Assembly (NCBI GenBank): GCA_026397175.1
Contig: JAPLVK010000015.1
Location: forward strand, 4,996-68,995
From: Candidatus Berkelbacteria bacterium
Lineage (GTDB): Bacteria > Patescibacteriota > UBA1384 > DTJR01
Length of the DNA stretch: 64,000 nucleotides
Direction of reading: 5' to 3'
Shown: in pieces, positions 1 through 64,000 of the stretch
Layout of the letters: each line of letters opens with the position of its first letter
Position numbering within the stretch: position 1 is the stretch's first letter
Program-made: the position numbers and the translations under genes
Notes under the pieces: model-generated
What the model was told of the DNA's origin: nothing
Databases searched by the model: none
Seen by the model: only the letters and a program-made list of their open reading frames with translations

Positions 1-38
1 GAAAGGGCGTGGAGGTTCAAGTCCTCTCATCCGCACCA
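1..38 (+). tRNA. 3' fragment of a tRNA gene truncated by the window edge
   Basis: T-arm GGTTCAAGTCC, acceptor 3' strand and terminal CCA at 36-38; identity cannot be assigned. Confidence 0.5.
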
Positions 39-124
39 AGCAGAACTCCCGAAAGGGAGTTTCTGGTTTTTCTTGAAAAATCTTCTAGTTAAGGTATGAT
101 TAGAATACGAGGGAGGTGATAAAA

Positions 125-409
125 ATGGCAGAAGAAGAAACAGAAGAAAAAGTAGAAAAAAAAGAAGAAAAAATCGGCGAAGTCACCCATTTTTTCGACA
201 AAATTTCGGTGGCGATTATTAAGTTTGCTAAACCGCTAAAAGTCGGCGAAAAAATCAAGATTAAGGGAGCAACAACCGATTTTGAGCAAACGGTTGACTC
301 GATGCAGTTAGAGCACGAATCAATCGAGGCGGCAGAAGCGGGTCAAGAACTCGGTATCAAAACTACCGAGAAAACTCGCGAAGGCGACGAGGTTTATAAA
401 GCTGGTTAA
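125..409 (+). CDS. small acidic protein, EF-Tu domain-2-like (translation elongation factor-like) hypothetical
   Basis: RBS GGGAGG at 111-116, ATG at 125 (ORF track starts at GTG 116); C-terminal beta-barrel-like segment resembles small archaeal/CPR elongation-factor-like proteins (memory-based). Confidence 0.45.
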   Translation: MAEEETEEKVEKKEEKIGEVTHFFDKISVAIIKFAKPLKVGEKIKIKGATTDFEQTVDSMQLEHESIEAAEAGQELGIKTTEKTREGDEVYKAG

Positions 410-440
410 ATCTGTTTGGTTTATTCACCCCGTTAAACTT

Positions 441-515
441 GGCCGCTTAACTCAGCGGTAGAGTATCTCGTTTACATCGAGAGAGTCGCAGGTTCGAATC
501 CTGCAGCGGCCACCA
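441..515 (+). tRNA. tRNA-Val (anticodon TAC)
   Basis: Manual cloverleaf: acceptor GGCCGCT/AGCGGCC, D-stem ACTC/GAGT, anticodon stem TCTCG/CGAGA with loop TTTACAT, T-loop TTCGAAT, discriminator A, CCA. Confidence 0.85.
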
Positions 516-602
516 TTGAAATTTTCGCCTTCTGTTGTTATTCTTATTCTTGAATTTGACTTTTCGTTATACACTATACGCTATACTTTATACACTATTT
601 TT

Positions 603-677
603 GCCTGGGTAGCTCAGTGGTAGAGCACGGGTCTGAAAAACCCGGTGTCGTCAGTCCGATTCTGACCCCAGGCACCA
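603..677 (+). tRNA. tRNA-Phe (anticodon GAA); unusual T-loop TCCGATT (C at position 55)
   Basis: Acceptor GCCTGGG/CCCAGGC, D-stem GCTC/GAGC, anticodon stem CGGGT/ACCCG with loop CTGAAAA, T-stem GTCAG/CTGAC, discriminator A, CCA. Confidence 0.8.
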
Positions 678-830
678 TCGCGTATATCCTCTTCGCCACA
701 AGCGAAGGGAAACGCGATTTGGCTGGAGCGACTGGTCGATAACTTGAGAACAAGTCGTCAAGAATCGGAAGCCGGAGGCTGACGGGCCGAGGCGGGGTCG
801 AGGAATTCGCCAGCAGGCGAATATCCGTGA

Positions 831-852
831 CCGATTCTGACCCCAGGCACCA
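831..852 (+). repeat. exact 22-bp direct duplicate of the tRNA-Phe 3' end (CCGATTCTGACCCCAGGCACCA), att-like
   Basis: Identical to 656-677; preceding bases cannot form a T-stem, so it is not a second tRNA. Confidence 0.8.
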
Positions 853-981
853 CACTTCGTTCCTTCGGAGCTACGCGTGGCACGCTACCACTTACTAAAA
901 AGGCAGTTAGCTATATTGAGATAGAGCGAAGTGTGTCCCGCGAAGCTTTTGCGAAGTGGGACAAACCATTTGGGACATTCC

Positions 982-1392
982 ATGAACAAACTAATAACAT
1001 TTTTTTCTTGGCACAACCTCACAAGCAGTTTTTCCGAAGTCACAAGATATGCAAAATGGGAACTGCTGGTTTTGGGTATCTTGATAATCACAGGCATTTT
1101 TCTTTATTGGTTTTCAGAAAGAAAAAAAACCGCCAGATTTTACAAAAAATTTATCAAAAAAGTGGGTGACGCTTTAATCTATATTCCGGCGCTTCTAACT
1201 TTACTTGTTTTGGCGCAGTATCTCGAAGTAGATGGCATGGGTCTAAAAATATATTTTATTCTACCTTTGATGATATGGTTGATTTGGATTATTTTTCTGA
1301 TATACTATCGAATAGTTGTTATACCCAAACTATGGGATGAATATTTTAAAAGAAAACAAACGGAGAAATATCTAAAAAATGGCAAACGCTAA
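982..1392 (+). CDS. hypothetical small membrane protein
   Basis: ORF with hydrophobic helices; start set at the internal Met (MNKLITFF); no recognisable domain. Confidence 0.3.
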   Translation: MNKLITFFSWHNLTSSFSEVTRYAKWELLVLGILIITGIFLYWFSERKKTARFYKKFIKKVGDALIYIPALLTLLVLAQYLEVDGMGLKIYFILPLMIWLIWIIFLIYYRIVVIPKLWDEYFKRKQTEKYLKNGKR

Positions 1393-2491
1393 AACAATTT
1401 CCCTAATTAAAAAAGTCGCCGATAAAACCGACGCAAAAGATCAAAGTCCAATGGAAAATCTGGCCAACGAACTTGATCAGGACTTTATTCCTTTTGGAGC
1501 GGGCGATCCTGTCGAATGTACGGTTATTTCTACATCCAGCCATCGCATTTTATGTGATGTCGGCGGGCTGACATGCGGTTTTGTCCCGGAAAAAGAATTT
1601 TCTTTTGATACAAAAGAGTTAAAACCGGGCGACAGAGTGATCGCGGCCGTTATGTCCATGGAAGGCAAAGACGGTTTGGTTGTCTTGAGTTTGCGCCGAG
1701 CAGATCGCGAAAAACTTTGGGATACCCTAAAAGAGAAAATGGAGAATCACTCAACCTTGTCTGTAAAAGTTGCCAGCGCAAATCGCGGAGGTCTTATGGT
1801 TGATGCCGGTGGGCTTGCCGGTTTCTTGCCGGTTTCCCAACTCTCCGTTGAACATTACCCTAGAGTTGATGGTGGAGATCCAAGTCAAATTTTGTATAAA
1901 TTGAGAAAGCTAATGGGCGAAACGATGACCGTAAAAATTATCGCCGTTGATCGAAACGAAGAAAAGCTGATTTTTTCCGAAAAAGAAGCGGTCAGCGAAT
2001 CATTGGGCGGTGTTGATACATTGTTCGAAATCGGTGAACTTGTTGATGGAGTAATTTCTGGCATTGCGCCGTTTGGCCTTTTTGTCAGTTTAAAATCAAT
2101 CGAAGGTCTGGTGCATATTTCCGAGGTCTCGTGGGATCATATAAGCGACTTAAACAAACTCTTTAAAGTTGGTCAAAAGATTAAAGCAAAGGTTGTAAAA
2201 ATTGAAAACGGAAAGGTCTCCCTGTCGATAAAACGACTTTCCGACGATCCGTGGCTTGAACACATGAAAAATCTTAAAGTTGGAGAAACTCTTGAAGGCG
2301 AAGTTGGAAAAGTTACGGCTTATGGCGCATTTGTTAAATTGCCGGATGGCCTTGAGGGACTGGTTCATACATCAACCGCCAGTGGCGATATCGAAAAAAT
2401 TAAAAACCTTAAGGTTGCAGAGAAACATCAATTTGAAGTTATTGAACTAAAGCCCGAAGCCCGAAGAATCGGTTTGCGACTAGTTAAATAA
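1379..2491 (+). CDS. rpsA: S1 RNA-binding domain protein (ribosomal protein S1-like, four S1 repeats)
   Basis: Repeated S1-type motifs (GxxVxGxV...G.FV.L..G..GL.H.SE.S). Confidence 0.75.
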   Translation: MANAKTISLIKKVADKTDAKDQSPMENLANELDQDFIPFGAGDPVECTVISTSSHRILCDVGGLTCGFVPEKEFSFDTKELKPGDRVIAAVMSMEGKDGLVVLSLRRADREKLWDTLKEKMENHSTLSVKVASANRGGLMVDAGGLAGFLPVSQLSVEHYPRVDGGDPSQILYKLRKLMGETMTVKIIAVDRNEEKLIFSEKEAVSESLGGVDTLFEIGELVDGVISGIAPFGLFVSLKSIEGLVHISEVSWDHISDLNKLFKVGQKIKAKVVKIENGKVSLSIKRLSDDPWLEHMKNLKVGETLEGEVGKVTAYGAFVKLPDGLEGLVHTSTASGDIEKIKNLKVAEKHQFEVIELKPEARRIGLRLVK

Positions 2492-2661
2492 ACAAATCTT
2501 CTTGCATATTTTAAATTTATCTTGTTTTATGATTGTTTTTATAAAGCAGAACTTCTGATTTTTTAAATCAGGGCCCTGCTTTATAGCAAGGACATTGACA
2601 ATACCATCTCGAAAGGGTGATAACTTTGCGGAGAGCAACACTTTGCGCCGTTTTGATTGTG

Positions 2662-4401
2662 ATGGCGATGACGATCCCGATCTCTTCCGAAGGGAAAGGA
2701 CCGACCAATGTGGTAGTGCTGATGCATATCCACTCGGTCTTCTCCGATGGGAATCGCCTCATCTCTGAACTAGTAGAGCTAGCCAGAGGTTGGGGTGCCC
2801 GATTTATTGTCTCGACCGACCACACAGAAGAGATTCGCGAAACACAGAATGTGTATGATCGCTTTCGTCTTTCCGCTTTAGGCATTCATATCGTTCGCGA
2901 TCCCAAGCCGCACTCCGTTGATGAATGGGTTAAGGTGATGGGCAACCTGGGCGTCGTCAACGGAACAGAGTTCGGTCTCGGGTACAGGAGAAGCAGTCAT
3001 CTGCTTTATGTCTGCTCCCGTCGCGATACGATGCTACCGACCTACCAGTCGTTGGTTGACATCGCCGAAACCTACGGGGAATCCAATCCTATCCTGGCCA
3101 TCGAGAAGATCGAGGACTTAGCGGTTCAAAATGATGCGGTTTTGGTCTTGGCTCACCCGTTTAGCTTCCTCTGTTCCTTTACCCAGCGACTGACCCCAAG
3201 GGTCGGTTTAAGGGTGGGTGTGGAGTTTCTCAACTCATCGTACCGGAAAAACGACAAGACCTTTGACCTGTTGTGCAAAATCCAGCAGGATTTTCCGGAT
3301 TGCCCCGCTATCGCTACGGGCGGTTGCGACTATCACGGTGATCTCATCAGCACAGCAGCCGAAGTGGCTTTGAGCTCCCCGGCATCAGTTGCAGATGTCT
3401 ATGGTGATGTCTACGAGCCGCCGACAAGCCGATTCACGATCGTGCAGGCGCTTTCTGTTAGTTCGGATGGAGTTGCCGAAGCCATCCGTAATGGGTGGTG
3501 TTATGCGGCATACAAATCCGCCCGGATAGTGGAAGCGACCTGTTGGCCCGGCCGGAAATACACTCCGAACGATGGACCTTTCCGCCTGAAGTTCTCCGGA
3601 TTTACCTTGAATCGCCATACCATAAGGGTTGCTGCGGTCTCCCGCAAAACCCATCAGCTTATCGCCAAGGGCAAGGGAACGATGACCTCCGATGTCTTCG
3701 CGTTCAACTTGCGTGACTTCCTAGAACCGGACAAAAACGGGAATGACGGCTGGTGGCTCTTGATCGGAACCGACGAGGTTGTGCTTTCTGCTATGGAAAT
3801 CATGCTGTTTCCCAAGCCCAAGCCGCCACAGCAGGTAGCACAAAAAGACGACGGCAATGATGTGTTGAGGAATATCCTCGAGGCACTTGCGGGGGCATTG
3901 CTCGAAGATGCGCTATCCGGTGGCGGGGGAGGCGGCAGTAAACCATCTCCCCAAAACCCCCAGCCAGGGCCCAATCCTACCAGTTCGAGCCAAGGCCTCG
4001 GACATTTTCGAGGCAGTGTTAAGTACTATGGGGGAAGCGGCCAACAGGATGTCGTCGGAGATGTTGTCGAGACCGGATTCACAAACGGGGTTTACAACAT
4101 CCGCCTGACGATCGAATTCCCGGGACAGCCCGCCTGCACCCGGTCTTACAATCTCAAGCTCGCACACAACGAGACATGGGAGGTTCGTGGGGCCGAAACG
4201 ATTGTCTTCAACGCCGGCAAAGGTGAAATATGTGATGTCGGCATTGTCTCCCTTACCAGGGGGTCGGTAAGACCCAACGAGGATGGCTACCAATTGAATC
4301 TGGACAGTATCCTCGAGCGAGGGCATCGCGGCACCCCCGCTGGCGGCCTGTACGCCCTGCCCGCCTGTAGGTTGATTGATCTGTACAGACAAGGGAGGTA
4401 A
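2662..4401 (+). CDS. PHP-domain (polymerase/histidinol phosphatase-like) protein with Gly/Pro-rich linker and C-terminal beta domain; high-GC gene
   Basis: HIHSVFSDG PHP motif near the N-terminus; promoter-like TTGACA-N17-TGATAACT at 2591-2623. ORF track starts at GTG 2617 overlapping the -10, so the first ATG (2662) is preferred. GC visibly about 55% versus about 38% in the flanks. Confidence 0.65.
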   Translation: MAMTIPISSEGKGPTNVVVLMHIHSVFSDGNRLISELVELARGWGARFIVSTDHTEEIRETQNVYDRFRLSALGIHIVRDPKPHSVDEWVKVMGNLGVVNGTEFGLGYRRSSHLLYVCSRRDTMLPTYQSLVDIAETYGESNPILAIEKIEDLAVQNDAVLVLAHPFSFLCSFTQRLTPRVGLRVGVEFLNSSYRKNDKTFDLLCKIQQDFPDCPAIATGGCDYHGDLISTAAEVALSSPASVADVYGDVYEPPTSRFTIVQALSVSSDGVAEAIRNGWCYAAYKSARIVEATCWPGRKYTPNDGPFRLKFSGFTLNRHTIRVAAVSRKTHQLIAKGKGTMTSDVFAFNLRDFLEPDKNGNDGWWLLIGTDEVVLSAMEIMLFPKPKPPQQVAQKDDGNDVLRNILEALAGALLEDALSGGGGGGSKPSPQNPQPGPNPTSSSQGLGHFRGSVKYYGGSGQQDVVGDVVETGFTNGVYNIRLTIEFPGQPACTRSYNLKLAHNETWEVRGAETIVFNAGKGEICDVGIVSLTRGSVRPNEDGYQLNLDSILERGHRGTPAGGLYALPACRLIDLYRQGR

Positions 4402-4415
4402 TCAACATCAAACAC

Positions 4416-4439
4416 AAGGGGCCCCGCGAGGGGCCCCTT
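4416..4439. terminator. GC-rich perfect stem-loop AAGGGGCCCC-GCGA-GGGGCCCCTT after the PHP gene
   Basis: 10-bp perfect GC stem; weak U tract. Confidence 0.5.
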
Positions 4440-4506
4440 AAAAATCAAAATTGAAATCCATCTTCTTCTGTGGTACATTTATATTCTTAAATAAAAAGGA
4501 GGAAAG

Positions 4507-4989
4507 GTGCAATTTTCAAAAAATAAAGATAATCAGCTCGAGATCAAAACCAAACAAGCACTCATTCTTTTGGATGATATTGTCAAAATTAATGATGTTG
4601 ATCTGGAAGGTCCAGGCGAATACGAAATCGGAGAAATATCGGTTGACGGCTTGGACGATGATGTTTACATTATTCAAGCCGAAGAAATTCCAGTTGGTAT
4701 TGTTAATTTTAAGTGTAAGATTTCCAAAGAAAGTGTCGAGAAGCTTTCCAATGTAGGTCTCTTGGTTGCGCAGCTGGATGGTGACATCGAGAATGCAATC
4801 GAGCAAGTTGGTCAAATCGAACCTAACATTGTTTTTTATGTTGGCGAAGCAAGTTCCGCAGATAAATTAAAGGCAGGCGGAGTAACTTGCGATACGGTTG
4901 AATCCATAAAAATTCAAAAAAACGATATCGACACCGACCAAAAAGCATATTTTATCCAGGCCTCACATGCTGAATGCAAAAAAAGCTAA
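4507..4989 (+). CDS. hypothetical acidic protein
   Basis: GTG start with AGGAGG RBS at 4496-4501. Confidence 0.45.
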   Translation: MQFSKNKDNQLEIKTKQALILLDDIVKINDVDLEGPGEYEIGEISVDGLDDDVYIIQAEEIPVGIVNFKCKISKESVEKLSNVGLLVAQLDGDIENAIEQVGQIEPNIVFYVGEASSADKLKAGGVTCDTVESIKIQKNDIDTDQKAYFIQASHAECKKS

Positions 4990-5908
4990 AGAACTATTCG
5001 AGAAAAATCAAAAGATCCTAGTCGTTTTGCATCAATTTCCCGATGGTGACACAATCTCATCTTCTCTTGCTCTTTCGGTCTATCTAAAACGGCAGGGAAA
5101 AAAGGTTGACTTGGCGGTTAAAGAAGAAATTCCCGAGGTCTTTCATTTTCTTACCAATGGCATAAAAATTCGAGACGATTTTCTGCTTGGCGATTACGAC
5201 CTTATTATTGCAGTTGATTGCGGTGATGCGCAGCGCACCGGTTTTCCCGCTCGACTCGAGCAAATTAGCCGCATTAAACCGCTAATTAATATTGATCATC
5301 ATCTTAAAAATTCCCTTCATAAAATCGCAACGCTCAATATGATAGATACAGAGGCCTCGGCGGCTGCGGAAATTGTTTGGGATTTATTAAATTATCTTGA
5401 AGCGGAAATTGACTCGAAAATCGCCACATATATTTTAGCTGGAATTTATTATGATACGGGTGGCTTTCAGCATGCCAATGTAACCGCAAAGACATTGAAA
5501 ATTGCCTCACAGTGTTTGCGCCGTGGCGGTAGAATCGGTCTAATATCTAAAAATAATATCACCTCAAAGTCACCGTCAGGATTAAAATTGTGGGGAATTG
5601 CTCTTAATCGTGTGAGAATTAATGCAAACGGAATCGTTTCAACATATATCACCTTAAACGACATTAAAAAAAGTGGAGCAAAATCCGATGATACTTCCGG
5701 AATTGTGAATTTGATTAATACGATTCCTAATTCAAAGATCGCGATCTTGTTTGTTGAGACACCTGATGGTACAATAAAAACCAGCTTGCGGACCGAGAGA
5801 AACGACATTGATGTTTCTGTTTTGGCGCGGCTTTTTGGCGGCGGAGGCCACAAAAAAGCCGCCGGATTTACACTCGAGAGTAACTTGAAATCTAAAATTA
5901 TGGCCTAG
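4967..5908 (+). CDS. nrnA: DHH/DHHA1 phosphoesterase (NrnA-like oligoribonuclease/pAp phosphatase)
   Basis: DGD...DHH (INIDHH) and DHHA1 GGGGH motifs. Confidence 0.8.
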   Translation: MLNAKKAKELFEKNQKILVVLHQFPDGDTISSSLALSVYLKRQGKKVDLAVKEEIPEVFHFLTNGIKIRDDFLLGDYDLIIAVDCGDAQRTGFPARLEQISRIKPLINIDHHLKNSLHKIATLNMIDTEASAAAEIVWDLLNYLEAEIDSKIATYILAGIYYDTGGFQHANVTAKTLKIASQCLRRGGRIGLISKNNITSKSPSGLKLWGIALNRVRINANGIVSTYITLNDIKKSGAKSDDTSGIVNLINTIPNSKIAILFVETPDGTIKTSLRTERNDIDVSVLARLFGGGGHKKAAGFTLESNLKSKIMA

Positions 5909-5995
5909 CCCGAATGGCGCCTGCCTGCCGGTAGGCAGGGAATTGGCCTGCCCGCCGATGCTACGCAAAGCGCTGCAGGCAGGCGGAATTGGCAA
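5908..5995. repeat. GC-rich intergenic block: duplicated tRNA-Leu 5' fragments (GCCCGAATGGCG...GAATTGG and GGCGGAATTGG) interrupted by palindrome CCTGCCTGCCGGTAGGCAGG
   Basis: Matches the first 19 nt of tRNA-Leu at 6517 with a 20-bp palindromic insert; the same palindrome recurs at 26876 and 54016. Confidence 0.6.
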
Positions 5996-6044
5996 ACTTG
6001 TTTTATATATTGACCGTGCCTATTCCATATTGTAAGATTACTAT

Positions 6045-6563
6045 ATGCCAAGAGCTCGACGGTGGACTATAGAACAATTAAAAAAAGCGGTGAAAGAAGC
6101 TCGTAGCAAGCGAGGGGTTTTGATTGTACTTGGATTGAGGCCTACCGGTGGTAATTACAAACAACTTGAAAAATATATTAATGAATTAAATTTAGATACG
6201 ACTCATTTTTTGGGTAAGGGGTGGAATAAGGGATTGCAGTTCTGTCCGAAGCCGGCAATTCCAATCACTGAAATTTTAAAGAAAGATTCAGATTTTCAAT
6301 CTTATAAGCTAAAGAAACGATTATTCAAAGAAGGTTTAAAAAAAGAGAGATGTGAAGAGTGTGGTTGGGCGAAGTATTCTAGTGATGGGAGATTGCCTCT
6401 TGAATTAAATCATAAGAATGGGAATTCCGGAGACAATCGCATCGATAATCTAGAAATTCTTTGCCCAAATTGTCACAGTTTGAGGCCACATTATAGGGGG
6501 AGCAAGTTAAAAAAATGCCCGAATGGCGGAATTGGTATACGCGCATCACTTAAAATGATGTGA
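6045..6563 (+). CDS. HNH endonuclease (homing-endonuclease-like)
   Basis: ELNHKNGNSGDNRIDNLEILCPNCH HNH motif plus a CxxC pair; the 3' end runs into tRNA-Leu, so the true stop is uncertain. Confidence 0.65.
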   Translation: MPRARRWTIEQLKKAVKEARSKRGVLIVLGLRPTGGNYKQLEKYINELNLDTTHFLGKGWNKGLQFCPKPAIPITEILKKDSDFQSYKLKKRLFKEGLKKERCEECGWAKYSSDGRLPLELNHKNGNSGDNRIDNLEILCPNCHSLRPHYRGSKLKKCPNGGIGIRASLKMM

Positions 6564-6603
6564 CCGAAAGGTCTTGTCGGTTCGAGTCCGACTTCGGGCA
6601 CCA
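6517..6603 (+). tRNA. tRNA-Leu (anticodon TAA), long variable arm
   Basis: Acceptor GCCCGAA/TTCGGGC, anticodon stem CATCA/TGATG with loop CTTAAAA, variable hairpin GACCGAAAGGTC, T-loop TTCGAGT, CCA. Confidence 0.85.
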
Positions 6604-6714
6604 AAATCAAACTTTCCGTTTTTTTCCCGACCAATTCGGCGGCGCGAAGCGCCGAAATGTATGGCTGAACAGGGTTTCCGCGCGCTTCGCGCGCGTTCAA
6701 GTGGAGGTTCGAGC
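6599..6714. repeat. IR1-L (about 115 bp); inverted partner at 9519-9633, about 5 mismatches
   Basis: Reverse complement aligns base-by-base with 9519-9633; begins inside the tRNA-Leu 3' end and covers the recombinase C-terminal codons. Confidence 0.85.
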
Positions 6715-7830
6715 CAAAGATTTCTTTGGCAACAACCTTTTTTGCTAAAAGGTTGTTATCCCTTGCAATTTTAACGAGGGTTAAAGAGACTTTTATCCAA
6801 TTTTGAAACGGTTCGAGCCAATTATTTTGCTTTTGTTCAATCCGCGCCATTTGCTCATCAAGCGACTTCTTTTCCAAAAGAAGTTTTGTTTTTTGTTCGC
6901 GATAAATCTCTCTTTCAATATCTTGCTCTAAATAGCCGTCAAGAAGTCGCTGTAATTTTGTATTGATAGCGTGGATTTTGTTTTGAGCTTTTTGAACAAA
7001 AGCAAAACAGGATTGGGCGGACATTTCCTTGTCTCTTTCCGCCATTTCTAAAAGTTTGTCCGCCCACTTCTGGCTCAAAGAAACTCTTTGAATAAGAGCT
7101 GATAACTGCCGATCCAATTCCTCTTCGCGAATATATGGCTGAGTACATTTAATTTTCTTTTTTGAACAACGATAATAAATATGTCCTTTTTGTTTTTCGG
7201 CAGTTATCATCATTCCACATTCGGCGCACTCAATAAGTCCACAAAATGCTTGTGGCTCATTTTTTTGCTTGCGTTGTGTTTTGCCTCGTTGTTTCAAAAC
7301 TTCTTGCGCCGAATCAAAAAGTTTCTTTGAAATGATTGGCTCGTATTTTCCTTCGTGAAGTTCGCCATCATATTTGAATAGTCCAGTATAAAAAGGATTT
7401 GAAAGGATAAAAGTCACCCTCGTCTTGTGGATTTTCTTTCCGCCGCGGGAAAGTATCCCGCGTTGCGCCAAAAAGTTCGAAATATCCTCGAGGCGTGATG
7501 CGCCTTCGGCATACAGTTCAAATGCTTCTTTAGTGATTTTTGCTTTCTTTCTGTCTACCACAATGGTTTTGGTGCGCACATCGTTTATGTAGCCGATTGG
7601 CGCAAGGCTTGGATATTCGCCTCGTCTTACTTTTTGGCGCAAACCCCGCTTGGTGTTTTCGGAAAGAGAATCCACATAGTATTTGCTTTGCCCAAAAGCA
7701 ATGTTCAACATAAATTTTCCTTGCGGCGTTGGTTCAAACCAAAATTGAGGAAACTTCAACGCCACAATACGCCCGCAATCAATCAAATAAATTATTTGTC
7801 CGCCATCAACAGAATTGCGCGCCAATCTGT

Positions 7831-9231
7831 CAGACATTCTATGATAAATTTAAAGTGTTCCCCGCGCTATGCCGCCGGATGACTCATGGCATCCTGCGTC
7901 CCGCCATCGGCGGGATCGCCTTGGTCAGACTGTCTCCGGTGGCATAGGCGCGATTAGTCGCTTCAATAGCTCAATAGAATGTTGCTCCCTTTATGGGTAG
8001 CTTATGATAAATGGTTGCTTGGCGGCTTGAGTCGCGCTTTGCCCGGGACAGGAAGAGCAGAAAAATAAGGAAGGAGGTGAAAATGAACGCGTGTCTTACT
8101 CCCAAGTCAACCGTTGTTGGGGTTGATGTGCATAAATACTCTCACACAGCGGTAGCGATGAATTGCTTCGGCCAGGAAAAAGATCGGCTGGATTTCTCAA
8201 ACGACCGCTTGGATGATTATGTCTTATGGCTTCAGAGGTTAGGCCAAAAAGAAGATATTGTTGTTGCTCTTGAGGATGTAAACGGTTATGGATTTCATAT
8301 TGTCGAAAAATTGAGTCATGAAGGAATCAAAATGCGCTATGTTCCGGCGATACTCACCGAGCGGGACAGAAAACAAAGCATACACAGGGAGAAAAGCGAT
8401 AAGGAAGATGCAAAGCGGGTAGGAAAAGTCATCCTCACAAAGTTCGAGGAGACACTACCCGCCAAAGAAAGTATAGCAAATGAAGCGGAAAGGAACATAA
8501 GCGCCAATCTTGATTTTCTTACTTCCGAAAGAAGAGTGTTGGTTTCCGATAAAACAATTCTCAAAAACCAGCTCCACGCCATGCTTCATCAACTATTCGG
8601 AGATCATTATCAGGATGGATTTGCCAAAGTGTTCAACAGAAAAGCTGTCAGTTCTTATCGCAAGAAATTGTCTTCCTTCAAATCAGCCAATCCGATAAAA
8701 TCCGCTCTTGCTAAAAGCGTCATCAGGCGTTTCGACAGATTGTCTCTTGTCGAAAAACAACTTCAAGAAATAGATAAAACAATAAACGGTCTCGCTAAAA
8801 AATCAGAAGCGGTTATGGCGCTTAAAGACAATATCCATGGCTGTGGCGCAATTACGGGGGCGGCAATTATCGCCGAAGTAACGACTATTGATCGTTTCTC
8901 AAGCAAAGCCAAGTTTGCCCGATATTCCGGCATCGCTCCGATTAACAAATCTTCCGGCATGCACCAACGACTCTATACCAGCCCTTTTGGCAACCGGAAG
9001 ATGAATAGAGCTCTTCATACTATCGCTTTATGCCAAATTGCCTGCAGGGGAGATGACAGAGGGAAAGTATACTTTCAAAAGAAATTATCCGAGGGCAAAA
9101 CAAAACTTTGGGCGCTAAGATGTCTCAAAAGACAAATCTCAAATAGAGTATTTCAAGTGCTCAAAGAACAAAAAAGAGAGGAGACAATAATGCAATAAAA
9201 TAACCCAATAAATCCATGCTATTGACATAAA
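7831..9231 (+). mobile_element. IS110-family insertion sequence (1401 bp), no target-site duplication
   Basis: Flanks rejoin to restore a continuous recombinase reading frame (ctgtc|tggatgcc); lack of TSD/TIR is typical of IS110. Confidence 0.8.
8083..9198 (+). CDS. IS110-family transposase (DEDD N-terminal domain plus Transposase_20-like C-terminus)
   Basis: RBS AAGGAGGTG before ATG 8083; VGVDVHK...AFEDVNG motif pattern of IS110/IS1111 transposases. Confidence 0.8.
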   Translation: MNACLTPKSTVVGVDVHKYSHTAVAMNCFGQEKDRLDFSNDRLDDYVLWLQRLGQKEDIVVALEDVNGYGFHIVEKLSHEGIKMRYVPAILTERDRKQSIHREKSDKEDAKRVGKVILTKFEETLPAKESIANEAERNISANLDFLTSERRVLVSDKTILKNQLHAMLHQLFGDHYQDGFAKVFNRKAVSSYRKKLSSFKSANPIKSALAKSVIRRFDRLSLVEKQLQEIDKTINGLAKKSEAVMALKDNIHGCGAITGAAIIAEVTTIDRFSSKAKFARYSGIAPINKSSGMHQRLYTSPFGNRKMNRALHTIALCQIACRGDDRGKVYFQKKLSEGKTKLWALRCLKRQISNRVFQVLKEQKREETIMQ

Positions 9232-9474
9232 TGGATGCCAAGCCAAAATTCCGTCCGCTTCGCCCTTTTCAATACGCTTTATCATTTTGCCGAAAATATG
9301 GCGGCCGGGAATTTTGGCAGATTGTTTTTCAATAAATGTTTCAACGATATTCAAATTTTCTTGTTTGGCAAAAGCGCGCAATTCTGTGATTTGTGCTTCG
9401 ATAGACAAAATCTGTTTATCCTCCACATCGGTGGACTTGCGGGCGTATAAGAAAAATTTATTTTGATTATTCAT
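9232..9474 (-). pseudogene. serine recombinase N-terminal fragment (catalytic Ser region YARKSTD), truncated by IS110
   Basis: MNNQNKFFLYARKSTD...GILAWHP aligns with residues 1-80 of the intact recombinase at 47585-49081; reads into IS sequence after WHP. Confidence 0.8.
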
Positions 9475-9518
9475 ATTTTTTTATTGGGCAAAGCAAATGC
9501 TTTAAATTGCAAGGGATT

Positions 9519-9633
9519 TCGAACCTCCGCCTGAACGCGCGCGAAGCGCGCGGAAACCCTGTTCAGCCATACTCCTCGGCGCTTCGCGCCGCTGAATTGG
9601 TCGGGAAAAAAACGGAAAGTTTGATTTTGGTGG
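9519..9633. repeat. IR1-R (inverted copy of 6599-6714)
   Basis: See IR1-L. Confidence 0.85.
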
Positions 9634-9778
9634 AATTATACGACTCCGCTCGAACTTTTTTTGAACGAAATTTTTAAAAACTTTTCAAATGAATTCGGCT
9701 CGGGCGGGCAAAAAGGAAGGGGGGTGGGGGGAAGGAATTTTTGCCCGCTCTCGCTTTCCCGACGCTACTGGATTTCGT
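9627..9778. repeat. IR2-L (about 152 bp); inverted partner at 12518-12669, 1 mismatch; contains motif GGAAGGGGGGTGGGGGGAAGGAATT
   Basis: Reverse complement matches 12518-12669; shares core TTTGGTGG with IR1-R. Confidence 0.9.
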
Positions 9779-9894
9779 ATTTCGCTTCGCGAAATGCACC
9801 GCTGGAACTTTACTATTTTTAATTTTCGGTATACTATCAAAGTAGATGAAAGGAAGTAGCACTTATACTTTAATTCTACTATCACAATATCAGT

Positions 9895-10092
9895 ATGTCA
9901 AATATTCAAAAAACACTTAGAAAACTCAGAGAAGCCAAGGGCTTGTCCCAAGAAAAATTGGCGAGATTGTCAGATGTCGCCAATAATACTATTATTAAAA
10001 TTGAAGGTGGCAAAAACCAAAATCCAACACTCGATACTCTCAAAAAAATTTCAAAAGCTCTTGAGGTGAGTGTTGACGATTTGATAAACTAA
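9895..10092 (+). CDS. HTH XRE-family transcriptional regulator
   Basis: GLSQEKLARLSDVANNTIIKIEGG helix-turn-helix. Confidence 0.7.
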   Translation: MSNIQKTLRKLREAKGLSQEKLARLSDVANNTIIKIEGGKNQNPTLDTLKKISKALEVSVDDLIN

Positions 10093-10152
10093 AGTAAAGT
10101 GCGGAACAAAAACCCGTTTTAAAAATGATTTTTATTAAGGAAGAAAACCATA

Positions 10153-11190
10153 ATGGTTAAAAACAATAAAACAACTAAGAAATGCCCGCATTGCAAGGAA
10201 GAAGTTTTAATAGATGCTCGAAAATGTAAGCATTGTGGTGAGTGGCTTGAGACAAAAGAAACTAAGAAGGGGGCTGAGGATGTGGTGCTAAGACAGCCCA
10301 ATGAAGAAGCTAAAAAAACTTCCAATAGTGGCTTCATCGGTTTAATTATTATCCTTGTTATTGTTTTCTTGTTTATGAGTTGGTCAACGCGGTTTATGAT
10401 TTTTGCCTTTTTATCTTTTGTGGCATTGCTGATTGGGTTAACAGAGCCAGACAGATTCAAAAAATTAATCAAAAAACCTACACGAAAAAATATTGGTTTA
10501 GTTTTTGGCTGTGCTGTTCTAGCATTCCTTATTTTATTTGGGATTACTACGCCAAAAAATCCGACTATTGCTTTTAATGATTTAAATGATTCAAGTAAGG
10601 AAGTAACGGTTGGCAATTTTGACATAAAAGGCAAAGTTAGCCCTGCTGATAGCGCTATAAAAATAAAAAAAGATAATAAGACATACATAACTACATCGAA
10701 ACCAGATAAAAATGGTAATTTTACCTATAATGTAGATTTGAATGAGGGAGATAATAATTTCTCATTTACCGCTGATAATCACGGCAAAACATTTTCTATC
10801 TCCAAAAAACTAGTTAGAAAACTTTCTCAAGAAGAAACAACCAAGAAAGATGCAGAAGCAAAAGCCAAGGCCGAAGAGGAAGCTAAGGCAAAAGCTGATG
10901 CTGATGCTAAAAAATCTAGATATGAGGCTGGTTCAGTAAATAAACTAAAAAATATTCAGCCAATTTTTCTTGGAACATCAAAGGACAACTGGACTAAATT
11001 ATCGAAGTATATTCTAGCTGGTGATGACACAGGAGTAAAAAATATGATCTATTCTGGAGAAGCGCTTATTGCTGACGGAGGATCACAAATAAAAACAATT
11101 GAATGGAATTGGGGTATATTTCATGTTCGAATTTTGGAAGGTACAAGCAAAGACAGTGAAGCTTGGGTTTCGGATACTTTTGTTGAATAA
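10153..11190 (+). CDS. membrane protein with N-terminal CxxC-x-CxxC zinc ribbon, conserved 2-TM module and lysine/alanine-rich extracellular region
   Basis: CPHCKEEV...CKHCGEW; TM module paralogous to the next gene. Confidence 0.5.
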   Translation: MVKNNKTTKKCPHCKEEVLIDARKCKHCGEWLETKETKKGAEDVVLRQPNEEAKKTSNSGFIGLIIILVIVFLFMSWSTRFMIFAFLSFVALLIGLTEPDRFKKLIKKPTRKNIGLVFGCAVLAFLILFGITTPKNPTIAFNDLNDSSKEVTVGNFDIKGKVSPADSAIKIKKDNKTYITTSKPDKNGNFTYNVDLNEGDNNFSFTADNHGKTFSISKKLVRKLSQEETTKKDAEAKAKAEEEAKAKADADAKKSRYEAGSVNKLKNIQPIFLGTSKDNWTKLSKYILAGDDTGVKNMIYSGEALIADGGSQIKTIEWNWGIFHVRILEGTSKDSEAWVSDTFVE

Positions 11191-11206
11191 CTTTTAAAGG
11201 AAAAAT

Positions 11207-12067
11207 ATGAACACATTATTTTTACTTCTCTTCCTTGCCTCATTTATTTGTTTAATTATTGGCTTAACAAAACCCGCTACTTTTTCTCGTTTTATCAAAG
11301 GAAAATCCGCTAGAAAAAATATCGGGTTGATTTTTGGCATTGCTACTTTAGTATTTTTCATTTTATATGTGGCGACGGCTAATACCAGTGATAAAAAAAC
11401 GACAACGCAATCGCCGAGTTCTACAAAAACCACAGCAAGCCAGGAAAGCAAAACTGTAGAACCGAAGATCGCCGCCGCTTATAAAACTGTTGCGACCGAA
11501 GATTTAAGCATGAAAGCATTGGGAAATAAAAAATTATCCGATTACTCTAGCTCGGAAATTTCTAAGTTGCCGACCGACAAACGGTACCAGTTCCGAATTG
11601 TTATCGAAAAAAATCTCGATCAAGACAGTATAAAGAAAATTATCGAGTCACTCATTAGCGATAAAAGATCCGAGGATAGTGATATTGATGAACTTACTAT
11701 CTTCATCTATGATGACGAAAAAGATGCCAAGGAACCATACACAATCGGGAAAGCTATCTGGTCGCCAGGTGGGGTTTGGGGAAGTGTAACGCCTGAAATT
11801 GCCAGTAGCAATAACCGTGCCAATTATATAACAAATTATGAGTTCGTTACAAAAACTACAACAAATACCCTTACCGACAGGGAAAAAGAAATAAGGAATG
11901 ACTATAACAATAAACTCGATGAGTTACTCGCTAAGCAAACAGAATGGTCTTCGGATTCATCAACTGATGATGCAATTAATAAAGAACTCGAAGATTACAT
12001 TATGAAAAAATATTCAATTACAAAAGATGAATTGGATAAAATCATGGTCAAAGGTTTAATACAATAA
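11207..12067 (+). CDS. membrane protein paralogous (TM module) to 10153-11190
   Basis: CLIIGLTKPATFSRFIKGKSARKNIGLIFGIATLVFFIL aligns with ALLIGLTEPDRFKKLIKKPTRKNIGLVFGCAVLAFLIL. Confidence 0.5.
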   Translation: MNTLFLLLFLASFICLIIGLTKPATFSRFIKGKSARKNIGLIFGIATLVFFILYVATANTSDKKTTTQSPSSTKTTASQESKTVEPKIAAAYKTVATEDLSMKALGNKKLSDYSSSEISKLPTDKRYQFRIVIEKNLDQDSIKKIIESLISDKRSEDSDIDELTIFIYDDEKDAKEPYTIGKAIWSPGGVWGSVTPEIASSNNRANYITNYEFVTKTTTNTLTDREKEIRNDYNNKLDELLAKQTEWSSDSSTDDAINKELEDYIMKKYSITKDELDKIMVKGLIQ

Positions 12068-12078
12068 AATTGTAAAAT

Positions 12079-12489
12079 ATGGCAAACGAAAATCAAAAAC
12101 CTATCCATAAATTACCGGAGTCAACGATCCGTATTATGGAAGAAGCCCAAAAATCATACAAACGCTTGGCTGGTAGCATAGCAAATATGGCGAGTATTCT
12201 TCCAAAATTTCCCAAAATTGACATCTCAAAATTTCAAATACTCGACCAGCAAGAACGTGAAATAGTTCCGCCACTGAATTACGATCTTATGCATGAACAG
12301 AATGAATGGAAGCGACATATAGAAATTTTGGATGTGCAAAATGTGGTAGTTGAGACACTATCAGGAATTTTGAAAGAACAAAAATCTACAACAAAACTAA
12401 CATTGTGTCTAAAAAAATTAACATGGGCCATCTTAATTTTGACAATGCTAGGAATTGTAGCAACAGTTATATTTAGCATCATGAAATAA
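12079..12489 (+). CDS. hypothetical protein with C-terminal TM anchor
   Basis: ORF with terminal hydrophobic helix. Confidence 0.35.
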   Translation: MANENQKPIHKLPESTIRIMEEAQKSYKRLAGSIANMASILPKFPKIDISKFQILDQQEREIVPPLNYDLMHEQNEWKRHIEILDVQNVVVETLSGILKEQKSTTKLTLCLKKLTWAILILTMLGIVATVIFSIMK

Positions 12490-12517
12490 TGCAAGCGATG
12501 CGCCAGCTTTGCTGGCA

Positions 12518-12669
12518 CGAAATCCAGTAGCGTCGGGAAAGCGAGAGCGGGCAAAAATTCCTTCCCCCCACCCCCCTTCCTTTTTGCCCGCCCGAGCAGA
12601 ATTCATTTGAAAAGTTTTTAAAAATTTCGTTCAAAAAAAGTTCGAGCGGAGTCGTATAATTCCACCAAA
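12518..12669. repeat. IR2-R (inverted copy of 9627-9778)
   Basis: See IR2-L. Confidence 0.9.
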
Positions 12670-12671
12670 TT

Positions 12672-13208
12672 TTATTTCACAACTTCAAACAAAACAATCC
12701 CTGCTGAAGTTGCCACATTCAAACTATTTGCACGACCGTGCATTGGGATCTCAACGGATAAATCGCATAATTTTAGGACATCGGCCGAGACCCCGTTTCT
12801 TTCGTGTCCTAAAATAATCGCAAGCGGGAATTTATATTTAGCTTTTGTAAATTCAATTGATTTATCAGTTTGTTCTAGCGCCACGATCTGAATTCCTTCC
12901 GCCTTTAAACTTTTAACTTTTAACTTTGCACTTTCCGCATATTCCCAATCAACCCACTCAACCGCACCCATCGAGGTCTTAAAAATCTTGTTTCTGGGTG
13001 GTGTGGCGGTTATTCCACATAAATATATTTTTTTTACTCTCGCTCCGTCGCAAGTTCTAAAAATCGCCCCGACATTTTCCATCGCTTTAATATTGTCCAG
13101 GACAACATAAACATCATTGCGGGGAGCTGATTTTATCGTTTTTATTCCGCCCTTGATTTTAATATTTTCTCGTACATTTCGTTGTTTCATATTTACAAAT
13201 TTAACCAT
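12672..13208 (-). CDS. SpoU/TrmH-family RNA 2'-O-methyltransferase
   Basis: SpoU motifs (ENVGAIFRT..., ILGHERNGVS, LNVATSAGIVLFE); its stop codon abuts the element boundary. Confidence 0.75.
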   Translation of the reverse strand: MVKFVNMKQRNVRENIKIKGGIKTIKSAPRNDVYVVLDNIKAMENVGAIFRTCDGARVKKIYLCGITATPPRNKIFKTSMGAVEWVDWEYAESAKLKVKSLKAEGIQIVALEQTDKSIEFTKAKYKFPLAIILGHERNGVSADVLKLCDLSVEIPMHGRANSLNVATSAGIVLFEVVK

Positions 13209-13270
13209 AAAAATATGTTTTTGGCAATAATTGAGTTGAAACTATCAAATCATCTGCTAAAATTAATTTA

Positions 13271-13993
13271 ATGAAATTAAAAGCAATACAAACAGCTCTG
13301 GTTGTGGTTTTGGCCGTGGGGATTTTTGGCTTTGGTGTTTACCGCTATTTCCCTGTTATTTTTGGAGATACGGTTTATCCCTTGGATTATGTAGACCAAA
13401 TAAACTCTTGTGCCGATAATTTTGGACTTGACAAGCCGTTACTTGCTGCTTTGATTTTAAAGGAGTCGGGTTTTAACCCAAGGGCGGTCTCTCGAGCCGG
13501 GGCGATGGGGTTAACTCAACTTATGCCTCTAACCGCTAAGGGCATTAATCAAAGGGTCTTCGATGGAAAATATTCCGATTATTTTGATCCGGAAACAAAT
13601 ATCTGTATGGGTGCGGCTCACTTGGCCGGTCTAATGGGAACTTACAATGGTGATGTAACAGCGGCCTTGATTGCTTATAACGGAGGAGACGGCGCAGCCA
13701 GAAGATATTTAGCCGCTCGCGACACTTCTGTTTTAGTAACCGAAACCCGACTTTACGCGCCAAAGATTTTGGCGGCTCGGGAGGCCTATGCTTCACTTTA
13801 CGCCGATAAATTTACACCTCCAAAAGCAGAATTTAAAATGCCGGACGGAACAAGTTCCGGTTCAAGCGGCGGTTCAGCTTTCAGTACCCCCACGCCAATT
13901 ATTAAAGTCGAGGTCCAAAAACAATCCGATAAAACAAACGCCTTCTGGAAGGGCTTTATAAAAGATGCCTTTGCAAGATTTATCAGCAAATAG
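13271..13993 (+). CDS. lytic transglycosylase (SLT domain), N-terminal TM
   Basis: ESGFNP...GAMGLTQLMP SLT motif. Confidence 0.75.
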   Translation: MKLKAIQTALVVVLAVGIFGFGVYRYFPVIFGDTVYPLDYVDQINSCADNFGLDKPLLAALILKESGFNPRAVSRAGAMGLTQLMPLTAKGINQRVFDGKYSDYFDPETNICMGAAHLAGLMGTYNGDVTAALIAYNGGDGAARRYLAARDTSVLVTETRLYAPKILAAREAYASLYADKFTPPKAEFKMPDGTSSGSSGGSAFSTPTPIIKVEVQKQSDKTNAFWKGFIKDAFARFISK

Positions 13994-14077
13994 TTTAAGG
14001 GAAAAATTGACGCGCAGTGTCATCCTGCTTGCCCGCCGTAGCTTTGGCGAAGGTGGGAGCAAGTCGAAGGATCTGAA

Positions 14078-15988
14078 ATGATTTCGAGCGAATTGCGAGA
14101 AAAATTCCTTAGCTTTTTCGAAGGGAAGGGGCATAAAATCATGCCTTCTTCTTCATTATTGCCCGAAAACGATCCTTCGGTTTTGTTCACAACCGCTGGG
14201 ATGCAGCAGTTTAAACGATATTATCTTTTTCCGGACGAAGCTCCGGCAACTCGAATTGTAACTTGTCAAAAATGCGTTAGAACTGGAGACATTGACGAAG
14301 TGGGGGACGAAACCCATCTGACTTTTTTTGAAATGCTGGGAAATTTTTCTTTTGGCTATAAAGCAGTTAAAAGTGAAAAGTTAAAAGGGGAAAGTTCGCC
14401 AAGAAGTTCAAGCGGTCCATATTTCAAGGAAGAAGCGATTCAGTGGGCGTGGGAATTTTTAATCAAAGAATTGCAAATTGATAAATCAAGAATTTTCGCA
14501 ACATACTTTAAGGGAGAAAATGGCGTTCCGGCCGACGAGGAATCACTAAAAATTTTACAGGAAATCGAAGGACTTTCAAAAATCGAACCGCAGGGTTTTG
14601 ACGACAATTTTTGGTCGCTCGGGACAGAAAATTCTCCCGGCGGACCAACAGTAGAATTCTACATTTACCCAGAGCAAAGTCGAGGGGTGGATGGCGTAGA
14701 AATATGGAATCTTGTTTTCAATGAGTTCGTTTTGAAAAACGGAAGATACGAGCTATCGGAACTAAAAGGGATTGATACCGGTTTGGGTTTGGAGCGTCTT
14801 GCTGCGATGATGCAGGGAAAATCCGATGTTTACCAAACGGATTTGTTTGCGCCGATAATTCAAAAAATCGAAGAACTCTCTGGCAAAAAATATTTATCCC
14901 CTTCGCGTCATCCTGAACTTGATTCAGGATCTAGTAAATTGCCAAATCAAAATGCCACTGTTAACACACAAAGCTTTCGCATCATTGCCGATCATATCAA
15001 GTCAGCTTTTTACATGATTAACGACGGCGTTGAGCCGTCAAATAAGGGGCAGGGTTATATTTTACGCCGGCTGATCAGGCGAGCCGTAGTTAAAGGTAAG
15101 CAGCTGGGAATCAATGAAAATTTTACATCTCTGCTTAGCTCTGTCATTTCGACCGGGTTTGGGAGTGGAACCCAAACCTACTCAATCGCGGAGAAATCTG
15201 CCTGTCATCCCGACCTTGCGGAGGGATCTAATTCAGATCTCTCGGCTTCAGCTCGAGATGACACCGGTAGCAAGCTGGAAACCGAAGAAAATAAATTTAG
15301 AAAAACACTGATCAGTGGGTTAAAAATTATTTCTTTGCAAAACAGTTTTGACGGCAAGACAATTTTTGATCTTTATCAAACCTACGGAATTCCTGTTGAG
15401 ATAACTCTCGAGGAAGCAAAAAGACGAAACAAAGATATTTCAGATGCCTCGCTAGAAGAGTTTAGAAAATTAGTGGGCGAGCATCAAGAAAAATCCCGAA
15501 CTGCCTCTGCCGGAATGTTCAAGGGGGGATTGGCTGATAATAAAATCGAAACAACACGACTACATACGATCGCGCATTTACTTCTCGCCGCACTTCGTCA
15601 TATTCTTGGCGAGGAAATTGAACAGAAAGGTTCAAATATTACCGAGGAAAGGTTGAGATTCGATTTTAATTATCCGGAAAAATTATCCGATGAGCAGCTC
15701 AAAAAAATAGAAGATCTTGTAAATATAAAAATCGAAGAGGCATTGCCGATTACAATGCAGGAACTAAGTTTAGACGAAGCCAAAAAATCTGGCGCAACTG
15801 GTTCGTTTCACGATCGTTACGGTAGCTCTGTTAGAGTTTTCACGGTTGGTGACCCTGCTGAACCATTTTCTCGTGAAATCTGTGGCGGTCCTCATGTAAA
15901 AAATACTTCTGAACTCGGCCACTTCAAAATCACCAAAGAAGAATCCTCGAGTGCTGGCATTAGGAGGATTAAAGCAATTTTAGAGTAA
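14078..15988 (+). CDS. alaS: alanine--tRNA ligase (short form: catalytic plus editing domain, no C-Ala; Ser-rich low-complexity insert)
   Basis: FTTAGMQQFK motif, HxxxH editing motif (HTIAHLL), CGGPHV. Confidence 0.8.
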   Translation: MISSELREKFLSFFEGKGHKIMPSSSLLPENDPSVLFTTAGMQQFKRYYLFPDEAPATRIVTCQKCVRTGDIDEVGDETHLTFFEMLGNFSFGYKAVKSEKLKGESSPRSSSGPYFKEEAIQWAWEFLIKELQIDKSRIFATYFKGENGVPADEESLKILQEIEGLSKIEPQGFDDNFWSLGTENSPGGPTVEFYIYPEQSRGVDGVEIWNLVFNEFVLKNGRYELSELKGIDTGLGLERLAAMMQGKSDVYQTDLFAPIIQKIEELSGKKYLSPSRHPELDSGSSKLPNQNATVNTQSFRIIADHIKSAFYMINDGVEPSNKGQGYILRRLIRRAVVKGKQLGINENFTSLLSSVISTGFGSGTQTYSIAEKSACHPDLAEGSNSDLSASARDDTGSKLETEENKFRKTLISGLKIISLQNSFDGKTIFDLYQTYGIPVEITLEEAKRRNKDISDASLEEFRKLVGEHQEKSRTASAGMFKGGLADNKIETTRLHTIAHLLLAALRHILGEEIEQKGSNITEERLRFDFNYPEKLSDEQLKKIEDLVNIKIEEALPITMQELSLDEAKKSGATGSFHDRYGSSVRVFTVGDPAEPFSREICGGPHVKNTSELGHFKITKEESSSAGIRRIKAILE

Positions 15989-16029
15989 TTGATCATCGGT
16001 ACTGAAACTATTGTTAAAATCTAAAACTT

Positions 16030-16059
16030 GCACTTTTGGTACGATCGTACCAAAAGTGC
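16030..16059. terminator. 30-bp perfect palindrome GCACTTTTGGTACGATCGTACCAAAAGTGC between convergent alaS and the 16097-16918 gene
   Basis: Perfect inverted symmetry; plausible bidirectional terminator. Confidence 0.5.
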
Positions 16060-16096
16060 GAATAAATCTGTAAATTATAGTCCTGTATATTCAAAT

Positions 16097-16918
16097 TTAA
16101 GAACTCAAGTATCTTTCTATAAACCGCTTAGCTTTAATGAGTTTTGAGAGGACTAGTTTTTCTGAAATTCGTTTTTTGGAGCCAAGCGATATAAATGTAT
16201 CGCACCAAAGTTCGATCGAAATTGGGCCGGAGTATTTGGTCTCTTTTAATTTCTTTAAAAATTTTTTAAGGGGCAATTTTCCTTCGCCCGGTACAAGGTG
16301 AGAATCAATAATATTTCCCTTTTTTTCGGGGTTTTCTCTTATGTCAGAATCGGAAAAATGGATGTATTTGATCTTATCCTTTAGCTTTTCAAAATACTCA
16401 ATCGGATCCATTTCGGCGGTACCAATATGCGAGGTATCAAGATTTATTGATTTAAACTCCTTCATCACATCAAAATGATAACTCGGATTTATTGAAACGC
16501 CGGTTTTTGCATCAATCCTTTTAGTCGCATTTTCAAACACAACCGTAACCGGCTTTGCCTGATTCATAACCTTTTTTTGGTTTTGAATTAGCCATGCGGT
16601 GTAATTTAAATCGGAATGATCCCAAGAGTGAACGATTAAAAATTTGGCTTTAATTACTTTAGCCAGTTTGGTGCTGTTTTTGAGTCGTGTTTTCCAATCA
16701 CTCCAGTTTTCTACAAACTCCATCGCCGAGTGTACGGCTACAACCTTTAATTTAAATTTTCTCTCAAGAGAAATAATATAATCCGGCTCTTGACTGTCGA
16801 ACGATTCATCAATGATAAGCTCGATGTCTTTAAAGCCCACTTTCTTTGCTACCTCAAAAAATCGGTATAATCCGTATTTGTGACAAGAGCCGGTTGATAA
16901 AATTATTTGGTTTTGCAT
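16097..16918 (-). CDS. sugar phosphate isomerase/epimerase (xylose isomerase-like TIM barrel)
   Basis: HLVPGEGKLP and overall AP-endonuclease-2/xylose-isomerase-like pattern. Confidence 0.6.
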   Translation of the reverse strand: MQNQIILSTGSCHKYGLYRFFEVAKKVGFKDIELIIDESFDSQEPDYIISLERKFKLKVVAVHSAMEFVENWSDWKTRLKNSTKLAKVIKAKFLIVHSWDHSDLNYTAWLIQNQKKVMNQAKPVTVVFENATKRIDAKTGVSINPSYHFDVMKEFKSINLDTSHIGTAEMDPIEYFEKLKDKIKYIHFSDSDIRENPEKKGNIIDSHLVPGEGKLPLKKFLKKLKETKYSGPISIELWCDTFISLGSKKRISEKLVLSKLIKAKRFIERYLSS

Positions 16919-17015
16919 TTGGTCAAAATTTTACTAAAGATATGGTCAAAAAGCAATTTTTGGAAGATATGCTTTCGGAAAGCGGAGGATTTGGTAGATA
17001 CCTTTAGTTGCGGAC

Positions 17016-17055
17016 AATATTCGACTAATGGACGATCGTCCATTAGTCGAATATT
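17016..17055. promoter_or_regulatory. 40-bp perfect palindrome AATATTCGACTAATGGACGATCGTCCATTAGTCGAATATT in a divergent promoter region
   Basis: Perfect dyad symmetry; same ACGATCGT centre as the palindrome at 16030. Confidence 0.4.
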
Positions 17056-17214
17056 ATTGTTCTGTAAAATAATAAAATCTATAAAATTACGATTATTACC
17101 ATTTATTATTCGTAATTCATACTTTGCAATTCCGTCCCTTGCTTTTGGTCTTAAACTATTCGTGATAAAATAAAAAAAGAAGCAAAATCTGATTTTCACT
17201 ACCCGGGAGGATTT

Positions 17215-18471
17215 TTGGGAATTTTAGATATATTTAAGGGCAAATACAATTTTAACGAGTACGCTATCTCTCTTGATATTGGCACGGAATTTGTTAAAAC
17301 CCTTATTTTTAAGATAGAAAAAGATAAAGCTCGAGTTTTGGGGGTGGGCCGCCAACGCCAGCGATTGGCTGATATTCAAGGTGGCGTGGTTACCGATATT
17401 TATGGGGTAATTAGAAATTGCGAAGCGGCGCTCGAGCAAGCAGCGACGCAAGCCAAAATTATGCCGGAACAGGTGATCATCGGAATCGCTGGTGAGTTAG
17501 TAAAGGGCATAACTACAGATGTAAAGTATATTCGCCCGGATCAAAACGCTAAAATCAATATGGATGAGCTCACCGAAATAGTCAATCGAATTCAAAAACA
17601 CACCTACGAGCGGGCCAGAAAAATTCTTGCATACGAAACGGGGCACAGAGAGGTCAATGTAAAGCTGGTTAATTCGGCTGTGGTTGATGTTAAAATTGAC
17701 GGGTATCATGTTACAAATCCGCTCGGATTTCAGGGTAAAGAAATGGAAGTTAGTGTTTTTAACGCCTTTGCGCCAAATGTTCATCTCGGCGCTTTGCAAA
17801 CCATTGCCGAGAGTTTAGACCTCGATTTGCTGTCAATTGCCGCCGAACCGTTCGCGGTTGCGCGCTGTATGGGTTCAGATCAAGAAAGTGATTTTTCGGC
17901 AATTTTTATTGATATTGGCGGCGGCACAACCGACATCGCCGTTGTTTCGAAAGGTGGATTAGTCGGCACAAAAATGTTTGCATTAGGGGGAAGGGCTTTT
18001 ACAAAAAGGGTTTCGTCGGTTTTGGGCGAGCCGTTTTTAGAGGCAGAGCAAGACAAGCTTAATTATTCCGCCGGCAAACTCCCAGACGATAAAAAAACAA
18101 TTGTCGAAAAAGCCATCAAGCAGGACTGCGAGGTTTGGCTTTCTGGAGTTCAGCTCACTCTCGAGGAGTTTTCCGATTTAGAGCTTTTACCCTCAAAAAT
18201 TATGCTTTGCGGAGGCGGAAGCAACCTGCCTGATATTGAAAGGGTTTTAAACGAGGCAAAGTGGGGCAGAAATGTGCCCTTCGCCAAAAAACCGACTGTT
18301 TCATTTTTAAGACCGAAAAATATTTCTTCGATTATTGACGACACAAACGAATTGACGGAAATTTCGGATGTTACGCCGATGGCTTTGGCTAATTTAGCCA
18401 TTGATGTGGTCGGAAACGAAGGAGTTGTCGAGGGTCTTTTTTCAAAAATAGTAATGACTTTAAGGAATTAA
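17215..18471 (+). CDS. actin-fold ATPase of the FtsA/PilM family (likely cell division FtsA)
   Basis: DIGTEFVK and DIGGGTTDIAVV motifs. Confidence 0.55.
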   Translation: MGILDIFKGKYNFNEYAISLDIGTEFVKTLIFKIEKDKARVLGVGRQRQRLADIQGGVVTDIYGVIRNCEAALEQAATQAKIMPEQVIIGIAGELVKGITTDVKYIRPDQNAKINMDELTEIVNRIQKHTYERARKILAYETGHREVNVKLVNSAVVDVKIDGYHVTNPLGFQGKEMEVSVFNAFAPNVHLGALQTIAESLDLDLLSIAAEPFAVARCMGSDQESDFSAIFIDIGGGTTDIAVVSKGGLVGTKMFALGGRAFTKRVSSVLGEPFLEAEQDKLNYSAGKLPDDKKTIVEKAIKQDCEVWLSGVQLTLEEFSDLELLPSKIMLCGGGSNLPDIERVLNEAKWGRNVPFAKKPTVSFLRPKNISSIIDDTNELTEISDVTPMALANLAIDVVGNEGVVEGLFSKIVMTLRN

Positions 18472-20310
18472 ATGGACGAAATATTATATTTAGAGGCAGA
18501 CGAAGAAATAACTTCCGTTGTTGATAAACTCAAAGGGCTAGAAACCAAGTCCGTTGGTTTGGTTGCGCCCAAGGGCTCAACCATTGTCCAGTCGCTTGTT
18601 TCTTTAAAACTTCTTAAAAAAGAGGCAAAAGCGCTGGGCAAAGAAATCGCCATTATCACTTCGGACGAAGTGGGGCAAAATTTAGCAAGTAGGATAGACC
18701 TTCCTGTTTACGAGGATGTAAGGAGCAAGACCCCGATTAAACCAACCGGGCAAAAGGATCCAGAGATAAAAGAACCGGTCGAAATTGACATGGAAGAGGG
18801 CTCAAAATCTGACAAAGCCGAGAAAGAAAATCAAACAAAACAAAGCGAGGAACAGGAAGATGTTCCGGAAAATTTCGAGGTCCACAGATACGACGAAGAT
18901 GCAAAGCAAGAAGAACCGATTACTAAACAAACCGAGCTGGATAAAACCGAATCGCAATTAGCCGAAGAGTCCCCCGAGTCAACGGTTTCCCAACTTCAAG
19001 ACCAGACCAAAATCGAAACACAGGCACCGCACGAAGAAATTAAGCAAACGGAAGGTGAGGACAAATTTGTAACTAGACCGGTGGCAAAAATGTCTCATGA
19101 TATTGATCGCCACGAGTTGGAAGCGGCGCGCCCAATAAGCCAGGGATATAATTCAAACCCGATCAAAAAAGGCAAAAAGAGCAAAGCGGGTTATATTTTT
19201 GCCGCGGGCTTTGTTTTCTTCCTGCTAATTTTGTTGGCAGCCGATTTAACAATTGCCAAATTAAATATCAAATTAACGGTTCCGGCCGAAGCAATAACCA
19301 AGGATGTTGCCGTTCAAGTTGAAAAAGATCGGCCAGTAGTTGATCTTGAACAAAGCATAATTCCCGGTGTTCAGGTTTCTAAAGAAAACGATTTTGAGCA
19401 AACAATTCAATCAACCGGCGAAAAAGATGCCGGCACTGCCGCCAAAGGAACTCTAACTTTTAAAAATGATTCGGGGGTTGATGAAACCATAAATTCGGGG
19501 ACGACAGTTCGATCCTCAAACGGAATCGATTTTATCCTTGATAGTTCAATCACAGTACCAAAGGCCTCTTTAAATTCAGCCGGCGATAAAGTGTTGGGGC
19601 AGGCAACCGGTTCGGTTACGGCAAAGGATGTCGGAAGTTCCGGGAATCTTTCAAATTCAACGACCTATGCAATTTCGTCAAAGCCAAAAATATCCGTTTC
19701 AGGCGGAACAAACGGTGGAGTTACAAAAAAAGTAAAAGTGGTCTCAAGATCAGATATTGAAAATGCCAAAAATAAATTAAAAGATGCAGCCAAAGAGGAA
19801 CTTTCAAAGCCAACCGATGATCAAAAGGACTATGTTTATCTGTCTGACGCCGGCACTGTCGAGATCTCGGACTTCTCATCGGATAAAAGCGTTGGCGACG
19901 AGGCAGATAGCTTTAAGGCCAAAGCCCACGGGAAATTTACGAGTTTAATTTATAAAAGCGATGACCTAAAACAAGCAATCACTAAGTCCGTCGAGAAAGG
20001 GCTGACCAACAATCAAAATTTGCTTCCTTCGGATACGGACGAAATTCAAACCACAATAAAAGAAAACAATATCAATATCGGCAAAATGACTCTTGCCAAC
20101 TCGTTCAAAAGCCATGTTGGTCCAAAGCTTGATCTTGGGAACTTACAAAAATCGTGGCGGCTCAAGCCAATCAAGAAAATTAAAGATAGTTTAGCCAGCG
20201 TTGAAAATGTGCAAATTGATGATATTTCGCTATCGCCCAATTTTGCTTTGCCGGTCGGGCCAATTATGAAATCACACATTATTGTTAAAATTGATTACAC
20301 AAAAAAGTAG
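18472..20310 (+). CDS. bitopic membrane protein: cytoplasmic N-domain, acidic low-complexity linker, TM helix, large extracellular domain
   Basis: Start immediately after the FtsA-like gene; TM helix GYIFAAGFVFFLLILLAADL. Confidence 0.4.
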   Translation: MDEILYLEADEEITSVVDKLKGLETKSVGLVAPKGSTIVQSLVSLKLLKKEAKALGKEIAIITSDEVGQNLASRIDLPVYEDVRSKTPIKPTGQKDPEIKEPVEIDMEEGSKSDKAEKENQTKQSEEQEDVPENFEVHRYDEDAKQEEPITKQTELDKTESQLAEESPESTVSQLQDQTKIETQAPHEEIKQTEGEDKFVTRPVAKMSHDIDRHELEAARPISQGYNSNPIKKGKKSKAGYIFAAGFVFFLLILLAADLTIAKLNIKLTVPAEAITKDVAVQVEKDRPVVDLEQSIIPGVQVSKENDFEQTIQSTGEKDAGTAAKGTLTFKNDSGVDETINSGTTVRSSNGIDFILDSSITVPKASLNSAGDKVLGQATGSVTAKDVGSSGNLSNSTTYAISSKPKISVSGGTNGGVTKKVKVVSRSDIENAKNKLKDAAKEELSKPTDDQKDYVYLSDAGTVEISDFSSDKSVGDEADSFKAKAHGKFTSLIYKSDDLKQAITKSVEKGLTNNQNLLPSDTDEIQTTIKENNINIGKMTLANSFKSHVGPKLDLGNLQKSWRLKPIKKIKDSLASVENVQIDDISLSPNFALPVGPIMKSHIIVKIDYTKK

Positions 20311-20354
20311 TCGTTTCGCGAAATATTAACCAATTGTGCTAGAATAATTTTTGT

Positions 20355-20807
20355 ATGATAAATCAAACAAAAAACCCAGATCAGTTCTCTGGCAACATTA
20401 AAAAATCAGAAGTTACTCTGGCTCTCGATTTAGGAAAAAGGCGAGTTGGTGTGGCTTTATCGCACGGGATTATTGCCGAAGCGCAAAAAACAATTTTACT
20501 AAATGAATCAAAACCCGAAGAATTTTTCCCAAAGTTAAAAAAAATTACCGAAGAACAAAAAGTAAAAAAAATCATTGTCGGTTTACCGCTTGGTAAAAAT
20601 CTTCAAGAAACAAAACAAAGTGTTTGGACTAGGGATTTTGCCTCTAAAATAGAGAGAGAACTTCGACTCCCGATCGAATTTGTCGAAGAATCATTTTCTT
20701 CAACTTCAGCTTTGGAAGATCTGAAGAAGGGAAAACGGTTCAAAAAAGAAGAAATAGATGCGCAGTCCGCCAAAATTATTTTAGAGCAATATTTAAATTC
20801 AAAATGA
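20355..20807 (+). CDS. ruvX: YqgF/RuvC-like Holliday junction resolvase (pre-16S rRNA nuclease)
   Basis: LALDLGKRRVGVALS...IIVGLPL motifs. Confidence 0.7.
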   Translation: MINQTKNPDQFSGNIKKSEVTLALDLGKRRVGVALSHGIIAEAQKTILLNESKPEEFFPKLKKITEEQKVKKIIVGLPLGKNLQETKQSVWTRDFASKIERELRLPIEFVEESFSSTSALEDLKKGKRFKKEEIDAQSAKIILEQYLNSK

Positions 20808-21859
20808 AACCTGATATCTCGCATTATAAAAAAGAAAAAAAACACGATCAGGAGCTGGTCGTCCGGTTGGGAACGGAGGGACTCAAAAAGATTATTGACA
20901 AGAAAAGCACTCTTTATTTTATCGCTGGCACAATACTGGTCTTTTTGATTTTTATTATCTCGTGGGTCAATTTTCAAAAACGCCCGGTTGCCGATTCAAC
21001 ACAGGACTATAAATATTTTGAAATCACAAAAGGGGAGACAACAAAAGGAATTGGGATAAAGTTAAAAGAGGCCGGGCTGGTTAGATCTGACCTTGCTTTT
21101 TATTTAAACTCCAAAATGTCGTTTAAAAATCTTCAGGCAGGAAATTACAAATTGGCGGCAACGATGGATATGGATGAAATCATCAAAAAATTCCAGAAAG
21201 GAGATGTGGATGCTTTTTCAGTAACGATTCCCGAGGGTTATAGGGTTCTGCAGATTGCCAAAACACTTGAAGAAAAGGGTAAAGTTGATCCGAATAAGTT
21301 TATCGAAGCGGCAATAGGCACCGAAGGGACTCTGTTTCCGGACACCTATGTTTTTCCACTCAATCTAGAACCCGCCAAAATTGTTCGGGAGATGAAGGAT
21401 GATTTCGAAAAGCGAACTCAAAAATATCGGTTATCGGCCGATCAACTAATTCTTGCTTCAATTGTTGAACGCGAAGCGAAAAAAGATGACGAGCGGCCAA
21501 AAATTGCTGCGGTTTATAGAAACAGGGCAGATCAAAATATGCTACTTCAAGCGGATCCGACAGTTCAATATGCGCTTGATACGCAAAAATATTTAAAAGA
21601 TAAATCGCTCGATTTTGCCTTTTGGGCTGCTCCCACAAGCCAAGAAATAAAGGATTTGGTTTCGCCTTTTAATACTTATAAACAAAAAGGTTATCCGCCG
21701 GCACCAATCTGTAATCCCGGCATAAAAAGCATCGAGGCAGCAATAAACCCGGAACCGAATTTCGACTATTTATATTTTTTTCACGATAAAAATCAACAAA
21801 TTCATTTTTCTAAAACCTATACCGAGCATTTGAAAGCGATACAGGACTTCGGGCTGTAA
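20804..21859 (+). CDS. mltG: endolytic murein transglycosylase MltG (YceG family)
   Basis: N-terminal TM; VTIPEGYRVLQIA and YRNRADQNMLLQADPTVQYA motifs. Confidence 0.75.
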   Translation: MKPDISHYKKEKKHDQELVVRLGTEGLKKIIDKKSTLYFIAGTILVFLIFIISWVNFQKRPVADSTQDYKYFEITKGETTKGIGIKLKEAGLVRSDLAFYLNSKMSFKNLQAGNYKLAATMDMDEIIKKFQKGDVDAFSVTIPEGYRVLQIAKTLEEKGKVDPNKFIEAAIGTEGTLFPDTYVFPLNLEPAKIVREMKDDFEKRTQKYRLSADQLILASIVEREAKKDDERPKIAAVYRNRADQNMLLQADPTVQYALDTQKYLKDKSLDFAFWAAPTSQEIKDLVSPFNTYKQKGYPPAPICNPGIKSIEAAINPEPNFDYLYFFHDKNQQIHFSKTYTEHLKAIQDFGL

Positions 21860-21976
21860 ATTTTAGAGGAATTGGACTAAAGAACTAACAAAACATTGGG
21901 GTTTGACATATGCAAGTTGCCTGATAAAATCAAGCTCTGAAGCGAAAGCCGCTAATTTTTAAATTTAAGGTGGGCG

Positions 21977-23017
21977 ATGCTAAAAAGATTATTCGGAATT
22001 TTTTCTCAAGATATCGGGATTGACTTGGGCACGGCCAACACACTTGTTTATGTTAAAGACAAAGGTGTTGTTTTAAATGAACCATCTGTTGTTGCGATCA
22101 ATCAAAAAACCAAACAGGTTCTCGCAATCGGCGAGGAAGCAAAAAAAATGGTTGGTCGTACCCCTTCTTATATTGTGGCAGTCAGGCCTCTGGCTGATGG
22201 TGTAATTTCCGATTTTGAAGTAACCGAACAAATGTTACGGTATTTTATTCAAAAAACCGGAAAACAAAAGTGGAGTATGACGCCTCGTCCGCGAGTAGTT
22301 GTTGGTGTTCCCTACGGCGTTACCGAAGTTGAGAGACGGGCTGTCGAAGAAGCAGCTATTAACGCAGGAGCGCGGGAAGTTTATTTAATAGAAGAACCGC
22401 TGGCCGCGGCCATTGGCGCCAGAATCCCCGTGCAGGAAGCAACGGGCAGCATGATTGTTGATATTGGCGGAGGAACCACGGAGGTGGCAGTTATTTCTTT
22501 GGGCGGTGTTGTTTCCAGCCGATCGCTACGGATTGCCGGGGACGAAATGAACGAAGACATTGTTGCATATGCCCAAGACCAATTTAATCTGTCGCTTGGT
22601 CTTAAAACCGCAGAAGAAATCAAAATTGCGATCGGTTCGGCAGTCGAACTAACAGAGCAGCTCACCTATCCTATGCGCGGACGGGATTTGGTAACAGGAC
22701 TCCCCAAAGAAATTATTATAAGCGACGATGTAATCAGACAGGCAATTTTTAAATCGGTTAAATCAATTGTTGACGCAGTCAAGTCAACGATCGAAGAGGC
22801 GCCCCCGGAATTGGTGGCCGATATTTTAGAGAGGGGGATAATTTTAGCAGGCGGAGGGGCGCTTTTGCGCGGTCTTGACCAGTTGATTTCGCGTGAGACC
22901 CAGACCAGAGTTCACATTGCCGATGATCCTTTGACTTCGGTTGTGCGTGGTACGGGTGTTGTAATTGAGGATCTTGATAATTTGCGCGATGTTTTGCTGT
23001 CCAGCGCTTTAAACTAA
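21977..23017 (+). CDS. mreB: rod-shape determining protein MreB
   Basis: IGIDLGTANTLVYV, DIGGGTTEVAV motifs. Confidence 0.9.
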   Translation: MLKRLFGIFSQDIGIDLGTANTLVYVKDKGVVLNEPSVVAINQKTKQVLAIGEEAKKMVGRTPSYIVAVRPLADGVISDFEVTEQMLRYFIQKTGKQKWSMTPRPRVVVGVPYGVTEVERRAVEEAAINAGAREVYLIEEPLAAAIGARIPVQEATGSMIVDIGGGTTEVAVISLGGVVSSRSLRIAGDEMNEDIVAYAQDQFNLSLGLKTAEEIKIAIGSAVELTEQLTYPMRGRDLVTGLPKEIIISDDVIRQAIFKSVKSIVDAVKSTIEEAPPELVADILERGIILAGGGALLRGLDQLISRETQTRVHIADDPLTSVVRGTGVVIEDLDNLRDVLLSSALN

Positions 23018-23019
23018 AA

Positions 23020-23790
23020 ATGAACAAAAATTTCGTCTTAAAGTTTATTTTAACGGTTGGGCTTTTAATAATCCTCTATTTAATTTGGCCACTGCCTTTT
23101 TTGTGGGTATCTAAAACAATCTTATTGCCACCGATAGAAAAAATCGGAAATGTTCTGGAGGCCTCGGTTTCTCCTTTCAGAACTCTTTCGAAAATTTCCA
23201 AACTCGACAAGGATAGCAAACAGTTAGACAACGAAAATCAGGCCTTAGAAGCTCAAATTGCCAAACTTACCGAAACGAATTATTTGTGTAAAGAAGTGCA
23301 GGCCGAAGAAAGCACTTTGCTGGGTAAGTTTTTTACGCAAACCGCCAGAGTGATTGGTCGGACACCTTTTTCTTTTAACCAGACCATCATCGTTGATAAG
23401 GGCTCAAATGATTCGATAAAAGAAGGGGCGGCGGTTTTATCAAACGGTACTTTTATTGGGAAAGTTACCAAAGTTGATGCCTCAAGAAGTGAAGTTCGGC
23501 TCATCACGAGCCATGACAGTTTGATCCCAACTATTTTAGAACAAAGCCGTCAAACAGGCATTGTTCAGGGTGGGCTAGAGGGCTTAACGCTAAGCGATGT
23601 TTCAGTTGATGGAAAAATTAGCGCGGGCGAAAATATTTTAACAAGTGGTTTGGGCGGCGATTTGCCCGCAGGGATTTTAATCGGCCAGGTGTCACAAATT
23701 ATCGGTGTTGAAGGTGGGCTTTTTCAATCAGCCAAAGTGAATTTCCCTGTCAATATTTCGTCAATTGAAGTAGTGAGCATTATCAAATGA
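23020..23790 (+). CDS. mreC: MreC
   Basis: Position after mreB; N-terminal TM, coiled coil, beta domain. Confidence 0.65.
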   Translation: MNKNFVLKFILTVGLLIILYLIWPLPFLWVSKTILLPPIEKIGNVLEASVSPFRTLSKISKLDKDSKQLDNENQALEAQIAKLTETNYLCKEVQAEESTLLGKFFTQTARVIGRTPFSFNQTIIVDKGSNDSIKEGAAVLSNGTFIGKVTKVDASRSEVRLITSHDSLIPTILEQSRQTGIVQGGLEGLTLSDVSVDGKISAGENILTSGLGGDLPAGILIGQVSQIIGVEGGLFQSAKVNFPVNISSIEVVSIIK

Positions 23791-24257
23791 GCTACTTAAG
23801 AGTTATAATTATATTTTTTGTAATTTTTGTTCTTGATCAGATAATCGCTGGCCGATTTTTTTGGGAATTTCAAATTTCGCTATTAGTCCCCCTGATCTGT
23901 TATCTCGCGGTTTATTCACCTTTAAAAGAAGGACTGGTTGGCGCTTTTTTTGTTGGCTTCTTATTTGATATCAGCTCGTTGAGCAATCATATTTTTATGA
24001 CAATTTTTTTAATAGCCGAGGTCTTGATAATTTATTATTTGAAGAAAAAACATATCAACTTTACGAGTCCATTGTTTCTATTTCTGGGAAGTTTATTTTT
24101 TTTGATAATTTTTATAGTTATAGGTCAAATTATGTTTAATAAGATAAATTTAAGCTCAATTGGGTACTCTTTAATAGGCAATATTTTTGTTGCTTTAATT
24201 CTTTTGCCTAGTTCAACTTTGTTTAAGAGGTTATTTAGAAATGCCCGAACCACATAA
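23787..24257 (+). CDS. mreD: MreD-like polytopic membrane protein
   Basis: Position and hydrophobicity. Confidence 0.45.
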   Translation: MSYLRVIIIFFVIFVLDQIIAGRFFWEFQISLLVPLICYLAVYSPLKEGLVGAFFVGFLFDISSLSNHIFMTIFLIAEVLIIYYLKKKHINFTSPLFLFLGSLFFLIIFIVIGQIMFNKINLSSIGYSLIGNIFVALILLPSSTLFKRLFRNARTT

Positions 24258-26130
24258 AAAAGAAAATATTTTTTCCAAATTTAAGCCGATGGGTAAAATC
24301 AAGGATTTTCTGTCGGAGCGCTCTTATTATGACAGGGATGGCTCAATTTCAGGTCTCCAACATCGCTTCTTTAACTGGGGATCAGTCATGGTTGCAATTT
24401 TTGTTGTTTTGATTGTAACACGACTATTTACCCTACAGGTTCAAGAGGGCTTTATTAATCTAAAACTGGCCGAAGGAAATCGCCTTAAAAATATCCCCGT
24501 TTCAGCTCCAAGGGGAATTGTGCTTGACGATCAAGGCAAACTACTTGCTTCAAACGATTCAACTTACGAGCTGATTATCCGATTAAATATGAAAAAGGAC
24601 TTAAACTCGATTGAGCCGCAAGTTTTTAATACTGCCGGTATCTCAAAGGAAGATATCGAAAAGGAATTTGATAAAGGTCAAAATTTATTTGGTTACTTTA
24701 TTTTACGCGAAAATATTAATCGCGATGATGCTCTGCTTTTGAAATCACGGCTTCCGGCCTATGGCCCGTTTGAAGTGATGCCGACTTTTATTAGAAAATA
24801 CGCAACCAATAATTTATCACATGTTTTAGGGTATCTTGGTAAGGTTTCCGAAGATGAAGGCAAAGATAAACCCTCACTTCTTGTAAATGGCATTACGGGT
24901 AAATCGGGACTTGAAAAAACATATGACGAATATTTACAGGGAATTCCCGGGTTCAGGCGCGCCGAAGTTGACGCTCAAAATCGTGTAGTTCGTTTGCTTT
25001 CTACCCAAGAGCCACAAGCTGGCAATACCTTGCAGTCATCAATTGATTTGGATTTGCAAAACTTTGCTTCGGCAAAACTCGAAGAAAAAGCCAAGGACTT
25101 AAATACCAAGGGGGCGATTATTGTAATGGATCCACGAAGCGGAGCGGTTAAAGCGATGGTTAGCTTCCCATATTTTGACAACACTAAAATGTCAACGGGA
25201 ATAACCCAAGAGGAATATTCGAAAATTGCTGATGATCCTGCGCATCCCCTCATCAATCGAGCGATTTCGGGCGTTTATCCATCGGGCTCTTCGATCAAGC
25301 CATTTATTGCCACATCTGCCCTTGAGTTTGGAATTGTTGATGAAAACTTGTCATTTGACACCCCGCCATTTATTGAAATTGGGCAATGGAAATTTCCCGA
25401 CTGGAAAGATCACGGCTCAACCGATATCAAGCGTGCGATTGCCGAATCAAATAATGTTTTCTTTTATTCTTTGGGCGGTGGCTTCGGTCCGATCAAAAAG
25501 GGATTAGGGCCGGATGGTATGAAAAAGGGACTCGAGCGGTTTGGTTTTAACAGTAAGACAGGAATTGATTTAACCGGTGAGTCGGAGGGATTTATTCCAA
25601 CTCCGGATTGGAAAAAGAAGAAGACCGGTGAGTCATGGTTTATTGGAAATACTTATAATATGGCAATCGGGCAAGGTGATCTTCTGGTTACTCCGATTCA
25701 AATTGCCAATGCCACTTGTGCAATCGCAAACGGCGGAAGGGTTTATAAACCGAATTTTGTTAAAAAAGTGGTTGATTATACCGGAAAGACCGTCAAGGAG
25801 TTTACGGATGCCGATAACTTGGTTCAAAAAGATATATTTGGTTCTCACAATCTTGATATTGTAAGGCAAGGGATGCGGATGACCGTAACACAGGGTTCGG
25901 CCTATTCCGTTTTTGGCAATAATTTTCCGCTTGCCGTTGCCGCCAAAACCGGAACTGCGCAATTTGGAAATGAAGGAAAGACCCACGCTTGGTTTTCCTC
26001 TTTTGCTCCTTACGATGATCCGCAACTTGAGGTAACAGTGCTTATCGAGGGTGGAGGCGAGGGGTATCAGACCGCCGCCCCAATTGCTAAAGACATTTAT
26101 CAGTGGTGGGCGGACAATCGTATGAAATAG
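24241..26130 (+). CDS. mrdA: penicillin-binding protein 2 (elongasome transpeptidase)
   Basis: SGSSIKPF (SxxK), SNN, KTGTAQ motifs. Confidence 0.85.
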   Translation: MPEPHKKENIFSKFKPMGKIKDFLSERSYYDRDGSISGLQHRFFNWGSVMVAIFVVLIVTRLFTLQVQEGFINLKLAEGNRLKNIPVSAPRGIVLDDQGKLLASNDSTYELIIRLNMKKDLNSIEPQVFNTAGISKEDIEKEFDKGQNLFGYFILRENINRDDALLLKSRLPAYGPFEVMPTFIRKYATNNLSHVLGYLGKVSEDEGKDKPSLLVNGITGKSGLEKTYDEYLQGIPGFRRAEVDAQNRVVRLLSTQEPQAGNTLQSSIDLDLQNFASAKLEEKAKDLNTKGAIIVMDPRSGAVKAMVSFPYFDNTKMSTGITQEEYSKIADDPAHPLINRAISGVYPSGSSIKPFIATSALEFGIVDENLSFDTPPFIEIGQWKFPDWKDHGSTDIKRAIAESNNVFFYSLGGGFGPIKKGLGPDGMKKGLERFGFNSKTGIDLTGESEGFIPTPDWKKKKTGESWFIGNTYNMAIGQGDLLVTPIQIANATCAIANGGRVYKPNFVKKVVDYTGKTVKEFTDADNLVQKDIFGSHNLDIVRQGMRMTVTQGSAYSVFGNNFPLAVAAKTGTAQFGNEGKTHAWFSSFAPYDDPQLEVTVLIEGGGEGYQTAAPIAKDIYQWWADNRMK

Positions 26131-26302
26131 TATTTGATTCAATGCTTTTTCTTTACTTTACGAACTTTATAAACTTTATGAACTTTTTACTATCTCGGCC
26201 TATTGATTTTTATATTACTTTTTTGCTATACTAATCAAAGTAAATCCCAGTGTCATGGGGTTTTGTTGTCAAATAATGGGCCAAAGGCCCACAAGGAAAA
26301 AA

Positions 26303-26764
26303 ATGGCTGAAAAGAGAATTAAACTAACCAAATTGGGCCGAGAAAAACTCGAAAAAGAACTTGAGGAGCTTGTTAAGGTTAAGCGACCGGAAATTATTGA
26401 TCGAATCAAAAAAGCCAAGGATTACGGCGATTTGAGCGAAAATGCGGAATATGAAGAGGCGCGAAACGAGCAATCGTTTATCGAGGGAAGGGTTCAGGAA
26501 ATTGAATATATGCTTAAGAGTGCCGAAATTGCCGAGAACACAAAAGGCGGGGTGGTTGGTGTCGGTTCATCTGTTAAAGTTAAAATGGACGGCGAAGAAA
26601 TGACTTACGAAATTGTTGGTTCAACCGAAGCCGATCCGACAGAAGGTAAAATTTCGAGCGAATCACCGATCGGTTCTTCTTTAGTTGGCAAAAAGGCCGG
26701 AGATACTTGCAGTGCCAAAACCCCCGGCGGCGAAATCGAACTCAAAATCCTCGCCGTAGAATAG
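26303..26764 (+). CDS. greA: transcription elongation factor GreA
   Basis: GreA N-terminal coiled-coil and C-terminal FKBP-like motifs; start set at MAEKRIKL (ORF track begins at an upstream in-frame ATG 26255). Confidence 0.8.
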   Translation: MAEKRIKLTKLGREKLEKELEELVKVKRPEIIDRIKKAKDYGDLSENAEYEEARNEQSFIEGRVQEIEYMLKSAEIAENTKGGVVGVGSSVKVKMDGEEMTYEIVGSTEADPTEGKISSESPIGSSLVGKKAGDTCSAKTPGGEIELKILAVE

Positions 26765-26784
26765 ATAAATTAGGTTGTAAAAAA

Positions 26785-26808
26785 ACAGGCCCGCAAGGGC
26801 CTGTTTTT
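26785..26808 (+). terminator. intrinsic terminator ACAGGCCC-GCAA-GGGCCTGT plus TTTT
   Basis: Perfect 8-bp GC stem followed by a U tract. Confidence 0.8.
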
Positions 26809-27040
26809 GATGTGGGATGTTATTGGTATGCTGGCGACCAACTATTTCTTGTCATCCCGGGCATAGTCGAGGGATCCCTGCCTGCCGGCAGGCAGGTCTC
26901 GCGAATGTGAGATGAACATCGTTCCCCTTGGCACTTACGCCAAGTAATCCCGAAAGTCACGAGGACTTAAGCTCCGCTGTCACAGCGTAATGTGAGCACA
27001 AACAGAGGCGCGCGTTTATACCGCACCTCTTCAACATATA

Positions 27041-27074
27041 GGGCTCGGAGGCCACAAGCCCCCGAGCCCTTTTT
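27041..27074 (+). terminator. intrinsic terminator GGGCTCGG...CCGAGCCC plus TTTTT closing the GC-rich block upstream of serS
   Basis: 8-bp stem plus T5. Confidence 0.7.
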
Positions 27075-27194
27075 GATTTATACCAACTTTATAAACTTTA
27101 AAAACCTTCTAACTTTATGAACTTATCAAAGCATTTGAATTTCTAAGGTATTATGGTTATAATCAAACCAGTAAAAACCTAAAAGGGGCTCAAG

Positions 27195-28496
27195 ATGTTA
27201 AACATAGATTTTATCAAGGAGAACAAAGAGAAGGTTTCAAAAGCAATTAAGGACAAGGGGATCAAACTAAATCTCGATGAACTTTTGAAAGTAGACGAGG
27301 AACGAAGGTCTCAAATTTCTAAAATCGATGAATTGCGGGCCAAGCAAAACGAATTTAACAAAAAAATAAACTCTGTTTCGGATAAAGAAAAACCCGAGGC
27401 AATAAAGGGTATGAAATCAATTTCAGACGAAATTAAAAAATTCGAACCAGCCCTCAAAAAAACCGAAAGCAAGTGGCAAGAGCTCATGTATTTGGTGCCG
27501 AATATCCCATCAGACGACACACCGATTGGACCCGACGATAAATCAAATAAAGTAGTCGAGGAATGGGGCGAAAAACCGAAGTTTGATTTTAAATTTAAAG
27601 ATCATTTAACGCTTGGCAAGGAACTCGATTTATTTGATCTCGAGAGAGGTGTTAAAGTTTCCGGATTCAGGGGCTATTATCTCAAAAATGAAGCGGCGGT
27701 TTTGCAAGTCGCGCTTCTATTCTATGCATTTCAAAAAATGATCAAGCAGGGATTTACACCGATGATTACGCCGACCATCTTAAAATCATTTGCGCTTTAC
27801 GGTTCGGGGCATTTTCCGTTTGGTAAAGACGACATTTATGAACTTTCAAATACCGGCAAAGACGAAAAAGGCAAACAAATCGGAGAAAATTTGTATTTGG
27901 CGGGTACATCGGAGCCGGCCCTTTTGGGTTATCTTTCGGGTGAAACCATAAAATTCGAGGACTTGCCGGTTAAACTTTGTGGTTTCTCACAGTGCTACCG
28001 AAACGAGGTTGGTTCTTACGGCAAAGACACCAAAGGACTTTATCGAATTCACGAATTTATGAAAGTCGAGCAGGCGGTAATTTGCGAAGCGGACGAAAAA
28101 ATATCCGAAGAGTGGTTGCAGAAAATGAGGGGCTTCTCGCAAGAAATTCTTAAAGAATTAAAATTACCACACAGGGTTTTGGCGATCTGCACGGGTGATA
28201 TGGGCGCAGGCAAACGAAAAATGTACGACATCGAAACATATATGCCATCTCGTGACGGTTACGGCGAAACCCATTCCGATTCGGACTTGACCGATTGGCA
28301 GATGCGACGACTTAATATTAAATATACCGACAAAGATGGTAAGAAAAAATTCGCATATGCCTTAAATAATACCGTTATAGCAAGCCCCAGAATTTTAATT
28401 GCCGTTTTAGAAAATTTCCAAAATAAAGACGGATCAATTGATATTCCGGAGGTATTACAGCCATTATGCGGATTTAAGAAAATTGAGAAGAAATAA
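27195..28496 (+). CDS. serS: serine--tRNA ligase
   Basis: N-terminal coiled coil; class II motifs (FRGYYLKNE..., GSGHFPF, GDMGAG). Confidence 0.9.
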   Translation: MLNIDFIKENKEKVSKAIKDKGIKLNLDELLKVDEERRSQISKIDELRAKQNEFNKKINSVSDKEKPEAIKGMKSISDEIKKFEPALKKTESKWQELMYLVPNIPSDDTPIGPDDKSNKVVEEWGEKPKFDFKFKDHLTLGKELDLFDLERGVKVSGFRGYYLKNEAAVLQVALLFYAFQKMIKQGFTPMITPTILKSFALYGSGHFPFGKDDIYELSNTGKDEKGKQIGENLYLAGTSEPALLGYLSGETIKFEDLPVKLCGFSQCYRNEVGSYGKDTKGLYRIHEFMKVEQAVICEADEKISEEWLQKMRGFSQEILKELKLPHRVLAICTGDMGAGKRKMYDIETYMPSRDGYGETHSDSDLTDWQMRRLNIKYTDKDGKKKFAYALNNTVIASPRILIAVLENFQNKDGSIDIPEVLQPLCGFKKIEKK

Positions 28497-28517
28497 TATC
28501 TAAAGGAATAAAGCAAA

Positions 28518-28871
28518 ATGAAATTCCAAATAAAGTCATTATCCGGACAATTATCCGAAGACGAAAAAAAATTGATCAGAAAAAAACTTCTTTGGCTCGA
28601 AGAGCATCTTGCAAATAACGCCGAGTTAACGGTTGGAGTAAGACAGCATATTACCAAAAAAAGCAATCAGGCCTACGAAGTCGTTTTGCATCTTTTTATT
28701 CCACAGACAAAAAAGCCGATTTATATCAAGGTTTTTAGAAATAGTTTGATGGAAGCGCTTGATAAATCAAAAGCAAAAATCGAGAGAGTGGTTGTGCGCC
28801 AAAAGGAAAAAGGGAAAGGCAAATTTCACCTAAGCGTGCCTAAAATTTCTTTGTTTAGAAAGGCAAAATGA
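28518..28871 (+). CDS. hpf: ribosome hibernation promoting factor (RaiA/HPF family)
   Basis: Size and pattern of the sigma-54 modulation protein/S30EA family. Confidence 0.7.
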
Positions 28872-31159
28872 GTATTCTGACAGCTATTTTCGGCTCTGGC
28901 AATAAAAGGGAAGTTGCGAAAATTCAACCAGTCGTTGAAAAAATTAACGAGCTCGAAAAATCATTCGAAAAATTATCGGATATCGAATTAAAAGCAAAAA
29001 CAGACGAGCTCAAACAAAAATTGACGGACGGGGTAAGTGAGGAAGAAATTTTGCCCATGGCCTTCGCCACGGTTCGCGAAGCGGCAAAAAGGGAAATCGG
29101 GCAAAGACATTTTGATGTTCAGTTAATCGGTGGTGTTGTTTTGAATCAAGGTAAAATCGCTGAAATGAGAACAGGCGAAGGCAAGACCTTGGTCGCGACA
29201 CTTCCGCTTTATTTAAATGCTTTGTATGGCAAAGGCGCTCATCTAGTTACGGTCAACGATTATTTGGCAAAATTTCAGGGTGAGTGGATGGGGCGAATTT
29301 ACGATCGGTTGGGACTTAAAACCGGTGTTATTCAAAATCAAGGTATCAGCTTTATTTTCGATCGCGGTTGGATTAAAAATTCCGAAGAAAATGGAGAGTT
29401 AGCTGATCAAGAAGATGGTAAAAAAGCCGGAGCGGTTGTTGACGAAAATTTAAAGCCATGCACCCGCAAGCAAGCGTATGCGGCCGATATAACTTATGGA
29501 ACTAATAACGAATATGGCTTTGATTATCTTCGCGACAACATGGCTCAAAGCCCGGAGCAAATTGCGCAGGGCGAGCTTTTTTACGCCATCGTGGACGAGG
29601 TTGACTCAATCTTAATTGACGAAGCCAGAACGCCTTTAATTATTTCCGCTCCGGCCGAAGAATCCGCTGACTTATATGCAAAATTTGCGGGGATTGTCCC
29701 GCGATTAAAAAAAGAAGTTCATTTTGAGGTGGATGAAAAAATGCGTGCGGCGACACTGACCGATGCCGGTATTTCAGAGCTTGAGAAAATTATGGGAATT
29801 GACAATATTTATCAACCTGAAACGATCGCCATGGTTCATCATCTCGAAGAGGCCTTAAAGGCCCATGCGCTTTTTAAAAAAAACAAGGACTATATTGTTA
29901 AAGATGGAGAAGTAATTATCGTTGATGAATTTACGGGGCGCATGATGCCGGGGCGAAGATATTCCGAAGGACTGCATCAAGCAATTGAGGCCAAAGAGGG
30001 CGTGCAGATTAACCGTGAATCAGATACTTTGGCCACAATTTCGTTTCAGAACTTTTTTAGATTGTACAAAAAATTGGGAGGGATGACTGGAACGGCGGCA
30101 ACGGAGGCAGAGGAATTCAGCAAAATTTACGAGCTTGAAGTAGTGGAAATTCCAACTCATAAAGACATGATAAGAAGCGATCTGCAGGATCAAATTTATA
30201 AAACCGAGGACGCAAAATTTGATGCTATTGTCAAAAAAATAAAAGAGTTAAACGATAAAAATCAGCCGGTTTTGGTGGGTACGATTTCGATTGCCAAATC
30301 CGAAAAACTCTCCAAACTTTTAAATAGAGTTGGGATTAAGCATCAAATCTTAAACGCTAAGCACCACGAAAAAGAAGCCAAGATTATTACGCAGGCGGGA
30401 CGATCAAGCCAAGTTACGGTTGCCACAAACATGGCTGGGCGAGGTGTTGACATAATTTTGGGCGGAAATCCGCCAATTAAGGAAGATGCTGAAATTGTCA
30501 AAAAAGCCGGCGGTCTTTATGTTTTGGGAACGGAGCGACACGAATCAAGAAGAATAGACAACCAGCTAAGAGGTCGCGCCGGTCGTCAAGGCGACTCCGG
30601 CGCAAGTCAATTTTTCATTTCGATGGAAGATGAGTTGATGAGAATTTTTGGCGGTCAAAAATTGCAGAATCTTATGGGACGCCTGGGACTTCCGGACGAT
30701 CAGCCGATCGAGCACTCTCTTATTTCAAAATCAATCGAATCAGCCCAAAGAAGGGTTGAGGGGCACAACTTTGACATCAGAAAACATCTTGTCGAATATG
30801 ATGATGTAATGAACAAGCAGAGAGAAGTTCTGTATCGCCGCCGCAGAAAAATATTAATGCTCGATCCGACCAAAGATGATTCTTTGCATGGTGAAATTTT
30901 GGCAAAATTAGCCGAAGCGGAAGCGCAGGATTTTAAGGCAAGAACCGCAAAAGTTCCAATCCCAAATTTGTTCGAATTAGAGCGGAGAATATTTTTGTCA
31001 ATAATTGATCAATTTTGGATTGAGCATCTTAACACCATGGACCAACTGCGCGACTCAATCGGGCTTCGCGGTTACGGACAAGTGGATCCGCTGATCGTTT
31101 ACAAGGAGGAGTCGCTCACTCTTTTCGAAGGACTGTTAAGATCAATTGACGAAAGTTGA
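28868..31159 (+). CDS. secA: preprotein translocase ATPase SecA (C-terminal tail continues in another frame)
   Basis: DEAD-like motor motifs ([23 protein letters not shown]), HSD/HWD. Confidence 0.9.
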
Positions 31160-31520
31160 TTTTGATCAAACCCAAGCACCCAAGCAAACCGTTCAACCAA
31201 AAGTGAATCCCCTTGAATATCATGGGGCAGACGAGGCGGAAGGGGCAGATGCGATGAAAGAAGTTGAAGATAATATGGAAACCGCCGTGGTTGCTCAAAA
31301 AAACGAAATCGTCCAGACAAAATCGCCGAAGGATCAAGACCAAAAGATAGAAAAACAAATCAAGTCAAAAGGCGTCATAACAACTATTCGCTCCGCTTCA
31401 GACAGAATGGAAAGCGCTATGCGCCAGAGTAGCCAGCCATCGAGTGGTCAAAAAATCGGCAGAAATGATCCGTGTGTTTGCGGGAGTGGAAAAAAATATA
31501 AAAAATGTTGCGGAAGATAA
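31146..31520 (+). CDS. SecA C-terminal linker plus SEC-C zinc-finger tail ([20 protein letters not shown]) in shifted frame
   Basis: SEC-C metal-binding motif at the C-terminus; frame differs from secA by 1 nt; TTG start in the ORF track. Confidence 0.5.
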
Positions 31521-31523
31521 AAA

Positions 31524-31841
31524 ATGTCACTTGAGGAAGTCAAAAAACGGGGAGTGAATCTTGTAAAAAGATTCGAAAAATCAGAACCACGAAGATGGTC
31601 CATTGAGGGTTCGGTGATGGAGCTCTCAACTGAAGTGGGTGATCTGGCCGATTTAGTCCTGCGCAAAGAATATTACAAAAAAAATATTTATGATGATTTG
31701 GATTATCAAATTCAAGACGAAATCGCCGATATTTTGTTGGTCGCCTGTCGCATTGCCGATTATTACAATATAAATCTGGATAAGGCCTTTTCCGAAATGG
31801 AAAAGGTTGTTGATGATCGCTTAAAAAGTAGAGGACTTTAA
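31524..31841 (+). CDS. MazG-like nucleotide pyrophosphohydrolase (small)
   Basis: EVGDLADLV...EIADILLVACRIA pattern. Confidence 0.65.
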   Translation: MSLEEVKKRGVNLVKRFEKSEPRRWSIEGSVMELSTEVGDLADLVLRKEYYKKNIYDDLDYQIQDEIADILLVACRIADYYNINLDKAFSEMEKVVDDRLKSRGL

Positions 31842-33562
31842 TGATTTCAAATAAAGTTCTGGCCGAGCAGTTTTCTAAATTCGCGGAACTTTTAGAACTA
31901 AAAGGCGAAATTCGATTTAAAATTGTTGCGTACCAAAGAGCGGCGCAGACAATTTCAAATTTTGGTGAACCGCTCGAGCTAACTTACGAAAAAGAAGGAA
32001 CGGAAGGACTCCAAAAAATCAATTCAATTGGCAAAAGTATTTCAAACAAAATCGCCGAGTATATTCAAAAGGGAAAAATTCGTGAGTTAGAGGACTTGAA
32101 AAAAGGTTTTCCTCGTGCGGAAATTGAGTTTATGGAAATTCCGGGTGTCGGCCCAAAAACCGCCAAAAATCTTTTCTTAAAATTAAAAGCTCATAATATT
32201 TCCGACTTAAAGAAAAAACTAAAATCCACGGGACATAAACATTTTAAAGAAAAAACCCTGCAAAACATTTTTCGCGGGATTGAAATTATGGAAGGGTTCG
32301 ACAAAAGAGTCCTTTTATTTGAGGCCAAGGATTATGTTGATGAAATTGTAGATTATTTAAAACAAGACAAAAATCTTAAAAAAATATTTCCGGTCGGCAG
32401 CTTCAGGCGATGGAAAGAAACAGTAGGAGACATAGACATCATCGCCGTTTCACCTAATCCTAAATTAGTAATCGGGAGATTCGTCAAATTTCCGGAATTT
32501 ATAGAAATTATTTCACAAGGAGTTGCCAAAAGCACCGTGATTCATAAATCAGGAATTCAAGTTGACTTGGAAATTTTGCCGCAAAAGTCATTTGGATCTC
32601 TTTTGCAACATTTCACGGGCTCAAAAGAACACAATGTTCACCTTCGAACCTACGCGCAGACAAAGGGACTAAGTGTCTCGGAGCATGGAATCAAAATTGT
32701 AGGCGGTACAAATGCAGGTAAAATAATTTATTGCGAAACCGAAATAGAGGTCTATAAAACACTGGGACTTTCTTATATTGAGCCGGAGCTTCGCGAAGAC
32801 CGAGGTGAAATCGAGGCGTCTTTGCGGCAAGCGAAAGGTGAAAAATTAGGGCTTCCGAAAGGTGATTTACATGTTCATTCAAATTGGTCAGACGGGCAAA
32901 ATTCGATTGAAGAAATAGTTAAGAAAGCGATTGATTTGGACTATGAGTATGTTGCAATTGCCGATCACACCGTCAGCTTGGGAGTTGCGGGAGGGCTTAA
33001 TGAAAGTGAGTTTGACAAAAGAGAAAAAGAAATTCATAAAGTTCAAAAGAAATATCCTCAAATCAAAATTTTTAATTCTTGCGAGGTAAATATCAGGCCA
33101 AGCGGCTCGCTTGATCTTCCGGATAAGCTAATGCAAAAATTTGACATTGTAACGGCTTCGGTGCATTGGAGTTTCAGGCAATCTAAAGACGAGATGACTA
33201 AAAGATTGATCGAAGCGATTAAAAATCCGTTTGTTAATATAATCGGGCACCCAACCGGCCGCATCATTAACCGTCGCGAAAGCTGCCAAGTTGATGGGGC
33301 TCAAATTTTCAAAGAGTGTGCAAATAACAATATAACACTCGAAATCAATGCCCAACCAGACCGTCTTGACCTGCCGGATAGTTTGGTCTATGAAGCCCGC
33401 AAAATTCCGGTTAAATTTGCTGTCTGCACCGACGCCCACTCGGTCTTTCAAATGGAAAGTATGATTTATGGCGTTTCGGTGGCAAGGCGCGGTTGGTGCG
33501 AAAAAAAAGACATTCTAAACACAATGGATCTTAAGCAAATTATTTCCAAAATTAAAAAGTGA
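31841..33562 (+). CDS. polX: DNA polymerase X family (Pol-beta-like NT domain plus C-terminal PHP domain)
   Basis: GSFRRWKETVGDIDII and LHVHSNWSDG PHP motif. Confidence 0.8.
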   Translation: MISNKVLAEQFSKFAELLELKGEIRFKIVAYQRAAQTISNFGEPLELTYEKEGTEGLQKINSIGKSISNKIAEYIQKGKIRELEDLKKGFPRAEIEFMEIPGVGPKTAKNLFLKLKAHNISDLKKKLKSTGHKHFKEKTLQNIFRGIEIMEGFDKRVLLFEAKDYVDEIVDYLKQDKNLKKIFPVGSFRRWKETVGDIDIIAVSPNPKLVIGRFVKFPEFIEIISQGVAKSTVIHKSGIQVDLEILPQKSFGSLLQHFTGSKEHNVHLRTYAQTKGLSVSEHGIKIVGGTNAGKIIYCETEIEVYKTLGLSYIEPELREDRGEIEASLRQAKGEKLGLPKGDLHVHSNWSDGQNSIEEIVKKAIDLDYEYVAIADHTVSLGVAGGLNESEFDKREKEIHKVQKKYPQIKIFNSCEVNIRPSGSLDLPDKLMQKFDIVTASVHWSFRQSKDEMTKRLIEAIKNPFVNIIGHPTGRIINRRESCQVDGAQIFKECANNNITLEINAQPDRLDLPDSLVYEARKIPVKFAVCTDAHSVFQMESMIYGVSVARRGWCEKKDILNTMDLKQIISKIKK

Positions 33563-33563
33563 A

Positions 33564-35297
33564 ATGAGTTTAAAGAGGGGCAGGCGAATTTCTTTTTTTC
33601 TAAAATTATTATTTTGTATTTCTGTTTTCTGCGGTTTTTTAATATTTTTTCCTCAACTTGCAGTCCAGCCGGAAAGCCAAACAAAAAATTCGCAAGATAT
33701 TTCGACAATCATCATTCCCCACTTTGATTTTTTTAAAGATAAACGACAGGCCTTTATTGACTCGCTTCCCAACGATCTCAACCCCAAAAAAATTATTGTG
33801 GTCTCCGTTGATCATTTTAATGCCGGGCCGACTGATATTACAATAACCAAAAAGTCATGGAATTTTCAAAATGTAAAAATTTCGCCAGAAAATGAAATGT
33901 ATGAGAACCTTATAGACCTAAAAATCGCCTCATCTGATGATATTACTTTTGACACGGAACACGGAATTAAAAATGTTTTACCGGACCTGGCCCAGCGCTT
34001 TAAAAAAGCGGAATTTTTACCGATAATAATAAAAAGTACAACTCCTAAAAATGAAGTTGATAAACTAAACGATCAACTCACAAAATGTAAAGATTGTTTG
34101 CTCGTGGCTTCGGTTGATTTTTCCCATTACAACCAAAGTGCTCTTGCTGAAATCCATGACCAATATTCTGTGGATGCATTATCAGATCTAGATTTAGATA
34201 AAATTTGGTCTGCAGAAACCGACTCGCCGCAAACACTTTATTTAGCTGCGCGATTTGCTAAAGAAAAAGATACACCAAACTTCGATTTATTTTTTAATTC
34301 AAATTCCGGTGAAGCGGCCTCAAAAGACGACTCCGAGACCACAAGTGTGGTTATCGGATCATATAGTTTGAAGGAGTCATCGCAAAAAATCGAAAAATCG
34401 GCAACTTTTCTTTTTGGTGGCGATTTAATGTTTGATCGCTTAATTAATCATCAATTTAAAGATACTGGCTTCGACAAAATTTTTGATCAATTTGGAAACC
34501 GTGTTTTTTGGGGAAGCGATCTGGCAGTTGCAAACCTCGAAGGTCCGATTTCGGATCAACCAATTCTAGATGATGTTTCGACCGATAATCTTGTTTTCAA
34601 TTTTCCGACCAAATCACTTGATGCATTAAGATTTTTAAAATTAAATGCGGTTTCCCTTGCCAACAATCACACCTCAAATGCCGGTCAGAGTGGCTTTGAT
34701 ATTACAAAAGCACTTTTAGTCAAAAATCAGATCGGATTTTTTGGTAGCTCCGATGGAATAAATAAAAATTCGGTTAAGGAGTTTTTAAGTCCGATCCCAA
34801 TTTCTGTAATTGGAGTAAATTTACTTTCAAGTCCAAATGAGCAAGAAATTATCAAAATGATAAAAGACGAAAAAAATAAAGATAATTTTGTTATTTTATA
34901 TCCCCATTGGGGTAGTGAATATCAAAAAAAACATTCGGCTAATCAGTCAAGTGTTGCTCACAGTTGGATTGATAACGGCGCCGATATGATCATCGGGAGT
35001 CATCCGCATGTTACACAGGACTTTGAAATTTATAATGGCAAACCAATTATTTATTCACTCGGTAATTTACTTTTTGACCAGACATTTTCTCTAGATACGC
35101 AAGAAGGTCTTTTGGTTGGGGGAATAATCACTGAAAAGAATGTCCAAATTTCTTTTTTTCCAACTAGGCAAGTCAAGTTAAAACCGGAGCTTTTGGTCGG
35201 CGCCGAAAAACAAGCCAAAATCGAATCCATCATTAATATTGAAGGGCAAAACGGTTTCAAGAAGCTAAAAAGTGATACAATAACAATAGATAGATAA
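33564..35297 (+). CDS. CapA/PGA-biosynthesis-family metallophosphatase with extra N-terminal domain, secreted/membrane-anchored
   Basis: GGDLMFDR, NLEGPI, ANNHTSNAG, GSHPHV...YSLGNLLFDQ motifs. Confidence 0.7.
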   Translation: MSLKRGRRISFFLKLLFCISVFCGFLIFFPQLAVQPESQTKNSQDISTIIIPHFDFFKDKRQAFIDSLPNDLNPKKIIVVSVDHFNAGPTDITITKKSWNFQNVKISPENEMYENLIDLKIASSDDITFDTEHGIKNVLPDLAQRFKKAEFLPIIIKSTTPKNEVDKLNDQLTKCKDCLLVASVDFSHYNQSALAEIHDQYSVDALSDLDLDKIWSAETDSPQTLYLAARFAKEKDTPNFDLFFNSNSGEAASKDDSETTSVVIGSYSLKESSQKIEKSATFLFGGDLMFDRLINHQFKDTGFDKIFDQFGNRVFWGSDLAVANLEGPISDQPILDDVSTDNLVFNFPTKSLDALRFLKLNAVSLANNHTSNAGQSGFDITKALLVKNQIGFFGSSDGINKNSVKEFLSPIPISVIGVNLLSSPNEQEIIKMIKDEKNKDNFVILYPHWGSEYQKKHSANQSSVAHSWIDNGADMIIGSHPHVTQDFEIYNGKPIIYSLGNLLFDQTFSLDTQEGLLVGGIITEKNVQISFFPTRQVKLKPELLVGAEKQAKIESIINIEGQNGFKKLKSDTITIDR

Positions 35298-35311
35298 TTT
35301 AGGAGGGGACA

Positions 35312-36964
35312 ATGGAAGAGACAATTCAACCGGTTCAACCGGTAAAAAAATCAAGGGGTCTTTTGATTCTGGTCGTTGTTTTGGCAGTTCTTGTGGTGCT
35401 TTTGGGTGGACTTGTGGCTTATGGATTTTATAAGGCAAATAAAGATGTCAAAAAATCAAGTTCACTTCAGACCTCAACGCCGATAGCGGGTTTAGCGACT
35501 ACAACGGCGCAAGCCAGTAAAATAGAGGATCAAGGGGTAACTTGGATTGACCCAGTAAAATTAGATGACCTGAATCTATTTTCCAAAAACGGTGATTTTC
35601 AGGATTTAGGAGAATATCAAAAAACCGATTATTATAAGGTTGGTTCGATGAGTGATGGCCGAAATGTTGTCGTTGCTGTTGTTCGGGGCGCACTGCAAAA
35701 CCATACCTATCGCTTCTTTTTAGAAAGTGGTAAATACAGTGAAATTGTTCAAAACAGCGACTCAAAAGGTGATGATAATTCTTACAATGAAGGTGATTTT
35801 ACCAAAGACAGTGTCTTTCAGTTTAAATCGCTAGTCCCCGATAAAGAAATTATAAAATCGCAAACAAAATTGAGTTATAACTTTAATGGGGGAATTACAA
35901 AAGAAGATGGTTACTCGGATCCAACAAAGATTGTCGAAACAAAATGGGGCAATTTATTCCTTGAAGCCGGCAAAGAGGTAGAGGGATCTGAAGGTATTGC
36001 GAAAGCAGCCCGGTATTACATTAAACTTAATGACTCTACCAGGGCATACTATGATGTTAAGCCGACATTTCTTAGAGATGACGGGACACTTGATATAAAT
36101 TGGTCCGATTCATCGAAAAACAATATTGCCTACTCTAAAATTGCCACAGGCGGTTGCGGAGGCGGACAAGCCACTTTCCCATATATTTCCGATGCCTCTG
36201 CGCTAGACGGTAAAGAACAGGTCGCCTCTGACGCAAAGGTCTACTTCATCTCGAGCAAAGAAAAAGCGCTAGTTAAATTCGGTTACGCTGTCTATAAAAT
36301 GGGTGCCTTTAGCAATCCAAAGTCAATTGATGAATTTGTGAATAATCTTGGAGTTGTAACATGGGTTGATGATTATGGCAATCCGGTTGTTTTTATCAAC
36401 AACGCATTTAAACCGGAAATTGAATGTGGCAAACCGGTCGTTTATCTTTATCCGGAGAAACCGACTCAAGTTCAAGTCAAAGTTGCAGCTGATATTACTA
36501 AATCGGAACCCGAATATAAAAACGGCTGGAATGTTTTAGCGAACCCGGATGGAAAACTGCAACTTGATGGGAAAACATTTCCATATCTCTTCTGGGAGGG
36601 ATTAGGCAAAGGTGTTTACCCGCAAATTGATTTTGGTAGTGTTGTCGCAAAGTCAGATGTTGTAAATAAGATCGAAACGGACCTTAAGTCGATGAATTTA
36701 AATGACAAGGAGATCGCTGATTTTCTTGACTTCTGGACACCAAAAATGCCCGATCAGCCATTCGTTCGATTAAGCTGGCTGACCAACAAGGAACTTGATC
36801 GGCTTGCGCCAATTTCCGTTACGCCAAAGCCCGATTCAATAATTAGGGTATTTCTTGACTTTGTCGGACTAGACAAAAAGATCGATCTCAAACCACAACA
36901 ACTGCCACAATTTGAAAGAAAGGGCTTCAGTGTTGTTGAGTGGGGCGGGCTGCTTAAGCAATAA
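35312..36964 (+). CDS. hypothetical secreted/membrane-anchored protein
   Basis: N-terminal TM; no recognised domain. Confidence 0.45.
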   Translation: MEETIQPVQPVKKSRGLLILVVVLAVLVVLLGGLVAYGFYKANKDVKKSSSLQTSTPIAGLATTTAQASKIEDQGVTWIDPVKLDDLNLFSKNGDFQDLGEYQKTDYYKVGSMSDGRNVVVAVVRGALQNHTYRFFLESGKYSEIVQNSDSKGDDNSYNEGDFTKDSVFQFKSLVPDKEIIKSQTKLSYNFNGGITKEDGYSDPTKIVETKWGNLFLEAGKEVEGSEGIAKAARYYIKLNDSTRAYYDVKPTFLRDDGTLDINWSDSSKNNIAYSKIATGGCGGGQATFPYISDASALDGKEQVASDAKVYFISSKEKALVKFGYAVYKMGAFSNPKSIDEFVNNLGVVTWVDDYGNPVVFINNAFKPEIECGKPVVYLYPEKPTQVQVKVAADITKSEPEYKNGWNVLANPDGKLQLDGKTFPYLFWEGLGKGVYPQIDFGSVVAKSDVVNKIETDLKSMNLNDKEIADFLDFWTPKMPDQPFVRLSWLTNKELDRLAPISVTPKPDSIIRVFLDFVGLDKKIDLKPQQLPQFERKGFSVVEWGGLLKQ

Positions 36965-37076
36965 TAATTTTCAGCTTGTTCTCAAAACAAATTGCTATAC
37001 TAGCAATGCCAGCCAGTCGGATTAATGGTGGCGGGAGCGTTCTGTTTTTGCTATAGTATAAGATACAAAGGAGGAT

Positions 37077-37778
37077 ATGGTAACTCAAGAAAAAGAACCA
37101 ATCATCAATATTCAAGGGGTTTCAAAAAAATATGGTTCAGTCGTAGTTCTTCATGATATAAATCTTAAAATTTACCCCGGAGAATTTGTTATATTGGTAG
37201 GCCCTTCCGGAGCGGGAAAATCCACCTTAATTCGACTTTTAAACCGAGAAGAGAAACCGGACTCGGGAAAAATTATTGTCGCCGGGAGAGATATTACCAA
37301 GCTTTCTTCCGGAGAACTTCCATACTATCGAAGAAACATTGGAACAGTTTTTCAGGACTATAAACTTTTACCGACCCGAAACGCTTGGGAAAATGTCGCT
37401 TACGCTCTTGAGGTGGCGGATGTTTCAGACGAAGAAATCCGCCAAAGAGTCCCAAAGGTTTTAAAAGCGGTGAATCTTGGCGATCATCTCGACGCTTACC
37501 CCAATCAGCTTTCCGGCGGCGAAGCCCAACGGGTCAGTATTGCTAGAGCCCTAATTCATAACCCTAAAATATTAATTGCGGATGAACCAACGGGGAATCT
37601 TGATCCGGAAGCCGGTCAAGAAATAGCCGATATTTTAGAAAAAATAAATTGTCAGGGTACGGTTGTATTGCTTGCCACGCATAATCGTGACCTTGTTGAT
37701 AAAATGAGGAAAAGAGTAATAACTATGAAACAGGGTCGAATTGTTTTAGATCAAAGACAGGGACGATATAATGGCTAA
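37077..37778 (+). CDS. ftsE: cell-division ABC ATPase FtsE
   Basis: Walker A GPSGAGKST, LSGGEAQR, Walker B. Confidence 0.85.
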   Translation: MVTQEKEPIINIQGVSKKYGSVVVLHDINLKIYPGEFVILVGPSGAGKSTLIRLLNREEKPDSGKIIVAGRDITKLSSGELPYYRRNIGTVFQDYKLLPTRNAWENVAYALEVADVSDEEIRQRVPKVLKAVNLGDHLDAYPNQLSGGEAQRVSIARALIHNPKILIADEPTGNLDPEAGQEIADILEKINCQGTVVLLATHNRDLVDKMRKRVITMKQGRIVLDQRQGRYNG

Positions 37779-37788
37779 AAAATAAAAA

Positions 37789-38700
37789 ATGACAAGAATA
37801 AAAAGAATATTTAGAGAAGCGTTTGTGGATTTCTGGCGAAATGGGTGGTTGTCGGTAACCGCTACTTTAATTATGACTTTGGCGCTTTTAACGACCGGCG
37901 TTTTTTTGGTGATGTATCTATCCACAAATAAAATCATCCACGATCTAAAAGACAAAGTTGATATTGTTGTCAATTTTAAAGATGAAGCCAGTGAATCGTT
38001 GATTCAACAATTAAGATCGGAATTAATGGCCAGGCCGCAAATTAAATCGGTCAAATATATTTCAAAAGCAGATGCGCTTGAGGAGTTTAAATCAAGGCCT
38101 TCGGTAAAAGTTGAAGTGCGACAAATGATTTCGTCAGAAGACAATCCTCTGCCTCGTGGATTACAGATCCAGTCCGTTGATCTTAAGGAGTTTGAGTATG
38201 TTTCAAATATTACTAAAAATCCGATTTATGCCCCGCACATTGATTCATCTAGTTATGACGACAATAAGTCGCTGATCGAAAATATAAACGCGACCACCAA
38301 ATTTGCCGAACGATTGGGGTTAGCTTTATCATCGTTCTTTATGTTAATCGCAATTTTGGTTGTCTTCAACACCATCAAATTAGCGGTTTATTTCAGAGCA
38401 AAAGAAATGGAAATTATGCGCCTCGTCGGTGCCTCGGAGTCCTTTGTAAAAACGCCGTTTTTGATCGAGGGATTTCTGTATGGCTTCTTCGCAACGGTTG
38501 TTTCGACAGGGTTGATTTATTTTACTATCAACCTGCTTGCAGCGGTTTCTAAAAATACCATTTTGGATAAATTTATTGTCCGTCTGTTGCCGATTTATTA
38601 TCAAGAGTTTTGGTTTATTGTCGGAGTCGAACTCTTTATTGGAACGGTTTTGGGACTCGGCGCAAGCTGGTTGAGTATTCGAAAAAATGTAAAGGGTTAA
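37789..38700 (+). CDS. ftsX: FtsX permease
   Basis: Position after ftsE; 4-TM FtsX topology. Confidence 0.8.
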   Translation: MTRIKRIFREAFVDFWRNGWLSVTATLIMTLALLTTGVFLVMYLSTNKIIHDLKDKVDIVVNFKDEASESLIQQLRSELMARPQIKSVKYISKADALEEFKSRPSVKVEVRQMISSEDNPLPRGLQIQSVDLKEFEYVSNITKNPIYAPHIDSSSYDDNKSLIENINATTKFAERLGLALSSFFMLIAILVVFNTIKLAVYFRAKEMEIMRLVGASESFVKTPFLIEGFLYGFFATVVSTGLIYFTINLLAAVSKNTILDKFIVRLLPIYYQEFWFIVGVELFIGTVLGLGASWLSIRKNVKG

Positions 38701-38723
38701 TTGTGGTATAATTTAAAATTACT

Positions 38724-39875
38724 ATGAATCAAACGAGGGGAGTAGACATATTTGCAAAATTAATCCTAACCGCCTGTGTTTTGATTTTATGTACCCAAAC
38801 AACCTTGGCCGCCAGCTTAGATGATCTTTTAAAGCAAAAAGACCAATTAACCCAGCAGCTAGATCAGGCGCAATCGGCGGCGCAGAACAAAGGACAAGAA
38901 GCGAAAACGCTATCAACGCAAATTACAAATCTTGATAAAGACATCAAAGCGACCGAGGACAAAATCAGTGAAACTGGTGGCCAGATAAACACAGTCAGCC
39001 AAAATATTGAGTCGCTCTCGAAAGATCTCGACCAAAAAAATGCAGAGCTGGTAAAGCTCAAGACAAAATTGAACAATGCGCTAATTGAAATTTATCGTTT
39101 TTCGTCAAGATCAAGCTGGGAACTTATTTTAAGCGGGGACTCGCTTGGATCAAATTCAAATGAAGCTAAATATGTCGAAGCGATAGAAATCCAAGTTAAG
39201 ACGATTCATACGCAAGTTCAGCAAGCAAAAGATGATCTCGAAAAACAAAAGTCCGATTTGGAGGCAAAAAAAGCGGAACTCGATTCGCTTAAATCCCAGC
39301 AAGAGGCCTATAAAAAAGGAACAGAATATCAAAAAAATCAGAAAGACAAAATTTTAGGTATGACGGTTCAGCAAAAGGCCTCTTATGAAGATGAAGCAAA
39401 AAAACTTCAATCGGAAATTACACATATTTCTTCCGAAATCTATGCTCAAAGAAAGAAGGGGAAAGGTAAGGAAGTTTTGCTTGGTGGTGGTTCCGGTTAT
39501 CCGTACAGTTCAATAGACGAACCGGATGCCTGGGGTTTTTTGACGAGTGAGTGCACTTCCTACGCAGCTTGGTATATGAATGTTATCAATGGCAAGGATT
39601 TTGTTAATACTCGTCCGGGTCAAGGCAGCGCATACAATTGGTCCAATTTAGCACAGGATCAGGGTTTCTCCGTATCAAGTTCCCCTAGAAAAGGAGCAAT
39701 CATAAGCTGGGGTGCAGGGCCTCTGACATCCGGGTGGGGACATGTGGCGGTTGTTGAGGCGGTAAATGGCGATGGAACAATTGATATTTCAGAATATAAC
39801 TGGAATAGATATTCATATTCCTATAGAAAAAATGTAAATCCCGGCGATTACGGTTCTTATAATTATATTTGGTAG
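38724..39875 (+). CDS. coiled-coil plus CHAP-domain peptidoglycan hydrolase (PcsB/EnvC-like FtsEX partner)
   Basis: Long N-terminal coiled coil; CHAP Cys/His (ECTSYAAW ... GHVAVVE). Confidence 0.7.
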   Translation: MNQTRGVDIFAKLILTACVLILCTQTTLAASLDDLLKQKDQLTQQLDQAQSAAQNKGQEAKTLSTQITNLDKDIKATEDKISETGGQINTVSQNIESLSKDLDQKNAELVKLKTKLNNALIEIYRFSSRSSWELILSGDSLGSNSNEAKYVEAIEIQVKTIHTQVQQAKDDLEKQKSDLEAKKAELDSLKSQQEAYKKGTEYQKNQKDKILGMTVQQKASYEDEAKKLQSEITHISSEIYAQRKKGKGKEVLLGGGSGYPYSSIDEPDAWGFLTSECTSYAAWYMNVINGKDFVNTRPGQGSAYNWSNLAQDQGFSVSSSPRKGAIISWGAGPLTSGWGHVAVVEAVNGDGTIDISEYNWNRYSYSYRKNVNPGDYGSYNYIW

Positions 39876-39918
39876 CCAGTCCTCTTGGTTTTTCGGTTTT
39901 TTCTTCTATAATTGGGGC

Positions 39919-40926
39919 GTGGAGAAAAAAAATACAAAGTCAAATTTTGAGTCGTCCGACGAAGATATAATCGAAAATCGCTTGCGGCCCAAAAAACTTT
40001 CCGATTATATCGGTCAAAACAAAGTAAAAGACAGCATGTCTGTCTTTATTCGGGCGGCGAAATTGCGAAATGAACCACTGGAACATATTTTAATATACGG
40101 TCCACCCGGGCTTGGCAAGACGACTTTGGCGTATATTTTAGCCAACGAGACCGAGACGAATATCAAAATAACATCAGGTCCGGCGATTGAGCGCGCCGGT
40201 GATTTAGTTTCAATTTTAACAAACCTTGAAGATGCCGACATTCTTTTTATTGATGAAATTCACCGTTTGAACAAAGTTGTCGAAGAAATTTTATATCCGG
40301 CTATGGAAGAATATGCTATTGATGTTGTAATTGGAAAAGGTCCGTCTGCTAAAATATTGAGAGTTGATCTTCCCCACTTTACGCTTATCGGCGCGACAAC
40401 AAGAGTGAGTATGATTTCTTCTCCCATGAGGGACAGGTTTGGAATAATTCATTGTCTTGATTTTTACAATGAAAATGAAATCGCGCAGATTTTATCGCGA
40501 TCGTCAAAAATTTTAGATCTCACAGCAAACCCCGAAAGCATCAAAGAAATTGCAAAGCGCTCCAGAAAAACCCCACGCATAGCAAATCGTCTGCTAAAAC
40601 GCGTTCGTGATTTTGCTACCGTTTACAACAAAGGCGTGATTGATAAAAAAGTAACCGATGATTCTTTGTTGCGACTCGGGATTGACAAAAAAGGACTCGA
40701 CGAAGTTGACAGAAAATATCTTAAAACCCTTCTTGAAAAATTTGCCGGTGGCCCGGTTGGTGTCGAAACAATTTCGGCGGCTAGCTCGATCGAAAAAGAT
40801 ACAATCGAAGAAGTAATCGAGCCATATTTAATGCAAATTGCTTTTATCAAAAGAACGCCCAAGGGAAGGGTGGCAACCGATCAAGCAAGAGAATATTTCG
40901 GATTCTTAAAACAAAAGCCAAATTAA
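39919..40926 (+). CDS. ruvB: Holliday junction helicase RuvB
   Basis: GPPGLGKTTLA Walker A; RuvB-specific motifs. Confidence 0.9.
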   Translation: MEKKNTKSNFESSDEDIIENRLRPKKLSDYIGQNKVKDSMSVFIRAAKLRNEPLEHILIYGPPGLGKTTLAYILANETETNIKITSGPAIERAGDLVSILTNLEDADILFIDEIHRLNKVVEEILYPAMEEYAIDVVIGKGPSAKILRVDLPHFTLIGATTRVSMISSPMRDRFGIIHCLDFYNENEIAQILSRSSKILDLTANPESIKEIAKRSRKTPRIANRLLKRVRDFATVYNKGVIDKKVTDDSLLRLGIDKKGLDEVDRKYLKTLLEKFAGGPVGVETISAASSIEKDTIEEVIEPYLMQIAFIKRTPKGRVATDQAREYFGFLKQKPN

Positions 40927-41142
40927 AATGGATATAGCTATTTTGTTAGTTATTTTGGCCTTCACATTCATTGTTATTATTTCTGGTTTTTTTACGGTCG
41001 CTCTTTTTTATCATGTCAAGCGGTATAGTTTCGTTGGTGATGCCTCAAAAAGGGTCTTCTCGATTTATATAATGTCTTGCATTATCATTATTTCTATTGC
41101 TTTAATGCTTTTGATTTTAAATCACACAGGAGCAATATCTTA

Positions 41143-42010
41143 ATGCGATATCCAAGATTTGTCTACATTCCCCAAGCGGTCTTTGCAAATCAAAAAGATG
41201 ATGAGCGAATTTTTGTTGTGGCAAGACGCCACGCGATTGATTTTGTCATATCGTCATGGGCTCTGGTGATTTTGGTTATTGCCCCAATTTTTGTATTTTC
41301 GTTAGGCGCAAAATCAATTTTACAGTCCGTAATTTTCACAGATGTTCTAAGCCGCGACATAACAGTCATCTTCTTCCTTTTGTATTTTTTAATGCTCGCT
41401 ATAATTTTTATGACAAGTTGGATTGGCTACTATTACAACTTGCTTATAATTTCCGAAGAAGGAATTATCGAAGTCGCCCAAAAAGGACTTTTTAATCGTG
41501 AGATTTATGAAGTGCTTTTTGATCAGATTGAAGATGTGTCGTATCACACTCACGGTTTTTTTAAGCACTATGTTTGAGGTGGGGGATATTGAAATACAAT
41601 CTGCCGGATCGCAAAGGAATTTTTTGCTGCAAAGGTTTCCAAGACCAAAAATAATATTCGGAATTATTCATGATTTAACCAACCAAGCTAAAAAAGGAAT
41701 TGTAACCAAGAAAAGATTGCCGCAAATTGAAACAATCGGGATGCTGGGTAATGTCCCCGTTATTAAAAATTCAATTTTGCCACCGATAATGAATTTTCGA
41801 GGAGGCCTTATGGCCTCTTATTCTGAATTTAAAAAAACAATTTTACCGGCGAAGTCACTTCGGCAAAAATTTGACCGTTGGTGGTGGTCTAGCATTAAGG
41901 GCGAGCAAGCATTATTTTTAAACTACCAAGATGAATCGGAAAATCCGGTATTGCAAATGGAAATTAAAAAAGGCGGGAAGAAGTCATCCGGCAGAATGAT
42001 TGACTTGTAA
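41143..42010 (+). pseudogene. membrane protein with bacterial PH (bPH_2/YdbT-like) domain, split by a frameshift at a T7 tract (about 41553-41560)
   Basis: ORFs 41077-41577 and 41498-42010 form one bPH_2-like sequence when joined at GGTTTTTTTA. Confidence 0.5.
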
Positions 42011-42021
42011 TTTTTTTACAA

Positions 42022-43671
42022 ATGAAAAAATTGTCGGTTAAGGTCTTAGGGGGTTTCATCTTTTTGGGGATTATTTTATTTCTCAATAATTCCCACGCTT
42101 TAGCTTTCGACAAGACGGTTGTTGTTAATGAAATTATGTGGCGCGGATCAAGCATTGTTTGTGGGGATAAAACCTGCACTATGACTTCGGACGAGTGGGT
42201 TGAGCTAAAAAATACATCAGATAAGGTTGTAGATCTTAGCGGTTGGAAGTTATATGATGAGGTTTCGGGGAAAGCTCAGGTTACAATTTCGGATGGGCAA
42301 ATTGCACCCGATGGTTATTTTTTAATTTCAAATAATGCTAAGGACTATAAATTCAGCGCGGGCGAGTCAATTTTAAATATTGATCCGGATGTAATTGAGA
42401 GTGCTGTGTCGTTAAGTAACACAAAATTTAAAATGTCACTTCAGGATAATTTAAGTCAAACAATAGATACTGCTGGAGACGGTGGTGAACCTTTTTATGG
42501 TGAGAATGAGGGGCAAATCGCTTCGATGCAAAGGACTGATTATTTGGCTGACGGCGATTTGAAATCGGCTTGGTCAGTAAGCGCAACCAGAAAAAATTTA
42601 GATGAAGGGGTTTTAAATTTTGCAACGCCTGAAAATTCCGGCAGACCAAAGATTGATACATTGAGTTTTTCGCCAAATAATTTTCAAATTAACAGCAATT
42701 TTGCGCTTGAGATTACAAGCAAGGTTAGCGACCCGAATGATGATTTGGATAAAATTAAAATTAAAATTACATCATCCGATCAGCCAAAAACCGAAAAGGA
42801 CTTTGATATTTCAACGACATATTTTGATTTTGGACCACTCGATTTTTGCCCCACCGTTTCCATCTATTTTTATGATAAAACAGGGCTTTTTGTAAAACAA
42901 AATCTCGATATTGTTTGTTTTCAGAAAACGCACGACATTAGATTTTCAGAAATTTTGCCACATCCGAAAAATATTGATTGGAATAAGGATGGTGTTATTA
43001 ATAGTTCGGATGAGTGGATTGAGCTTGAAAATATCGGCAATCAAAACATTGATCTAGCCGGATGGAAGATACAAGACAAAAGCGGCAAGACATATTTATT
43101 TGATTCTAAAATCAATCCCGGATTTCTGGTTTTCTTTGGACTTCAAACAAAAATAATTTTAAATGATGACGGCGAAACGCTTTATTTAATTGACCCGAGC
43201 AACGAAATAATTGACACAATTACAATTCCAAATAGCTCCAGCAAACTAGACATGTCTTTTGCAAGACAACCCGATGGTTGGCAGTGGACTCTTATTACAT
43301 CATTGGGATCGGAAAACCCCAAAATTATCATAAGCGAAAGTCCTGTCGAGACAAAACCCGTCCTAACCCCATCTTCTAACACTAAAAATATTGATCGGCC
43401 CATGGAAGGTCTTGAGTCACAGCCGGTCGAACAAACCGAAACAATTATAATTAAAAAAACTGTTAAAATTACCCACAAAAAATTACCCTCAAAAGTTACA
43501 AGTATCAAACTTTCCAAGATTTCAATTGATCCAATGGTTTTGGGATCTTCAACTTATCGGGAACCGTCTTATGCTTTAAAACCCCGCCAAATTTTGCTAT
43601 ACTTGATAGGTCTAATTATCATTATTTCGCAGATTGCAAGTTATGGATTTTATCGCCAAAAACCAAAATGA
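42022..43671 (+). CDS. secreted lamin-tail-domain (LTD) protein, two LTD repeats, C-terminal TM anchor
   Basis: EWVELKN...DLSGWKL and EWIELENIGN...DLAGWKI motifs. Confidence 0.65.
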   Translation: MKKLSVKVLGGFIFLGIILFLNNSHALAFDKTVVVNEIMWRGSSIVCGDKTCTMTSDEWVELKNTSDKVVDLSGWKLYDEVSGKAQVTISDGQIAPDGYFLISNNAKDYKFSAGESILNIDPDVIESAVSLSNTKFKMSLQDNLSQTIDTAGDGGEPFYGENEGQIASMQRTDYLADGDLKSAWSVSATRKNLDEGVLNFATPENSGRPKIDTLSFSPNNFQINSNFALEITSKVSDPNDDLDKIKIKITSSDQPKTEKDFDISTTYFDFGPLDFCPTVSIYFYDKTGLFVKQNLDIVCFQKTHDIRFSEILPHPKNIDWNKDGVINSSDEWIELENIGNQNIDLAGWKIQDKSGKTYLFDSKINPGFLVFFGLQTKIILNDDGETLYLIDPSNEIIDTITIPNSSSKLDMSFARQPDGWQWTLITSLGSENPKIIISESPVETKPVLTPSSNTKNIDRPMEGLESQPVEQTETIIIKKTVKITHKKLPSKVTSIKLSKISIDPMVLGSSTYREPSYALKPRQILLYLIGLIIIISQIASYGFYRQKPK

Positions 43672-44068
43672 ACTTGGGAAATGTGTTTATAGTTTGCTTA
43701 AAGACAAGATGTCCGGTGGTTTTAGGGTTGGTTTAAGCGGCGATTTAGGTGCAGGCAAAACGACTTTAGTTAAAATGATCGCCAAATTTCTTGGCATTAA
43801 AGATGAAGTAACGAGTCCAACTTTTAATCTTCGAAAAATTTACAAAATAACCCCCGATTTATTTTTGCAGCACATTGATCTATATCGGATGTCTTCTAAA
43901 AATCAAAATGATTTAAATGAGGTCGGCGATTGGCTTAAAGACAAAAAAACAATTTCTTTTGTTGAGTGGCCGGAAAATCTACAAATGAACCAAAATGACT
44001 TTGACGCTTACATTAAAATTGAACCGCTTGGTTTGAATCAAAGAAAAGTAAAAATCACATGGAAATAG
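43634..44068 (+). CDS. tsaE: tRNA t6A biosynthesis protein TsaE
   Basis: GDLGAGKTTLVK P-loop in YjeE context. Confidence 0.7.
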   Translation: MQVMDFIAKNQNELGKCVYSLLKDKMSGGFRVGLSGDLGAGKTTLVKMIAKFLGIKDEVTSPTFNLRKIYKITPDLFLQHIDLYRMSSKNQNDLNEVGDWLKDKKTISFVEWPENLQMNQNDFDAYIKIEPLGLNQRKVKITWK

Positions 44069-44325
44069 ATATTTTTTATCAAAACAGAGAGCTTACATTT
44101 AAATCTCCAAAAGAAAGCGGAGAGGGCTTTGAGGATTTTCTAAGGTTAATTTCAGAAAACAAAGATAAAATTACTTGCGTCAGATTGTCCGGTGAAAGTA
44201 AGTCATATACTTTTACAAGGCAGGTCTTTTTGCTTGTTAATCTTTTAAAAAATTTTCTAGACTGCGATCTTTACATCAACTCGAAAAAAATCGAAAAAGA
44301 AATTGCCTTACCCATATACGGCTAA
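44059..44325 (+). CDS. hypothetical protein
   Basis: ORF only. Confidence 0.3.
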   Translation: MEIDIFYQNRELTFKSPKESGEGFEDFLRLISENKDKITCVRLSGESKSYTFTRQVFLLVNLLKNFLDCDLYINSKKIEKEIALPIYG

Positions 44326-44522
44326 ATCTGGTATATTATATATAAGGGTCTGTCGGCAAATGTGCTTTTGTAGCGAAATTTGATAGTTTCGTAACGAGAA
44401 TTTTACAAAAGCGACGATGTTTATCAAGTTGATAAGCGGAGGAGCTTTTGAAAATTCGCAGTAGAAAATATCAAATTGCAGTAAAAATGACATTTGCCGA
44501 CAGACCCAACAATAGGAGATAG

Positions 44523-45905
44523 ATGCGAAAAAGATATTTTGGTGTTTCAAGCCGTCCAAAACATGAGCATAGGGCTACGCAAGCGACAGATCCCCAAAAA
44601 AAAGCTGATCCCACAAAGAAGCGGAAATATATTAAATTTTCACTTTTAGCTCTGCTTGTGATTTTTTTGGGAATTATTGCATATGTCGGCATTTCTTCGT
44701 TTTCTGCGGCCAACAATATATTGGCGTCCGATATTAAGCTGACCGACCTGATCAAGGGGGGCTCCCTAAAACAAACAGACGGTATTACTAACATATTACT
44801 GCTTGGCAAGGGTGGCGAAAATCACCCCGGGGGCCAGCTGACAGACACCATTCAACTTATTCGACTTAGGCAGTCGGATGACGCTGTTGCGATGGTCTCA
44901 ATTCCGCGAGATCTTCGGGTTTCAATCCCGGGCGATGGACAATCAAAGATCAACGAGGCCTACACTACCGGCTTTAATGCGGAAAAAAACAAAGATAAAA
45001 AATCGGATGCGGGCGCAAAACTCTCAAGCCAAGTGGTGCAAAACATTACCGGAGTGCCGATTCATTATTATTTGACTGTTGATTTTGTGGGCTTCAAGGA
45101 TCTGGTTGATAAATTAGGTGGGGTCACTGTTAATGTAGATCAGGATTTAAATGACCCTTATTACCCGAAGGATTATTTTAACGGTGACACTTACAGAAAA
45201 ACAGACGCTTACGCTCCTTTTTCTATAAAAAAAGGCGTACAGTCCTTAAACGGCGAAACTGCTTTAAAATATGCCAGAAGCCGAGAGACGACATCGGATT
45301 TCGATAGAGCAAAACGGCAACAAAAATTGATTCTTGCGATTAAGGAAAAAATGCTTTCGTTGGGAATCTTGGCAAATCCGGTTAAGGTCTCGGATATCAT
45401 TTCCTCGCTTGGCAGCCATGTCAAAACAAGCATGAACATTTCAGAAATTAAAGACCTTATGTCATTATCTGAAAAAATTGACAAAGCAAACATTATCAAT
45501 AAGTCAATCGATAATAATCCCAAGGACGGATTGCTCGTTTCTACCTCGGAAGGTGGATATTATCTTGTACCAAAAACCGGTAATTTTAACGAAATTCAGC
45601 GCTTTTTCAAAAATATTTTCGAGATCTCGAGCGCGGCAGATGAAAATTTTACTGTTGAGGTATATAATGGGACAGACAGGACTGGAATCGCCAACAAGTT
45701 TGCGGAGGACTTGAAAAGTTCGGGATTAAATGTTACCAAGATAGAGACAAACAAAGAGCAGATTGGTACGACAACTATATATACTGCCTCGAAGGGTTCC
45801 AAAACATTAGAGATTATTTCGGGCAAATTGCCAAACGCGAAGATAGCGACATACGAGACCAAGGGAGTAATTAAAATTATTTTAGGGAATGACTATGGCA
45901 ACTAA
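44523..45905 (+). CDS. LytR-CpsA-Psr (LCP) family cell-wall polymer transferase
   Basis: N-terminal TM; LCP core motifs (NILLLG..., ...DTIQLIRL, IPRD). Confidence 0.75.
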   Translation: MRKRYFGVSSRPKHEHRATQATDPQKKADPTKKRKYIKFSLLALLVIFLGIIAYVGISSFSAANNILASDIKLTDLIKGGSLKQTDGITNILLLGKGGENHPGGQLTDTIQLIRLRQSDDAVAMVSIPRDLRVSIPGDGQSKINEAYTTGFNAEKNKDKKSDAGAKLSSQVVQNITGVPIHYYLTVDFVGFKDLVDKLGGVTVNVDQDLNDPYYPKDYFNGDTYRKTDAYAPFSIKKGVQSLNGETALKYARSRETTSDFDRAKRQQKLILAIKEKMLSLGILANPVKVSDIISSLGSHVKTSMNISEIKDLMSLSEKIDKANIINKSIDNNPKDGLLVSTSEGGYYLVPKTGNFNEIQRFFKNIFEISSAADENFTVEVYNGTDRTGIANKFAEDLKSSGLNVTKIETNKEQIGTTTIYTASKGSKTLEIISGKLPNAKIATYETKGVIKIILGNDYGN

Positions 45906-46476
45906 ACTTTCTGCAAAGGGGTTAAGGATTGTTTCTCACTCGATCATTACTTTTTTTGCGGTGGTTTCGTTGTGTTTCTTTTTATTCTCGATTGATCGAA
46001 CCGCGCTTGTCAGTATTATTTCAATCGGAATGCTTGCCGGCGCTCTTTTTATTTCGTGGGATATGGATGTTGTTGATGCGGTTGGTCTCTTGATTTTTTT
46101 CTTTGGCACGACCGCATGCTTCAATTTTTTTAACGAGGTGGTTTTAAGCTCATGGTCTAGAATAATCGCGATTGTTGTATTTGCAGGGCTAAGCTTGATC
46201 TTATCGAATTATCTTTTAAATACCGTCAGTCCCGAGAAGACACCCGACAAACAAATCTACAAGGTCTCGTTAGCCATTGTTTTTACCGAAATATTTTGGA
46301 TTTTAAGTTTTATCAACGCCAGCCAAATTTCAAAAGGCGCTATCACGGCTGTAATCTTCTTCAACTTGCTTTCGGTTTCAGGTGAGGTGCTAAGTCACAA
46401 ATTTCAACTTGCCAGATTTGCTTCTTTGGTTATAATCAGTATAATCTTATTGGCATTAGTTATTTATAGAATTTAA
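45889..46476 (+). CDS. hypothetical polytopic membrane protein
   Basis: Hydrophobic ORF. Confidence 0.4.
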   Translation: MTMATKLSAKGLRIVSHSIITFFAVVSLCFFLFSIDRTALVSIISIGMLAGALFISWDMDVVDAVGLLIFFFGTTACFNFFNEVVLSSWSRIIAIVVFAGLSLILSNYLLNTVSPEKTPDKQIYKVSLAIVFTEIFWILSFINASQISKGAITAVIFFNLLSVSGEVLSHKFQLARFASLVIISIILLALVIYRI

Positions 46477-46487
46477 TTGGAGAAAAT

Positions 46488-47456
46488 ATGAACTTTATAT
46501 CTATCGTTCGCAGAACAGAGATCGGATTTCTAAAGTTTTTTCTGATAGTTGGTCGGTTTTTTGCTTCTTTGTACTACAGGGTAAAAAGAAAAGTTGGGCC
46601 GAATTGGAGAAGTTATCTTAAAACAACTCTAATGGCAATTGTGATTTTGTATGTCATCGGCGCCGTTGTTTTTGGTGTTCGCCTTTATAAACAAAAGCGA
46701 TTTGAAAAAATTGATCTTATTGCTTCTTATGTTTACCCGTTTCCGGTTGCCCATGCCGGTCGGAGCTTTGTTTTTGACCGACAACTTCAGATTTGGGTAA
46801 ACTCTTCCAAAAAATTTGCAACCAAAAATGGCGTTGAAGCGCCGCCTGATTTAGCTCCCAAAATTCTAACCGAACTTACGAATTATGCCCTCTCGTCACA
46901 AGAAGCGGATTTGCTCAATGTCAAACTTACCCAAAAAGATATTGATGAAAAATTTGACTTAAGTATCGAAGGAATCGGGAGTCGCGATCAAGCTGCCGAT
47001 TTTATTAAGCAGAATTATGGACTTTCGCTTAATCAATTTAAGAGGATGATTACGCCGATGGTTTTGGTAGAAAAACTTCGCGACGAACAATTCGTTAGCA
47101 TTAAAGCAAGACATATTTTGGTCAAAGACGAAGGTAAATCCAAAGAATTATTGCAAAAAATCAAAGATGGGGCGAAGTTTGAGGATGTGGCCAAAGATAA
47201 TTCGGAAGATCAAAACTCAAAAGACGCCGGCGGACTTTTAGCAGGCGGAGAGTTTCTTTTCAGGGATTCAGGTTTAATTGCAGAGGTTGAAGACGCGCTT
47301 TTCAAGCTTAAAGCCGGTGAAATTAGCGAGCCCGTCAAAAGCGAATTTGGTTGGCATATCTTGAAAGCCGAAGAGCGCAAAGGAACAATTGATCTAAAAA
47401 TGGACGACTGGCTAAAATCCCTCCAGGGCAAATACCCCGTCAACTCCTGGATCTAA
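46488..47456 (+). CDS. PpiC/parvulin-type peptidyl-prolyl isomerase (PrsA/SurA-like), N-terminal TM
   Basis: ARHILVKDEG...GGLL...FGWHIL motifs. Confidence 0.75.
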   Translation: MNFISIVRRTEIGFLKFFLIVGRFFASLYYRVKRKVGPNWRSYLKTTLMAIVILYVIGAVVFGVRLYKQKRFEKIDLIASYVYPFPVAHAGRSFVFDRQLQIWVNSSKKFATKNGVEAPPDLAPKILTELTNYALSSQEADLLNVKLTQKDIDEKFDLSIEGIGSRDQAADFIKQNYGLSLNQFKRMITPMVLVEKLRDEQFVSIKARHILVKDEGKSKELLQKIKDGAKFEDVAKDNSEDQNSKDAGGLLAGGEFLFRDSGLIAEVEDALFKLKAGEISEPVKSEFGWHILKAEERKGTIDLKMDDWLKSLQGKYPVNSWI

Positions 47457-47549
47457 ATATATTGAGATCTGAATGATTTTCTGGTAAGATTTTCTCGTGA
47501 ATCTTTTATTTTAGAGTTTAGGATTTAGAATTTAGAATTTTTCTATTTT

Positions 47550-47626
47550 GGGGTGGTAGCTCAATTGGCTAGAGCAATTCCCTGTCACGGAATAGGTTGA
47601 GGGTTCGAGTCCCTTCCATCCCGCCA
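47550..47626 (+). tRNA. tRNA-Asp (anticodon GTC)
   Basis: Acceptor GGGGTGG/CCATCCC, D-stem GCTC/GAGC, anticodon stem ATTCC/GGAAT with loop CTGTCAC, T-loop TTCGAGT, discriminator G, CCA. Confidence 0.85.
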
Positions 47627-49081
47627 GTTCGTATGAGAAGTTTTTTGGAATAAAATTCCCCACGGATTTTCAGGTTTGAGAGCGACAATTCCTGCCCTGA
47701 CAAGACGGTTCGAGCCGATCTTTTTCAAAAGCTCCGCTTTTGCCACAAAATTTTGAGATGTTTGTAGATTACTGGCTTGGTGAACCTCATTTACCCAATC
47801 TGTAAGCGGTTCGAGCCACAAATTGCCCTTGCGATTAAGACGGGCGATTTTTTGTTTTAGAGCGACTTTCTGCTCGACAAGTTCCGACTTTTTAGTTTGA
47901 TACTCTTCAGCTTCCAAAAGCCCATCTAAATGAGCGTCGAGCAGTTTAGAAAGCCGCTTGTTCAATATCTCAAGTTCTTTTCCGACTCCCTTTATCGCAA
48001 GGGCAGATGATTGGATGTTATCAGTTTTCCATATTTCAATTTGTTTTTGCATTTTATTTGTCCAATCATCTTTCAAAGCCACTTTTGAAAAAATCTTGTC
48101 AACTTGGCTTGTCAGCTTCTCTTCACGCACAAATTTTTGTGCGCAAACACTGTTCTTTTTGGTGCAACGATAATAGCGAAAAACAAGCCCCGACTTTTTG
48201 ATTTGTCGTTCACCAGTGATCGCCCGCCCGCACTCTCCGCAGTTAAATACTCCACGAAATGGGAAATATAAAAGTTCTTTTGTTTTTCGCGGGCGACTTC
48301 GATTTTGCAAAGTTTGTTGCACCAAATCAAAAGTGGCTTTGTCAACTAAAGGCTCGTGTTTGGCTTCGTAAGTTTCGCCACCATAGCTAAAAAGCCCGAT
48401 ATAAAATTTGTTTCGCAAAAGTTTTTCCAAAACAGAACAAGACAAACCAATTCTTCCACGTTGGCTTTTTAGCTTCAAAGAAAGCGATAAAGTTTCCAAA
48501 TCTTTCAGAGAATATTTCCCCGTTGAATATTTACAAAACAGTTTTTTGATAAGCGGGGCTTTTTCATTGTCGATATCGATTGTATGACTTCGCAAATTAT
48601 TCGTGTAGCCAATCGGCGCCCAGCCGGGCCATTCGCCTCGGCGGAGTTTTTGTCTTAAGCCCCGCTTAACATTCTCTGAAAGATTATCGATGTAATATTT
48701 AGCTTGACCAAAAGCAATTTGGAGCATAAACAAACCTTGGCTGGACGGCTCAAACCAGTAAGTTGGAAACCTTAGAGAGCACAACTTGCCCCTATCAATC
48801 AGATTGATAATTTGCCCGCCATCAACTGCGTTTCGAGCCAGACGATCGGGGTTCCACGAAATGATTCCGTCGGCCTCGTCGTTGACGATTTTTTCGAGCA
48901 TTAAATTAAAAATTGGGCGGCCCGGCTCTTTGGCCGTTTTTGCTTCGATAAGTTCCTCAACAATTTCCAAATTATTTTGGCGGGCAAATTCATGAAGTTC
49001 GGCAAGTTGCGCTTCAATAGACAATACCTGTCTTTCCTCGTCATCGGTAGATTTTCGAGCATAGAGTATATATCTATTCAA
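47585..49081 (-). CDS. large serine recombinase (resolvase-type catalytic domain, recombinase domain, zinc ribbon, coiled coil), apparently intact
   Basis: YARKSTD catalytic-Ser motif, CGECG/C-x-C zinc ribbon; ORF has no stop until inside tRNA-Asp, so the exact 3' end is uncertain. Confidence 0.85.
   Translation of the reverse strand: MNRYILYARKSTDDEERQVLSIEAQLAELHEFARQNNLEIVEELIEAKTAKEPGRPIFNLMLEKIVNDEADGIISWNPDRLARNAVDGGQIINLIDRGKLCSLRFPTYWFEPSSQGLFMLQIAFGQAKYYIDNLSENVKRGLRQKLRRGEWPGWAPIGYTNNLRSHTIDIDNEKAPLIKKLFCKYSTGKYSLKDLETLSLSLKLKSQRGRIGLSCSVLEKLLRNKFYIGLFSYGGETYEAKHEPLVDKATFDLVQQTLQNRSRPRKTKELLYFPFRGVFNCGECGRAITGERQIKKSGLVFRYYRCTKKNSVCAQKFVREEKLTSQVDKIFSKVALKDDWTNKMQKQIEIWKTDNIQSSALAIKGVGKELEILNKRLSKLLDAHLDGLLEAEEYQTKKSELVEQKVALKQKIARLNRKGNLWLEPLTDWVNEVHQASNLQTSQNFVAKAELLKKIGSNRLVRAGIVALKPENPWGILFQKTSHTNWRDGRDSNPQPIP
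47620..47722. repeat. recombinase-module IR-L; inverted partner at 49157-49286 (1 mismatch plus a 37-bp hairpin-bearing insertion in the partner)
   Basis: Reverse complement aligns with 49198-49286 and, after the insertion, with 49157-49170; begins at CCCGCCAG of the tRNA-Asp 3' end. Confidence 0.85.
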
Positions 49082-49156
49082 CTTTCCTCCTTATCGCTTT
49101 CTTTGATTTGAAAATTTTGCGGGTGGTCGCATAGCGACCGAAAAAAGATCGGCTCA

Positions 49157-49286
49157 CACCGCTTTGCGGTGTCTGAAATGAATTTCAGGAATCGTCTTGT
49201 CAGGGCGGGAATTGTCGCTCTCAAACCTGAAAATCCGTGGGGAATTTTATTCCAAAAAACTTCTCATACGAACTGGCGGGGAATTC
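49157..49286. repeat. recombinase-module IR-R (inverted copy of 47620-47722)
   Basis: See IR-L. Confidence 0.85.
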
Positions 49287-49419
49287 TGAATGAAGCTCGA
49301 ATTTATTTTGAAAAGAATTTTTAGTAATGCTCGTGTCGCGCTTTGCGCGACACTCGCTCTCTGTTTTTCAAATTTCCTTTGGGTCGGGAAGGAGGGGGTT
49401 GGGGGGAGGAATTCGATTT
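49287..49419. repeat. cargo-module IR-L (about 133 bp); perfect inverted partner at 53532-53658; motif GGAAGGAGGGGGTTGGGGGGAGGAATT
   Basis: Reverse complement identical to 53532-53658; homologous to IR2 of element 1. Confidence 0.9.
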
Positions 49420-49421
49420 AT

Positions 49422-49949
49422 TTAACAAAAAAAGTTATTTGATCTCAGTTGTTCTTTTATTCTTAAAAGTTCAGATTGCGATATGATTTTTTCATCCTTC
49501 AAATAATCTAAGATAAATATCGTGTCCCTAAATTCCGCTTTATCAAATATTTTGATACTTTGTCTCAAGGCCTCATTTTTTGCACGCTTTTCATCAGCTA
49601 CAAAAACCGCTTCTAGTTCCTTCGCTAAAACCATAGCCGAAATCTCGCCCCTACCCAAACATTTTAACTCTTCTAGCCGTGCAAATAATTTTAAACTTAT
49701 AATCTGTTCGGGCGATTTAATTGAGATTTTACCCATGTTAATAATTTCTGTCAGAACAGCTAGCTTTTCGGAAAGCTCTGGCTTAAGAATGAAATTCGAA
49801 CTTATTCCTTCTTGTAATTCTTCAAAAACCTCTCTTGTTGTGATCAGATTACAGGGCAACTTTAAAATTAAATTAGTTCTCTCAACCCGTGCAAAGTTGC
49901 TTAGGACGTTATTATCAAAAACAAGAGTTTCATTCTCGATATTTTTCAT
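49422..49949 (-). CDS. PIN-like nuclease-fold protein (DUF4411-like), putative toxin/effector
   Basis: N-terminal LVFDNNVLSNF and GEISAMVLAKELEAVFVADE acidic-residue pattern typical of PIN folds; a COG2856-DUF4411 adjacency is recalled from memory. Confidence 0.5.
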   Translation of the reverse strand: MKNIENETLVFDNNVLSNFARVERTNLILKLPCNLITTREVFEELQEGISSNFILKPELSEKLAVLTEIINMGKISIKSPEQIISLKLFARLEELKCLGRGEISAMVLAKELEAVFVADEKRAKNEALRQSIKIFDKAEFRDTIFILDYLKDEKIISQSELLRIKEQLRSNNFFC

Positions 49950-50706
49950 CTCCCGCCCTCCTAATCTCAGCAACCAAATCTTTCGTTTCTTCGTAGCTCT
50001 TACGCAATAACTCAGCGAGCTTATCTAAGGTTATCATTTCTGTGAAATAGGCGTTAAATGCGAGTTTCAAATATTCACTTGGTAATTTTAATTCGCCATG
50101 CTCGACCGTCTTTTGTGGTTCATATCCAAGTTTTAAAGACAGAAAATTTAACCTGCTAGTTTCTAACAATTTAATTTTATAATCTTTGTCGAAACCATAT
50201 TTTAAATTATTCAGTTGATAAATTGTAGCTTGCCAGCTAACATCAAATTCATTGCGTATTCTAACAAGCTCTTCGTCTGTTAACTTATTTGACTTATTGT
50301 CCAACACTTCTTTGATGTAGGTTTTTACCCCGTTCCCTGGCATTAAAAAGTTAGCGGCAAAACAATCCGCTAACTTTTCATAGGTTGGCTTGGAACCCCC
50401 ATTGAATTCGATCAGTAGCGGTTGGGTTTCTTTATCTCTTAAATGGTGGCAATACTCGTGAACTGCAGTGAAATTTTGGTGACCTATAGAGCGATTACTG
50501 TTTACTAAAATACTCGAAAGATTTTTTTCTCTGTCGTAAAAAAATACTCCCGAAAATTCTTCCGAATCAACTGGCATTTTAACAACAAATATTCCCTGTC
50601 CTTCAAGCAGGGCAAAAAGATTTTTGATTGGGGCGTCATCAAGCCCTAGCTCTTTCCTCTTTGATTCAGAGAGCTGCCTTGCTTCGTCCAAATAATTAAT
50701 TGCCAT
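49930..50706 (-). CDS. ImmA/IrrE-family (COG2856) zinc metallopeptidase
   Basis: HEYCHH (HExxH) motif in an ImmA/IrrE-like context, downstream of an XRE regulator. Confidence 0.75.
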   Translation of the reverse strand: MAINYLDEARQLSESKRKELGLDDAPIKNLFALLEGQGIFVVKMPVDSEEFSGVFFYDREKNLSSILVNSNRSIGHQNFTAVHEYCHHLRDKETQPLLIEFNGGSKPTYEKLADCFAANFLMPGNGVKTYIKEVLDNKSNKLTDEELVRIRNEFDVSWQATIYQLNNLKYGFDKDYKIKLLETSRLNFLSLKLGYEPQKTVEHGELKLPSEYLKLAFNAYFTEMITLDKLAELLRKSYEETKDLVAEIRRAGDEKYRE

Positions 50707-51051
50707 TTATAACCTCTTCAAGGAATCAAAATCTTCACAGATTTTTTTAAATTCCAGTAAACTCTTTTTGCTTTGTTCCGACAATTTTTCGGTATTCCTA
50801 AAATGCATTACGGCCATCTCGAATTGGGGTATTTCGGAAAGTTTGCCTGAAATTATTTCGTTAGCTTCAATGCCATAGAGGTCGGCGAGACTAAATAGTT
50901 CGAAACTGTCAATTTTTCTCTTTCCCGATTCAATACCAATAATCGCCTGGCGAGTAAGTCCAAGCTCTTTAGCAACAAATTCTTGGCTAAAACCAAGCTT
51001 TTCGCGCAGATACTTAAGATTGCTTCCTATCTTTTCCAACAAAAGCTCCAT
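50707..51051 (-). CDS. HTH XRE-family transcriptional regulator
   Basis: GFSQEFVAKELGLTRQAIIGIESGKR helix-turn-helix. Confidence 0.75.
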   Translation of the reverse strand: MELLLEKIGSNLKYLREKLGFSQEFVAKELGLTRQAIIGIESGKRKIDSFELFSLADLYGIEANEIISGKLSEIPQFEMAVMHFRNTEKLSEQSKKSLLEFKKICEDFDSLKRL

Positions 51052-51153
51052 ATCCCCTCCTTTTTAATAATCTCAGTGTAGTTTTATTATACACAAATGT
51101 CAATATTTATGTTAGATTATATTACAACCGAATAATTATTTTATTTTAAGAAG

Positions 51154-52908
51154 ATGAAATACTGGGCTAAAGATAGAGAAGGCAATATTTATGAAAAATG
51201 TATTAGATGTGATTCGAATTCCAAAAAACATTTTGCTCGAGGTAGGTGCCATAACTGCTATCATAAATGGTTGGCTGATAATAATCCAGAATATAAAGAA
51301 AAGCTTCGAATAAAAGATAGATTAAAAGATAAAAGAAGAAGGCAAACAGAAAAGTTTAAAATTAAAGAAAGAGAAAAGGATAGAGCTAAACGAGTTAAAA
51401 AGGCCTATGAAGGTGAGACTAGTCACAAAAAAGAGGTTGAGTTGCTGCAAACCAAATATCACGAAGCAAATCGAAAAATCGATGAAGAGTTAAAATATAT
51501 TGAGCAGCAATCAGTAGCAGAAAAAGAAGAGGTGCATGAGGCATATGAATACATTAAAAAACTTGAATCAAGGATAGGTTTTTATGACGCGCCAAAAATA
51601 AAGTGTCCTTTTTGCAATACTGATTTTTTGTTTGAGTGGCCAAGGAAGTCAAAACCCATGCGAAGTCATCTAACAAAAAGCAATTGCCCGAACTGTAATT
51701 TTAATCCTGTGAGAGATGGGCTATGCATGAGATGCAATCGGGTCATAATCAACATAAAAGACTTTACTACAACGAACAATTATCCAATTTGCAATGACTG
51801 TTTACATATTATAAATAATCCGAGTAGATTTTTAGGGTTTGCAATTAAGGATTTCCATAATTACTGTGTAAAATGTGGAGCTAGATTAAGTTATAGAGTA
51901 GAGGAGCCTTCTTTGTGTTGGAATTGTAATGATCTATACAACGAAAAAGGGAAGGACCCGTATGAGTGTGACAAAGAATGGGTAGAAATAGAAACCGATG
52001 ATTCGGGCGGTGAATATCGGTTTGAAAGGCTTCCAATGTTAGAAGCTCCTTATACAGCAATTAAATATTTTTCTCAGCCGGGTTCTCCCAAGGATCACGA
52101 ATTTATTTTGAATTTAAAACATGAATTATCTTTAAGTTTAAAAATAGAGGATTTAGGAAATCCTTTAGGTTATCTGATGTATAAATCAACTATGTTCACA
52201 AGCAAAAATAAAGAGAAGATTTTAAATCGCATGAATCAGAAAATTGTAAAATGGGAGATAGAGAATGGTAGAAAAACTCTAGATTATTTTGGTAATGATT
52301 TGCAAACAACTCAAATATTTTCAGGAAATATCTCAAGACAAGAATACAGAGAATATAAATCGTCGATTATCGCAAGGTATAATCCCCGCAACTTGGGTTC
52401 AGACGATTCTCTGTCGAAAAAATTGACTGACGATGAAGTTGTCTCGATCAATATTGAAGGATTATCATTTTATAATTTACAACCTACGTTTCGGAAATTC
52501 CTAAATAGTTTAATTAGAGAAAGTGAAAATGAGATTAGGTTTGAAGTGGGCGTGCCTGCTATCGGCGAAGGTTGGGTTTCTGAAACAGAATTATTTCATA
52601 AAATTAAAGAAATTTGCGAGCAAGGTGGGTTAGATGCGATACACCACGCAAGACCAGAATGGCTTGGAATACAGCATCTGGATATATTTATTCCCAAGTT
52701 AAATATTGCAATCGAATATCAAGGAAAGCAACATAGTGAGCCAGTTGATTTCTTTGGTGGTGAAGAAGCTCACCTAAAAACTCTTGAAAGAGATAAAAAG
52801 AAAAAAGAACTTTGTGACCAGAATAACATTGAACTTAATTATGTTAATGAGGGTGATGATATAGAACTGTTGATTAAGGATTTACACGATCGTATTGTCC
52901 TTAAGTAG
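51154..52908 (+). CDS. multi-zinc-ribbon protein with C-terminal DUF559/Vsr-like PD-(D/E)xK endonuclease domain
   Basis: At least 6 CxxC pairs in the N-terminal 300 aa; C-terminal ...LDIFIPKLNIAIEYQGKQH... matches the D...(I/V)E(x)xG.QH pattern of DUF559 nucleases. Confidence 0.5.
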   Translation: MKYWAKDREGNIYEKCIRCDSNSKKHFARGRCHNCYHKWLADNNPEYKEKLRIKDRLKDKRRRQTEKFKIKEREKDRAKRVKKAYEGETSHKKEVELLQTKYHEANRKIDEELKYIEQQSVAEKEEVHEAYEYIKKLESRIGFYDAPKIKCPFCNTDFLFEWPRKSKPMRSHLTKSNCPNCNFNPVRDGLCMRCNRVIINIKDFTTTNNYPICNDCLHIINNPSRFLGFAIKDFHNYCVKCGARLSYRVEEPSLCWNCNDLYNEKGKDPYECDKEWVEIETDDSGGEYRFERLPMLEAPYTAIKYFSQPGSPKDHEFILNLKHELSLSLKIEDLGNPLGYLMYKSTMFTSKNKEKILNRMNQKIVKWEIENGRKTLDYFGNDLQTTQIFSGNISRQEYREYKSSIIARYNPRNLGSDDSLSKKLTDDEVVSINIEGLSFYNLQPTFRKFLNSLIRESENEIRFEVGVPAIGEGWVSETELFHKIKEICEQGGLDAIHHARPEWLGIQHLDIFIPKLNIAIEYQGKQHSEPVDFFGGEEAHLKTLERDKKKKELCDQNNIELNYVNEGDDIELLIKDLHDRIVLK

Positions 52909-52995
52909 TCCATCTACCCCTTATCCGTCTTGACAGTCAGGGATGTATCTATCAACATTGAATCTGATCTATTTAATAATGTGATAGGAGAAAAA

Positions 52996-53160
52996 ATGTA
53001 TCAGAAGGAATGTAAGTATTTTTACGAAAAAGAAGTTCGGACGCGCGAGATAGGGATGGTCAGGGGTTTCGCACTCGAACTCGTTCCAGTGTGTGAAAAA
53101 GTCGATGCATTCGAAAAACAACTACTTGAATGCGAAGATTGCGAGTTATATGAAGAATAA
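52996..53160 (+). CDS. small Cys-rich (zinc-ribbon-like) protein
   Basis: RBS TAGGAGAA before ATG 52996; CKYF...CEKVD...CEDCE. Confidence 0.3.
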   Translation: MYQKECKYFYEKEVRTREIGMVRGFALELVPVCEKVDAFEKQLLECEDCELYEE

Positions 53161-53464
53161 CGAACCAAATAAAAGACATGAAAAAATGAAAAGATGTTTA
53201 AATGTTATTTCGGTAATACTCTTGGGCTTACTGTATTTATTTTGTGGATATATAATATTGTCTCTCATTGGCGACAAAAAACCGATTCTGAATTACTACG
53301 AATTGATTTTTGTCATTCTTGCTCTTGGCATTATGTTTGTCGTAAGTATGGTTTTAAATTTCATGAGTGACAACCCATCGTCCGTGAATATCAATTTTTT
53401 TAAATTGTTTGGAGTAAAGTTTGACTACAAAGACAGGGGTCAAAATATCGAAAATAGCAAATGA
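53093..53464 (+). CDS. small 2-TM membrane protein
   Basis: ORF with two hydrophobic helices. Confidence 0.3.
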   Translation: MKKSMHSKNNYLNAKIASYMKNNEPNKRHEKMKRCLNVISVILLGLLYLFCGYIILSLIGDKKPILNYYELIFVILALGIMFVVSMVLNFMSDNPSSVNINFFKLFGVKFDYKDRGQNIENSK

Positions 53465-53531
53465 GCTTTTGGGCCTGAAGAGGCCATTCCCCAAATTATT
53501 TCAAAAAAATTCCGCCCAAAAAGCGGGTCGG

Positions 53532-53658
53532 GAATTCCTCCCCCCAACCCCCTCCTTCCCGACCCAAAGGAAATTTGAAAAACAGAGAGCGAGTGTCGCG
53601 CAAAGCGCGACACGAGCATTACTAAAAATTCTTTTCAAAATAAATTCGAGCTTCATTC
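53532..53658. repeat. cargo-module IR-R (inverted copy of 49287-49419)
   Basis: See cargo-module IR-L. Confidence 0.9.
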
Positions 53659-53765
53659 GGAGCTTCGGGTGGCCTTCGGCCACCAAAATAATCAACGAAG
53701 GGTGCGACCCGAAGTTTTCCGAAGGTAACCCAAAGCTTTAGCGGAGGGTTTAACGAAGGGTTGCG

Positions 53766-54008
53766 ATGTATTATGTTTATTTGCTCGAGCTTAAAGACCA
53801 GACTATTTATACCGGATCAACACCCGATATTAAGAACAGAATAAAAGAACATAATGACGGCAAATGCATATTTACAAGAGACCATAGACCGTTAAAATTG
53901 ATCTGGTACTGTGCTTTTCCTAACCGGCTAGCGGCAAGAAAATTTGAAAATTACTTAAAGAAAGGTTCGGGGCAGGCATTCAGAAATAAGCATTTAATTG
54001 ACGCGTGA
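53766..54008 (+). CDS. GIY-YIG-domain small nuclease
   Basis: YVYLLEL...YTGSTPDIKNRIKEHN GIY-YIG motif. Confidence 0.65.
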   Translation: MYYVYLLELKDQTIYTGSTPDIKNRIKEHNDGKCIFTRDHRPLKLIWYCAFPNRLAARKFENYLKKGSGQAFRNKHLIDA

Positions 54009-54015
54009 CCAAATC

Positions 54016-54035
54016 CCTGCCTGCCGGCAGGCAGG
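54016..54035. repeat. 20-bp GC palindrome CCTGCCTGCCGGCAGGCAGG (copy 3; others at 5921-5940 and 26876-26898)
   Basis: Exact copies at 26879-26898 and 54016-54035; variant with TA centre at 5921-5940. Confidence 0.8.
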
Positions 54036-54067
54036 CTCCCGCTTCCTTATCACTCAAGATCGGGCTT

Positions 54068-54130
54068 GTCCTGTTACAGACCAAAAGCATAGTGTCTTTT
54101 AACGGGGGTAAAAGTGTAGCGTCCCCTATG
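54068..54130 (-). repeat. REP-like repeat, inverted orientation (about 90% match to reverse complement of 57781-57848)
   Basis: Shares GGGTAAAAGTGTAGCGTCCCC core and the 38-bp CCATTAGAAGACACTATGCTTTCGGTCTCTAACAGG block. Confidence 0.75.
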
Positions 54131-54221
54131 GTTTAACTAACCGCCCCGCCTCTTCCATACCTGTTATTGTGGTGCTATAATTAAATTAATAACCAGCTGA
54201 TATAAACTTATTTATAATTAA

Positions 54222-54842
54222 ATGAAAGAAGAGCTAAAAGATATAAAGAACAATATTGAGATTATGAATCTCATTAAGTATTGCCAAGGTTATATAAAGC
54301 TCGTCAATCCCTCATTCAACAGATTCAGAATAAATACTGACCCTATTGAAGAAAAGTATCTAAGTACCGATATTTTATATCAAGACAGCGACGAGGAAGA
54401 TGAATTTGAAATAAATCTGAAAGAGTTTTATGAGAATGACCCTAAAAACGTTCCAGAAGAAGCCAAAGAAGAATACGGAAAGCAGAAAGAACTCGCACAA
54501 CAGCTCGAGCAGATAAAGAATCGTTTTAATATAAGTGAGTATACAAAGCAGGTCAACCTTAATTTCGGATATTTTAAGGTAGAGGTGCCCGAGCCGGAAA
54601 TCGATGAATTCTCTGAGGATGATACCGAAGAAGATAAGCCCAAAAAGAAAAAATCTGACATCTATCCATTGTTCTCTTTACCAATTAAAGTTATAGCCGA
54701 CAGGCAATTTTCAATAAAGTTGAAGGATGTGAACATTATTCCAAACATCGGTTTCTTATTCGATGTTCTTGGTGAAGAAAAATTTTATGAATTTGCCGAC
54801 TTCATAAACAAACAAGAGATTGAAGGAGCTCTGAGGTTTTAG
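54222..54842 (+). CDS. hypothetical acidic protein flanked by REP-like repeats
   Basis: ORF only. Confidence 0.4.
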   Translation: MKEELKDIKNNIEIMNLIKYCQGYIKLVNPSFNRFRINTDPIEEKYLSTDILYQDSDEEDEFEINLKEFYENDPKNVPEEAKEEYGKQKELAQQLEQIKNRFNISEYTKQVNLNFGYFKVEVPEPEIDEFSEDDTEEDKPKKKKSDIYPLFSLPIKVIADRQFSIKLKDVNIIPNIGFLFDVLGEEKFYEFADFINKQEIEGALRF

Positions 54843-54914
54843 GGGGTTTTAGGGGACGCTACACTTTTACCCTGATGATTGGAGATAACAGCATTTTTGT
54901 GTTACTATTAGCAC
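54841..54914 (+). repeat. REP-like repeat (GGGGACGCTACACTTTTACCC core plus GATTGGAGATAACAGCAT block) immediately upstream of the Y1 transposase
   Basis: Core shared with 57791-57811; reverse complement at 54100-54120 and 55583-55603. Confidence 0.8.
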
Positions 54915-55574
54915 ATGTCTCGTCAACCAAGATTTTTACCACCGGATAATTATTATCACATTATGAATCGCGGTAATAATGGACAGCTAATCTTTACTTG
55001 CGATGACGATTATCAGTATTATTTGGAAAAACTTTCCGATCTAAAGGTCGAGCATCTCTTCGACTTAATCCACTATTGCTTGATGGGTACACACACGCAC
55101 ATGCTGGTTAAAATATCCAAGCAAACCGACTTCTCAATATTTTCCAAACGATTAAACTTGAGTTATGCCAACTACTACAAAAAAGAATATGGCTTGATTG
55201 GTCATCTTTGGCAAGGTAGGTACAAAAGCCAGCTAATCAGTAGTGATGCGTATTTTATGCAATGCGGCAAATATATTGAGCTGAATCCTTTGAGGGCCGG
55301 AATTGTTCAGAAACCAGGGGACTACAAATTTTCCAGCTACAATCACTATGCTTTTTCAAAAAATAATTCACTGATTACTGATGACATATTTTACAAAGAG
55401 CTTGGCCCCAATGAAGAAGAAAGGGGAAGGATGTATAGAGACCTAACCATTTCTGAAATAATTGCCGATACTATGAATGGGAGGAAAATAGCGATAGGTA
55501 CAAGCAAATTCGTGTATAATACAAACAAGAAGAATAAATATCATATTAAGAACAAGAACTCTGCTTATCGCTAA
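54915..55574 (+). CDS. IS200/IS605-like Y1 (HuH) transposase of the REP-associated tyrosine transposase (RAYT) type
   Basis: HTHMLV (HuH) and GHLWQGRYKS...YIELNPLRAG motifs closely resemble RAYT/IS200-like proteins. Confidence 0.75.
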   Translation: MSRQPRFLPPDNYYHIMNRGNNGQLIFTCDDDYQYYLEKLSDLKVEHLFDLIHYCLMGTHTHMLVKISKQTDFSIFSKRLNLSYANYYKKEYGLIGHLWQGRYKSQLISSDAYFMQCGKYIELNPLRAGIVQKPGDYKFSSYNHYAFSKNNSLITDDIFYKELGPNEEERGRMYRDLTISEIIADTMNGRKIAIGTSKFVYNTNKKNKYHIKNKNSAYR

Positions 55575-55576
55575 AG

Positions 55577-55628
55577 ATCAGGGTAAAAGTGTAGCGTCCC
55601 CGATTCTCATAGCGTCCCCGATTCTCAA
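55577..55628 (-). repeat. REP-like repeat (inverted core) with internal tandem duplication of GTAGCGTCCCCGATTCTCA
   Basis: Sequence comparison with the other copies. Confidence 0.75.
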
Positions 55629-55687
55629 CAAACAAACACTAATTTTGATAAAATAAAAAAGTAATTATAAATTATAAAGGAGGATCG

Positions 55688-55822
55688 ATGGCTCTAAAAA
55701 AGATTGCGAAAAAAACTGCGTCTTCTATCGGCAATACCACGAAAAAGGGTGTCAAAGACATTGGCAAAGCCGTCCGCAAAGGCATCAAAGACACGAAGAA
55801 AACCATCAAAAAAACTCTTTAA
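55688..55822 (+). CDS. small lysine-rich protein (44 aa)
   Basis: RBS AAGGAGG 8 nt upstream of ATG; below the ORF-track size cutoff. Confidence 0.3.
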   Translation: MALKKIAKKTASSIGNTTKKGVKDIGKAVRKGIKDTKKTIKKTL

Positions 55823-56026
55823 CAAATAGCACTAACAACGAATTCTTTAAATAGGTTTTAGCTGTGGTATTTTGTTTCATTTTTACCCTCATAAGGAGTG
55901 GGAGGATCTACGGGGTAGGGGACGCTTTAAACTCCACCTGCCGGGTGGAGTTTTGGTGAATACGGGGATGGGATCATTGAATTTTGCTTCAGTTAAGAGT
56001 AGTTTATTATAGAGGTAAAAATTAAT

Positions 56027-56659
56027 ATGCAAAATTTATTTTTAACATCATCTATCCAAACAGTTGCTAAGGATGTCGCAAAGCGTCTTGACAAATCGGT
56101 CAAGAAATTTTTGTTTATTATTACTGCGTCCGAAGTTGAAACGGGCGACAAGGAGTGGCTCCGTCTTGATAGACAGGGTGTAGTTGATGCCGGATATAAT
56201 GTGGAAGATTATTCTATTTCCGGTAAAACCCTCGCGCAGATTGTCGGTAAATTAGCCGAAGTCGATGGTGTTGTAATGGCAGGTGGGAATACATTTTATC
56301 TTTTGCAGGAACTTCAGCAAACCAAGAGTATGAATTTATTTAGAAAATTTGTTTCTGATGGCAAGGTTTATATCGGATCATCTGCCGGCTCCATTGTTGC
56401 CGGGCCGGATATCTATCCGGTTAGACGGCTCGACAAAATAAGCCGAGCCCCAAAGTTAAAAGGATACAAAGGATTAACGCTCACGGATGTCGTCATATTT
56501 CCACACTGGGGATCGGATCATTTTCAGGATGCCTATCTGAGACAGCGAATGCATGACAACTATAATCTCGATCACAAATTAGTTTTGCTTACCGACAATC
56601 AATATCTCATCGTCGACGGCAAGAATCTGCAGTTTGTGGACGTGGAGAAGGACGAATAG
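56027..56659 (+). CDS. peptidase E-like (S51 family) dipeptidase
   Basis: IGSSAGS catalytic-Ser context and overall S51 pattern. Confidence 0.65.
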   Translation: MQNLFLTSSIQTVAKDVAKRLDKSVKKFLFIITASEVETGDKEWLRLDRQGVVDAGYNVEDYSISGKTLAQIVGKLAEVDGVVMAGGNTFYLLQELQQTKSMNLFRKFVSDGKVYIGSSAGSIVAGPDIYPVRRLDKISRAPKLKGYKGLTLTDVVIFPHWGSDHFQDAYLRQRMHDNYNLDHKLVLLTDNQYLIVDGKNLQFVDVEKDE

Positions 56660-57208
56660 ATGGCAATAAAAATCATATATTTTGTACATGGCACCACAAC
56701 GGATAATGAGCAGGAGATATCTTCAGGCTGGAAAGATGTTGAACTCTCCGACCTTGGAGTCAAGCAATCCATAGAATTAAAAGACAAGGTTGATATAAGC
56801 AGGTTCGATGTGGTTTTTTGCTCGGATCTAAAGCGCGCTATGCATTCGGCAGAATTAACTTTTGACGGAACCGTGCCGATAAAACCGGATGCGCGACTTC
56901 GTGAATGTAGCTACGGCGATTACAACGGTAAATCATCTGAAATTGTTGAGCCAATTCAGGAAGAACATATTGACAAACCGTTTTCAAATGGCGAAAGTTA
57001 CGAGGATGTAAAGAAAAGAATTTCGGATTTTTTGGATGATTTAAAGAAAAACTATGATGGAAAGCATATTGCCATCGTTGCTCACAAAGCTCCGCAGTTA
57101 GCACTCAATGTTCTGTTAAAAAATATGACTTGGAATGAGGCTTTTGCCAACGACTGGCGAAAAACTAAATCCTGGCAGCCGGGGTGGAAATATGAAATAC
57201 CTAGTTAA
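56660..57208 (+). CDS. histidine phosphatase superfamily (phosphoglycerate mutase-like) protein
   Basis: N-terminal IYFVHGTT (RHG-like) and downstream His. Confidence 0.6.
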   Translation: MAIKIIYFVHGTTTDNEQEISSGWKDVELSDLGVKQSIELKDKVDISRFDVVFCSDLKRAMHSAELTFDGTVPIKPDARLRECSYGDYNGKSSEIVEPIQEEHIDKPFSNGESYEDVKKRISDFLDDLKKNYDGKHIAIVAHKAPQLALNVLLKNMTWNEAFANDWRKTKSWQPGWKYEIPS

Positions 57209-57776
57209 GATTGATCGAATAATGGCATGGGTGCTTTTCGCATCGATGCTTCTTTATTTTATTTCCGGCTATGGAATGACCAAGGGGATCATCGATCAGA
57301 ACTTTGCAGCCAAGCTTCATCTTTCATATTTGACCTATATTATTTTAGTTGCATTTGTTTTTCACAGCGCTTACGCGATTCGCCTGGCACTGATTCGCTG
57401 GAAGATGTGGAATGGGATAGGAAAACTTTTGTGGGCGATGTTTTATATTTTCTTCGTTGTCGGATTTGTATATGTAGATAAGGTTTTTGAGAAATCTTCT
57501 CCGGTTCAAAGTCCAACATCTATTGGCAACAATTCAGCGGCGACTACTAGCTTGGTTAAAACTTTTACGATTGTCGAGCTTAGCAAGTATAATGGCCAAA
57601 ACGGTAACCCTGCTTATGTCGCTGTCGACGGAGGTGTTTACGATCTTACGGGAGTATTTCGAAACGGATCGCATTTCTCGCATTTTGCCGGAACCGAACT
57701 CACAAATGCTTTTTATTCTCAACATGCCAAAAGTTATCTCTCGAAATATCCGGTCGTAGGAATGCTAACGCGCTGA
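57192..57776 (+). CDS. membrane protein with C-terminal cytochrome b5-like heme/steroid-binding domain
   Basis: Start chosen at the Met with a GGTGGA RBS; C-terminal FTIVELSKYNG...YVAVDGGVYDLT pattern. Confidence 0.5.
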   Translation: MKYLVKIDRIMAWVLFASMLLYFISGYGMTKGIIDQNFAAKLHLSYLTYIILVAFVFHSAYAIRLALIRWKMWNGIGKLLWAMFYIFFVVGFVYVDKVFEKSSPVQSPTSIGNNSAATTSLVKTFTIVELSKYNGQNGNPAYVAVDGGVYDLTGVFRNGSHFSHFAGTELTNAFYSQHAKSYLSKYPVVGMLTR

Positions 57777-57780
57777 TTTA

Positions 57781-57888
57781 AGGGGTATAGGGGACGCTAC
57801 ACTTTTACCCCCATTAGAAGACACTATGCTTTCGGTCTCTAACAGGGATTGGAGATAACAGCATCTTTTTGTTATTATTGCTATACGC
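57781..57888 (+). repeat. REP-like repeat (longest copy: core plus 38-bp block plus GATTGGAGATAACAGCAT block)
   Basis: See other copies. Confidence 0.8.
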
Positions 57889-57948
57889 CTCGCCAACCTA
57901 CGATTTAGCCCCAATAAGAAAGTACCCTTAAATCAATAAATATTTAAA

Positions 57949-58887
57949 ATGTTTGAGAAGATAGCGCAAATAATTCTTGGTCTGTTTAGTTTTTCACGGG
58001 GCACGCGGCTTTATAGCTCGCTCGAATTTTTTATTGCCGACATAATTAAAATTTTTCTGCTACTTACCATAATAATTTTTGTTGTTTCGATTATTCGATC
58101 ATATCTGCCCCCAGACAGAATCCGAAAATTCTTGGCAGGAAAAAACTCTATTTTTTCATCGGTTGTTGCCGCTTTGATCGGAATTATTACCCCGTTTTGT
58201 TCGTGTTCAGCGATTCCACTTTTTCTGGGCTTTATCGAAGCGGGAGTTCCTGTTGGCGCAACATTTTCTTTTCTGATTGCTTCGCCAATGGTTAATGAAG
58301 TAGCGCTCATTTTACTTTTATCAATGTTTGGCCTTAAAATCGCTCTTATTTATGCAGGGCTAGGGCTTCTAATTGCAATAATCTCCGGGCTTATTCTTGG
58401 TAAAATCGGTGCTGAAAAATGGATCATTAACATCGAGACCCGCGAACTGGCCCACAAAACCGGCCAAATGGCCTTTAAAATGCGTCTCATTTATGCCAAA
58501 AATTATACTGAAAATATAGTCAAGAATGTATGGATTTATATAGTCATTGGTGTTGGGATCGGTGCTGTAGTTCACGGTTATGTGCCAGTTGATTACCTAA
58601 GCTCAATTGCATCAAAAAACCATTGGTATGCGGTGCCGGCTGCAGTTTTGCTCGGAGTTCCTCTTTATTCAAATGCTGCCGGCATTATTCCTCTGATTAG
58701 TGTTTTAACCGAAAAGGGTGTGGCAATTGGAACAGTTCTGGCTTTTATGATGGCAGTTACAGGCCTATCATTTCCTGAATTTATGATTTTGAAAAAGGTT
58801 CTTCGCTGGCAGCTTTTGGCGATTTTTATCGCAATTGTTACAGTCGGCATTATTGCCGCCGGATATTTGTTCAATGCGATTATCTAG
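57949..58887 (+). CDS. DUF318/ArsP-like permease (TPFCSCS motif)
   Basis: IITPFCSCSAIPLF matches the ArsP/COG0701 permease signature. Confidence 0.65.
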   Translation: MFEKIAQIILGLFSFSRGTRLYSSLEFFIADIIKIFLLLTIIIFVVSIIRSYLPPDRIRKFLAGKNSIFSSVVAALIGIITPFCSCSAIPLFLGFIEAGVPVGATFSFLIASPMVNEVALILLLSMFGLKIALIYAGLGLLIAIISGLILGKIGAEKWIINIETRELAHKTGQMAFKMRLIYAKNYTENIVKNVWIYIVIGVGIGAVVHGYVPVDYLSSIASKNHWYAVPAAVLLGVPLYSNAAGIIPLISVLTEKGVAIGTVLAFMMAVTGLSFPEFMILKKVLRWQLLAIFIAIVTVGIIAAGYLFNAII

Positions 58888-59113
58888 TTTTCTCTTGCAT
58901 AGTTATGCTTTGGTGCTAATATCTTTTGGAGAACTTGTACCTTAGATTAAAGAGGTGTTTTTGATGAGTGGCCAAAAACCGTTCTGGTCGAAGATTGCGG
59001 ACGCCATCAACGAGATCCACTATCGTTCTTTCACTTCGAAAGACGGTAAGTCGTATGCTCTAACCGGTTACTGGTCGCGTGCATCACGAGGGCACATCAA
59101 AAAGCTCTCGTTT

Positions 59114-59950
59114 TTATTCTCCAGTGTTGCTTGACTCACCACCGGTATCAGATGAGTCGGTTGAACCGGACTGAATCTGGTTGATTGCTTTGTCAATTTC
59201 TTCTTGCGAGGGACTCGCAGGAGCCGAAATAGCCGCTTCTTCTTTGATGGGAGATGGAACATCTATCGAGATTTTAGAATAGCTGAATTCAGAAATTGAC
59301 TGATTGTTGCTTTTATCGACAGAAATAGTTTTTCTAAGTTGGTAATCCTTGTTGTCGAAAAGTATGTATTCGGTGGAATCGGTTATAGCGGGATCAATAA
59401 CTTGATACTTAAAGCAGGTTAGCTTTCCACAGGCCTCGGTTCCGATCTTTTTATATTCGGTTTTATCCTCCGCCTTTTCCGCTTTTTGATTAAATTGTAG
59501 TTCGTCTTTTATCGTATTTGCACTGCTATCACTTTGAGGAGTTATGGTGCTTTTTACCCATTTACCATCAGTATAATCCTTTGTATAAGTATCATTCCCG
59601 ATGGTGACAATGTTCATATCCTCATTGTCGCCTTGATAGCTTGTTAGTTGCGTTTTATCACTCCCGACTGATTTCATTGTCATTTTTACCTCTTTGCCTT
59701 CAAAGGTCGAAGTTGTGGTTGCCGAAAAATATTTGATCTCTTTCCATCCGTTAATAAATTTACATAAGTCGGGGTCGTTATATTTGCACGAAGAGCTAAT
59801 AGGAACAATCTTGTTGACAATACTTGTACCGGATTTTTTGGCAAAAAACACGAAATAAGCGACCGCTAATGCTGCTAGAACAACTAGAATAATCACAATT
59901 GCTAGAACAGGACTCTTTTTTGACGGCGCAGAAGCTTCTGCTGGATCCAT
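59114..59950 (-). CDS. hypothetical secreted protein (N-terminal TM, Ser/Thr-rich C-terminus)
   Basis: ORF with signal-anchor. Confidence 0.45.
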   Translation of the reverse strand: MDPAEASAPSKKSPVLAIVIILVVLAALAVAYFVFFAKKSGTSIVNKIVPISSSCKYNDPDLCKFINGWKEIKYFSATTTSTFEGKEVKMTMKSVGSDKTQLTSYQGDNEDMNIVTIGNDTYTKDYTDGKWVKSTITPQSDSSANTIKDELQFNQKAEKAEDKTEYKKIGTEACGKLTCFKYQVIDPAITDSTEYILFDNKDYQLRKTISVDKSNNQSISEFSYSKISIDVPSPIKEEAAISAPASPSQEEIDKAINQIQSGSTDSSDTGGESSNTGE

Positions 59951-60167
59951 AAAACCCCCTTATTTATTTTATTTTATTTAATTTTATCTTTTTTTCGTTT
60001 TAAATTAAAGAGAAGCATATGGATTATTGATATGATCGGGAACGGAGTTCCGAATTAATCAATATTCATTGACAAATCAACTAAATGAGTTTGAGGAGGG
60101 GACTATAATCAATACATTAATTCTGGTAAAATTAATTTGGAGATATAAAATTAAAGGAGGAGTGGTT

Positions 60168-60329
60168 ATGTCAATTGTATCGGAATCAGAATTCAAGGGG
60201 AATCCAATGATAGTTATCAAAAACGACGAAGAGGATAAATACCCTTTTCAATTCGGTGTAAAAAAAGCGAAGCTTGTTTTGGAAAATATCGAAGAAGTTA
60301 AAAAATTTGTCGAAAAATACGACAAATAG
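60168..60329 (+). CDS. small hypothetical protein
   Basis: Strong RBS AAAGGAGGAG before ATG 60168 (ORF track starts upstream at 60069). Confidence 0.35.
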   Translation: MSIVSESEFKGNPMIVIKNDEEDKYPFQFGVKKAKLVLENIEEVKKFVEKYDK

Positions 60330-60405
60330 AAATAGAAATTGATAGTGGATGCCCATTGTCAAATTATTTGGTGGTTGAGAAAAGTGCAAAGTAGAGGAGG
60401 TCAAA

Positions 60406-60849
60406 ATGATCGAGGATATTAAAAAGGCATTGGAAAGCTACGAAGGAGATTGGAACGAGAAAAAAGGTGTGTATGAGTTCAAGTCAACTATTGCCGAGCG
60501 TAAAGCGTTTTTGTCAAAAAAGAAACTAACATATTCGGCTAAAGTGCGCGTTGACGACGACGCAAAATCCGTCAAATTTTCAGAAATGCTGATCGAAGCG
60601 GGATCTGGTCTGTCGTCTGGCGGAGGAGGATTTGATGGGGACTCCGGAATGTCCGCTGGATTTGGATTTAAGAAAGAGTCATACAACACCATGAGCGGAG
60701 CACGCGAAGGAAATATTGAAGAGCAGTCAAATCTTTTTGGCAAGAATTTCGAATATAAGTTCAACTACAAAGAAATCAGGTCTAAGGTTGACGCTACTGC
60801 CAAGAAAGCCGGCTACAAATTCGAGTATCAAATCCTACCGGTAAGATAG
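60406..60849 (+). CDS. hypothetical protein with Gly-rich centre
   Basis: RBS GAGGAGG before ATG. Confidence 0.45.
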   Translation: MIEDIKKALESYEGDWNEKKGVYEFKSTIAERKAFLSKKKLTYSAKVRVDDDAKSVKFSEMLIEAGSGLSSGGGGFDGDSGMSAGFGFKKESYNTMSGAREGNIEEQSNLFGKNFEYKFNYKEIRSKVDATAKKAGYKFEYQILPVR

Positions 60850-60855
60850 AAAAGT

Positions 60856-61188
60856 TTATTTCTTTGCTGGTTTTGCAGCAATCTTTGCTACTTTTGTATA
60901 GTTTTTTTCTAGTTTGCTCTTAATGTCAACAGCATCTTTTTTGCTGATTTTCTTTTCTGCCTCGTAGACCTCAACTACTTTGCTAACAATTTCATCATAT
61001 TTTCCTTTGGTAATCTTACCGGCCTTTGCAATCTCGGCAGCAATCGTTTCCTTTATTTCGTGGAGATATTTCGCAATATCTTTTCTTGTTTCTTCGCCCG
61101 ATTTTGGCGCAAGTAATATTCCCGCAATTGCTCCCGCAATTACCCCAACAGAAGCCCCAATAATTACTCCTTTTGTTTGCTTGTCCAT
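60856..61188 (-). CDS. YtxH-like membrane-associated stress protein
   Basis: GASVGVIAGAIAGILLAPKSGEETR N-terminal signature. Confidence 0.6.
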   Translation of the reverse strand: MDKQTKGVIIGASVGVIAGAIAGILLAPKSGEETRKDIAKYLHEIKETIAAEIAKAGKITKGKYDEIVSKVVEVYEAEKKISKKDAVDIKSKLEKNYTKVAKIAAKPAKK

Positions 61189-61268
61189 TTAGTCCTCCAA
61201 ATTAGTTTAGATTCTTTAAAGTTATTTTACCAGAATACTTCTCCGGTAACAATTAAAAATTACTATAA

Positions 61269-61580
61269 TTAATCTGATATTTGTTTCTCTTTTGATTTTT
61301 GCCACGCGACATAACCAGAGATTGCTGTTGCCAAACCGGAAATTGCAGCAACCATGTCGTCGCCTTGTCCGGCAACCGGAATAACATCCGGGATTATATC
61401 AACCGGACTGATTATATAAACAGCAGAAAATATGGTTGCAACTAAAGAAATAATTGAATAAATTTTTAAAATTGATTGACGAAGTTTGCTGTTTGGCAGC
61501 GCTAACAAAACAAAAAACACCACCAAGAGTGCGGTTATGCAAATCACAATTACTTTTAGAAAGTCCCAAAATGCATCCAT
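61269..61580 (-). CDS. DUF1232 (YkvA-like) membrane protein
   Basis: SPVDIIPDVIPVAGQGDD motif. Confidence 0.6.
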   Translation of the reverse strand: MDAFWDFLKVIVICITALLVVFFVLLALPNSKLRQSILKIYSIISLVATIFSAVYIISPVDIIPDVIPVAGQGDDMVAAISGLATAISGYVAWQKSKEKQISD

Positions 61581-61792
61581 TTAAATCAATTTTTTTATAA
61601 TTTCTTGAATTAAAACTTACCATAAATTTTTAACTTGCGGTAATTTTAACCCTAATTTGTTGACTTACTTGATCCATTCTGCTATCCTTAGTACTTCGAG
61701 GATTGTTCTATAGATTTCCGAAAAAATATTTCGATGTTCTACAGAGCCATATCGAAATATAAAATAAGCGCTTTTCGCGCGTAGGAAATCAA

Positions 61793-63007
61793 ATGTTCAA
61801 ACAAAATAGATCTAGGAGTTTTAGTAATAACAATTTTAGCCGATCATCTAGGAATTTTTCGAGATCAAATCAATTTAGACGAAGTCATAATGTAAGGCCA
61901 AACAGGGGAGAGAGAATTGACGAGTCAAGATTCGTAAAAAAATCTGATCAGCAAGCAAGCCAAGAAATAAAAGTCGAAAATACTTTTGCTAGTTTTGGAT
62001 TTTGCTCGCAATTAAGTAAAAATTTACAAGCGAGAAACTATACCCTTCCGACTCCGATTCAAGATCAATCAATAGGCCATATTCTAAAAGGCCGGGATCT
62101 CGTTGGCCTTGCCAATACCGGAACCGGTAAAACCGCTGCGTTTTTGCTGCCATTGATCGAAAAATGTTTTGCCGATAAATCAAAAAAGGTCTTAATAATT
62201 GCTCCGACCAGAGAACTTGCCCAGCAAATTAATGATGAGTTTAAAAAATTCTCGCAAAGCATGGGACTATATTCTGCAATTTGTGTCGGCGGAATTCCGA
62301 TTTATCGCCAGATTTCGACTTTGCGCCAAAACCCAAATTTTGTGATTGGAACCCCCGGAAGATTAAAAGATCTAAAAGAGCGCAGAGTAATTGATTTTTC
62401 AAGATTTAGATTTGTGGTTTTGGATGAAATTGACCGAATGCTCGATATGGGTTTTGTAGAAGAAATAAGAAAAATTCTTAGTGAGCTACCCAGAGAGCGC
62501 CAGTCGTTATTCTTTTCCGCAACGATTCCCCAAAAAATCAAAGATCTCGTAAATCAGTTTTTAAATAATCCGGTTTCAATTCAGGTCTCAACTGGAGAAA
62601 CAGCGCAAAATGTTGACCAAGATATTATAAGGGTCTCAAGCAATCAGAAATTTAACCGCCTTAAGGATTTGTTAATAACGCAAGAGCTTCAAAAAGTGCT
62701 GATTTTTTCCGAAACAAAACGAGGGGTCGAAAGATTAACCGAGGACTTATTAAGAGACGGATTTAAAGCCGATTCAATTCACGGCAATAAACGACAGACG
62801 CAGCGACAAAGAGCGCTGTTAAAATTTAAAGAAAATGAAGTTCAGGTGCTTGTAGCGACAGATGTTGCGGCAAGGGGTCTTGATATTAACAATATTACTC
62901 ATGTCATAAATTATACGCTTCCCCAGACCTACAACGATTACATTCACCGAATCGGCCGAACCGGCCGCGGCGATAAAAAAGGGTTTGCTCTAACTTTCGT
63001 CAGCTAG
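61793..63007 (+). CDS. DEAD-box ATP-dependent RNA helicase (DEID variant) with Arg/Ser-rich N-terminus
   Basis: Q motif, ANTGTGKT, VLDEID, SAT, HRIGRTGR. Confidence 0.9.
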   Translation: MFKQNRSRSFSNNNFSRSSRNFSRSNQFRRSHNVRPNRGERIDESRFVKKSDQQASQEIKVENTFASFGFCSQLSKNLQARNYTLPTPIQDQSIGHILKGRDLVGLANTGTGKTAAFLLPLIEKCFADKSKKVLIIAPTRELAQQINDEFKKFSQSMGLYSAICVGGIPIYRQISTLRQNPNFVIGTPGRLKDLKERRVIDFSRFRFVVLDEIDRMLDMGFVEEIRKILSELPRERQSLFFSATIPQKIKDLVNQFLNNPVSIQVSTGETAQNVDQDIIRVSSNQKFNRLKDLLITQELQKVLIFSETKRGVERLTEDLLRDGFKADSIHGNKRQTQRQRALLKFKENEVQVLVATDVAARGLDINNITHVINYTLPQTYNDYIHRIGRTGRGDKKGFALTFVS

Positions 63008-63094
63008 CTAAAAATGGTTTCTTGCCGGTATCAATTGAATAAAATTCGACTCTTCAAATTGCTAAAATATTAGTCATTAGGTACTCTTAATATA

Positions 63095-64000
63095 ATGGAC
63101 GAAGAAAAAATTGCGCCAAATAATGGCTGGTTAAAATCGTTTTTGATATTTATATTTTTTGTAGCAGCTATCGGCGGCACGGTCTGGTATGTCGGATCTT
63201 TACAATGTTCGTTTCCAGTCAAATTTGCAGTTGGACAAATTGATCAGAGATTTAAACTTTCAGAGTCGGATATAAAATTAGTTGGTCAAGATGCGGCGTC
63301 AAGATGGGATCAAACATTGAACAAAGATGTTCTCGAATATGATCCGAACGCATCGCTAAAAATCAATCTTGTTTACGACGAGCGACAATCAAAGGTTGAT
63401 CAGCTAAATAGCGAGTCGGCAAAAATAGGCCAATCAGCTCAATCGGTAGAAAGTTTTAGACAAAAATTTAAGTCGCTGCTGTCGTCGTACGAAAAGGACT
63501 TGGCAAATTACAACGCTAAAGTGGAGTCATGGAATAACCAAGGCGGGGCTCCGCACGATGTTTATAGCGAATTACAAAAAGAATCAAAAGATCTGGAACA
63601 AAGAAGGGTGTCTTTAAATAATGTTGCCAGTTTGCTTAACACCCAAATAGATCAGCACAATTCAAATCTCGGCCAATTTAATCAAGAAGTCGAAACCCAG
63701 AGCAACAAACTTATTACTCAAGGTTTGTATTATGAAGATCAAAATAAAATTGATATTTTTACATATTACGACAAAGAAGAATTACGATTGGTTTTAATGC
63801 ACGAGCTGGGACATGCGATGGGAATTGACGAGCACACGACAAACGAAAAATCGATTATGTTTGCGGTTTTAGAAAAACAAAATCTTAAGGATCCGCAACC
63901 GTTAGAGGAGGACATTGCTGCGATTTCAAATAAATGCAATTTATCAAATAATTTTTCTCTAAATAATCTCGAGATTCAATTTAAAGCTGTCATTAGAAAT
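63095..64000 (+). CDS. partial (3' truncated by window) secreted protein with HExxH zinc-metalloprotease motif
   Basis: N-terminal TM; LVLMHELGHAMGIDEH; no stop before the window end. Confidence 0.5.
   Translation, partial: MDEEKIAPNNGWLKSFLIFIFFVAAIGGTVWYVGSLQCSFPVKFAVGQIDQRFKLSESDIKLVGQDAASRWDQTLNKDVLEYDPNASLKINLVYDERQSKVDQLNSESAKIGQSAQSVESFRQKFKSLLSSYEKDLANYNAKVESWNNQGGAPHDVYSELQKESKDLEQRRVSLNNVASLLNTQIDQHNSNLGQFNQEVETQSNKLITQGLYYEDQNKIDIFTYYDKEELRLVLMHELGHAMGIDEHTTNEKSIMFAVLEKQNLKDPQPLEEDIAAISNKCNLSNNFSLNNLEIQFKAVIRN

Follow-up and report, generated by a model that had tools for sequence, protein, structure and literature searches.

Two tRNA-adjoining mobile elements carry a spare inverted attP upstream of a serine recombinase gene that has its attachment site within the 3' end

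The window analysed here, the whole stretch of DNA of 64 kb, contains two small mobile elements, each of which adjoins a tRNA gene (Table 1). Element 1 is an integrative element of ~6 kb whose left end is the overlap between a recombinase gene and the gene of tRNA-Leu, and element 2, which is of the same type, lies at 47.6-53.7 kb. Each element has two adjoining pairs of inverted repeats (IRs), with A/A' placed around the recombinase module and B/B' around the cargo, and the length and identity of these pairs cannot arise by chance. The element 1 recombinase is split by an IS110-family insertion (transposase gene at 8083-9198), so that ORF 6491..7837 encodes only the C-terminal part of the enzyme. 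An exact look-up of the element 2 recombinase protein found no matching record. At gathering thresholds Rfam returned four tRNAs only, with no match for the IR arms or for the non-coding part of the IS110 element, and promoter and terminator scans of the element 2 recombinase start and tRNA junction gave only a plausible tRNA-Asp promoter. The next gene after the attR of element 1 is a host gene for a SpoU methylase.

Table 1. Coordinates of the features of the two elements in the window
Element	Feature	Position	Strand	Basis
1	tRNA-Leu(TAA), integration target, attB left half	6517..6603	+	ARAGORN; Rfam RF00005, 59 bits
1	Core 1, CACCAAA, attL crossover region, common to sites 2 and 3	6599..6605	+	Three-site comparison
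1	Arm A, the P' arm of attP; last ~38 pre-core recombinase codons on the - strand	6599..6712		IR (A/A' 114 nt, 95% identity) and translation
1	Recombinase, C-terminal part	6491..7831	-	ORF 6491..7837; junction WHP·DRLARN
1	IS110-family insertion splitting the recombinase	7832..9231	+	Pfam DEDD_Tnp_IS110 and Transposase_20; split-gene reconstruction
1	Recombinase, N-terminal 81 codons, catalytic Ser region YARKST	9232..9474	-	Split-gene reconstruction
1	Arm A' and core 2 (9626-9632, inverted), left part of the spare attP	9519..9632		IR, three-site comparison
1	Natural tail codons ELYDSARTFFERNF and stop	9633..9677	+	Translation; homologue conservation
1	Arm B, the P arm of attP	9626..9778		IR 153 nt, 99%
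1	Cargo: HTH_3 regulator (9895-10092), zinc-ribbon membrane protein (10153-11190), two unknown proteins	9779..12516		
1	Arm B' and core 3 (12663-12669), attR	12517..12669		IR, three-site comparison
2	tRNA-Asp(GTC), integration target	47550..47626	+	ARAGORN, Rfam
2	Core 1, CCCGCCA (47620-47626), and arm A	47620..47711		IR 92 nt, 98%
2	Intact large serine recombinase, 498 aa	47585..49081	-	ORF; homologue domains
2	Arm A' and core 2 (49274-49280, inverted)	49189..49280		IR, three-site comparison
2	Natural tail codons GILNEARIYFEKNF and stop, in frame with A'	49280..49324	+	Three-site comparison
2	Arm B	49285..49414		IR 130 nt, 99%
2	Cargo: PDC-S70-like protein, CapP-like M78 peptidase and CapH-like HTH pair, 584-aa unknown protein	49415..53531		
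2	Arm B'	53532..53661		IR, three-site comparison

The layout of each element is one of three sites: attL, composed of tRNA·core·A; a complete attP (A'·core'·B) in inverted orientation directly upstream of the recombinase gene start; and attR, composed of B'·core·flank. The core common to the sites, which is the candidate crossover region, consists of the last 4-9 bases of the tRNA gene, CCA included, and is situated 14-15 codons ahead of the natural recombinase stop. Large serine recombinases exchange strands at a central dinucleotide in a short region common to attP and attB, of which this core would be the counterpart. In element 1 the sites read GGG·CACCAAA·ATCAAAC (attL), TTC·CACCAAA·ATCAAAC (inverted middle site) and TTC·CACCAAA·TTTTATT (attR), and the tRNA-Leu stays intact because the element supplies its last bases. 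The attR was verified for element 1 and is decayed in element 2, where the three-site comparison found no core at the expected place by the B' arm, because the similarity of B' is lost 14 nt short of that place, in a GC-rich hairpin. The two IR pairs exist because a second complete attP sits inverted upstream of the recombinase gene, and the body of the recombinase is parted from its last codons because the attP core is within the 3' end of the gene and integration takes place at the tRNA. An earlier note on this DNA had placed the recombination site within the 3' end of a serine recombinase gene, a placement that our analysis supports, and had noticed that recombinase codons are duplicated in inverted orientation, which we find upstream of the gene start for ~38 codons in element 1 and ~30 in element 2. 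New with respect to that note are the identity of the inverted copy as a whole attP, the second IR pair that brackets the cargo and the IS110-family insertion. Full-text literature searches found no description of this layout.

The recombinase is a large serine recombinase. Homologues have the three Pfam domains Resolvase (PF00239), Recombinase (PF07508) and Zn_ribbon_recom (PF13408), and Y7, R9, K10 and S11, the Y-x-R-x-S context of the nucleophilic Ser, are invariant in 25 aligned sequences. An AlphaFold (AF2) model with a mean pLDDT of 80 predicts a zinc ribbon at ~279-331, long helices at 339-416, as expected from the coiled coil that is inserted in the zinc ribbon of large serine recombinases, and the tail as a terminal helix, and the best Foldseek matches are the integrase-DNA complexes of the SPbeta-type, PhiC31, Bxb1 and LI enzymes (E-values 1e-21 to 1e-12). 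The recombinases of elements 1 and 2 are only 42% identical. A Hin/Gin-type invertase was ruled out, as such enzymes are of a small type of ~190 aa that ends in an HTH and acts on short inverted sites together with an enhancer, in contrast to the ~500 aa and large-serine-recombinase domains found here.

Both recombinase ORFs (6491..7837 and 47585..49081, both on the - strand) pass through the IR arm and on into the antisense strand of the tRNA gene, as the earlier note had described. In element 1 this read-through occupies positions 6491-6598 (36 codons) and gives the C-terminus that had been claimed, ...TESLILVPEVGLEPTRPFG..., and in element 2 the last 11 codons (47588-47619) are antisense tRNA and end ...NWRDGRDSNPQPIP within tRNA-Asp. 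Stop-free runs of 36 and 11 codons through a tRNA are unremarkable by themselves. One explanation, that of the earlier note, is that the functional C-terminus is encoded by the ORF as it stands, across the IR and the antisense tRNA, and that recombination between the IRs only flips the module, with the gene preserved. This would agree with the ORFs being open in both elements, but the C-termini of the 120 best homologues make it very improbable. Beyond the core these fall into three classes, namely an immediate stop (~29 of the 120), a tRNA-imposed '…DSNP…' of variable length, and a conserved tail of 14-17 residues (14 of the 120). The antisense-tRNA extension ranges from 0 to >60 residues and is unconserved, its sole similarity being that imposed by the tRNA, and proteins with the tail are up to 93-95% identical to proteins fused to the tRNA. 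The earlier note had proposed to compare where conservation stops in homologues, and on this point it is supported: no homologue ends well upstream of the IR, and the IR-encoded part is conserved as far as the codon, in most cases Trp (TGG), that coincides with the CCA of the tRNA. Judging from these end classes, and from the natural tail in the other copy, the antisense-tRNA read-through is incidental and no true C-terminus.

When the inverted copy is read in the recombinase frame from A' across the core into B, it yields a conserved tail (…ARTFFERNF and …ARIYFEKNF, each followed by a stop) that is homologous between elements 1 and 2. In element 1 the tail codons continue the frame of A' across the core but are separated from the rest of the gene, and the element 2 enzyme would end …NWRGILNEARIYFEKNF if it had its natural tail. 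Recombination between the IRs would thus not simply preserve the gene, since the natural tail is encoded by the other, inverted copy; it would instead exchange the tRNA-derived end for that tail. Among the 116 related loci whose inverted copy was readable, the tail keeps the recombinase frame in at least 86 and lies in a different frame in none. Its entropy per codon position is 1.17, 0.77 and 1.38, and its invariant Arg is encoded variously by CGA, CGG, CGC and AGA. By frame and codon variability, then, the tail shows what appears to be a coding signature. The possibility that A' and the tail form a stand-alone peptide, acting as a split subunit or directionality factor, was rejected as a general feature, since no start codon is conserved and 11 of 40 loci lack one altogether.

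On the opposite strand the invariant Arg-Thr-Phe-Phe codons of the tail read as the B' motif AAAAAGTTCG, so part of the apparent protein conservation could be a constraint on a DNA-binding site. This observation also bears on the alternative that the spare inverted attP is mainly an operator, at which the recombinase binds upstream of its own start and autoregulates, with the tail conserved as a motif overlap and never translated. The spare attP lies 7-190 bp upstream of the start codon, the mirrored motif is T-loop-like and is predicted to be a probable zinc-ribbon binding site, and there is a precedent in the resolvases, which autoregulate at their res sites. We nevertheless consider an operator unlikely as the main role, because it needs ~50 bp and not the arms that related loci retain at 98-100% identity (92-160 nt for arm A, 130-430 nt for arm B), because the tail is always in frame, reaches a stop within a few codons and is most variable at third codon positions, and because full-length proteins with the tail exist.

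More than 5,000 related proteins were found, and ~600 loci in each collection scanned. Hundreds of related elements in Patescibacteria have the same layout. The IR arrangement of the window is present in most of 160 related loci, of which 50 were fully verified, having antisense tRNA at the 3' end and an in-frame tail in the inverted copy, and attR was verified at 37 related loci in addition to element 1. An attP located within the recombinase gene is thereby shown to be a widespread layout, and these elements form a very abundant, apparently undescribed class of mobile element in Patescibacteria. A viral contig collection held only 13 distant relatives, none of them with the two-pair layout.

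Repeats of this kind could in principle be fold-back chimeras of assembly, or the terminal inverted repeats of two unrelated transposons. Some contigs do have fold-back ends, as in two loci (L054, L182) with a tRNA-Ser at both sides, and the repeats are the break points of many contigs. However, the IR copies in the window are 95-99% identical and not the same, and because they differ they are separate physical copies. The layout is also present in both window elements and in >100 independent assemblies, and L007 (CP174360.1, titled 'complete genome') has the A pair together with the spare tail, with no B pair found. The arms moreover follow the logic of attL, attP and attR with a shared tRNA core, and target-site duplications are absent. 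We therefore regard an artefact or a pair of transposons as extremely unlikely. For an IS or transposon with terminal inverted repeats in general, the tRNA-derived core that occurs three times with the middle copy inverted, together with flanking DNA that is not duplicated, led to rejection.

Nearly all copies in chromosomes are of the tail-less form. A tRNA-free form was found in three loci (L101-L103), where attP is present on both sides of the recombinase module and the gene has its tail; the two IR copies in these are distinguished by three differences, of which one is past the core, and L101 runs on into the opposite end of the cargo. Such a form would be as expected for an excised circle with two inverted attP. 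The flipped orientation was seen in only three chromosomal loci (L040, L075, L129), two of which are possibly assembly choices through the near-identical repeat.

The reading that we prefer, with a probability of roughly 0.7, is that integration by way of an attP within the gene changes the end of the enzyme, that the tail is important, and that with the spare inverted attP the element can be re-armed by inversion or excision. Integration at the tRNA produces attL and attR, after which the gene body reads antisense tRNA up to a chance stop. If the tail matters for the enzyme, the integrated form would be altered and probably inactive or down-regulated, and elements may rest stably in this tail-less form, in keeping with how strongly it predominates in chromosomes. 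Body and tail would be re-joined by excision, or by an inversion between A and A' that either the recombinase or homologous recombination could carry out. We infer that integration disables or alters the enzyme and that it would be restored through inversion or excision. Of 170 recombinase ORFs, 160 are intact, in copies that are mostly tail-less; the tail-less enzyme may therefore retain activity, or little time may have passed since these copies arose. To our knowledge canonical large serine integrases do not carry out attL x attP or attP x attP recombination, so that an inversion driven by the recombinase would be non-canonical. Both window elements are probably immobile, element 1 because of the IS110 insertion in its recombinase and element 2 because of its decayed attR.

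The double attP could have a different use, in which inverted sites on either side allow modules (cargo or recombinase) to be swapped between elements or stacked in arrays, in a manner like cassette exchange and with no switch of activity. The cargo is extremely diverse, and a search for homologous cargo pairs, which were sought as evidence of inversion isomers, found none among 39 elements. The B arms of the window elements are partly similar despite the 42% identity of their recombinases, the recombinase tail of one locus (L100) leads on into another B arm, which is not the same, and a further cargo, and another locus (L081) has two convergent recombinases with common B arms. Module exchange or accretion would, however, leave the near-universal tail-less orientation of chromosomal copies unexplained, and it requires attP x attP recombination in trans, of which we know no case for large serine recombinases; we think it quite unlikely. 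An apparent inversion of cargo in L083 relative to L101 and L102 is a single case that could be an assembly choice by way of a ~334-nt repeat.

The sites themselves give some indication of how targets may be recognised. The T-loop sequence GTTCGA of the tRNA is at -18 from the core, and GTTCGR is present in arm B' at -23. The identity between the tRNA side and the B' side peaks at a shift of +5 (0.346 versus ~0.23; 44 site pairs), and in element 1 at a shift of +4. In large serine integrases the motif of the second DNA-binding domain lies further out in attP half-sites than in those of attB, by 5 bp or, in SPbeta, 4 bp (PMC11722253). The left half-sites match this displacement, which is a hallmark of attP and attB in these integrases. 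In the right half-sites (arm A against the chromosomal flank) a 5-bp shift was sought, with no signal or common motif found. An origin of arm A from an ancient tRNA, suggested by a T-loop-like TCGAAC that encodes GSN, was dropped, as arm A is ~100 nt long and otherwise unlike a tRNA.

A further, two-part reading goes beyond the one that we prefer, and we offer it tentatively, thinking it possible but doubtful. It combines a self-contained switch of activity or directionality, working without a separate factor, with a zinc ribbon that reads T-loop DNA. As the crossover site is within the gene, every recombination event would rewrite the C-terminus of the enzyme: the free form would make a complete, integration-competent enzyme, integration would leave a tail-less enzyme and a locked element, and rare inversion across the spare attP, or excision, would bring the tail back, resulting in phase-variable mobility. 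The zinc-ribbon domain would recognise the DNA that encodes the universal tRNA T-loop, which would account for how the family has spread to almost every tRNA species, at the 3' end of the gene. Large serine integrases carry out a unidirectional attP x attB reaction that a directionality factor reverses; no candidate for such a factor was identified in the cargo of the window elements, nor was a replication gene seen there.

Several known systems share parts of this organization. The PhiC31, Bxb1, A118/LI, SPbeta and TP901-1 integrases resemble the recombinases described here in domain set, fold and short att sites, and large serine integrases likewise have a zinc-ribbon motif displaced by 4-5 bp and an integration that yields attL and attR. 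The present elements differ from them in that the attP core is within the integrase ORF, so that the C-terminus changes on integration, in the second, inverted complete attP, in arms of 90-430 nt versus a 50-bp site, and in the use of the 3' ends of many different tRNA genes as targets. In the Mu Gin/G segment, P1 Cin and the R64 shufflon, inverted-repeat crossover sites are present in a coding region, as here, and inversion gives an alternative 3' end. Those systems switch tail-fibre or pilin genes with an enzyme (a small serine invertase or a tyrosine recombinase) whose own gene is separate from the one that is switched, whereas here the switched gene would be that of the recombinase itself and one alternative end would be antisense tRNA. 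The yeast 2-micron circle is split by long IRs, each with a recombinase target (FRT), into two unique regions, one of which encodes FLP, and the free form predicted here would similarly have two regions between long IRs that carry recombinase sites. FLP is a tyrosine recombinase and inversion serves to amplify the copy number of a replicating plasmid, in contrast to the serine-type, integrating elements described here, for which isomerisation is only suggested, by a locus (L083) that may reflect assembly ambiguity. In Tn4451, a transposon with the large serine recombinase TnpX and without an inverted internal att copy, formation of the circular intermediate creates, at its joint, a strong tnpX promoter that other forms lack. 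In both cases the form in which the element exists determines the state of its recombinase gene, but the joint assembles a promoter there and a 3' coding end here. The archaeal SSV-type 'suicidal' tyrosine integrases have an attP in the integrase ORF that matches a tRNA gene, and integration disrupts their own integrase gene, which excision restores (PMC7253208, PMC8371274). The present elements are like these in the attP within the recombinase ORF, with integrated copies that read into antisense tRNA. They differ in being bacterial and of the serine type, in losing only the last 14-15 codons where the SSV-type gene is cut into two large fragments, and in keeping a spare inverted site and tail within the element.

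If the preferred reading is correct, the archaeal 'suicidal integrase' principle would reach bacterial serine integrases, with the addition of a stored spare end. Should the tail set activity or direction, these enzymes would be natural self-limiting serine integrases that need no second protein, which would interest genome engineers. The rule for the T-loop motif provides a testable account of target choice, and the elements provide many natural attP/attB pairs for different tRNA genes. For annotation, most C-termini predicted for these recombinases in genome records are artefacts that reflect whether the element is integrated, and the repeats are places where assemblies break. The mobile DNA of Patescibacteria is poorly known; the cargo of the related elements often consists of defence genes.

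The window holds four tRNA genes, of which tRNA-Leu(TAA) and tRNA-Asp(GTC) each carry an integrative element, here elements 1 and 2. As the earlier note reported, the recombinase ORFs of both run into these tRNAs with the C-terminal sequences that it quoted. The inverted repeats around each recombinase module (A/A') start in the last tRNA bases and cover the last ~30-38 ORF codons. The recombination site that it presumed within the 3' end of the recombinase gene is there: an attP lies in the gene, and three sites share a common core. Two features had been missed, namely an IS110-family insertion splitting the element 1 gene and a second inverted repeat pair, around the cargo (B/B'), which abuts each first pair.

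In element 1 (6604-12669, followed by the host SpoU methylase gene) the core is the tRNA 3' end. The middle site lies 45 bp upstream of the recombinase start in element 1 and 107 bp in element 2, and a rival explanation would make it an autoregulatory operator. We read it instead as a full attP in inverted orientation, with B' as P arm and A as P' arm, because its junctions read B'·core·A. The attL and middle site of element 2 are built alike, around the core CCCGCCA. The attR of this element is decayed, since arm B' diverges into a GC-rich hairpin 14 nt before the expected core. That position is occupied by a perfect GC-rich hairpin and then CCACCAAAAT (GGTGGCC-TTC-GGCCACC-A…), similar to the 3' end and core of a different tRNA; a small inserted hairpin or what is left of another element may explain it.

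The IS110-family insertion (1.4 kb, ~7832-9231; Pfam DEDD_Tnp_IS110 and Transposase_20) separates …WHP from DRLARN…, and joining these restores a 506-aa protein 42% identical to the 498-aa element 2 enzyme. In IS110 elements the non-coding 5' part is where the guide ('bridge') RNA is encoded; here this part is ~250 nt (7832-8082) and had no match in Rfam. Element 1 is probably immobile because of this insertion and the drift of its A copies to 95%. The same probably holds for element 2, whose attR is not recognisable though its gene is intact.

Features of the two elements and their surroundings in the window
Feature	Position or junction	Strand or orientation	Basis or remark
tRNA-Leu(TAA)	6517-6603	+	
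tRNA-Asp(GTC)	47550-47626	+	
Element 1 recombinase ORF	6491-7837	-	ends within tRNA-Leu
Element 1 recombinase, N-terminal 81 codons	9232-9474		
Element 2 recombinase ORF	47585-49081	-	ends within tRNA-Asp
Element 1 A/A'	6599-6712 / 9519-9632	inverted	repeat search: 114 nt, 95%
Element 2 A/A'	47620-47711 / 49189-49280	inverted	repeat search: 92 nt, 98%
Element 1 B/B'	9626-9778 / 12517-12669	inverted	repeat search: 153 nt, 99%
Element 2 B/B'	49285-49414 / 53532-53661	inverted	repeat search: 130 nt, 99%
Element 1 attL	…CTTCGGG·CACCAAA·ATCAAACTTTCC…		tRNA·core·A
Element 1 middle site	…TATAATTC·CACCAAA·ATCAAACTTTCC…	reverse-complemented	B'·core·A
Element 1 attR	…TATAATTC·CACCAAA·TTTTATTTCAC…		B'·core·flank
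IS110-family DEDD transposase	8083-9198	+	Pfam
T-loop-like motif, arm A inner boundary	6700-6712 and 47700-47711	tRNA-sense	Gly-Ser-Asn codons
T-loop-like motif, arm B'	12630-12645 and 53640-53655	tRNA-sense	
Element 2 cargo, CapH-like/CapP-like pair and PDC-S70-like protein	49422-51051		PADLOC
Hairpin and CCACCAAAAT	53662-53700		
HNH endonuclease ORF	6045-6563		Pfam HNH, E = 1e-5
GC-rich palindromes	5916-5946		recur inverted at 54009-54039
Y1 transposase gene	54915-55574		IS200-like/RAYT-type
GGGGACGCTACACTTTTACCC copies around Y1 gene	54852-54888 / 55565-55601	inverted	
Further GGGGACGCTACACTTTTACCC copies	54070-54129 / 57787-57846		

The comparison of homologue C-termini that the earlier note proposed has a divided outcome: the repeat-encoded part is real coding sequence, the read-through into the tRNA is incidental, and the true C-terminus lies past the crossover site, in arm B. 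Read on the + strand, in the recombinase frame and across the core into arm B, the inverted copy gives …TESLILV-ELYDSARTFFERNF and a stop in element 1, and …HTNWR-GILNEARIYFEKNF and a stop in element 2. Both tails have 14 residues and are clearly homologous, in parent enzymes only 42% identical. A search with the tail-bearing element 2 protein found 5,313 relatives. The best 120 have Resolvase, Recombinase and Zn_ribbon_recom domains, bar one without a Zn_ribbon_recom match and one N-terminally truncated fragment, and all those with a named source are Patescibacteria. Conservation of their C-terminal part reaches the codon, usually TGG (Trp), at which the gene overlaps the tRNA CCA. Past the core 14 of the 120 end in a tail of the type W[SR]x[LI]Lxx[AV]RT[FY]FExN… and a stop, and about 29 stop at the core or just after (…WSG). 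The others read through the antisense tRNA for a variable length (…W[SR]G[RK][DE]SNP[RQ]…, the antisense of the T-arm), which is what a literal read-through, another rival, would take as the protein's own end. Identity between a tail-bearing and a tRNA-fused protein can reach 93-95% (homologue pairs P0111/P0104 and P0116/P0109), so both states occur in closely related elements. The ORF of another homologue, P0019, covers a whole antisense tRNA, then a second core and the conserved tail (…VWRTRPDLNP…LWCLLDKVRTYYEQNPDAG), a protein sequence that we read as two elements in neighbouring tRNA genes.

Among 33 distinct tails the entropy at the three codon positions is 1.17, 0.77 and 1.38, the invariant Arg is encoded by CGA, CGG, CGC or AGA, Thr by ACT, ACC or ACG and Phe by TTT or TTC, and the frame closes with a stop within a few codons. 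In related loci we found no conserved start codon that would make the A' and tail fragment its own gene, and selection can therefore act on the tail only when it is joined to the gene body. Part of the conservation may be a constraint on the DNA site, as the Arg-Thr-Phe-Phe codons are the reverse complement of a motif in arm B'. The AlphaFold model of the tail-bearing homologue P0020 (mean pLDDT 80) shows the Gly-Ser-Asn motif, at the start of arm A, in a beta-hairpin; a disordered linker comes next, and the tail is a terminal helix (pLDDT 62-82). The linker between hairpin and core often encodes …AEARSAEA… or …AEPRSGEA… (arm A 6630-6690 and many homologues), corresponding to GC-rich DNA hairpins such as CGGCGCGAAGCGCCG; because the region is predicted to be disordered, its amino acid sequence may be incidental to a DNA or RNA element.

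The layout is general. We retrieved 80 loci in species-representative genomes and 80 metagenomic loci, of about 600 matches per collection. The antisense tRNA at the 3' end and the in-frame tail in the inverted upstream copy were fully verified in 50 of these 160, and many further loci fit the layout but are cut by contig ends. The target tRNAs include Gln, Gly, Pro, Asn, Ser, Ala, Leu, Arg and Asp. Of the 116 loci that have an A pair and a long enough upstream stretch, 86 carry the tail in the recombinase frame by strict criteria and none carries it solely in another frame; most of the other 30 have tails that the search pattern missed. A B pair and an attR with the common core are present in 37 loci plus element 1, around cargo of 0.6-9.1 kb (median 2.6 kb). 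Arm A has a median of 106 nt, its two copies being 98% identical, and its inner boundary lies at most 6 nt from the Asn codon of the conserved Gly-Ser-Asn motif in 72 of 120 loci. We take this constancy to mean that the duplication is ancient and that both copies evolve in concert.

Artefact is a further rival, and many contigs do end at these repeats, as assemblers would end them; contig ends alone do not demonstrate heterogeneity. The homologue P0116 is encoded in three assemblies from three samples (loci L101-L103), with attP-type junctions on both sides of the recombinase module and no tRNA. A fold-back is ruled out by three differences between the two 252-nt copies, one of which lies past the core, and by the continuation of L101 into the other cargo end. 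An excised circle carrying two attP in inverted orientation would have this topology, which resembles the 2-micron plasmid, and these contigs are candidates for such a circle. In the related locus L083 (89% nucleotide identity) the cargo has the opposite orientation, a hint of an inversion isomer and only that because the contig crosses a ~334-nt near-identical repeat. The flipped chromosomal orientation, with a sense tRNA upstream of the recombinase, was found only in L040, L075 and L129, and is secure in L040 because its A copies share only 82% identity. L054 and L182, with tRNA-Ser on both sides, look like fold-back ends.

Module exchange or accretion is the remaining rival, and two complex arrays do suggest tandem accretion or hybrid elements. 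In L100 (1-4643) a tailed recombinase runs on into a B arm of another kind and a further cargo, a normal cargo and an attR-type site being upstream; in L081 (1-11720) the tails of two convergent, different recombinases share one B-arm pair around a DpnII-type cargo. In L084 (1687-2646), which among JGI relatives is closest to element 2 (87% protein identity), the recombinase ORF continues into a 3' fragment resembling tRNA-Asp, possibly left by a previous insertion at this site. Some ~800 bp beyond it, past a DUF2103 gene, is the intact tRNA-Asp.

The sequences show that the attP lies within the recombinase gene, that integration at a tRNA replaces the last 14-15 recombinase codons and that the tail is preserved in the spare inverted attP. 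The vast majority of chromosomal copies are tail-less, and a tRNA-free form with an intact gene exists. With two near-identical attP copies, integration through either should give both orientations equally. The strong excess over this expectation suggests that the tail-less orientation is a stable end-point, either because the tail-less enzyme would be inactive or because the flipped state would be unstable, its intact gene sitting downstream of the tRNA promoter. By excision (attL x attR) the gene would be rebuilt from arm B', as it would by in-place inversion across A/A', whether through the recombinase or through homologous recombination. Canonical large serine recombinases are not known to recombine attL x attP.

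The enzyme is identified as a large serine recombinase by its domains, its fold and the register of its left half-sites. In structure the P0020 model is closest to att-bound integrases: SPbeta-type, PhiC31, Bxb1 and LI. We slid the tRNA side of attL along the B' side of the middle site (44 distinct pairs). Of all offsets, +5 gave the highest identity (0.346 vs about 0.23 at the others), with a shift of +4 in element 1. From the core it is 18 nt to the T-loop GTTCGA on the tRNA side and 23 nt to GTTCGR on the B' side. In this class the motif bound by the second DNA-binding domain is 5 bp (4 bp in SPbeta) nearer the centre in attB than in attP, a published hallmark (PMC11722253) that the left half-site shift matches. 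For the right half-sites, arm A against chromosomal flank, we found no comparable shift signal. The register and motif placement suggest that what the enzyme recognises is the DNA coding for the universal T-loop, which would account for the presence of the family at many different tRNA genes. GTTCGA T-loop-like motifs occur on the tRNA-sense strand in three places: the tRNA, the inner boundary of arm A, and arm B', where the distance to the core is 4-5 bp greater.

The system is like the archaeal SSV-type 'suicidal' tyrosine integrases (PMC7253208) in function, but the enzyme belongs to another family. It is likewise similar in function to inversion systems that swap protein C-termini, and in layout to the 2-micron plasmid, without being a member of either. 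We found no description of this layout in the full-text literature searched, which covers few subscription journals.

Contigs encoding tail-bearing proteins run from the recombinase through A'·core'·B into cargo that includes DpnII- and HpaII-type restriction-modification systems, a methylase with a ResIII helicase, a SMODS protein and a weak Tad4-like match. The element 2 cargo has a CapH-like HTH and CapP-like M78 peptidase pair and a PDC-S70-like protein. From both, the cargo often looks defence-related. Directly upstream of tRNA-Leu, and running into it, is an HNH endonuclease ORF preceded by GC-rich palindromes. The Y1 transposase gene lies between inverted copies of GGGGACGCTACACTTTTACCC, and with the further copies the region 54070-57846 looks like a REP/RAYT-type system.

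Follow-up and report, generated by a model that had tools for sequence, protein, structure and literature searches.

A large serine recombinase island at a tRNA-Asp gene with an inverted internal attP-like site, likely belonging to a widespread family of small mobile islands

The window, i.e. the whole 64,000-nucleotide stretch of DNA analysed here, contains an element at a tRNA-Asp gene, termed E2, in which two repeat pairs delimit a recombinase gene and a cargo region (Table 1). From left to right, E2 consists of tRNA-Asp, the repeat arm X overlapping the 3' end of the recombinase gene, the recombinase gene, the arm X' with an inverted core, the arm Y, the cargo, and the arm Y'. The left end of X is CCCGCCA, the final 7 nt of tRNA-Asp and hereafter the core, which lies 17 nt to the right of the T-loop sequence GTTCGA (47603-47608); its right end is the motif GGTTCGAGCC (47707-47716), corresponding to the codons IGSN of the recombinase. 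The last ~45 codons of the minus-strand recombinase gene are encoded within X, and the final 13 are antisense to tRNA-Asp. In the first repeat pair, 47620-47711 matches 49189-49280 over 92 nt with 2 mismatches, and a further 14 nt (47712-47725 and 49142-49155) match beyond a 33-nt insertion. The inverted core TGGCGGG (49274-49280) is separated by GAATTCT, which at the middle site still belongs to the Y arm, from the second repeat pair, in which Y (49288-49414) matches Y' perfectly over 127 nt and encloses 4.1 kb of cargo together with it. No copy of the core was found at the right end of E2, where Y' stops 7 nt before the expected core position.

Table 1. Features of the tRNA-Asp element (E2) and of the related element at tRNA-Leu (E1); positions are those of the window.
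Feature	Position	Strand	Evidence or remark
tRNA-Asp(GTC), putative integration target	47550..47626	+	ARAGORN; Rfam tRNA 68 bits; sequence
X, coding copy of repeat 1	47620..47725	+	sequence comparison
Intact large serine recombinase (LSR), 498 aa	47585..49081	-	Pfam domains, catalytic residues, homologue of equal length
X', non-coding inverted copy of X, upstream of the recombinase gene	49142..49280	-	49189-49280 plus 49142-49155, hairpins between
Conserved double hairpin splitting GGTTC/GAGCC in X'	49156..49188	-	fold z-score -3.9; equivalent insertion in relatives
Y, cargo-side arm at site B, including P-type half-site	49281..49414	+	
GC hairpin in Y	49333-49353		
Purine mirror repeat GGAAGGAGGGGGTTGGGGGGAGGAA in Y	about 49388-49412		
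Y', distal cargo arm, P-type arm of attR, truncated	53532..53658	+	
Site A, attL-like: tRNA 3' part (B-type arm), core CCCGCCA (47620-47626), X (P'-side arm)	47596..47675	+	three-way site comparison; same composition in 19 other loci
Site B, complete attP-like site, inverted	49225..49335	-	three-way comparison; 5-bp rule (PMC3783163)
E2 cargo operon	49422..51051	-	Pfam; PADLOC; NCBIfam
XRE HTH (E2 cargo operon)	50707-51051	-	
M78/ImmA-type peptidase (E2 cargo operon)	49930-50706	-	
183-aa protein (E2 cargo operon)	49422-49973	-	
E2 plus-strand cargo	51154..53464	+	ORF list, Pfam, PADLOC
Two small E2 cargo ORFs	52930-53160, 53093-53464	+	
E1, same architecture at tRNA-Leu	6517..12669	+	
E1 core CACCAAA	6599 (+), 9626 (-), 12663 (+)		
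E1 arms	X 6599-6712; X' 9519-9632; Y 9633-9778; Y' 12517-12662		

The first-pass annotation had reported two inverted-repeat pairs, an intact 498-aa recombinase and a junction at tRNA-Asp, all of which held with small coordinate corrections. Its claim that the first pair flanks the recombinase held only in part, the left arm being inside the 3' end of the ORF; the single mismatch and the 37-bp insertion given for this pair were corrected to the values above, and the inverted core placed at 49278-49286 was not confirmed. The perfect 127-bp match of the cargo repeats (left arm given as 49287-49419) and the lack of a third core at the right end both held; the cargo repeat does not directly follow the core as had been stated. 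It had missed that the middle junction is a whole inverted attP flanked by outer attL and attR sites, of which the attR of E2 is damaged.

Pfam assigned the domains Resolvase (PF00239, E 6e-22, residues 5-151), Recombinase (PF07508, E 2e-9) and Zn_ribbon_recom (PF13408, E 1.7e-8) to the E2 recombinase. The catalytic stretch reads YARKST, with R9 and S11 invariant in a 30-sequence alignment, and a homologue of equal length has 92% identity. By its N-terminal resolvase, recombinase and zinc-ribbon domains, the enzyme is a serine integrase-type LSR; its activity is inferred from sequence alone. The identity to phage or plasmid LSRs is at most 28%, NCBIfam matches stayed below threshold, and a PDB sequence search matched only isolated N-terminal domains. 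LSR directionality depends on a coiled coil inserted into the zinc-ribbon domain; residues ~330-440 of the E2 enzyme appear rich in heptads, judged by eye only without coiled-coil or structure prediction.

In the cargo, the minus-strand operon is predicted from Pfam, PADLOC and NCBIfam matches to encode capH/capP-like regulators and a PDC-S70-like protein. The plus-strand cargo includes a 584-aa Cys-rich protein, for which neither Pfam nor PADLOC gave a family match, and two small ORFs. The Rfam scan of 47000-54500 matched only the tRNA, and the repeat arms fit no known RNA family. In promoter and terminator scanning, the sites did not outnumber those in shuffled sequence, leaving a transcription model without an anchor.

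The same window holds a second element of this architecture, E1, at tRNA-Leu, with a recombinase gene broken by an IS110-family insertion (7832-9231) and with copies of repeat 1 that are 95% identical. The cargo repeats of E1 and E2, which had been proposed to be related, align locally with a score of 38 against 15.5 +/- 2.3 for shuffled sequences (maximum 28), so the claim held beyond low complexity. The stretch in common is short, and both arms contain the motif ...AAA(N)TTCGAGC.... The G-rich block noted in these arms recurs in 22 of the 72 distinct cargo arms, and copies found in related genomes support the first-pass proposal that these are modular elements forming a family and not a single rearrangement.

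More than 5,000 homologues of the E2 recombinase were found, and we surveyed 160 fetched related loci. An inverted repeat flanks the recombinase at 130 of the 160 loci, with a tRNA in convergent orientation at the C-terminal arm in 96 of them. A second, abutting repeat pair is present at 29 loci; upstream sequence exceeds 6 kb at 44 loci, and 22 of these are among the 29. The arrangement is far beyond chance and recurs in E1 and in most of the 160 loci. Assemblies independent of one another contain it, among them a 1.8-Mb contig (L036), and a complete genome (L007) has the recombinase repeat pair and the P-type arm at the middle site; the second repeat pair was not found within 10 kb there. 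The targeted tRNAs comprise 14 isotypes, and recombinase relatedness follows the tRNA targeted. Perfect repeats range from 90 to 435 bp across the family. The two copies are often 100% identical, yet the arms differ wholly between family members, and in some loci the copies have decayed to 74-90% identity. Close relatives of E2, with recombinases 88-92% identical, keep X and the core-proximal arm and differ in the rest of Y (~70% identical) and in cargo, which fits modularity. In two tandem arrays (L029, L031), Y'-core-X occurs in direct orientation, as predicted for the circle junction, and the second recombinase copy in L029 is a frameshifted pseudogene.

The family cargo consists mostly of defence genes, such as restriction-modification and others, and no replication genes were identified among 69 cargo proteins. 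A small XRE HTH gene is the sole recurrent accessory gene; it adjoins the middle site and reads away from it, and this cargo orientation is constant. Serine integrases integrate in one direction only, by attP x attB, and depend on a directionality factor to excise; no conserved factor of this kind is evident among the islands, some of which hold only one unrelated cargo gene. The hosts are mostly CPR/Patescibacteria, with others in Omnitrophota, Ignavibacteriota and Chitinophagaceae. The IMG/VR scan returned only 5 weak loci and no circular forms, indicating that the family is untypical of phage contigs. Taken as a whole, these islands probably form a very widespread and apparently undescribed family of small mobile elements.

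The composition of the three junctions identifies the sites, with no biochemical or read-level data: site A (tRNA/core/X) is attL, site B (Y'/core/X) is an inverted attP, and site C (Y'/core/flank) is attR. Read on the minus strand, site B consists of the Y' arm ending in ...AAATTCGAGCTTCATTCAGAATTC, then CCCGCCA, then GTTCGTATGAG... of X. E1 and 19 further loci have all three junctions with this composition and the core in direct orientation at attL and attR; E2 lacks the attR core, and thus its attR is assigned only by homology with the family. At ~45 loci with both flanks visible, the upstream flank is P-type and the downstream flank is a tRNA, and the core comprises the last 2-13 nt of the tRNA. 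In serine integrases, the zinc-ribbon motif lies 5 bp nearer the centre in attB than in attP (PMC3783163). The ATTCGA motif of site B (49297-49302) and the core are 22 nt apart, which exceeds the spacing in the tRNA by 5 bp; the corresponding distances in E1 are 23 and 19 nt. At 63 of the 74 distinct loci, a T-loop-like GTTCG in the Y' arm lies exactly 5 bp farther out than the GTTCGA of the tRNA, where a degenerate motif of this kind would occur at one given position by chance in about 1% of cases. The Y' arm hence imitates the tRNA T-arm at attP spacing and matches the published attP/attB signature of serine integrases. This typing rests on the left arms only; for the X arm, P' and B' could not be distinguished, the A-run and T-run deviating from symmetry around the core by 2-4 bp.

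The insertion in X' is confined to the non-coding copy of repeat 1. An equivalent insertion occurs at 65 of 116 loci as 57 distinct sequences, 52 of which form at least 2 hairpins despite a median pairwise identity of 35%. We rejected a random MITE as its origin because position and fold are conserved and sequence is not.

We consider E2 to be most likely an integrated member of a large family of LSR-moved islands targeting the extreme 3' ends of tRNA genes, albeit without an excised circle, an empty site or read-level evidence. In the proposed cycle, the core-to-core unit would excise by attL x attR into a circle holding two identical, inverted attP regions that divide a recombinase segment from a cargo segment in a quadripartite form, and the circle would integrate by attP x attB. 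X/X' and Y/Y' would then be halves of one duplicated, inverted attP region rather than transposon ends, with the copies probably held identical by gene conversion. According to published LSR rules, attL x attP and attP x attR are forbidden (PMC3783163); the internal attP would be unable to react with attL or attR, which fits the strong orientation bias, one segment orientation being shared by ~95% of loci. It would still be able to react with the 3' end of any second tRNA that shares the core. Against a circle with two equivalent attP sites, second-site integration should give islands with both segments flipped, and none was seen in ~130 loci. In E2 itself, the recombinase, attL and internal attP are all intact, and the core and the final 7 nt of the arm are missing from attR. 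With the third core missing, E2 is probably stuck and no longer excisable, as far as can be inferred.

Several other origins of the arrangement were rejected because the three cores alternate (o, o', o): a cargo that is an element in its own right with a palindromic attP, an origin resembling recombinase-mediated cassette exchange (RMCE), and a folded single-stranded form as the integrating molecule. Loss of polarity via a palindromic crossover dinucleotide was rejected on the same ground, and the E1 core has no self-complementary dinucleotide.

An invertible genetic switch, in which the recombinase would often flip its own segment (A-B) and/or the cargo (B-C) like Hin, causing phase-varying expression of the recombinase or defence genes, seems unlikely. 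In its favour, the recombinase gene is inside a segment flanked by inverted repeats; a flipped segment is found in L041, where the repeats are only 74% identical and assembly ambiguity is thus excluded, probably in L076, and in two short contigs; and flipping would alter the C-terminal tail of the recombinase and subject its gene to tRNA read-through (ORF 49169-49324). Against it are the shared orientation of nearly all loci and the constant cargo orientation noted above, the forbidden attL x attP and attP x attR pairings, and junction sequences that inversion would leave unaltered throughout, with hardly any effect on regulation to be expected. A pure switch would have no need for the tRNA end and the directly oriented core copy that the outer sites contain, and the enzyme is a 498-aa integrase-type LSR and no small invertase. 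Neither hallmark of Hin/Gin was met, i.e. a small (~190 aa) recombinase with a C-terminal HTH and two common orientations, although minority isomers cannot be excluded from consensus assemblies.

It is likewise improbable that the recombinase module is an essentially fixed resident platform and that only the Y-bounded cargo is exchanged, integron-like, at site B/C or by homologous recombination via conserved flanks. The conserved X and variable Y and cargo among E2 relatives, recombinase lineages that follow tRNA type, and the absence of a detectable second Y arm from half of the loci with >6 kb upstream would agree with such a platform. However, the cargo lies between inverted cores and hence cannot leave by itself through conservative recombination; the tandem arrays repeat the entire recombinase and cargo unit; and recombinase decay (IS110 in E1, frameshift in L029) is as expected of a selfish rather than a domesticated gene. 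Two adjacent, independent transposon-like elements with terminal inverted repeats, or a fold-back assembly chimera, could be suspected from the long inverted repeats bounding each module, the many contigs ending at the repeats and two short, possibly chimeric contigs (L052, L119) with tRNAs on both sides, but can be all but excluded, since one core is common to both repeat pairs and equals the tRNA end, the cores are inverted where each unit should have a direct target-site duplication, the arms follow the attP/attB spacing rule, and independent assemblies showing the structure number well over 100, come from different assemblers and include two instances in this window, with copies that differ systematically by a hairpin insertion in the non-coding copy only.

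Returning to an LSR-moved island, no adaptive role of the conserved internal attP has been established, and the dominance of one orientation argues against a flip-flop switch. The site is located between the divergent recombinase and cargo/HTH genes, and recombinase binding there could regulate both. A bolder reading, which we regard as no more than possible for its two versions jointly, is that the internal inverted attP functions in cis and is not merely a passive duplicate. In the first version, a dimer on the internal attP would engage the auto-inhibited attL/attR pair in a three-site synapse; if so, a one-protein element could excise without a separate directionality factor. In the second, a permanently live attP would recombine with other tRNA genes having the same 3' end, and the islands would drive tRNA-to-tRNA chromosomal inversions in tiny CPR genomes. 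L052 and L119 have tRNAs on both sides of the recombinase and would be footprints of this second version; we set them aside as firm evidence because a chimeric assembly across the repeat cannot be excluded.

The islands share with the large serine integrases of phages and ICEs (A118/LI, phiC31, Bxb1, SPbeta SprA, TnpX, CcrAB, XisF) the Resolvase, Recombinase and zinc-ribbon domains, a short identical core, an attP of about 55-60 bp with quasi-symmetric arms, an attB motif 5 bp nearer the centre (PMC3783163), and hybrid attL/attR sites flanking the element, of which attR is incomplete in E2. Unlike those systems, they target the 3' ends of many tRNA genes by T-arm mimicry, keep a second, inverted attP inside the integrated island, have the attP core at or inside the 3' end of the recombinase gene itself, and contain no recognisable directionality factor. 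Tycheposons (bioRxiv 10.1101/2020.12.28.424599) are likewise small cargo and defence islands at tRNA 3' ends in streamlined genomes and form tandem arrays, but they overwhelmingly use a tyrosine recombinase (27/937 have an LSR), have direct tRNA-fragment repeats and often replication genes, and no internal inverted attP or paired inverted repeats have been described for them. The islands do not qualify as tycheposons, as their recombinase is a serine enzyme and their direct repeat is the 2-13-nt core only.

The yeast 2-micron plasmid and the class-E genome of herpes simplex virus (a-b-UL-b'-a'-c'-US-c-a) have the same topology of two repeat-bracketed segments, with an internal junction that is an inverted copy of the joined termini, resembling the predicted circle with two inverted recombination sites. 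They differ in using the Flp tyrosine recombinase or host/viral homologous recombination and in isomerising freely, whereas one isomer dominates the islands and their cargo has no evident replication genes; we view the likeness as an analogy of form, not membership. In Hin/Gin/Cin systems, a serine recombinase gene (Hin) is also located inside a segment with inverted crossover sites, but these small invertases act on 26-bp sites with an enhancer, involve neither integration nor a tRNA target, and commonly yield both orientations, which is rare in the islands. In MiMIC and phiC31 RMCE, two inverted attP sites bracket a DNA segment in the same way, but these cassettes are man-made and need two inverted attB sites on the partner. 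In the literature searched, we found no natural precedent for an internal inverted attP, engineered cassettes being the only inverted-attP case.

The surveyed serine integrases form a coherent and very large clade with thousands of homologues, in which attP, attB, attL and attR are readable from single genomes because each integrated copy holds its own intact attP, which amounts to an existing catalogue of orthogonal integrase/site pairs on which genome engineering could draw. One enzyme family has retargeted among at least 14 tRNA types by keeping a T-loop-like motif at attP spacing and changing the core alone. The islands are a main vehicle of defence genes in organisms whose mobile elements are otherwise almost unknown, and they raise the mechanistic question of why an inverted attP is conserved. 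The long perfect repeats also explain the frequent assembly breaks beside tRNA genes.

Comparison of all junctions in the tRNA orientation, with the middle junction taken as its reverse complement, revealed the same composition in element 1 at tRNA-Leu, the element at tRNA-Asp, and 19 further loci with all three junctions readable. The tRNA-side junction (site A) reads tRNA|core|X, the middle one (site B) Y'|core|X, and the right end (site C) Y'|core|flank, where X and X' denote the coding and inverted non-coding arms around the recombinase gene and Y and Y' the arms around the cargo. Site B is identical to A on the right and to C on the left, and the two identities overlap in the core, which in those 19 loci comprises 2–13 nt and is always the extreme 3' end of the tRNA. 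In integrase vocabulary, and as inferred from site composition, A is likely to be attL, C attR, and B an uninterrupted attP that sits within the element in inverted orientation. X/X' and Y/Y' would then stem from a single attP region present twice, each pair supplying one of its sides.

A conserved motif, ...tTtTc-N-AAAATAAGTTCGAAC..., is present in the Y' arm; its GTTCG lies 21–23 nt left of the core, and the T-loop GTTCGA of the tRNA is found on the same side at 16–18 nt. Of 74 distinct loci, 63 show an offset of exactly 5 bp; the two distances are 22 (Y' arm) versus 17 nt (tRNA) in the tRNA-Asp element and 23 versus 19 nt in element 1. The published rule for serine integrases (PMC3783163) likewise sets the shared zinc-ribbon (ZD) motif 5 bp nearer to the site centre in attB than in attP. 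With the numbering of that paper, which locates the ZD motif at half-site bp 16–24 in attP, our site centre coincides with the first few bases of the shared core, within which crossover has to take place. Since GTTCG is shifted to the attP spacing, the attP of the element mimics the T-arm of its target tRNA, and such mimicry, with little more than the core changed, explains the spread of the family over 14 tRNA types. The right-hand arm X shows only a weak symmetry, (A)TTCG-N0-2-TTTTTT, not enough to type the arm.

Features of the tRNA-Asp element, and purine mirror repeats in the window
Feature	Position	Strand	Remarks
tRNA-Asp(GTC)	47550-47626		ARAGORN and Rfam
Core CCCGCCA	47620-47626		last seven tRNA-Asp bases
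X	47620-47711		92 nt from core start
X'	49189-49280		inverted copy of X, two mismatches
Insertion in right-hand repeat copy	49156-49188		33 nt
Resumption of repeat beyond insertion	47712-47725 vs 49142-49155		14 nt
Recombinase ORF	47585-49081	minus	498 aa; complete large serine recombinase (LSR): Resolvase, Recombinase and Zn_ribbon_recom domains (Pfam)
Inverted core TGGCGGG	49274-49280		arm Y directly adjoining
Y	49281-49414		
Y'	53532-53658		perfect inverted repeat of 49288-49414
Cargo, named proteins			XRE HTH, M78/ImmA-type peptidase, 183-aa protein; capH/capP-like and PDC-S70-like (PADLOC)
Cargo, remainder			small ORFs
Purine mirror repeats	49388-49412, 53534-53558, 9712-9735, 12560-12583		

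In the tRNA-Asp element, X corresponds to the last ~45 codons of the recombinase, the final 13 of which are antisense to tRNA-Asp, and the Y–Y' interval holds 4.1 kb of cargo, including a 584-aa cysteine-rich protein without any family match. This element retains an intact recombinase, attL, and internal attP. At the right end, no core copy follows Y', and the arm ends 7 nt short of the expected core place, so attL × attR excision should no longer be possible. The first-pass annotation had correctly noted that a third tRNA-Asp core copy is absent there, and its perfect cargo repeat also held (49288-49414 versus 53532-53658). Its recombinase repeat with one mismatch and a 37-bp insertion is real, with two mismatches and 33 inserted nt instead; its placement of the inverted core at 49278-49286 failed, the core lying at 49274-49280. 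In its terminal part (47585-47626), the recombinase ORF also crosses the crossover core, so the end of the protein differs with the configuration of the element; in an excised or flipped configuration, the tail would become GILNEARIYFEKNF (49169-49324). In the Ala- and Pro-tRNA subgroups, the ORF stops before the core.

Homologues of the recombinase number more than 5,000 at E ≤ 1e-20, mostly in CPR/Patescibacteria. We applied self-BLAST and ARAGORN to two sets of 80 loci each, one from species-representative genomes and the other from JGI metagenomes. An inverted repeat surrounds the recombinase in 130 of the 160 loci, which upholds the first-pass claim of a modular family rather than a one-off rearrangement. 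A convergent tRNA abuts the C-terminal arm in 96 loci (Gln, Gly, Asn, Pro, Ala, Ser, Leu, Arg, Asp, Trp, Lys, Glu, Val, and Ile), and 29 loci have a second repeat pair directly adjoining the first, 22 of them among the 44 whose upstream sequence exceeds 6 kb. Many contigs stop 50–100 nt outside X', the behaviour expected of de Bruijn assemblers at repeats longer than k. One complete genome (locus L007) has the recombinase repeat pair and a P-type arm at site B, with no second repeat pair within 10 kb upstream. Further hosts are Omnitrophota, Ignavibacteriota (L036, on a 1.8-Mb contig), and a Chitinophagaceae bacterium (PMP191F; L077). In L086/L096 (1780-2650), an 88%-identical relative of the tRNA-Asp element, no more than 26 nt of the tRNA-Asp 3' end adjoin the recombinase. 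A full-length tRNA-Asp follows after another 765 bp, past an ORF of 125 aa and two AAAAAGTTCGA motifs resembling Y, an arrangement that looks like what is left of a previous insertion at this tRNA.

Tandem arrays define the repeating unit. Locus L029 reads recombinase #2 (a frameshifted pseudogene)–X–core–Y–cargo–Y'–core–X'–recombinase #1–X–core–tRNA-Asn, and its inter-unit junction, Y'-core-X in direct orientation, is the one expected of an excised circle. L031 is organised likewise but has another Y. What repeats is therefore the core-to-core unit, with the internal inverted attP included. The excised circle, although neither a circle nor an empty site was directly observed, would carry two inverted attP regions between a 1.4-kb recombinase segment and the cargo, a topology matching the 2-micron plasmid and the HSV genome (a-b-UL-b'-a'-c'-US-c-a).

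The repeats span 75–160 bp (X/X') and 90–435 bp (Y/Y'), far beyond what an integrase needs. They are usually 98–100% identical within an element and unrelated between elements; decayed pairs (74–90%) also occur, and in element 1, with its broken recombinase, the first repeat stands at 95%. From this pattern we infer ongoing homogenisation by gene conversion, which the active enzyme could perhaps promote. Frequent inversion, which would flip the segments between the repeats, appears unlikely. The recombinase is convergent with the tRNA in ~95% of loci, and the first cargo gene, commonly a 65–73-aa XRE HTH, where seen adjoins site B and reads away from it. Robust flipped cases are confined to L041, with repeats only 74% identical, and probably L076. 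Published rules (PMC3783163) exclude attL × attP and attP × attR, so these rare flips more likely arose from homologous recombination. Integrants with both segments flipped would be expected if the two attP copies of the circle were used equally; none was seen among ~130 loci with the recombinase repeat, and their absence is the main point left unaccounted for.

By domains and site logic, we are confident that this is a serine-integrase element. Targeting of tRNA genes is typical of tyrosine integrases, not serine integrases. The recombinase is distant from characterised ones: no phage or plasmid LSR exceeds 28% identity to it, and matches to CcrB, CcrA, and XisF were sub-threshold only. No natural element with an internal inverted attP was found in the literature searched, where the only "inverted attP" matches were engineered MiMIC/RMCE cassettes. 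Several inferred roles for this site are conceivable. It might function as an operator, placed as it is between divergently oriented recombinase and cargo genes, or as a live attP recombining with another tRNA gene whose 3' end is identical. Two short, possibly chimeric contigs have tRNA genes on both sides of the recombinase: tRNA-Ser(GCU) and tRNA-Ser(GGA) in L052, and two tRNA-Gly genes in L119. It could also act in cis as a directionality site replacing a directionality factor, or be a neutral but self-maintaining duplication.

The insertion in X', missing from the coding copy, splits GGTTC|GAGCC (codons IGSN). An equivalent insertion occurs in 65 of 116 loci, always interrupting GGTTC|GAGCC in the non-coding copy upstream of the recombinase, and beyond it likeness to the coding copy resumes over 17–35 nt. 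Among 57 distinct insertion sequences of about 32–37 or about 59–61 nt, 52 fold into two adjacent hairpins, with a median z-score of -4.6 against shuffles (-3.9 in the tRNA-Asp element) and a median pairwise identity of only 35%. The fold is kept across loci and the sequence is not, which makes the insertion a conserved structured element in the recombinase leader. A stray MITE was rejected, given the conserved position and fold. By eye, the motif AAAGCGATAA recurs among distant members of the family 10–60 nt upstream of the recombinase start codon, in the tRNA-Asp element (49090-49100) and in L086, L052, L087, and L119; it might be a -10-like element or a protein-binding site.

Among 69 cargo proteins from 21 elements, the XRE-type HTH was the sole recurrent family (10 of 69); the others were for the most part restriction-modification genes of types I and II, AAA_15/AAA_21 ATPases, and SNF2 helicases, with a few metabolic genes and no replication genes. 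Close relatives of the tRNA-Asp element (recombinase 88–92% identical) have retained X and, of Y, the ~30 nt nearest the core; the rest of Y is ~70% identical, and the cargo differs. The G-rich block reported in the first-pass annotation held as a recurring feature: it is a purine mirror repeat, GGAAGGGGG-N2-4-GGGGGGAAGG, inside an 8–12-bp inverted-repeat stem, present on either strand in 22 of 72 distinct Y arms and in cargo arms of recombinases with different tRNA targets. It could adopt an H-DNA or G-quadruplex structure or serve as a protein site.

Element 1 has the same layout, with three copies of its core CACCAAA at 6599 (+), 9626 (-), and 12663 (+), and its recombinase, only 40–58% identical to that of the tRNA-Asp element, is interrupted by an IS110-family insertion. 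This RNA-guided, 'bridge'-type insertion (7832-9231; NF033542, E 1e-45) separates recombinase residue 78 from residue 79; the GC-rich leader of ~170 nt (7840-8010) upstream of its ORF could be a guide RNA. Directly right of the tRNA-Asp element, an 80-aa GIY-YIG ORF (53766-54039) is followed by a palindrome, CCTGCCTGCCGGCAGGCAGG, recurring at 5916-5946. Farther along, an IS200/Y1-transposase ORF (54915-55574) is flanked by 37-nt inverted repeats (54852-54888 / 55565-55601) and also lies between related 60-nt inverted repeats (54070-54129 / 57787-57846), GGGGACGCTACACTTTTACCC being common to both sets; the arrangement at 54070-57846 resembles the REP/RAYT type.

Follow-up and report, generated by a model that had tools for sequence, protein, structure and literature searches.

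A putative protease-gated toxin/defence cassette in the cargo slot of a serine-recombinase element from Candidatus Berkelbacteria

Introduction

The mobile element ICEBs1 carries an XRE repressor and an M78 anti-repressor in the gene order immR-immA-int. A toxin system with a related regulator, RosmerTA (RmrT/RmrA), was reportedly described by Millman in 2022. CapH and CapP regulate CBASS and further defence operons in response to DNA damage; typically, their genes lie upstream of the immune operon under their control and are encoded on its opposite strand (Lau et al., bioRxiv 10.1101/2022.04.27.489752). The ImmA-antitoxin node has been reported with PIN-like toxins (PMC10440598), and three-component HTH-DUF955(M78)-PIN systems were predicted by Matelska et al. 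2017 (PMC5499597).

Here we analyse a locus within 64,000 nucleotides of Candidatus Berkelbacteria DNA (the window) that shares features with each of these systems. Its four-gene cassette is rather probably exchangeable cargo encoding a toxin/defence module that a repressor controls and a protease gates; we infer this mechanism by analogy with CapH/CapP, ImmR/ImmA, IrrE/DdrO and RosmerTA. As with CapH/CapP, the genes for an M78 zinc peptidase and for a small XRE HTH protein that is extended at its C terminus are adjacent, and the pair is divergent from an effector gene with which it shares a promoter region of 102 bp. Unlike CapH/CapP, the partner is a single zinc-ribbon Vsr-like nuclease rather than CBASS, the regulator operon carries an extra PIN gene, and the best PADLOC matches are to PDC-M69B and RmrA instead of capP.

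RosmerTA (Ernits 2023, PMC10440598) likewise places an HTH and an ImmA-type peptidase beside a toxin gene, and both the XRE and M78 proteins match RmrA profiles. RmrA is, however, one fused protein, whereas the cassette encodes HTH and peptidase separately, has no RmrT match and adds a second, divergent nuclease. The Matelska class has the same three domains in co-directional abutting or overlapping genes and a PIN protein of the COG2405/DUF3368 type; that class is predicted only, and its description (PMC5499597) includes neither a divergent zinc-ribbon nuclease nor an inverted-repeat-flanked slot. The type of system to which the triad belongs, an HTH-M78-PIN three-component, Rosmer-like toxin-antitoxin, had already been predicted.

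Results

Organization of the four-gene cassette

All four cassette ORFs were found in the ORF list of the window at the positions given for them beforehand:

49422–49949, minus strand: PIN-like (COG2405/DUF3368-type) predicted RNase toxin, 175 aa; the mechanical ORF reaches 49973
49930–50706, minus strand: M78 (ImmA/IrrE/CapP-like) zinc metallopeptidase, 258 aa
50707–51051, minus strand: XRE-family HTH repressor (CapH/ImmR-like), 114 aa
51154–52908, plus strand: 584-aa multi-zinc-ribbon protein with a Vsr/DUF559-like PD-(D/E)XK nuclease domain

The M78 start codon abuts the XRE stop codon, and 20 nt are shared between the M78 and PIN genes; the three genes constitute a single operon with translational coupling. 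Position 49949 is more probably the PIN start than 49973, because it follows an AGGAGGG Shine-Dalgarno sequence, is used by NCBI and by orthologues, and gives the 20-nt overlap. Conserved acidic or histidine residues are kept in both predicted nucleases, the PIN-like and the 584-aa protein.

The whole cassette recurs in a second metagenome (contig L001), whose four proteins are 42–73% identical to those of the window. The same HTH-M78-PIN triad is found in L001, L088 and L089, in the last two with an unrelated divergent partner. The PIN family comprises only 4 protein clusters, and the full-length 584-aa architecture about 5, in multi-billion-protein collections; the cassette genes are rare, carried by a mobile element, and accessory rather than core.

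The XRE regulator and the M78 peptidase resemble CapH/CapP and RmrA

Both regulatory assignments made in the preliminary description, an XRE regulator and an HExxH metallopeptidase, are borne out. The XRE protein matches Pfam HTH_3 (8.6e-14), PADLOC capH across the whole profile (4e-9) and PDC-M69A (9e-8), as well as the C.AhdI controller protein (7e-5). The peptidase matches Pfam Peptidase_M78 (2.4e-13) and, in PADLOC, PDC-M69B (2e-20), RmrA (1e-19) and capP (2.9e-16), and its profile finds CapP (7t5t, 2e-7) and IrrE (3dte, 2e-6) in the PDB. It has the motif HEYCHH, and 18 relatives share H83, E84, H87 and E110 without exception, the residues of an intact HExxH...E site. The PADLOC RmrA profile is divided between the two proteins, with positions ~3–110 matched by XRE and ~120–340 by M78. 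A metagenome scan with the M78 protein as query returned no relatives, and those found in viral contigs are all distant.

The PIN-like protein belongs to a very small family

A PIN fold with conserved acidic active-site residues is supported for the third protein of the operon, as had been proposed; its accompanying assignment to DUF4411 (PF14367) was rejected, there being no Pfam match, and the protein is instead probably COG2405/DUF3368-like. DUF3368 (PF11848) is listed by the source database for 4/4 members of the PIN family and for the L001, L088 and L089 orthologues, and was not among the protein's own hmmscan matches at E<=10. PADLOC matched it to PDC-S70, which like PDC-M69 is a candidate system only, and not to any RmrT model, with its gene adjoining and overlapping that of M78. 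The family profile found nothing significant among PDB sequences. Its structural model is of low confidence (pLDDT 63) because only 4 sequences exist.

The 584-aa protein couples zinc ribbons to a Vsr-like nuclease

The 584-aa protein has 8 CxxC motifs (residues 16, 32, 151, 178, 191, 213, 238 and 255), where at least six had been noted. Its N-terminal half consists of a zinc finger, a coiled coil (~33–138) and a zinc-ribbon region (~143–280), and its C-terminal half of an alpha/beta middle domain (~285–465) and the nuclease (~470–584). The preliminary description had called the latter a DUF559 domain. This holds for the fold, which is DUF559/Vsr-like (Vsr-like PD-(D/E)XK), and fails for the profile: neither DUF559 (PF04480) nor Vsr matched the protein or its 24 + 98 relatives in Pfam, where the sole match among the relatives was a weak one to DUF2726 (4/98 at 1e-4). 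The 584-aa protein itself returned nothing in Pfam, NCBIfam and PADLOC scans, and its family profile nothing significant among PDB sequences.

Fold comparators of the nuclease domain are Vsr, DUF559 (NGO0050, 3hrl) and the EDxHD homing endonuclease I-Bth0305I. Unlike Vsr and DUF559 proteins, the domain falls into a large family of its own, with ~13,700 clusters, that is associated with mobile genetic elements (phages, plasmids, islands) and covered by no Pfam model; it is preceded by a conserved alpha/beta domain and, rarely, by an N-terminal part of four zinc ribbons and a coiled coil.

Members of this wider nuclease family also occur in transposon-rich regions and in phage structural modules, at homing-endonuclease-like positions. 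The 584-aa protein could itself be a selfish free-standing (homing-type) endonuclease, or else a Vsr-like repair enzyme, with the triad a mere neighbour. We regard this as very unlikely. A scan of viral contigs recovered the C-terminal domain only and never the full architecture, and the gene stands free in the cargo slot, in no conserved gene, intron or intein context. Moreover, its few close relatives lie beside a capH-like HTH gene and DUF4238 (L002), the triad (L001) or, for a 62%-identical homologue on the same element family, bSEFIR (L003; 5.9e-107). A relative of the C-terminal domain, P0016, adjoins a type I restriction-modification system plus Mrr.

The divergent genes share a conserved control region

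The triad operon and the 584-aa gene share an unusually conserved control region of 102 bp:

51052–51153, no strand: divergent regulatory region between the XRE start (51051, minus strand) and the 584-aa start (51154, plus strand)
51077–51093: operator-like site O1, TGTA-N9-TACA
51110–51126: operator-like site O2, TGTT-N9-TACA
51103–51098 and 51091–51086, minus strand: promoter-like hexamers TTGACA and TATAAT (promoter scan)

Both pairs of operator half-sites are invariant in an alignment of 4 cassettes, and perfect TGTA-N9-TACA occurs 2 times in the window against 0.28 expected. Over positions 51052–51128 the window and L001 hardly differ, whereas the flanking coding sequences are ~70% identical. 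An exact-match scan with the conserved operator region found nothing. Upstream of the 584-aa gene, the promoter scan gave no match to the sigma-70 consensus. Because the triad also has unrelated divergent partners in L088 and L089, the operator-like sites may serve autoregulation of the triad only, with the 584-aa gene perhaps outside co-regulation.

The cassette is cargo of a probable tRNA-integrating element

The cassette lies in the second of two such elements in the window (element 2), which has the following parts:

47550–47626, plus strand: tRNA-Asp(GTC), the probable integration target (ARAGORN)
47585–49081, minus strand: large serine recombinase, 498 aa
47620–47711, no strand: IR-A arm at the tRNA end, overlapping the last 7 nt of tRNA-Asp and the recombinase 3' end
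49189–49280, no strand: IR-A arm upstream of the recombinase, 92 nt, 98% complementary to 47620–47711
49285–49414, no strand: recombinase-proximal IR-B arm, 130 nt, 99% complementary to 53532–53661
53532–53661, no strand: distal IR-B arm, the right end of element 2

The recombinase matches Resolvase (6e-22), Recombinase (2e-9) and Zn_ribbon_recom (1.7e-8) in Pfam and the integrase family phrog_95 (2e-75), and nearly all of its 157 relatives are from CPR genomes. IR-B flanks the cassette, confirming that it sits in an inverted-repeat-bounded mobile module, and sequence related to it makes up the two ends of contig L001 and the end of L003. Junction analysis indicates that the 49189–49280 arm of IR-A and IR-B together make up an inverted attP-like junction. 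Recombinase domains and tRNA overlap are present in both elements 1 and 2. In element 1 a 7-nt core, CACCAAA, is directly repeated at 6599–6605 and 12663–12669; at the right end of element 2, no clear core repeat and no displaced copy of the tRNA-Asp 3' end were found.

The carrier is a member of a family of large-serine-recombinase elements that integrate at tRNA genes and are widespread in CPR/Patescibacteria. In this family an inverted attP copy sits between recombinase and cargo, so each is bracketed by inverted repeats, with arms of 60–370 nt at 90–100% identity. The same architecture was found in 58/62 testable loci, including a closed 1.44-Mb chromosome, and we therefore rejected an assembly artefact as the source of the repeats. 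In 27 sister elements the equivalent slot holds mostly restriction-modification genes, plus other defence genes, and the cargo has been swapped between recombinases that are 90–93% identical. The slot is rapidly exchanged, inverted-repeat-flanked and rich in restriction-modification genes.

The XRE-M78-(PIN)-recombinase order on one strand mirrors immR-immA-int, and the triad occurs repeatedly with serine recombinases that integrate at tRNA genes. Like the ICEBs1 pair, XRE and M78 could therefore control the element, switching on the recombinase and excision after DNA damage, with the 584-aa protein serving the element's life cycle. We consider this quite improbable. Unlike ImmR/ImmA of ICEBs1, the pair occupies an exchangeable slot rather than the backbone: most sister elements have no M78 gene, carrying restriction-modification systems instead, and the exchange of cargo between such similar recombinases makes the triad cargo. 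A structured inverted repeat of ~330 nt also separates the PIN gene from the recombinase, and in L003 the cargo is oriented opposite to the recombinase, which argues against fixed read-through into the recombinase gene.

The carrier architecture was a less expected result of the analysis. It recalls Hin in having a recombinase gene between inverted repeats, the Gin G segment in having cargo between inverted repeats, and integrons in its rapid cargo exchange at a fixed slot. Unlike Hin/Gin-type invertible segments and integron or RMCE-like platforms, it uses a large serine integrase at tRNA 3' ends, and its repeats are 60–370 nt long and jointly form an inverted attP copy. An enhancer or attC-like feature was not identified in the carrier. 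Searches of the open-access PMC and bioRxiv literature returned nothing relevant on this architecture in CPR, which is no proof of novelty. The carrier may, tentatively, be an undescribed mobile platform whose three cores (attL, inverted attP and attR) would allow excision, cargo inversion and cargo swap. A platform of this kind could possibly, if somewhat doubtfully, perform integron-like or RMCE-like cassette exchange specialized for defence genes in reduced genomes, and the XRE/M78/PIN genes with the zinc-ribbon nuclease might conceivably be one of its circulating cassettes.

A model for repressor removal and effector release

In the toxin/defence module that we favour, an XRE dimer or tetramer would occupy both operator-like sites, overlapping the promoter hexamers, and so repress the triad operon, with the 584-aa gene probably repressed too. 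A stress or infection signal, which for CapP and IrrE is single-stranded DNA or DNA damage, would activate the M78 peptidase. M78 would then cleave XRE, allowing expression or release of the effectors. The PIN protein would, like VapC, cleave RNA, and the zinc ribbons and coiled coil of the 584-aa protein would bind or sense nucleic acid while its Vsr-like domain cuts DNA. Growth arrest or destruction of invading DNA would follow, and the carrier may in addition be stabilized by addiction.

A defence/toxin role is supported by the PADLOC matches, the cassette of L001, the bSEFIR neighbour and the restriction-modification-dominated sister slots; against it stand the lack of any PADLOC match to the 584-aa protein, the candidate status of PDC-S70 and PDC-M69, the unrelated divergent partners of the triad in L088 and L089, the negative promoter scan for the 584-aa gene, the phage and transposon-rich contexts of the wider nuclease family and, for the PIN protein, the low-confidence model and the hmmscan that did not list DUF3368. 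The preliminary description had come to the same reading, and it is upheld by the support for PIN and DUF559/Vsr-like folds in genes that are not core.

Addiction could also be all that the triad provides, XRE/M78 being the antitoxin and PIN the toxin that stabilize the element, with no anti-phage role and with the 584-aa gene as unrelated cargo. Such triads are classed as TA-like in the literature (PMC5499597, PMC10440598), an NCBIfam scan gave a partial match to the spr1629 repressor/antitoxin family, and the triad recurs with different partners on serine-recombinase elements (window, L001, L088 and L089). Toxin-antitoxin and defence functions are not exclusive, however, RosmerTA being both (PMC10440598). 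In 2 samples, moreover, the 584-aa gene and the triad have stayed together and the control region that they share is near-identical, and the slot otherwise holds defence genes. Pure addiction is on balance unlikely.

CRISPR systems are scarce in CPR bacteria, whose genomes are tiny; in the window no CRISPR-like array was seen, in agreement with the preliminary description. For CPR immunity, a protease-gated toxin/defence cassette would extend the repressor-removal logic of CapH/CapP- and Rosmer-type systems to a new effector, in which multiple zinc ribbons are combined with a Vsr-like nuclease domain from a family lacking a Pfam model. The cargo slot of this common CPR element could be a place to mine new defence genes, because of its fast turnover and the mostly restriction-modification systems inside it, and to study a possible recombinase-driven cassette exchange.

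Two further ORFs of uncertain status, both taken from the ORF list, lie within the cargo:

52930–53160, plus strand: 76-aa ORF
53093–53464, plus strand: 123-aa ORF with predicted membrane segments

The 76-aa ORF has no family match in Pfam, PADLOC and NCBIfam scans. The 123-aa ORF has matches to membrane proteins, all of them weak (Pfam, NCBIfam), and in L001 and L003 its place is taken by unrelated small ORFs or bSEFIR.

Operon structure of the triad

All four ORFs of the preliminary description were found exactly where it had placed them (locus tags NTZ65_02415 to NTZ65_02430, on a 123.8-kb contig of a Candidatus Berkelbacteria MAG), and its interpretation is supported overall, with corrections needed at the family level. 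The cassette comprises the following features.

50707-51051, minus strand: XRE regulator; HTH_3 match, 8.6e-14
49930-50706, minus strand: M78 metallopeptidase with HEYCHH motif; Peptidase_M78 match, 2.4e-13
From 49949, minus strand: PIN-like gene (175 aa) with ribosome-binding site AGGAGGG
51154-52908, plus strand: 584-aa gene
51077-51093 and 51110-51126: TGTA-N9-TACA-type sites, from a four-cassette alignment

The profile matches and the motif bear out the claimed XRE regulator and metallopeptidase, and residues H83, E84, H87 and E110 of M78 are unchanged in 18 relatives. The M78 start codon immediately adjoins the XRE stop codon, making the triad a three-gene translationally coupled operon. 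Position 49949 is the most likely start of the PIN-like gene, which then shares 20 nt with the M78 gene.

The PIN-like protein had been described as PIN-fold-like and linked to DUF4411. As a single sequence its Pfam match is weak and under the cut-off (PIN_5, 0.03). Independent evidence of several kinds nevertheless converges on a predicted PIN fold: a match to PADLOC candidate family PDC-S70 (5e-8), the listing of PF11848 (DUF3368/COG2405) by the source database for the protein and all its relatives, a match of two of the four family members to the PIN-TPR-GreABC model (2.6e-5), and invariance of D12, E40, E44, E102 and D119. DUF4411 is ruled out, its model being unmatched. This is a very rare family: 5.8 billion sequences yielded 4 clusters.

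A rare predicted zinc-ribbon nuclease

The 584-aa protein had been described as an unusual fusion of at least six CxxC zinc ribbons to a DUF559/Vsr-like nuclease. We counted eight CxxC motifs and retain the zinc-ribbon/Vsr-like reading, but not Pfam DUF559, since the protein lacks a match to any Pfam, NCBIfam or PADLOC model. PHROG families, some annotated as homing or HNH endonucleases, match residues ~455-577 at up to 1e-26. An AlphaFold model built from 24 sequences (pLDDT 80) places an N-terminal zinc finger at the start of the chain, followed by a long coiled coil (residues ~33-138), a zinc-ribbon region with low confidence at 189-234, an alpha/beta middle domain and the C-terminal domain. 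Across 98 relatives W474, E477, D510, E521, G524, H527, F534, G536, D547 and K550 of the C-terminal domain are invariant, in keeping with an active PD-(D/E)XK-type site.

An exhaustive HMMER search returned 13,739 representative clusters, nearly all with only the C-terminal, or the middle and C-terminal, domains; the full architecture is present in only ~5. Among sequence records, 102 from phages and 51 from plasmids contain the C-terminal domain, nearly always annotated 'hypothetical protein'; it is also present at 147 IMG/VR loci. This nuclease domain (window 52471-52905, residues ~440-584) represents a very large family without a Pfam model, frequently fused to TerB_N, TPR/HEAT repeats or zinc ribbons.

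The neighbours of close 584-aa relatives are the triad (window and L001, a Logan contig), a capH-like HTH gene with a DUF4238 gene (contig L002) or a bSEFIR defence gene (contig L003; 5.9e-107). One more distant relative, sharing the C-terminal domain alone, lies beside type I R-M and Mrr. Further distant relatives are located in a phage-like region that contains DruA, between transposases or within a phage structural module. The wider domain family is therefore linked to mobile elements rather than specifically to defence.

A conserved control region

L001 carries all four cassette genes arranged as in the window, with protein identities of 73% (PIN), 65% (M78), 72% (XRE) and 42% (large protein), and terminates in an inverted repeat of the cassette-flanking kind. 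The operon structure and the conservation of the cassette are directly visible in these data. The divergent intergenic region is near-identical between the two, and the flanking coding DNA ~70% identical. Aligning both with L088 and L089, triads with other divergent partners, revealed two invariant TGTA-N9-TACA-type sites 33 bp apart, with a TTGACA reading towards XRE between them. Perfect TGTA-N9-TACA occurs only twice in the 64-kb window, against 0.28 expected. The two aligned sites are the likely XRE operators.

HTH-M78-PIN three-component TA-like systems have been predicted already (PMC5499597), and PIN toxins are associated with ImmA-type antitoxins, namely RmrA of RosmerTA (PMC10440598). 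CapH/CapP pairs are encoded upstream of the defence operon that they control, on the opposite strand, and are DNA-damage-responsive (bioRxiv 10.1101/2022.04.27.489752). The window XRE and M78 match PADLOC capH/capP, the two halves of RmrA, and PDC-M69A/B, and the M78 profile retrieves CapP and IrrE structures. Based on these parallels we propose that XRE would occupy the two operators and repress the divergent promoters; a signal would switch on M78, which would cut XRE, whereupon the PIN RNase and the zinc-ribbon DNase would be expressed or released. XRE binding and cleavage, the kind of signal and the activity of either nuclease are all inferred. The chief uncertainty is XRE control of the 584-aa gene, because the triad is also found with unrelated partners. 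The triad belongs to a class predicted before; what is new is its combination with a rare zinc-ribbon Vsr-like nuclease across a common conserved control region, a variant of CapH/CapP- or Rosmer-type systems.

At a further locus (L090:113-6774) an M78 gene (55% identical) and an HTH partner, without a PIN gene, lie beside a 1191-aa helicase-nuclease matching PADLOC PDC-S37 and Hhe and Pfam MTES_1575/DUF559, another case of an XRE/M78-type regulator pair adjoining a nuclease effector.

An exchangeable cargo slot

The cassette is enclosed by inverted repeats, as claimed; these are 130 nt long (99%), and no CRISPR-like array is visible within the 64-kb window, also in line with the preliminary description. 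The carrier, element 2, and element 1 are laid out as follows.

Element 2, in order: tRNA-Asp; IR-A, 47620-47711; large serine recombinase; IR-A', 49189-49280; IR-B, 49285-49414; cargo; IR-B', 53532-53661
Element 1, 6517-12669: at tRNA-Leu, same plan
C-rich/G-rich motif: 9713-9735 and 12560-12582 (element 1); 49385-49410 and 53536-53560 (element 2); L088 ends

The survey covered 80 relatives of the recombinase in GTDB genomes, nearly all CPR (loci L008-L087). A tRNA gene lies at the 3' end of the recombinase in 61 of 70 testable loci, IR-A is present in 58 of 62, and an adjacent IR-B, enclosing 0.35-9.1 kb, in 24 of 37; the arms mostly overlap by 3-12 nt. Contigs break <=450 nt upstream of the recombinase gene in 21 cases. 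An assembly artefact as source of the repeats is ruled out by a closed 1.44-Mb chromosome containing one of these loci. On the other strand, the internal A'/B junction of element 1 reads as right-end arm, 7-nt core CACCAAA and left-end arm, by sequence an inverted attP copy. Together they make up a family, widespread in CPR, of tRNA-integrating elements with large serine recombinases, in which IR-A brackets the recombinase gene, IR-B brackets variable cargo and an inverted attP lies at the internal junction. The searchable literature, of limited coverage, yielded no account of such an architecture.

Defence-related genes dominate the cargo of 27 sister elements: type II and IIG restriction-modification (BglI, DpnI, AlwI and SfiI endonucleases; D12, N4/N6 and C5 methyltransferases; Eco57I), controller and capH-like HTH proteins, MTES_1575, pPIWI-associated nuclease, DUF2188 and LexA-like proteins. 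Recombinases 90-93% identical in DNA carry unrelated cargo, in some cases keeping similar IR-B arms. L003 has an IR-A 97% identical to that of the window (L003:3072-3353 versus 49162-49414 and 47620-47711), and its cargo (584-aa homologue and bSEFIR) is reversed relative to the recombinase, which suggests that the segment inverts or inserts in either orientation. The L088 triad sits between IR-B arms of element-1 type. The slot hence behaves like a site whose defence cargo is exchangeable and probably invertible.

Additional features of the elements and their flanks

The element 1 recombinase gene (6491-9474) is interrupted by a 395-aa ORF (8011-9198) resembling an IS110-family transposase, leaving a C-terminal part at 6491-7837 and an N-terminal part at 9139-9474; the element is probably immobile by itself. 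The motif common to the IR-B arms of both elements and L088 reads CCTTCCCCCCACCCCCCTTCC in element 1, with a close variant in element 2, and its G-rich strand could form a G-quadruplex or a protein-binding site. No clear core repeat was seen at the right end of element 2, and its internal junction holds 6-7 nt present at neither outer end. Just outside element 2, at 53662-53692, a hairpin (GGTGGCC-TTC-GGCCACC, then AAAAT) resembles the tRNA-Leu end plus core used by element 1 (GGGCACCAAAAT) and may represent an attachment site, either decayed or secondary.

Beyond the right end lies a stand-alone 80-aa GIY-YIG domain protein (53766-54008; 4.2e-16). Within 54070-57900, an IS200-like Y1 transposase gene (54915-55574; Y1_Tnp, 7.8e-12) is surrounded by several copies of a REP-like repeat (GGGTAAAAGTGTAGCGTCCCC and complement) in differing orientations, resembling a REP/RAYT-type arrangement. 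Larger repeats of 52-60 nt pair 54070-54129 with 57787-57846 and 54877-54928 with 57847-57898. A 172-aa ORF (6045-6563) immediately upstream of element 1 ends within tRNA-Leu and encodes an HNH-like motif (CEECGW...NHKNGN...NLEILCPNCH).
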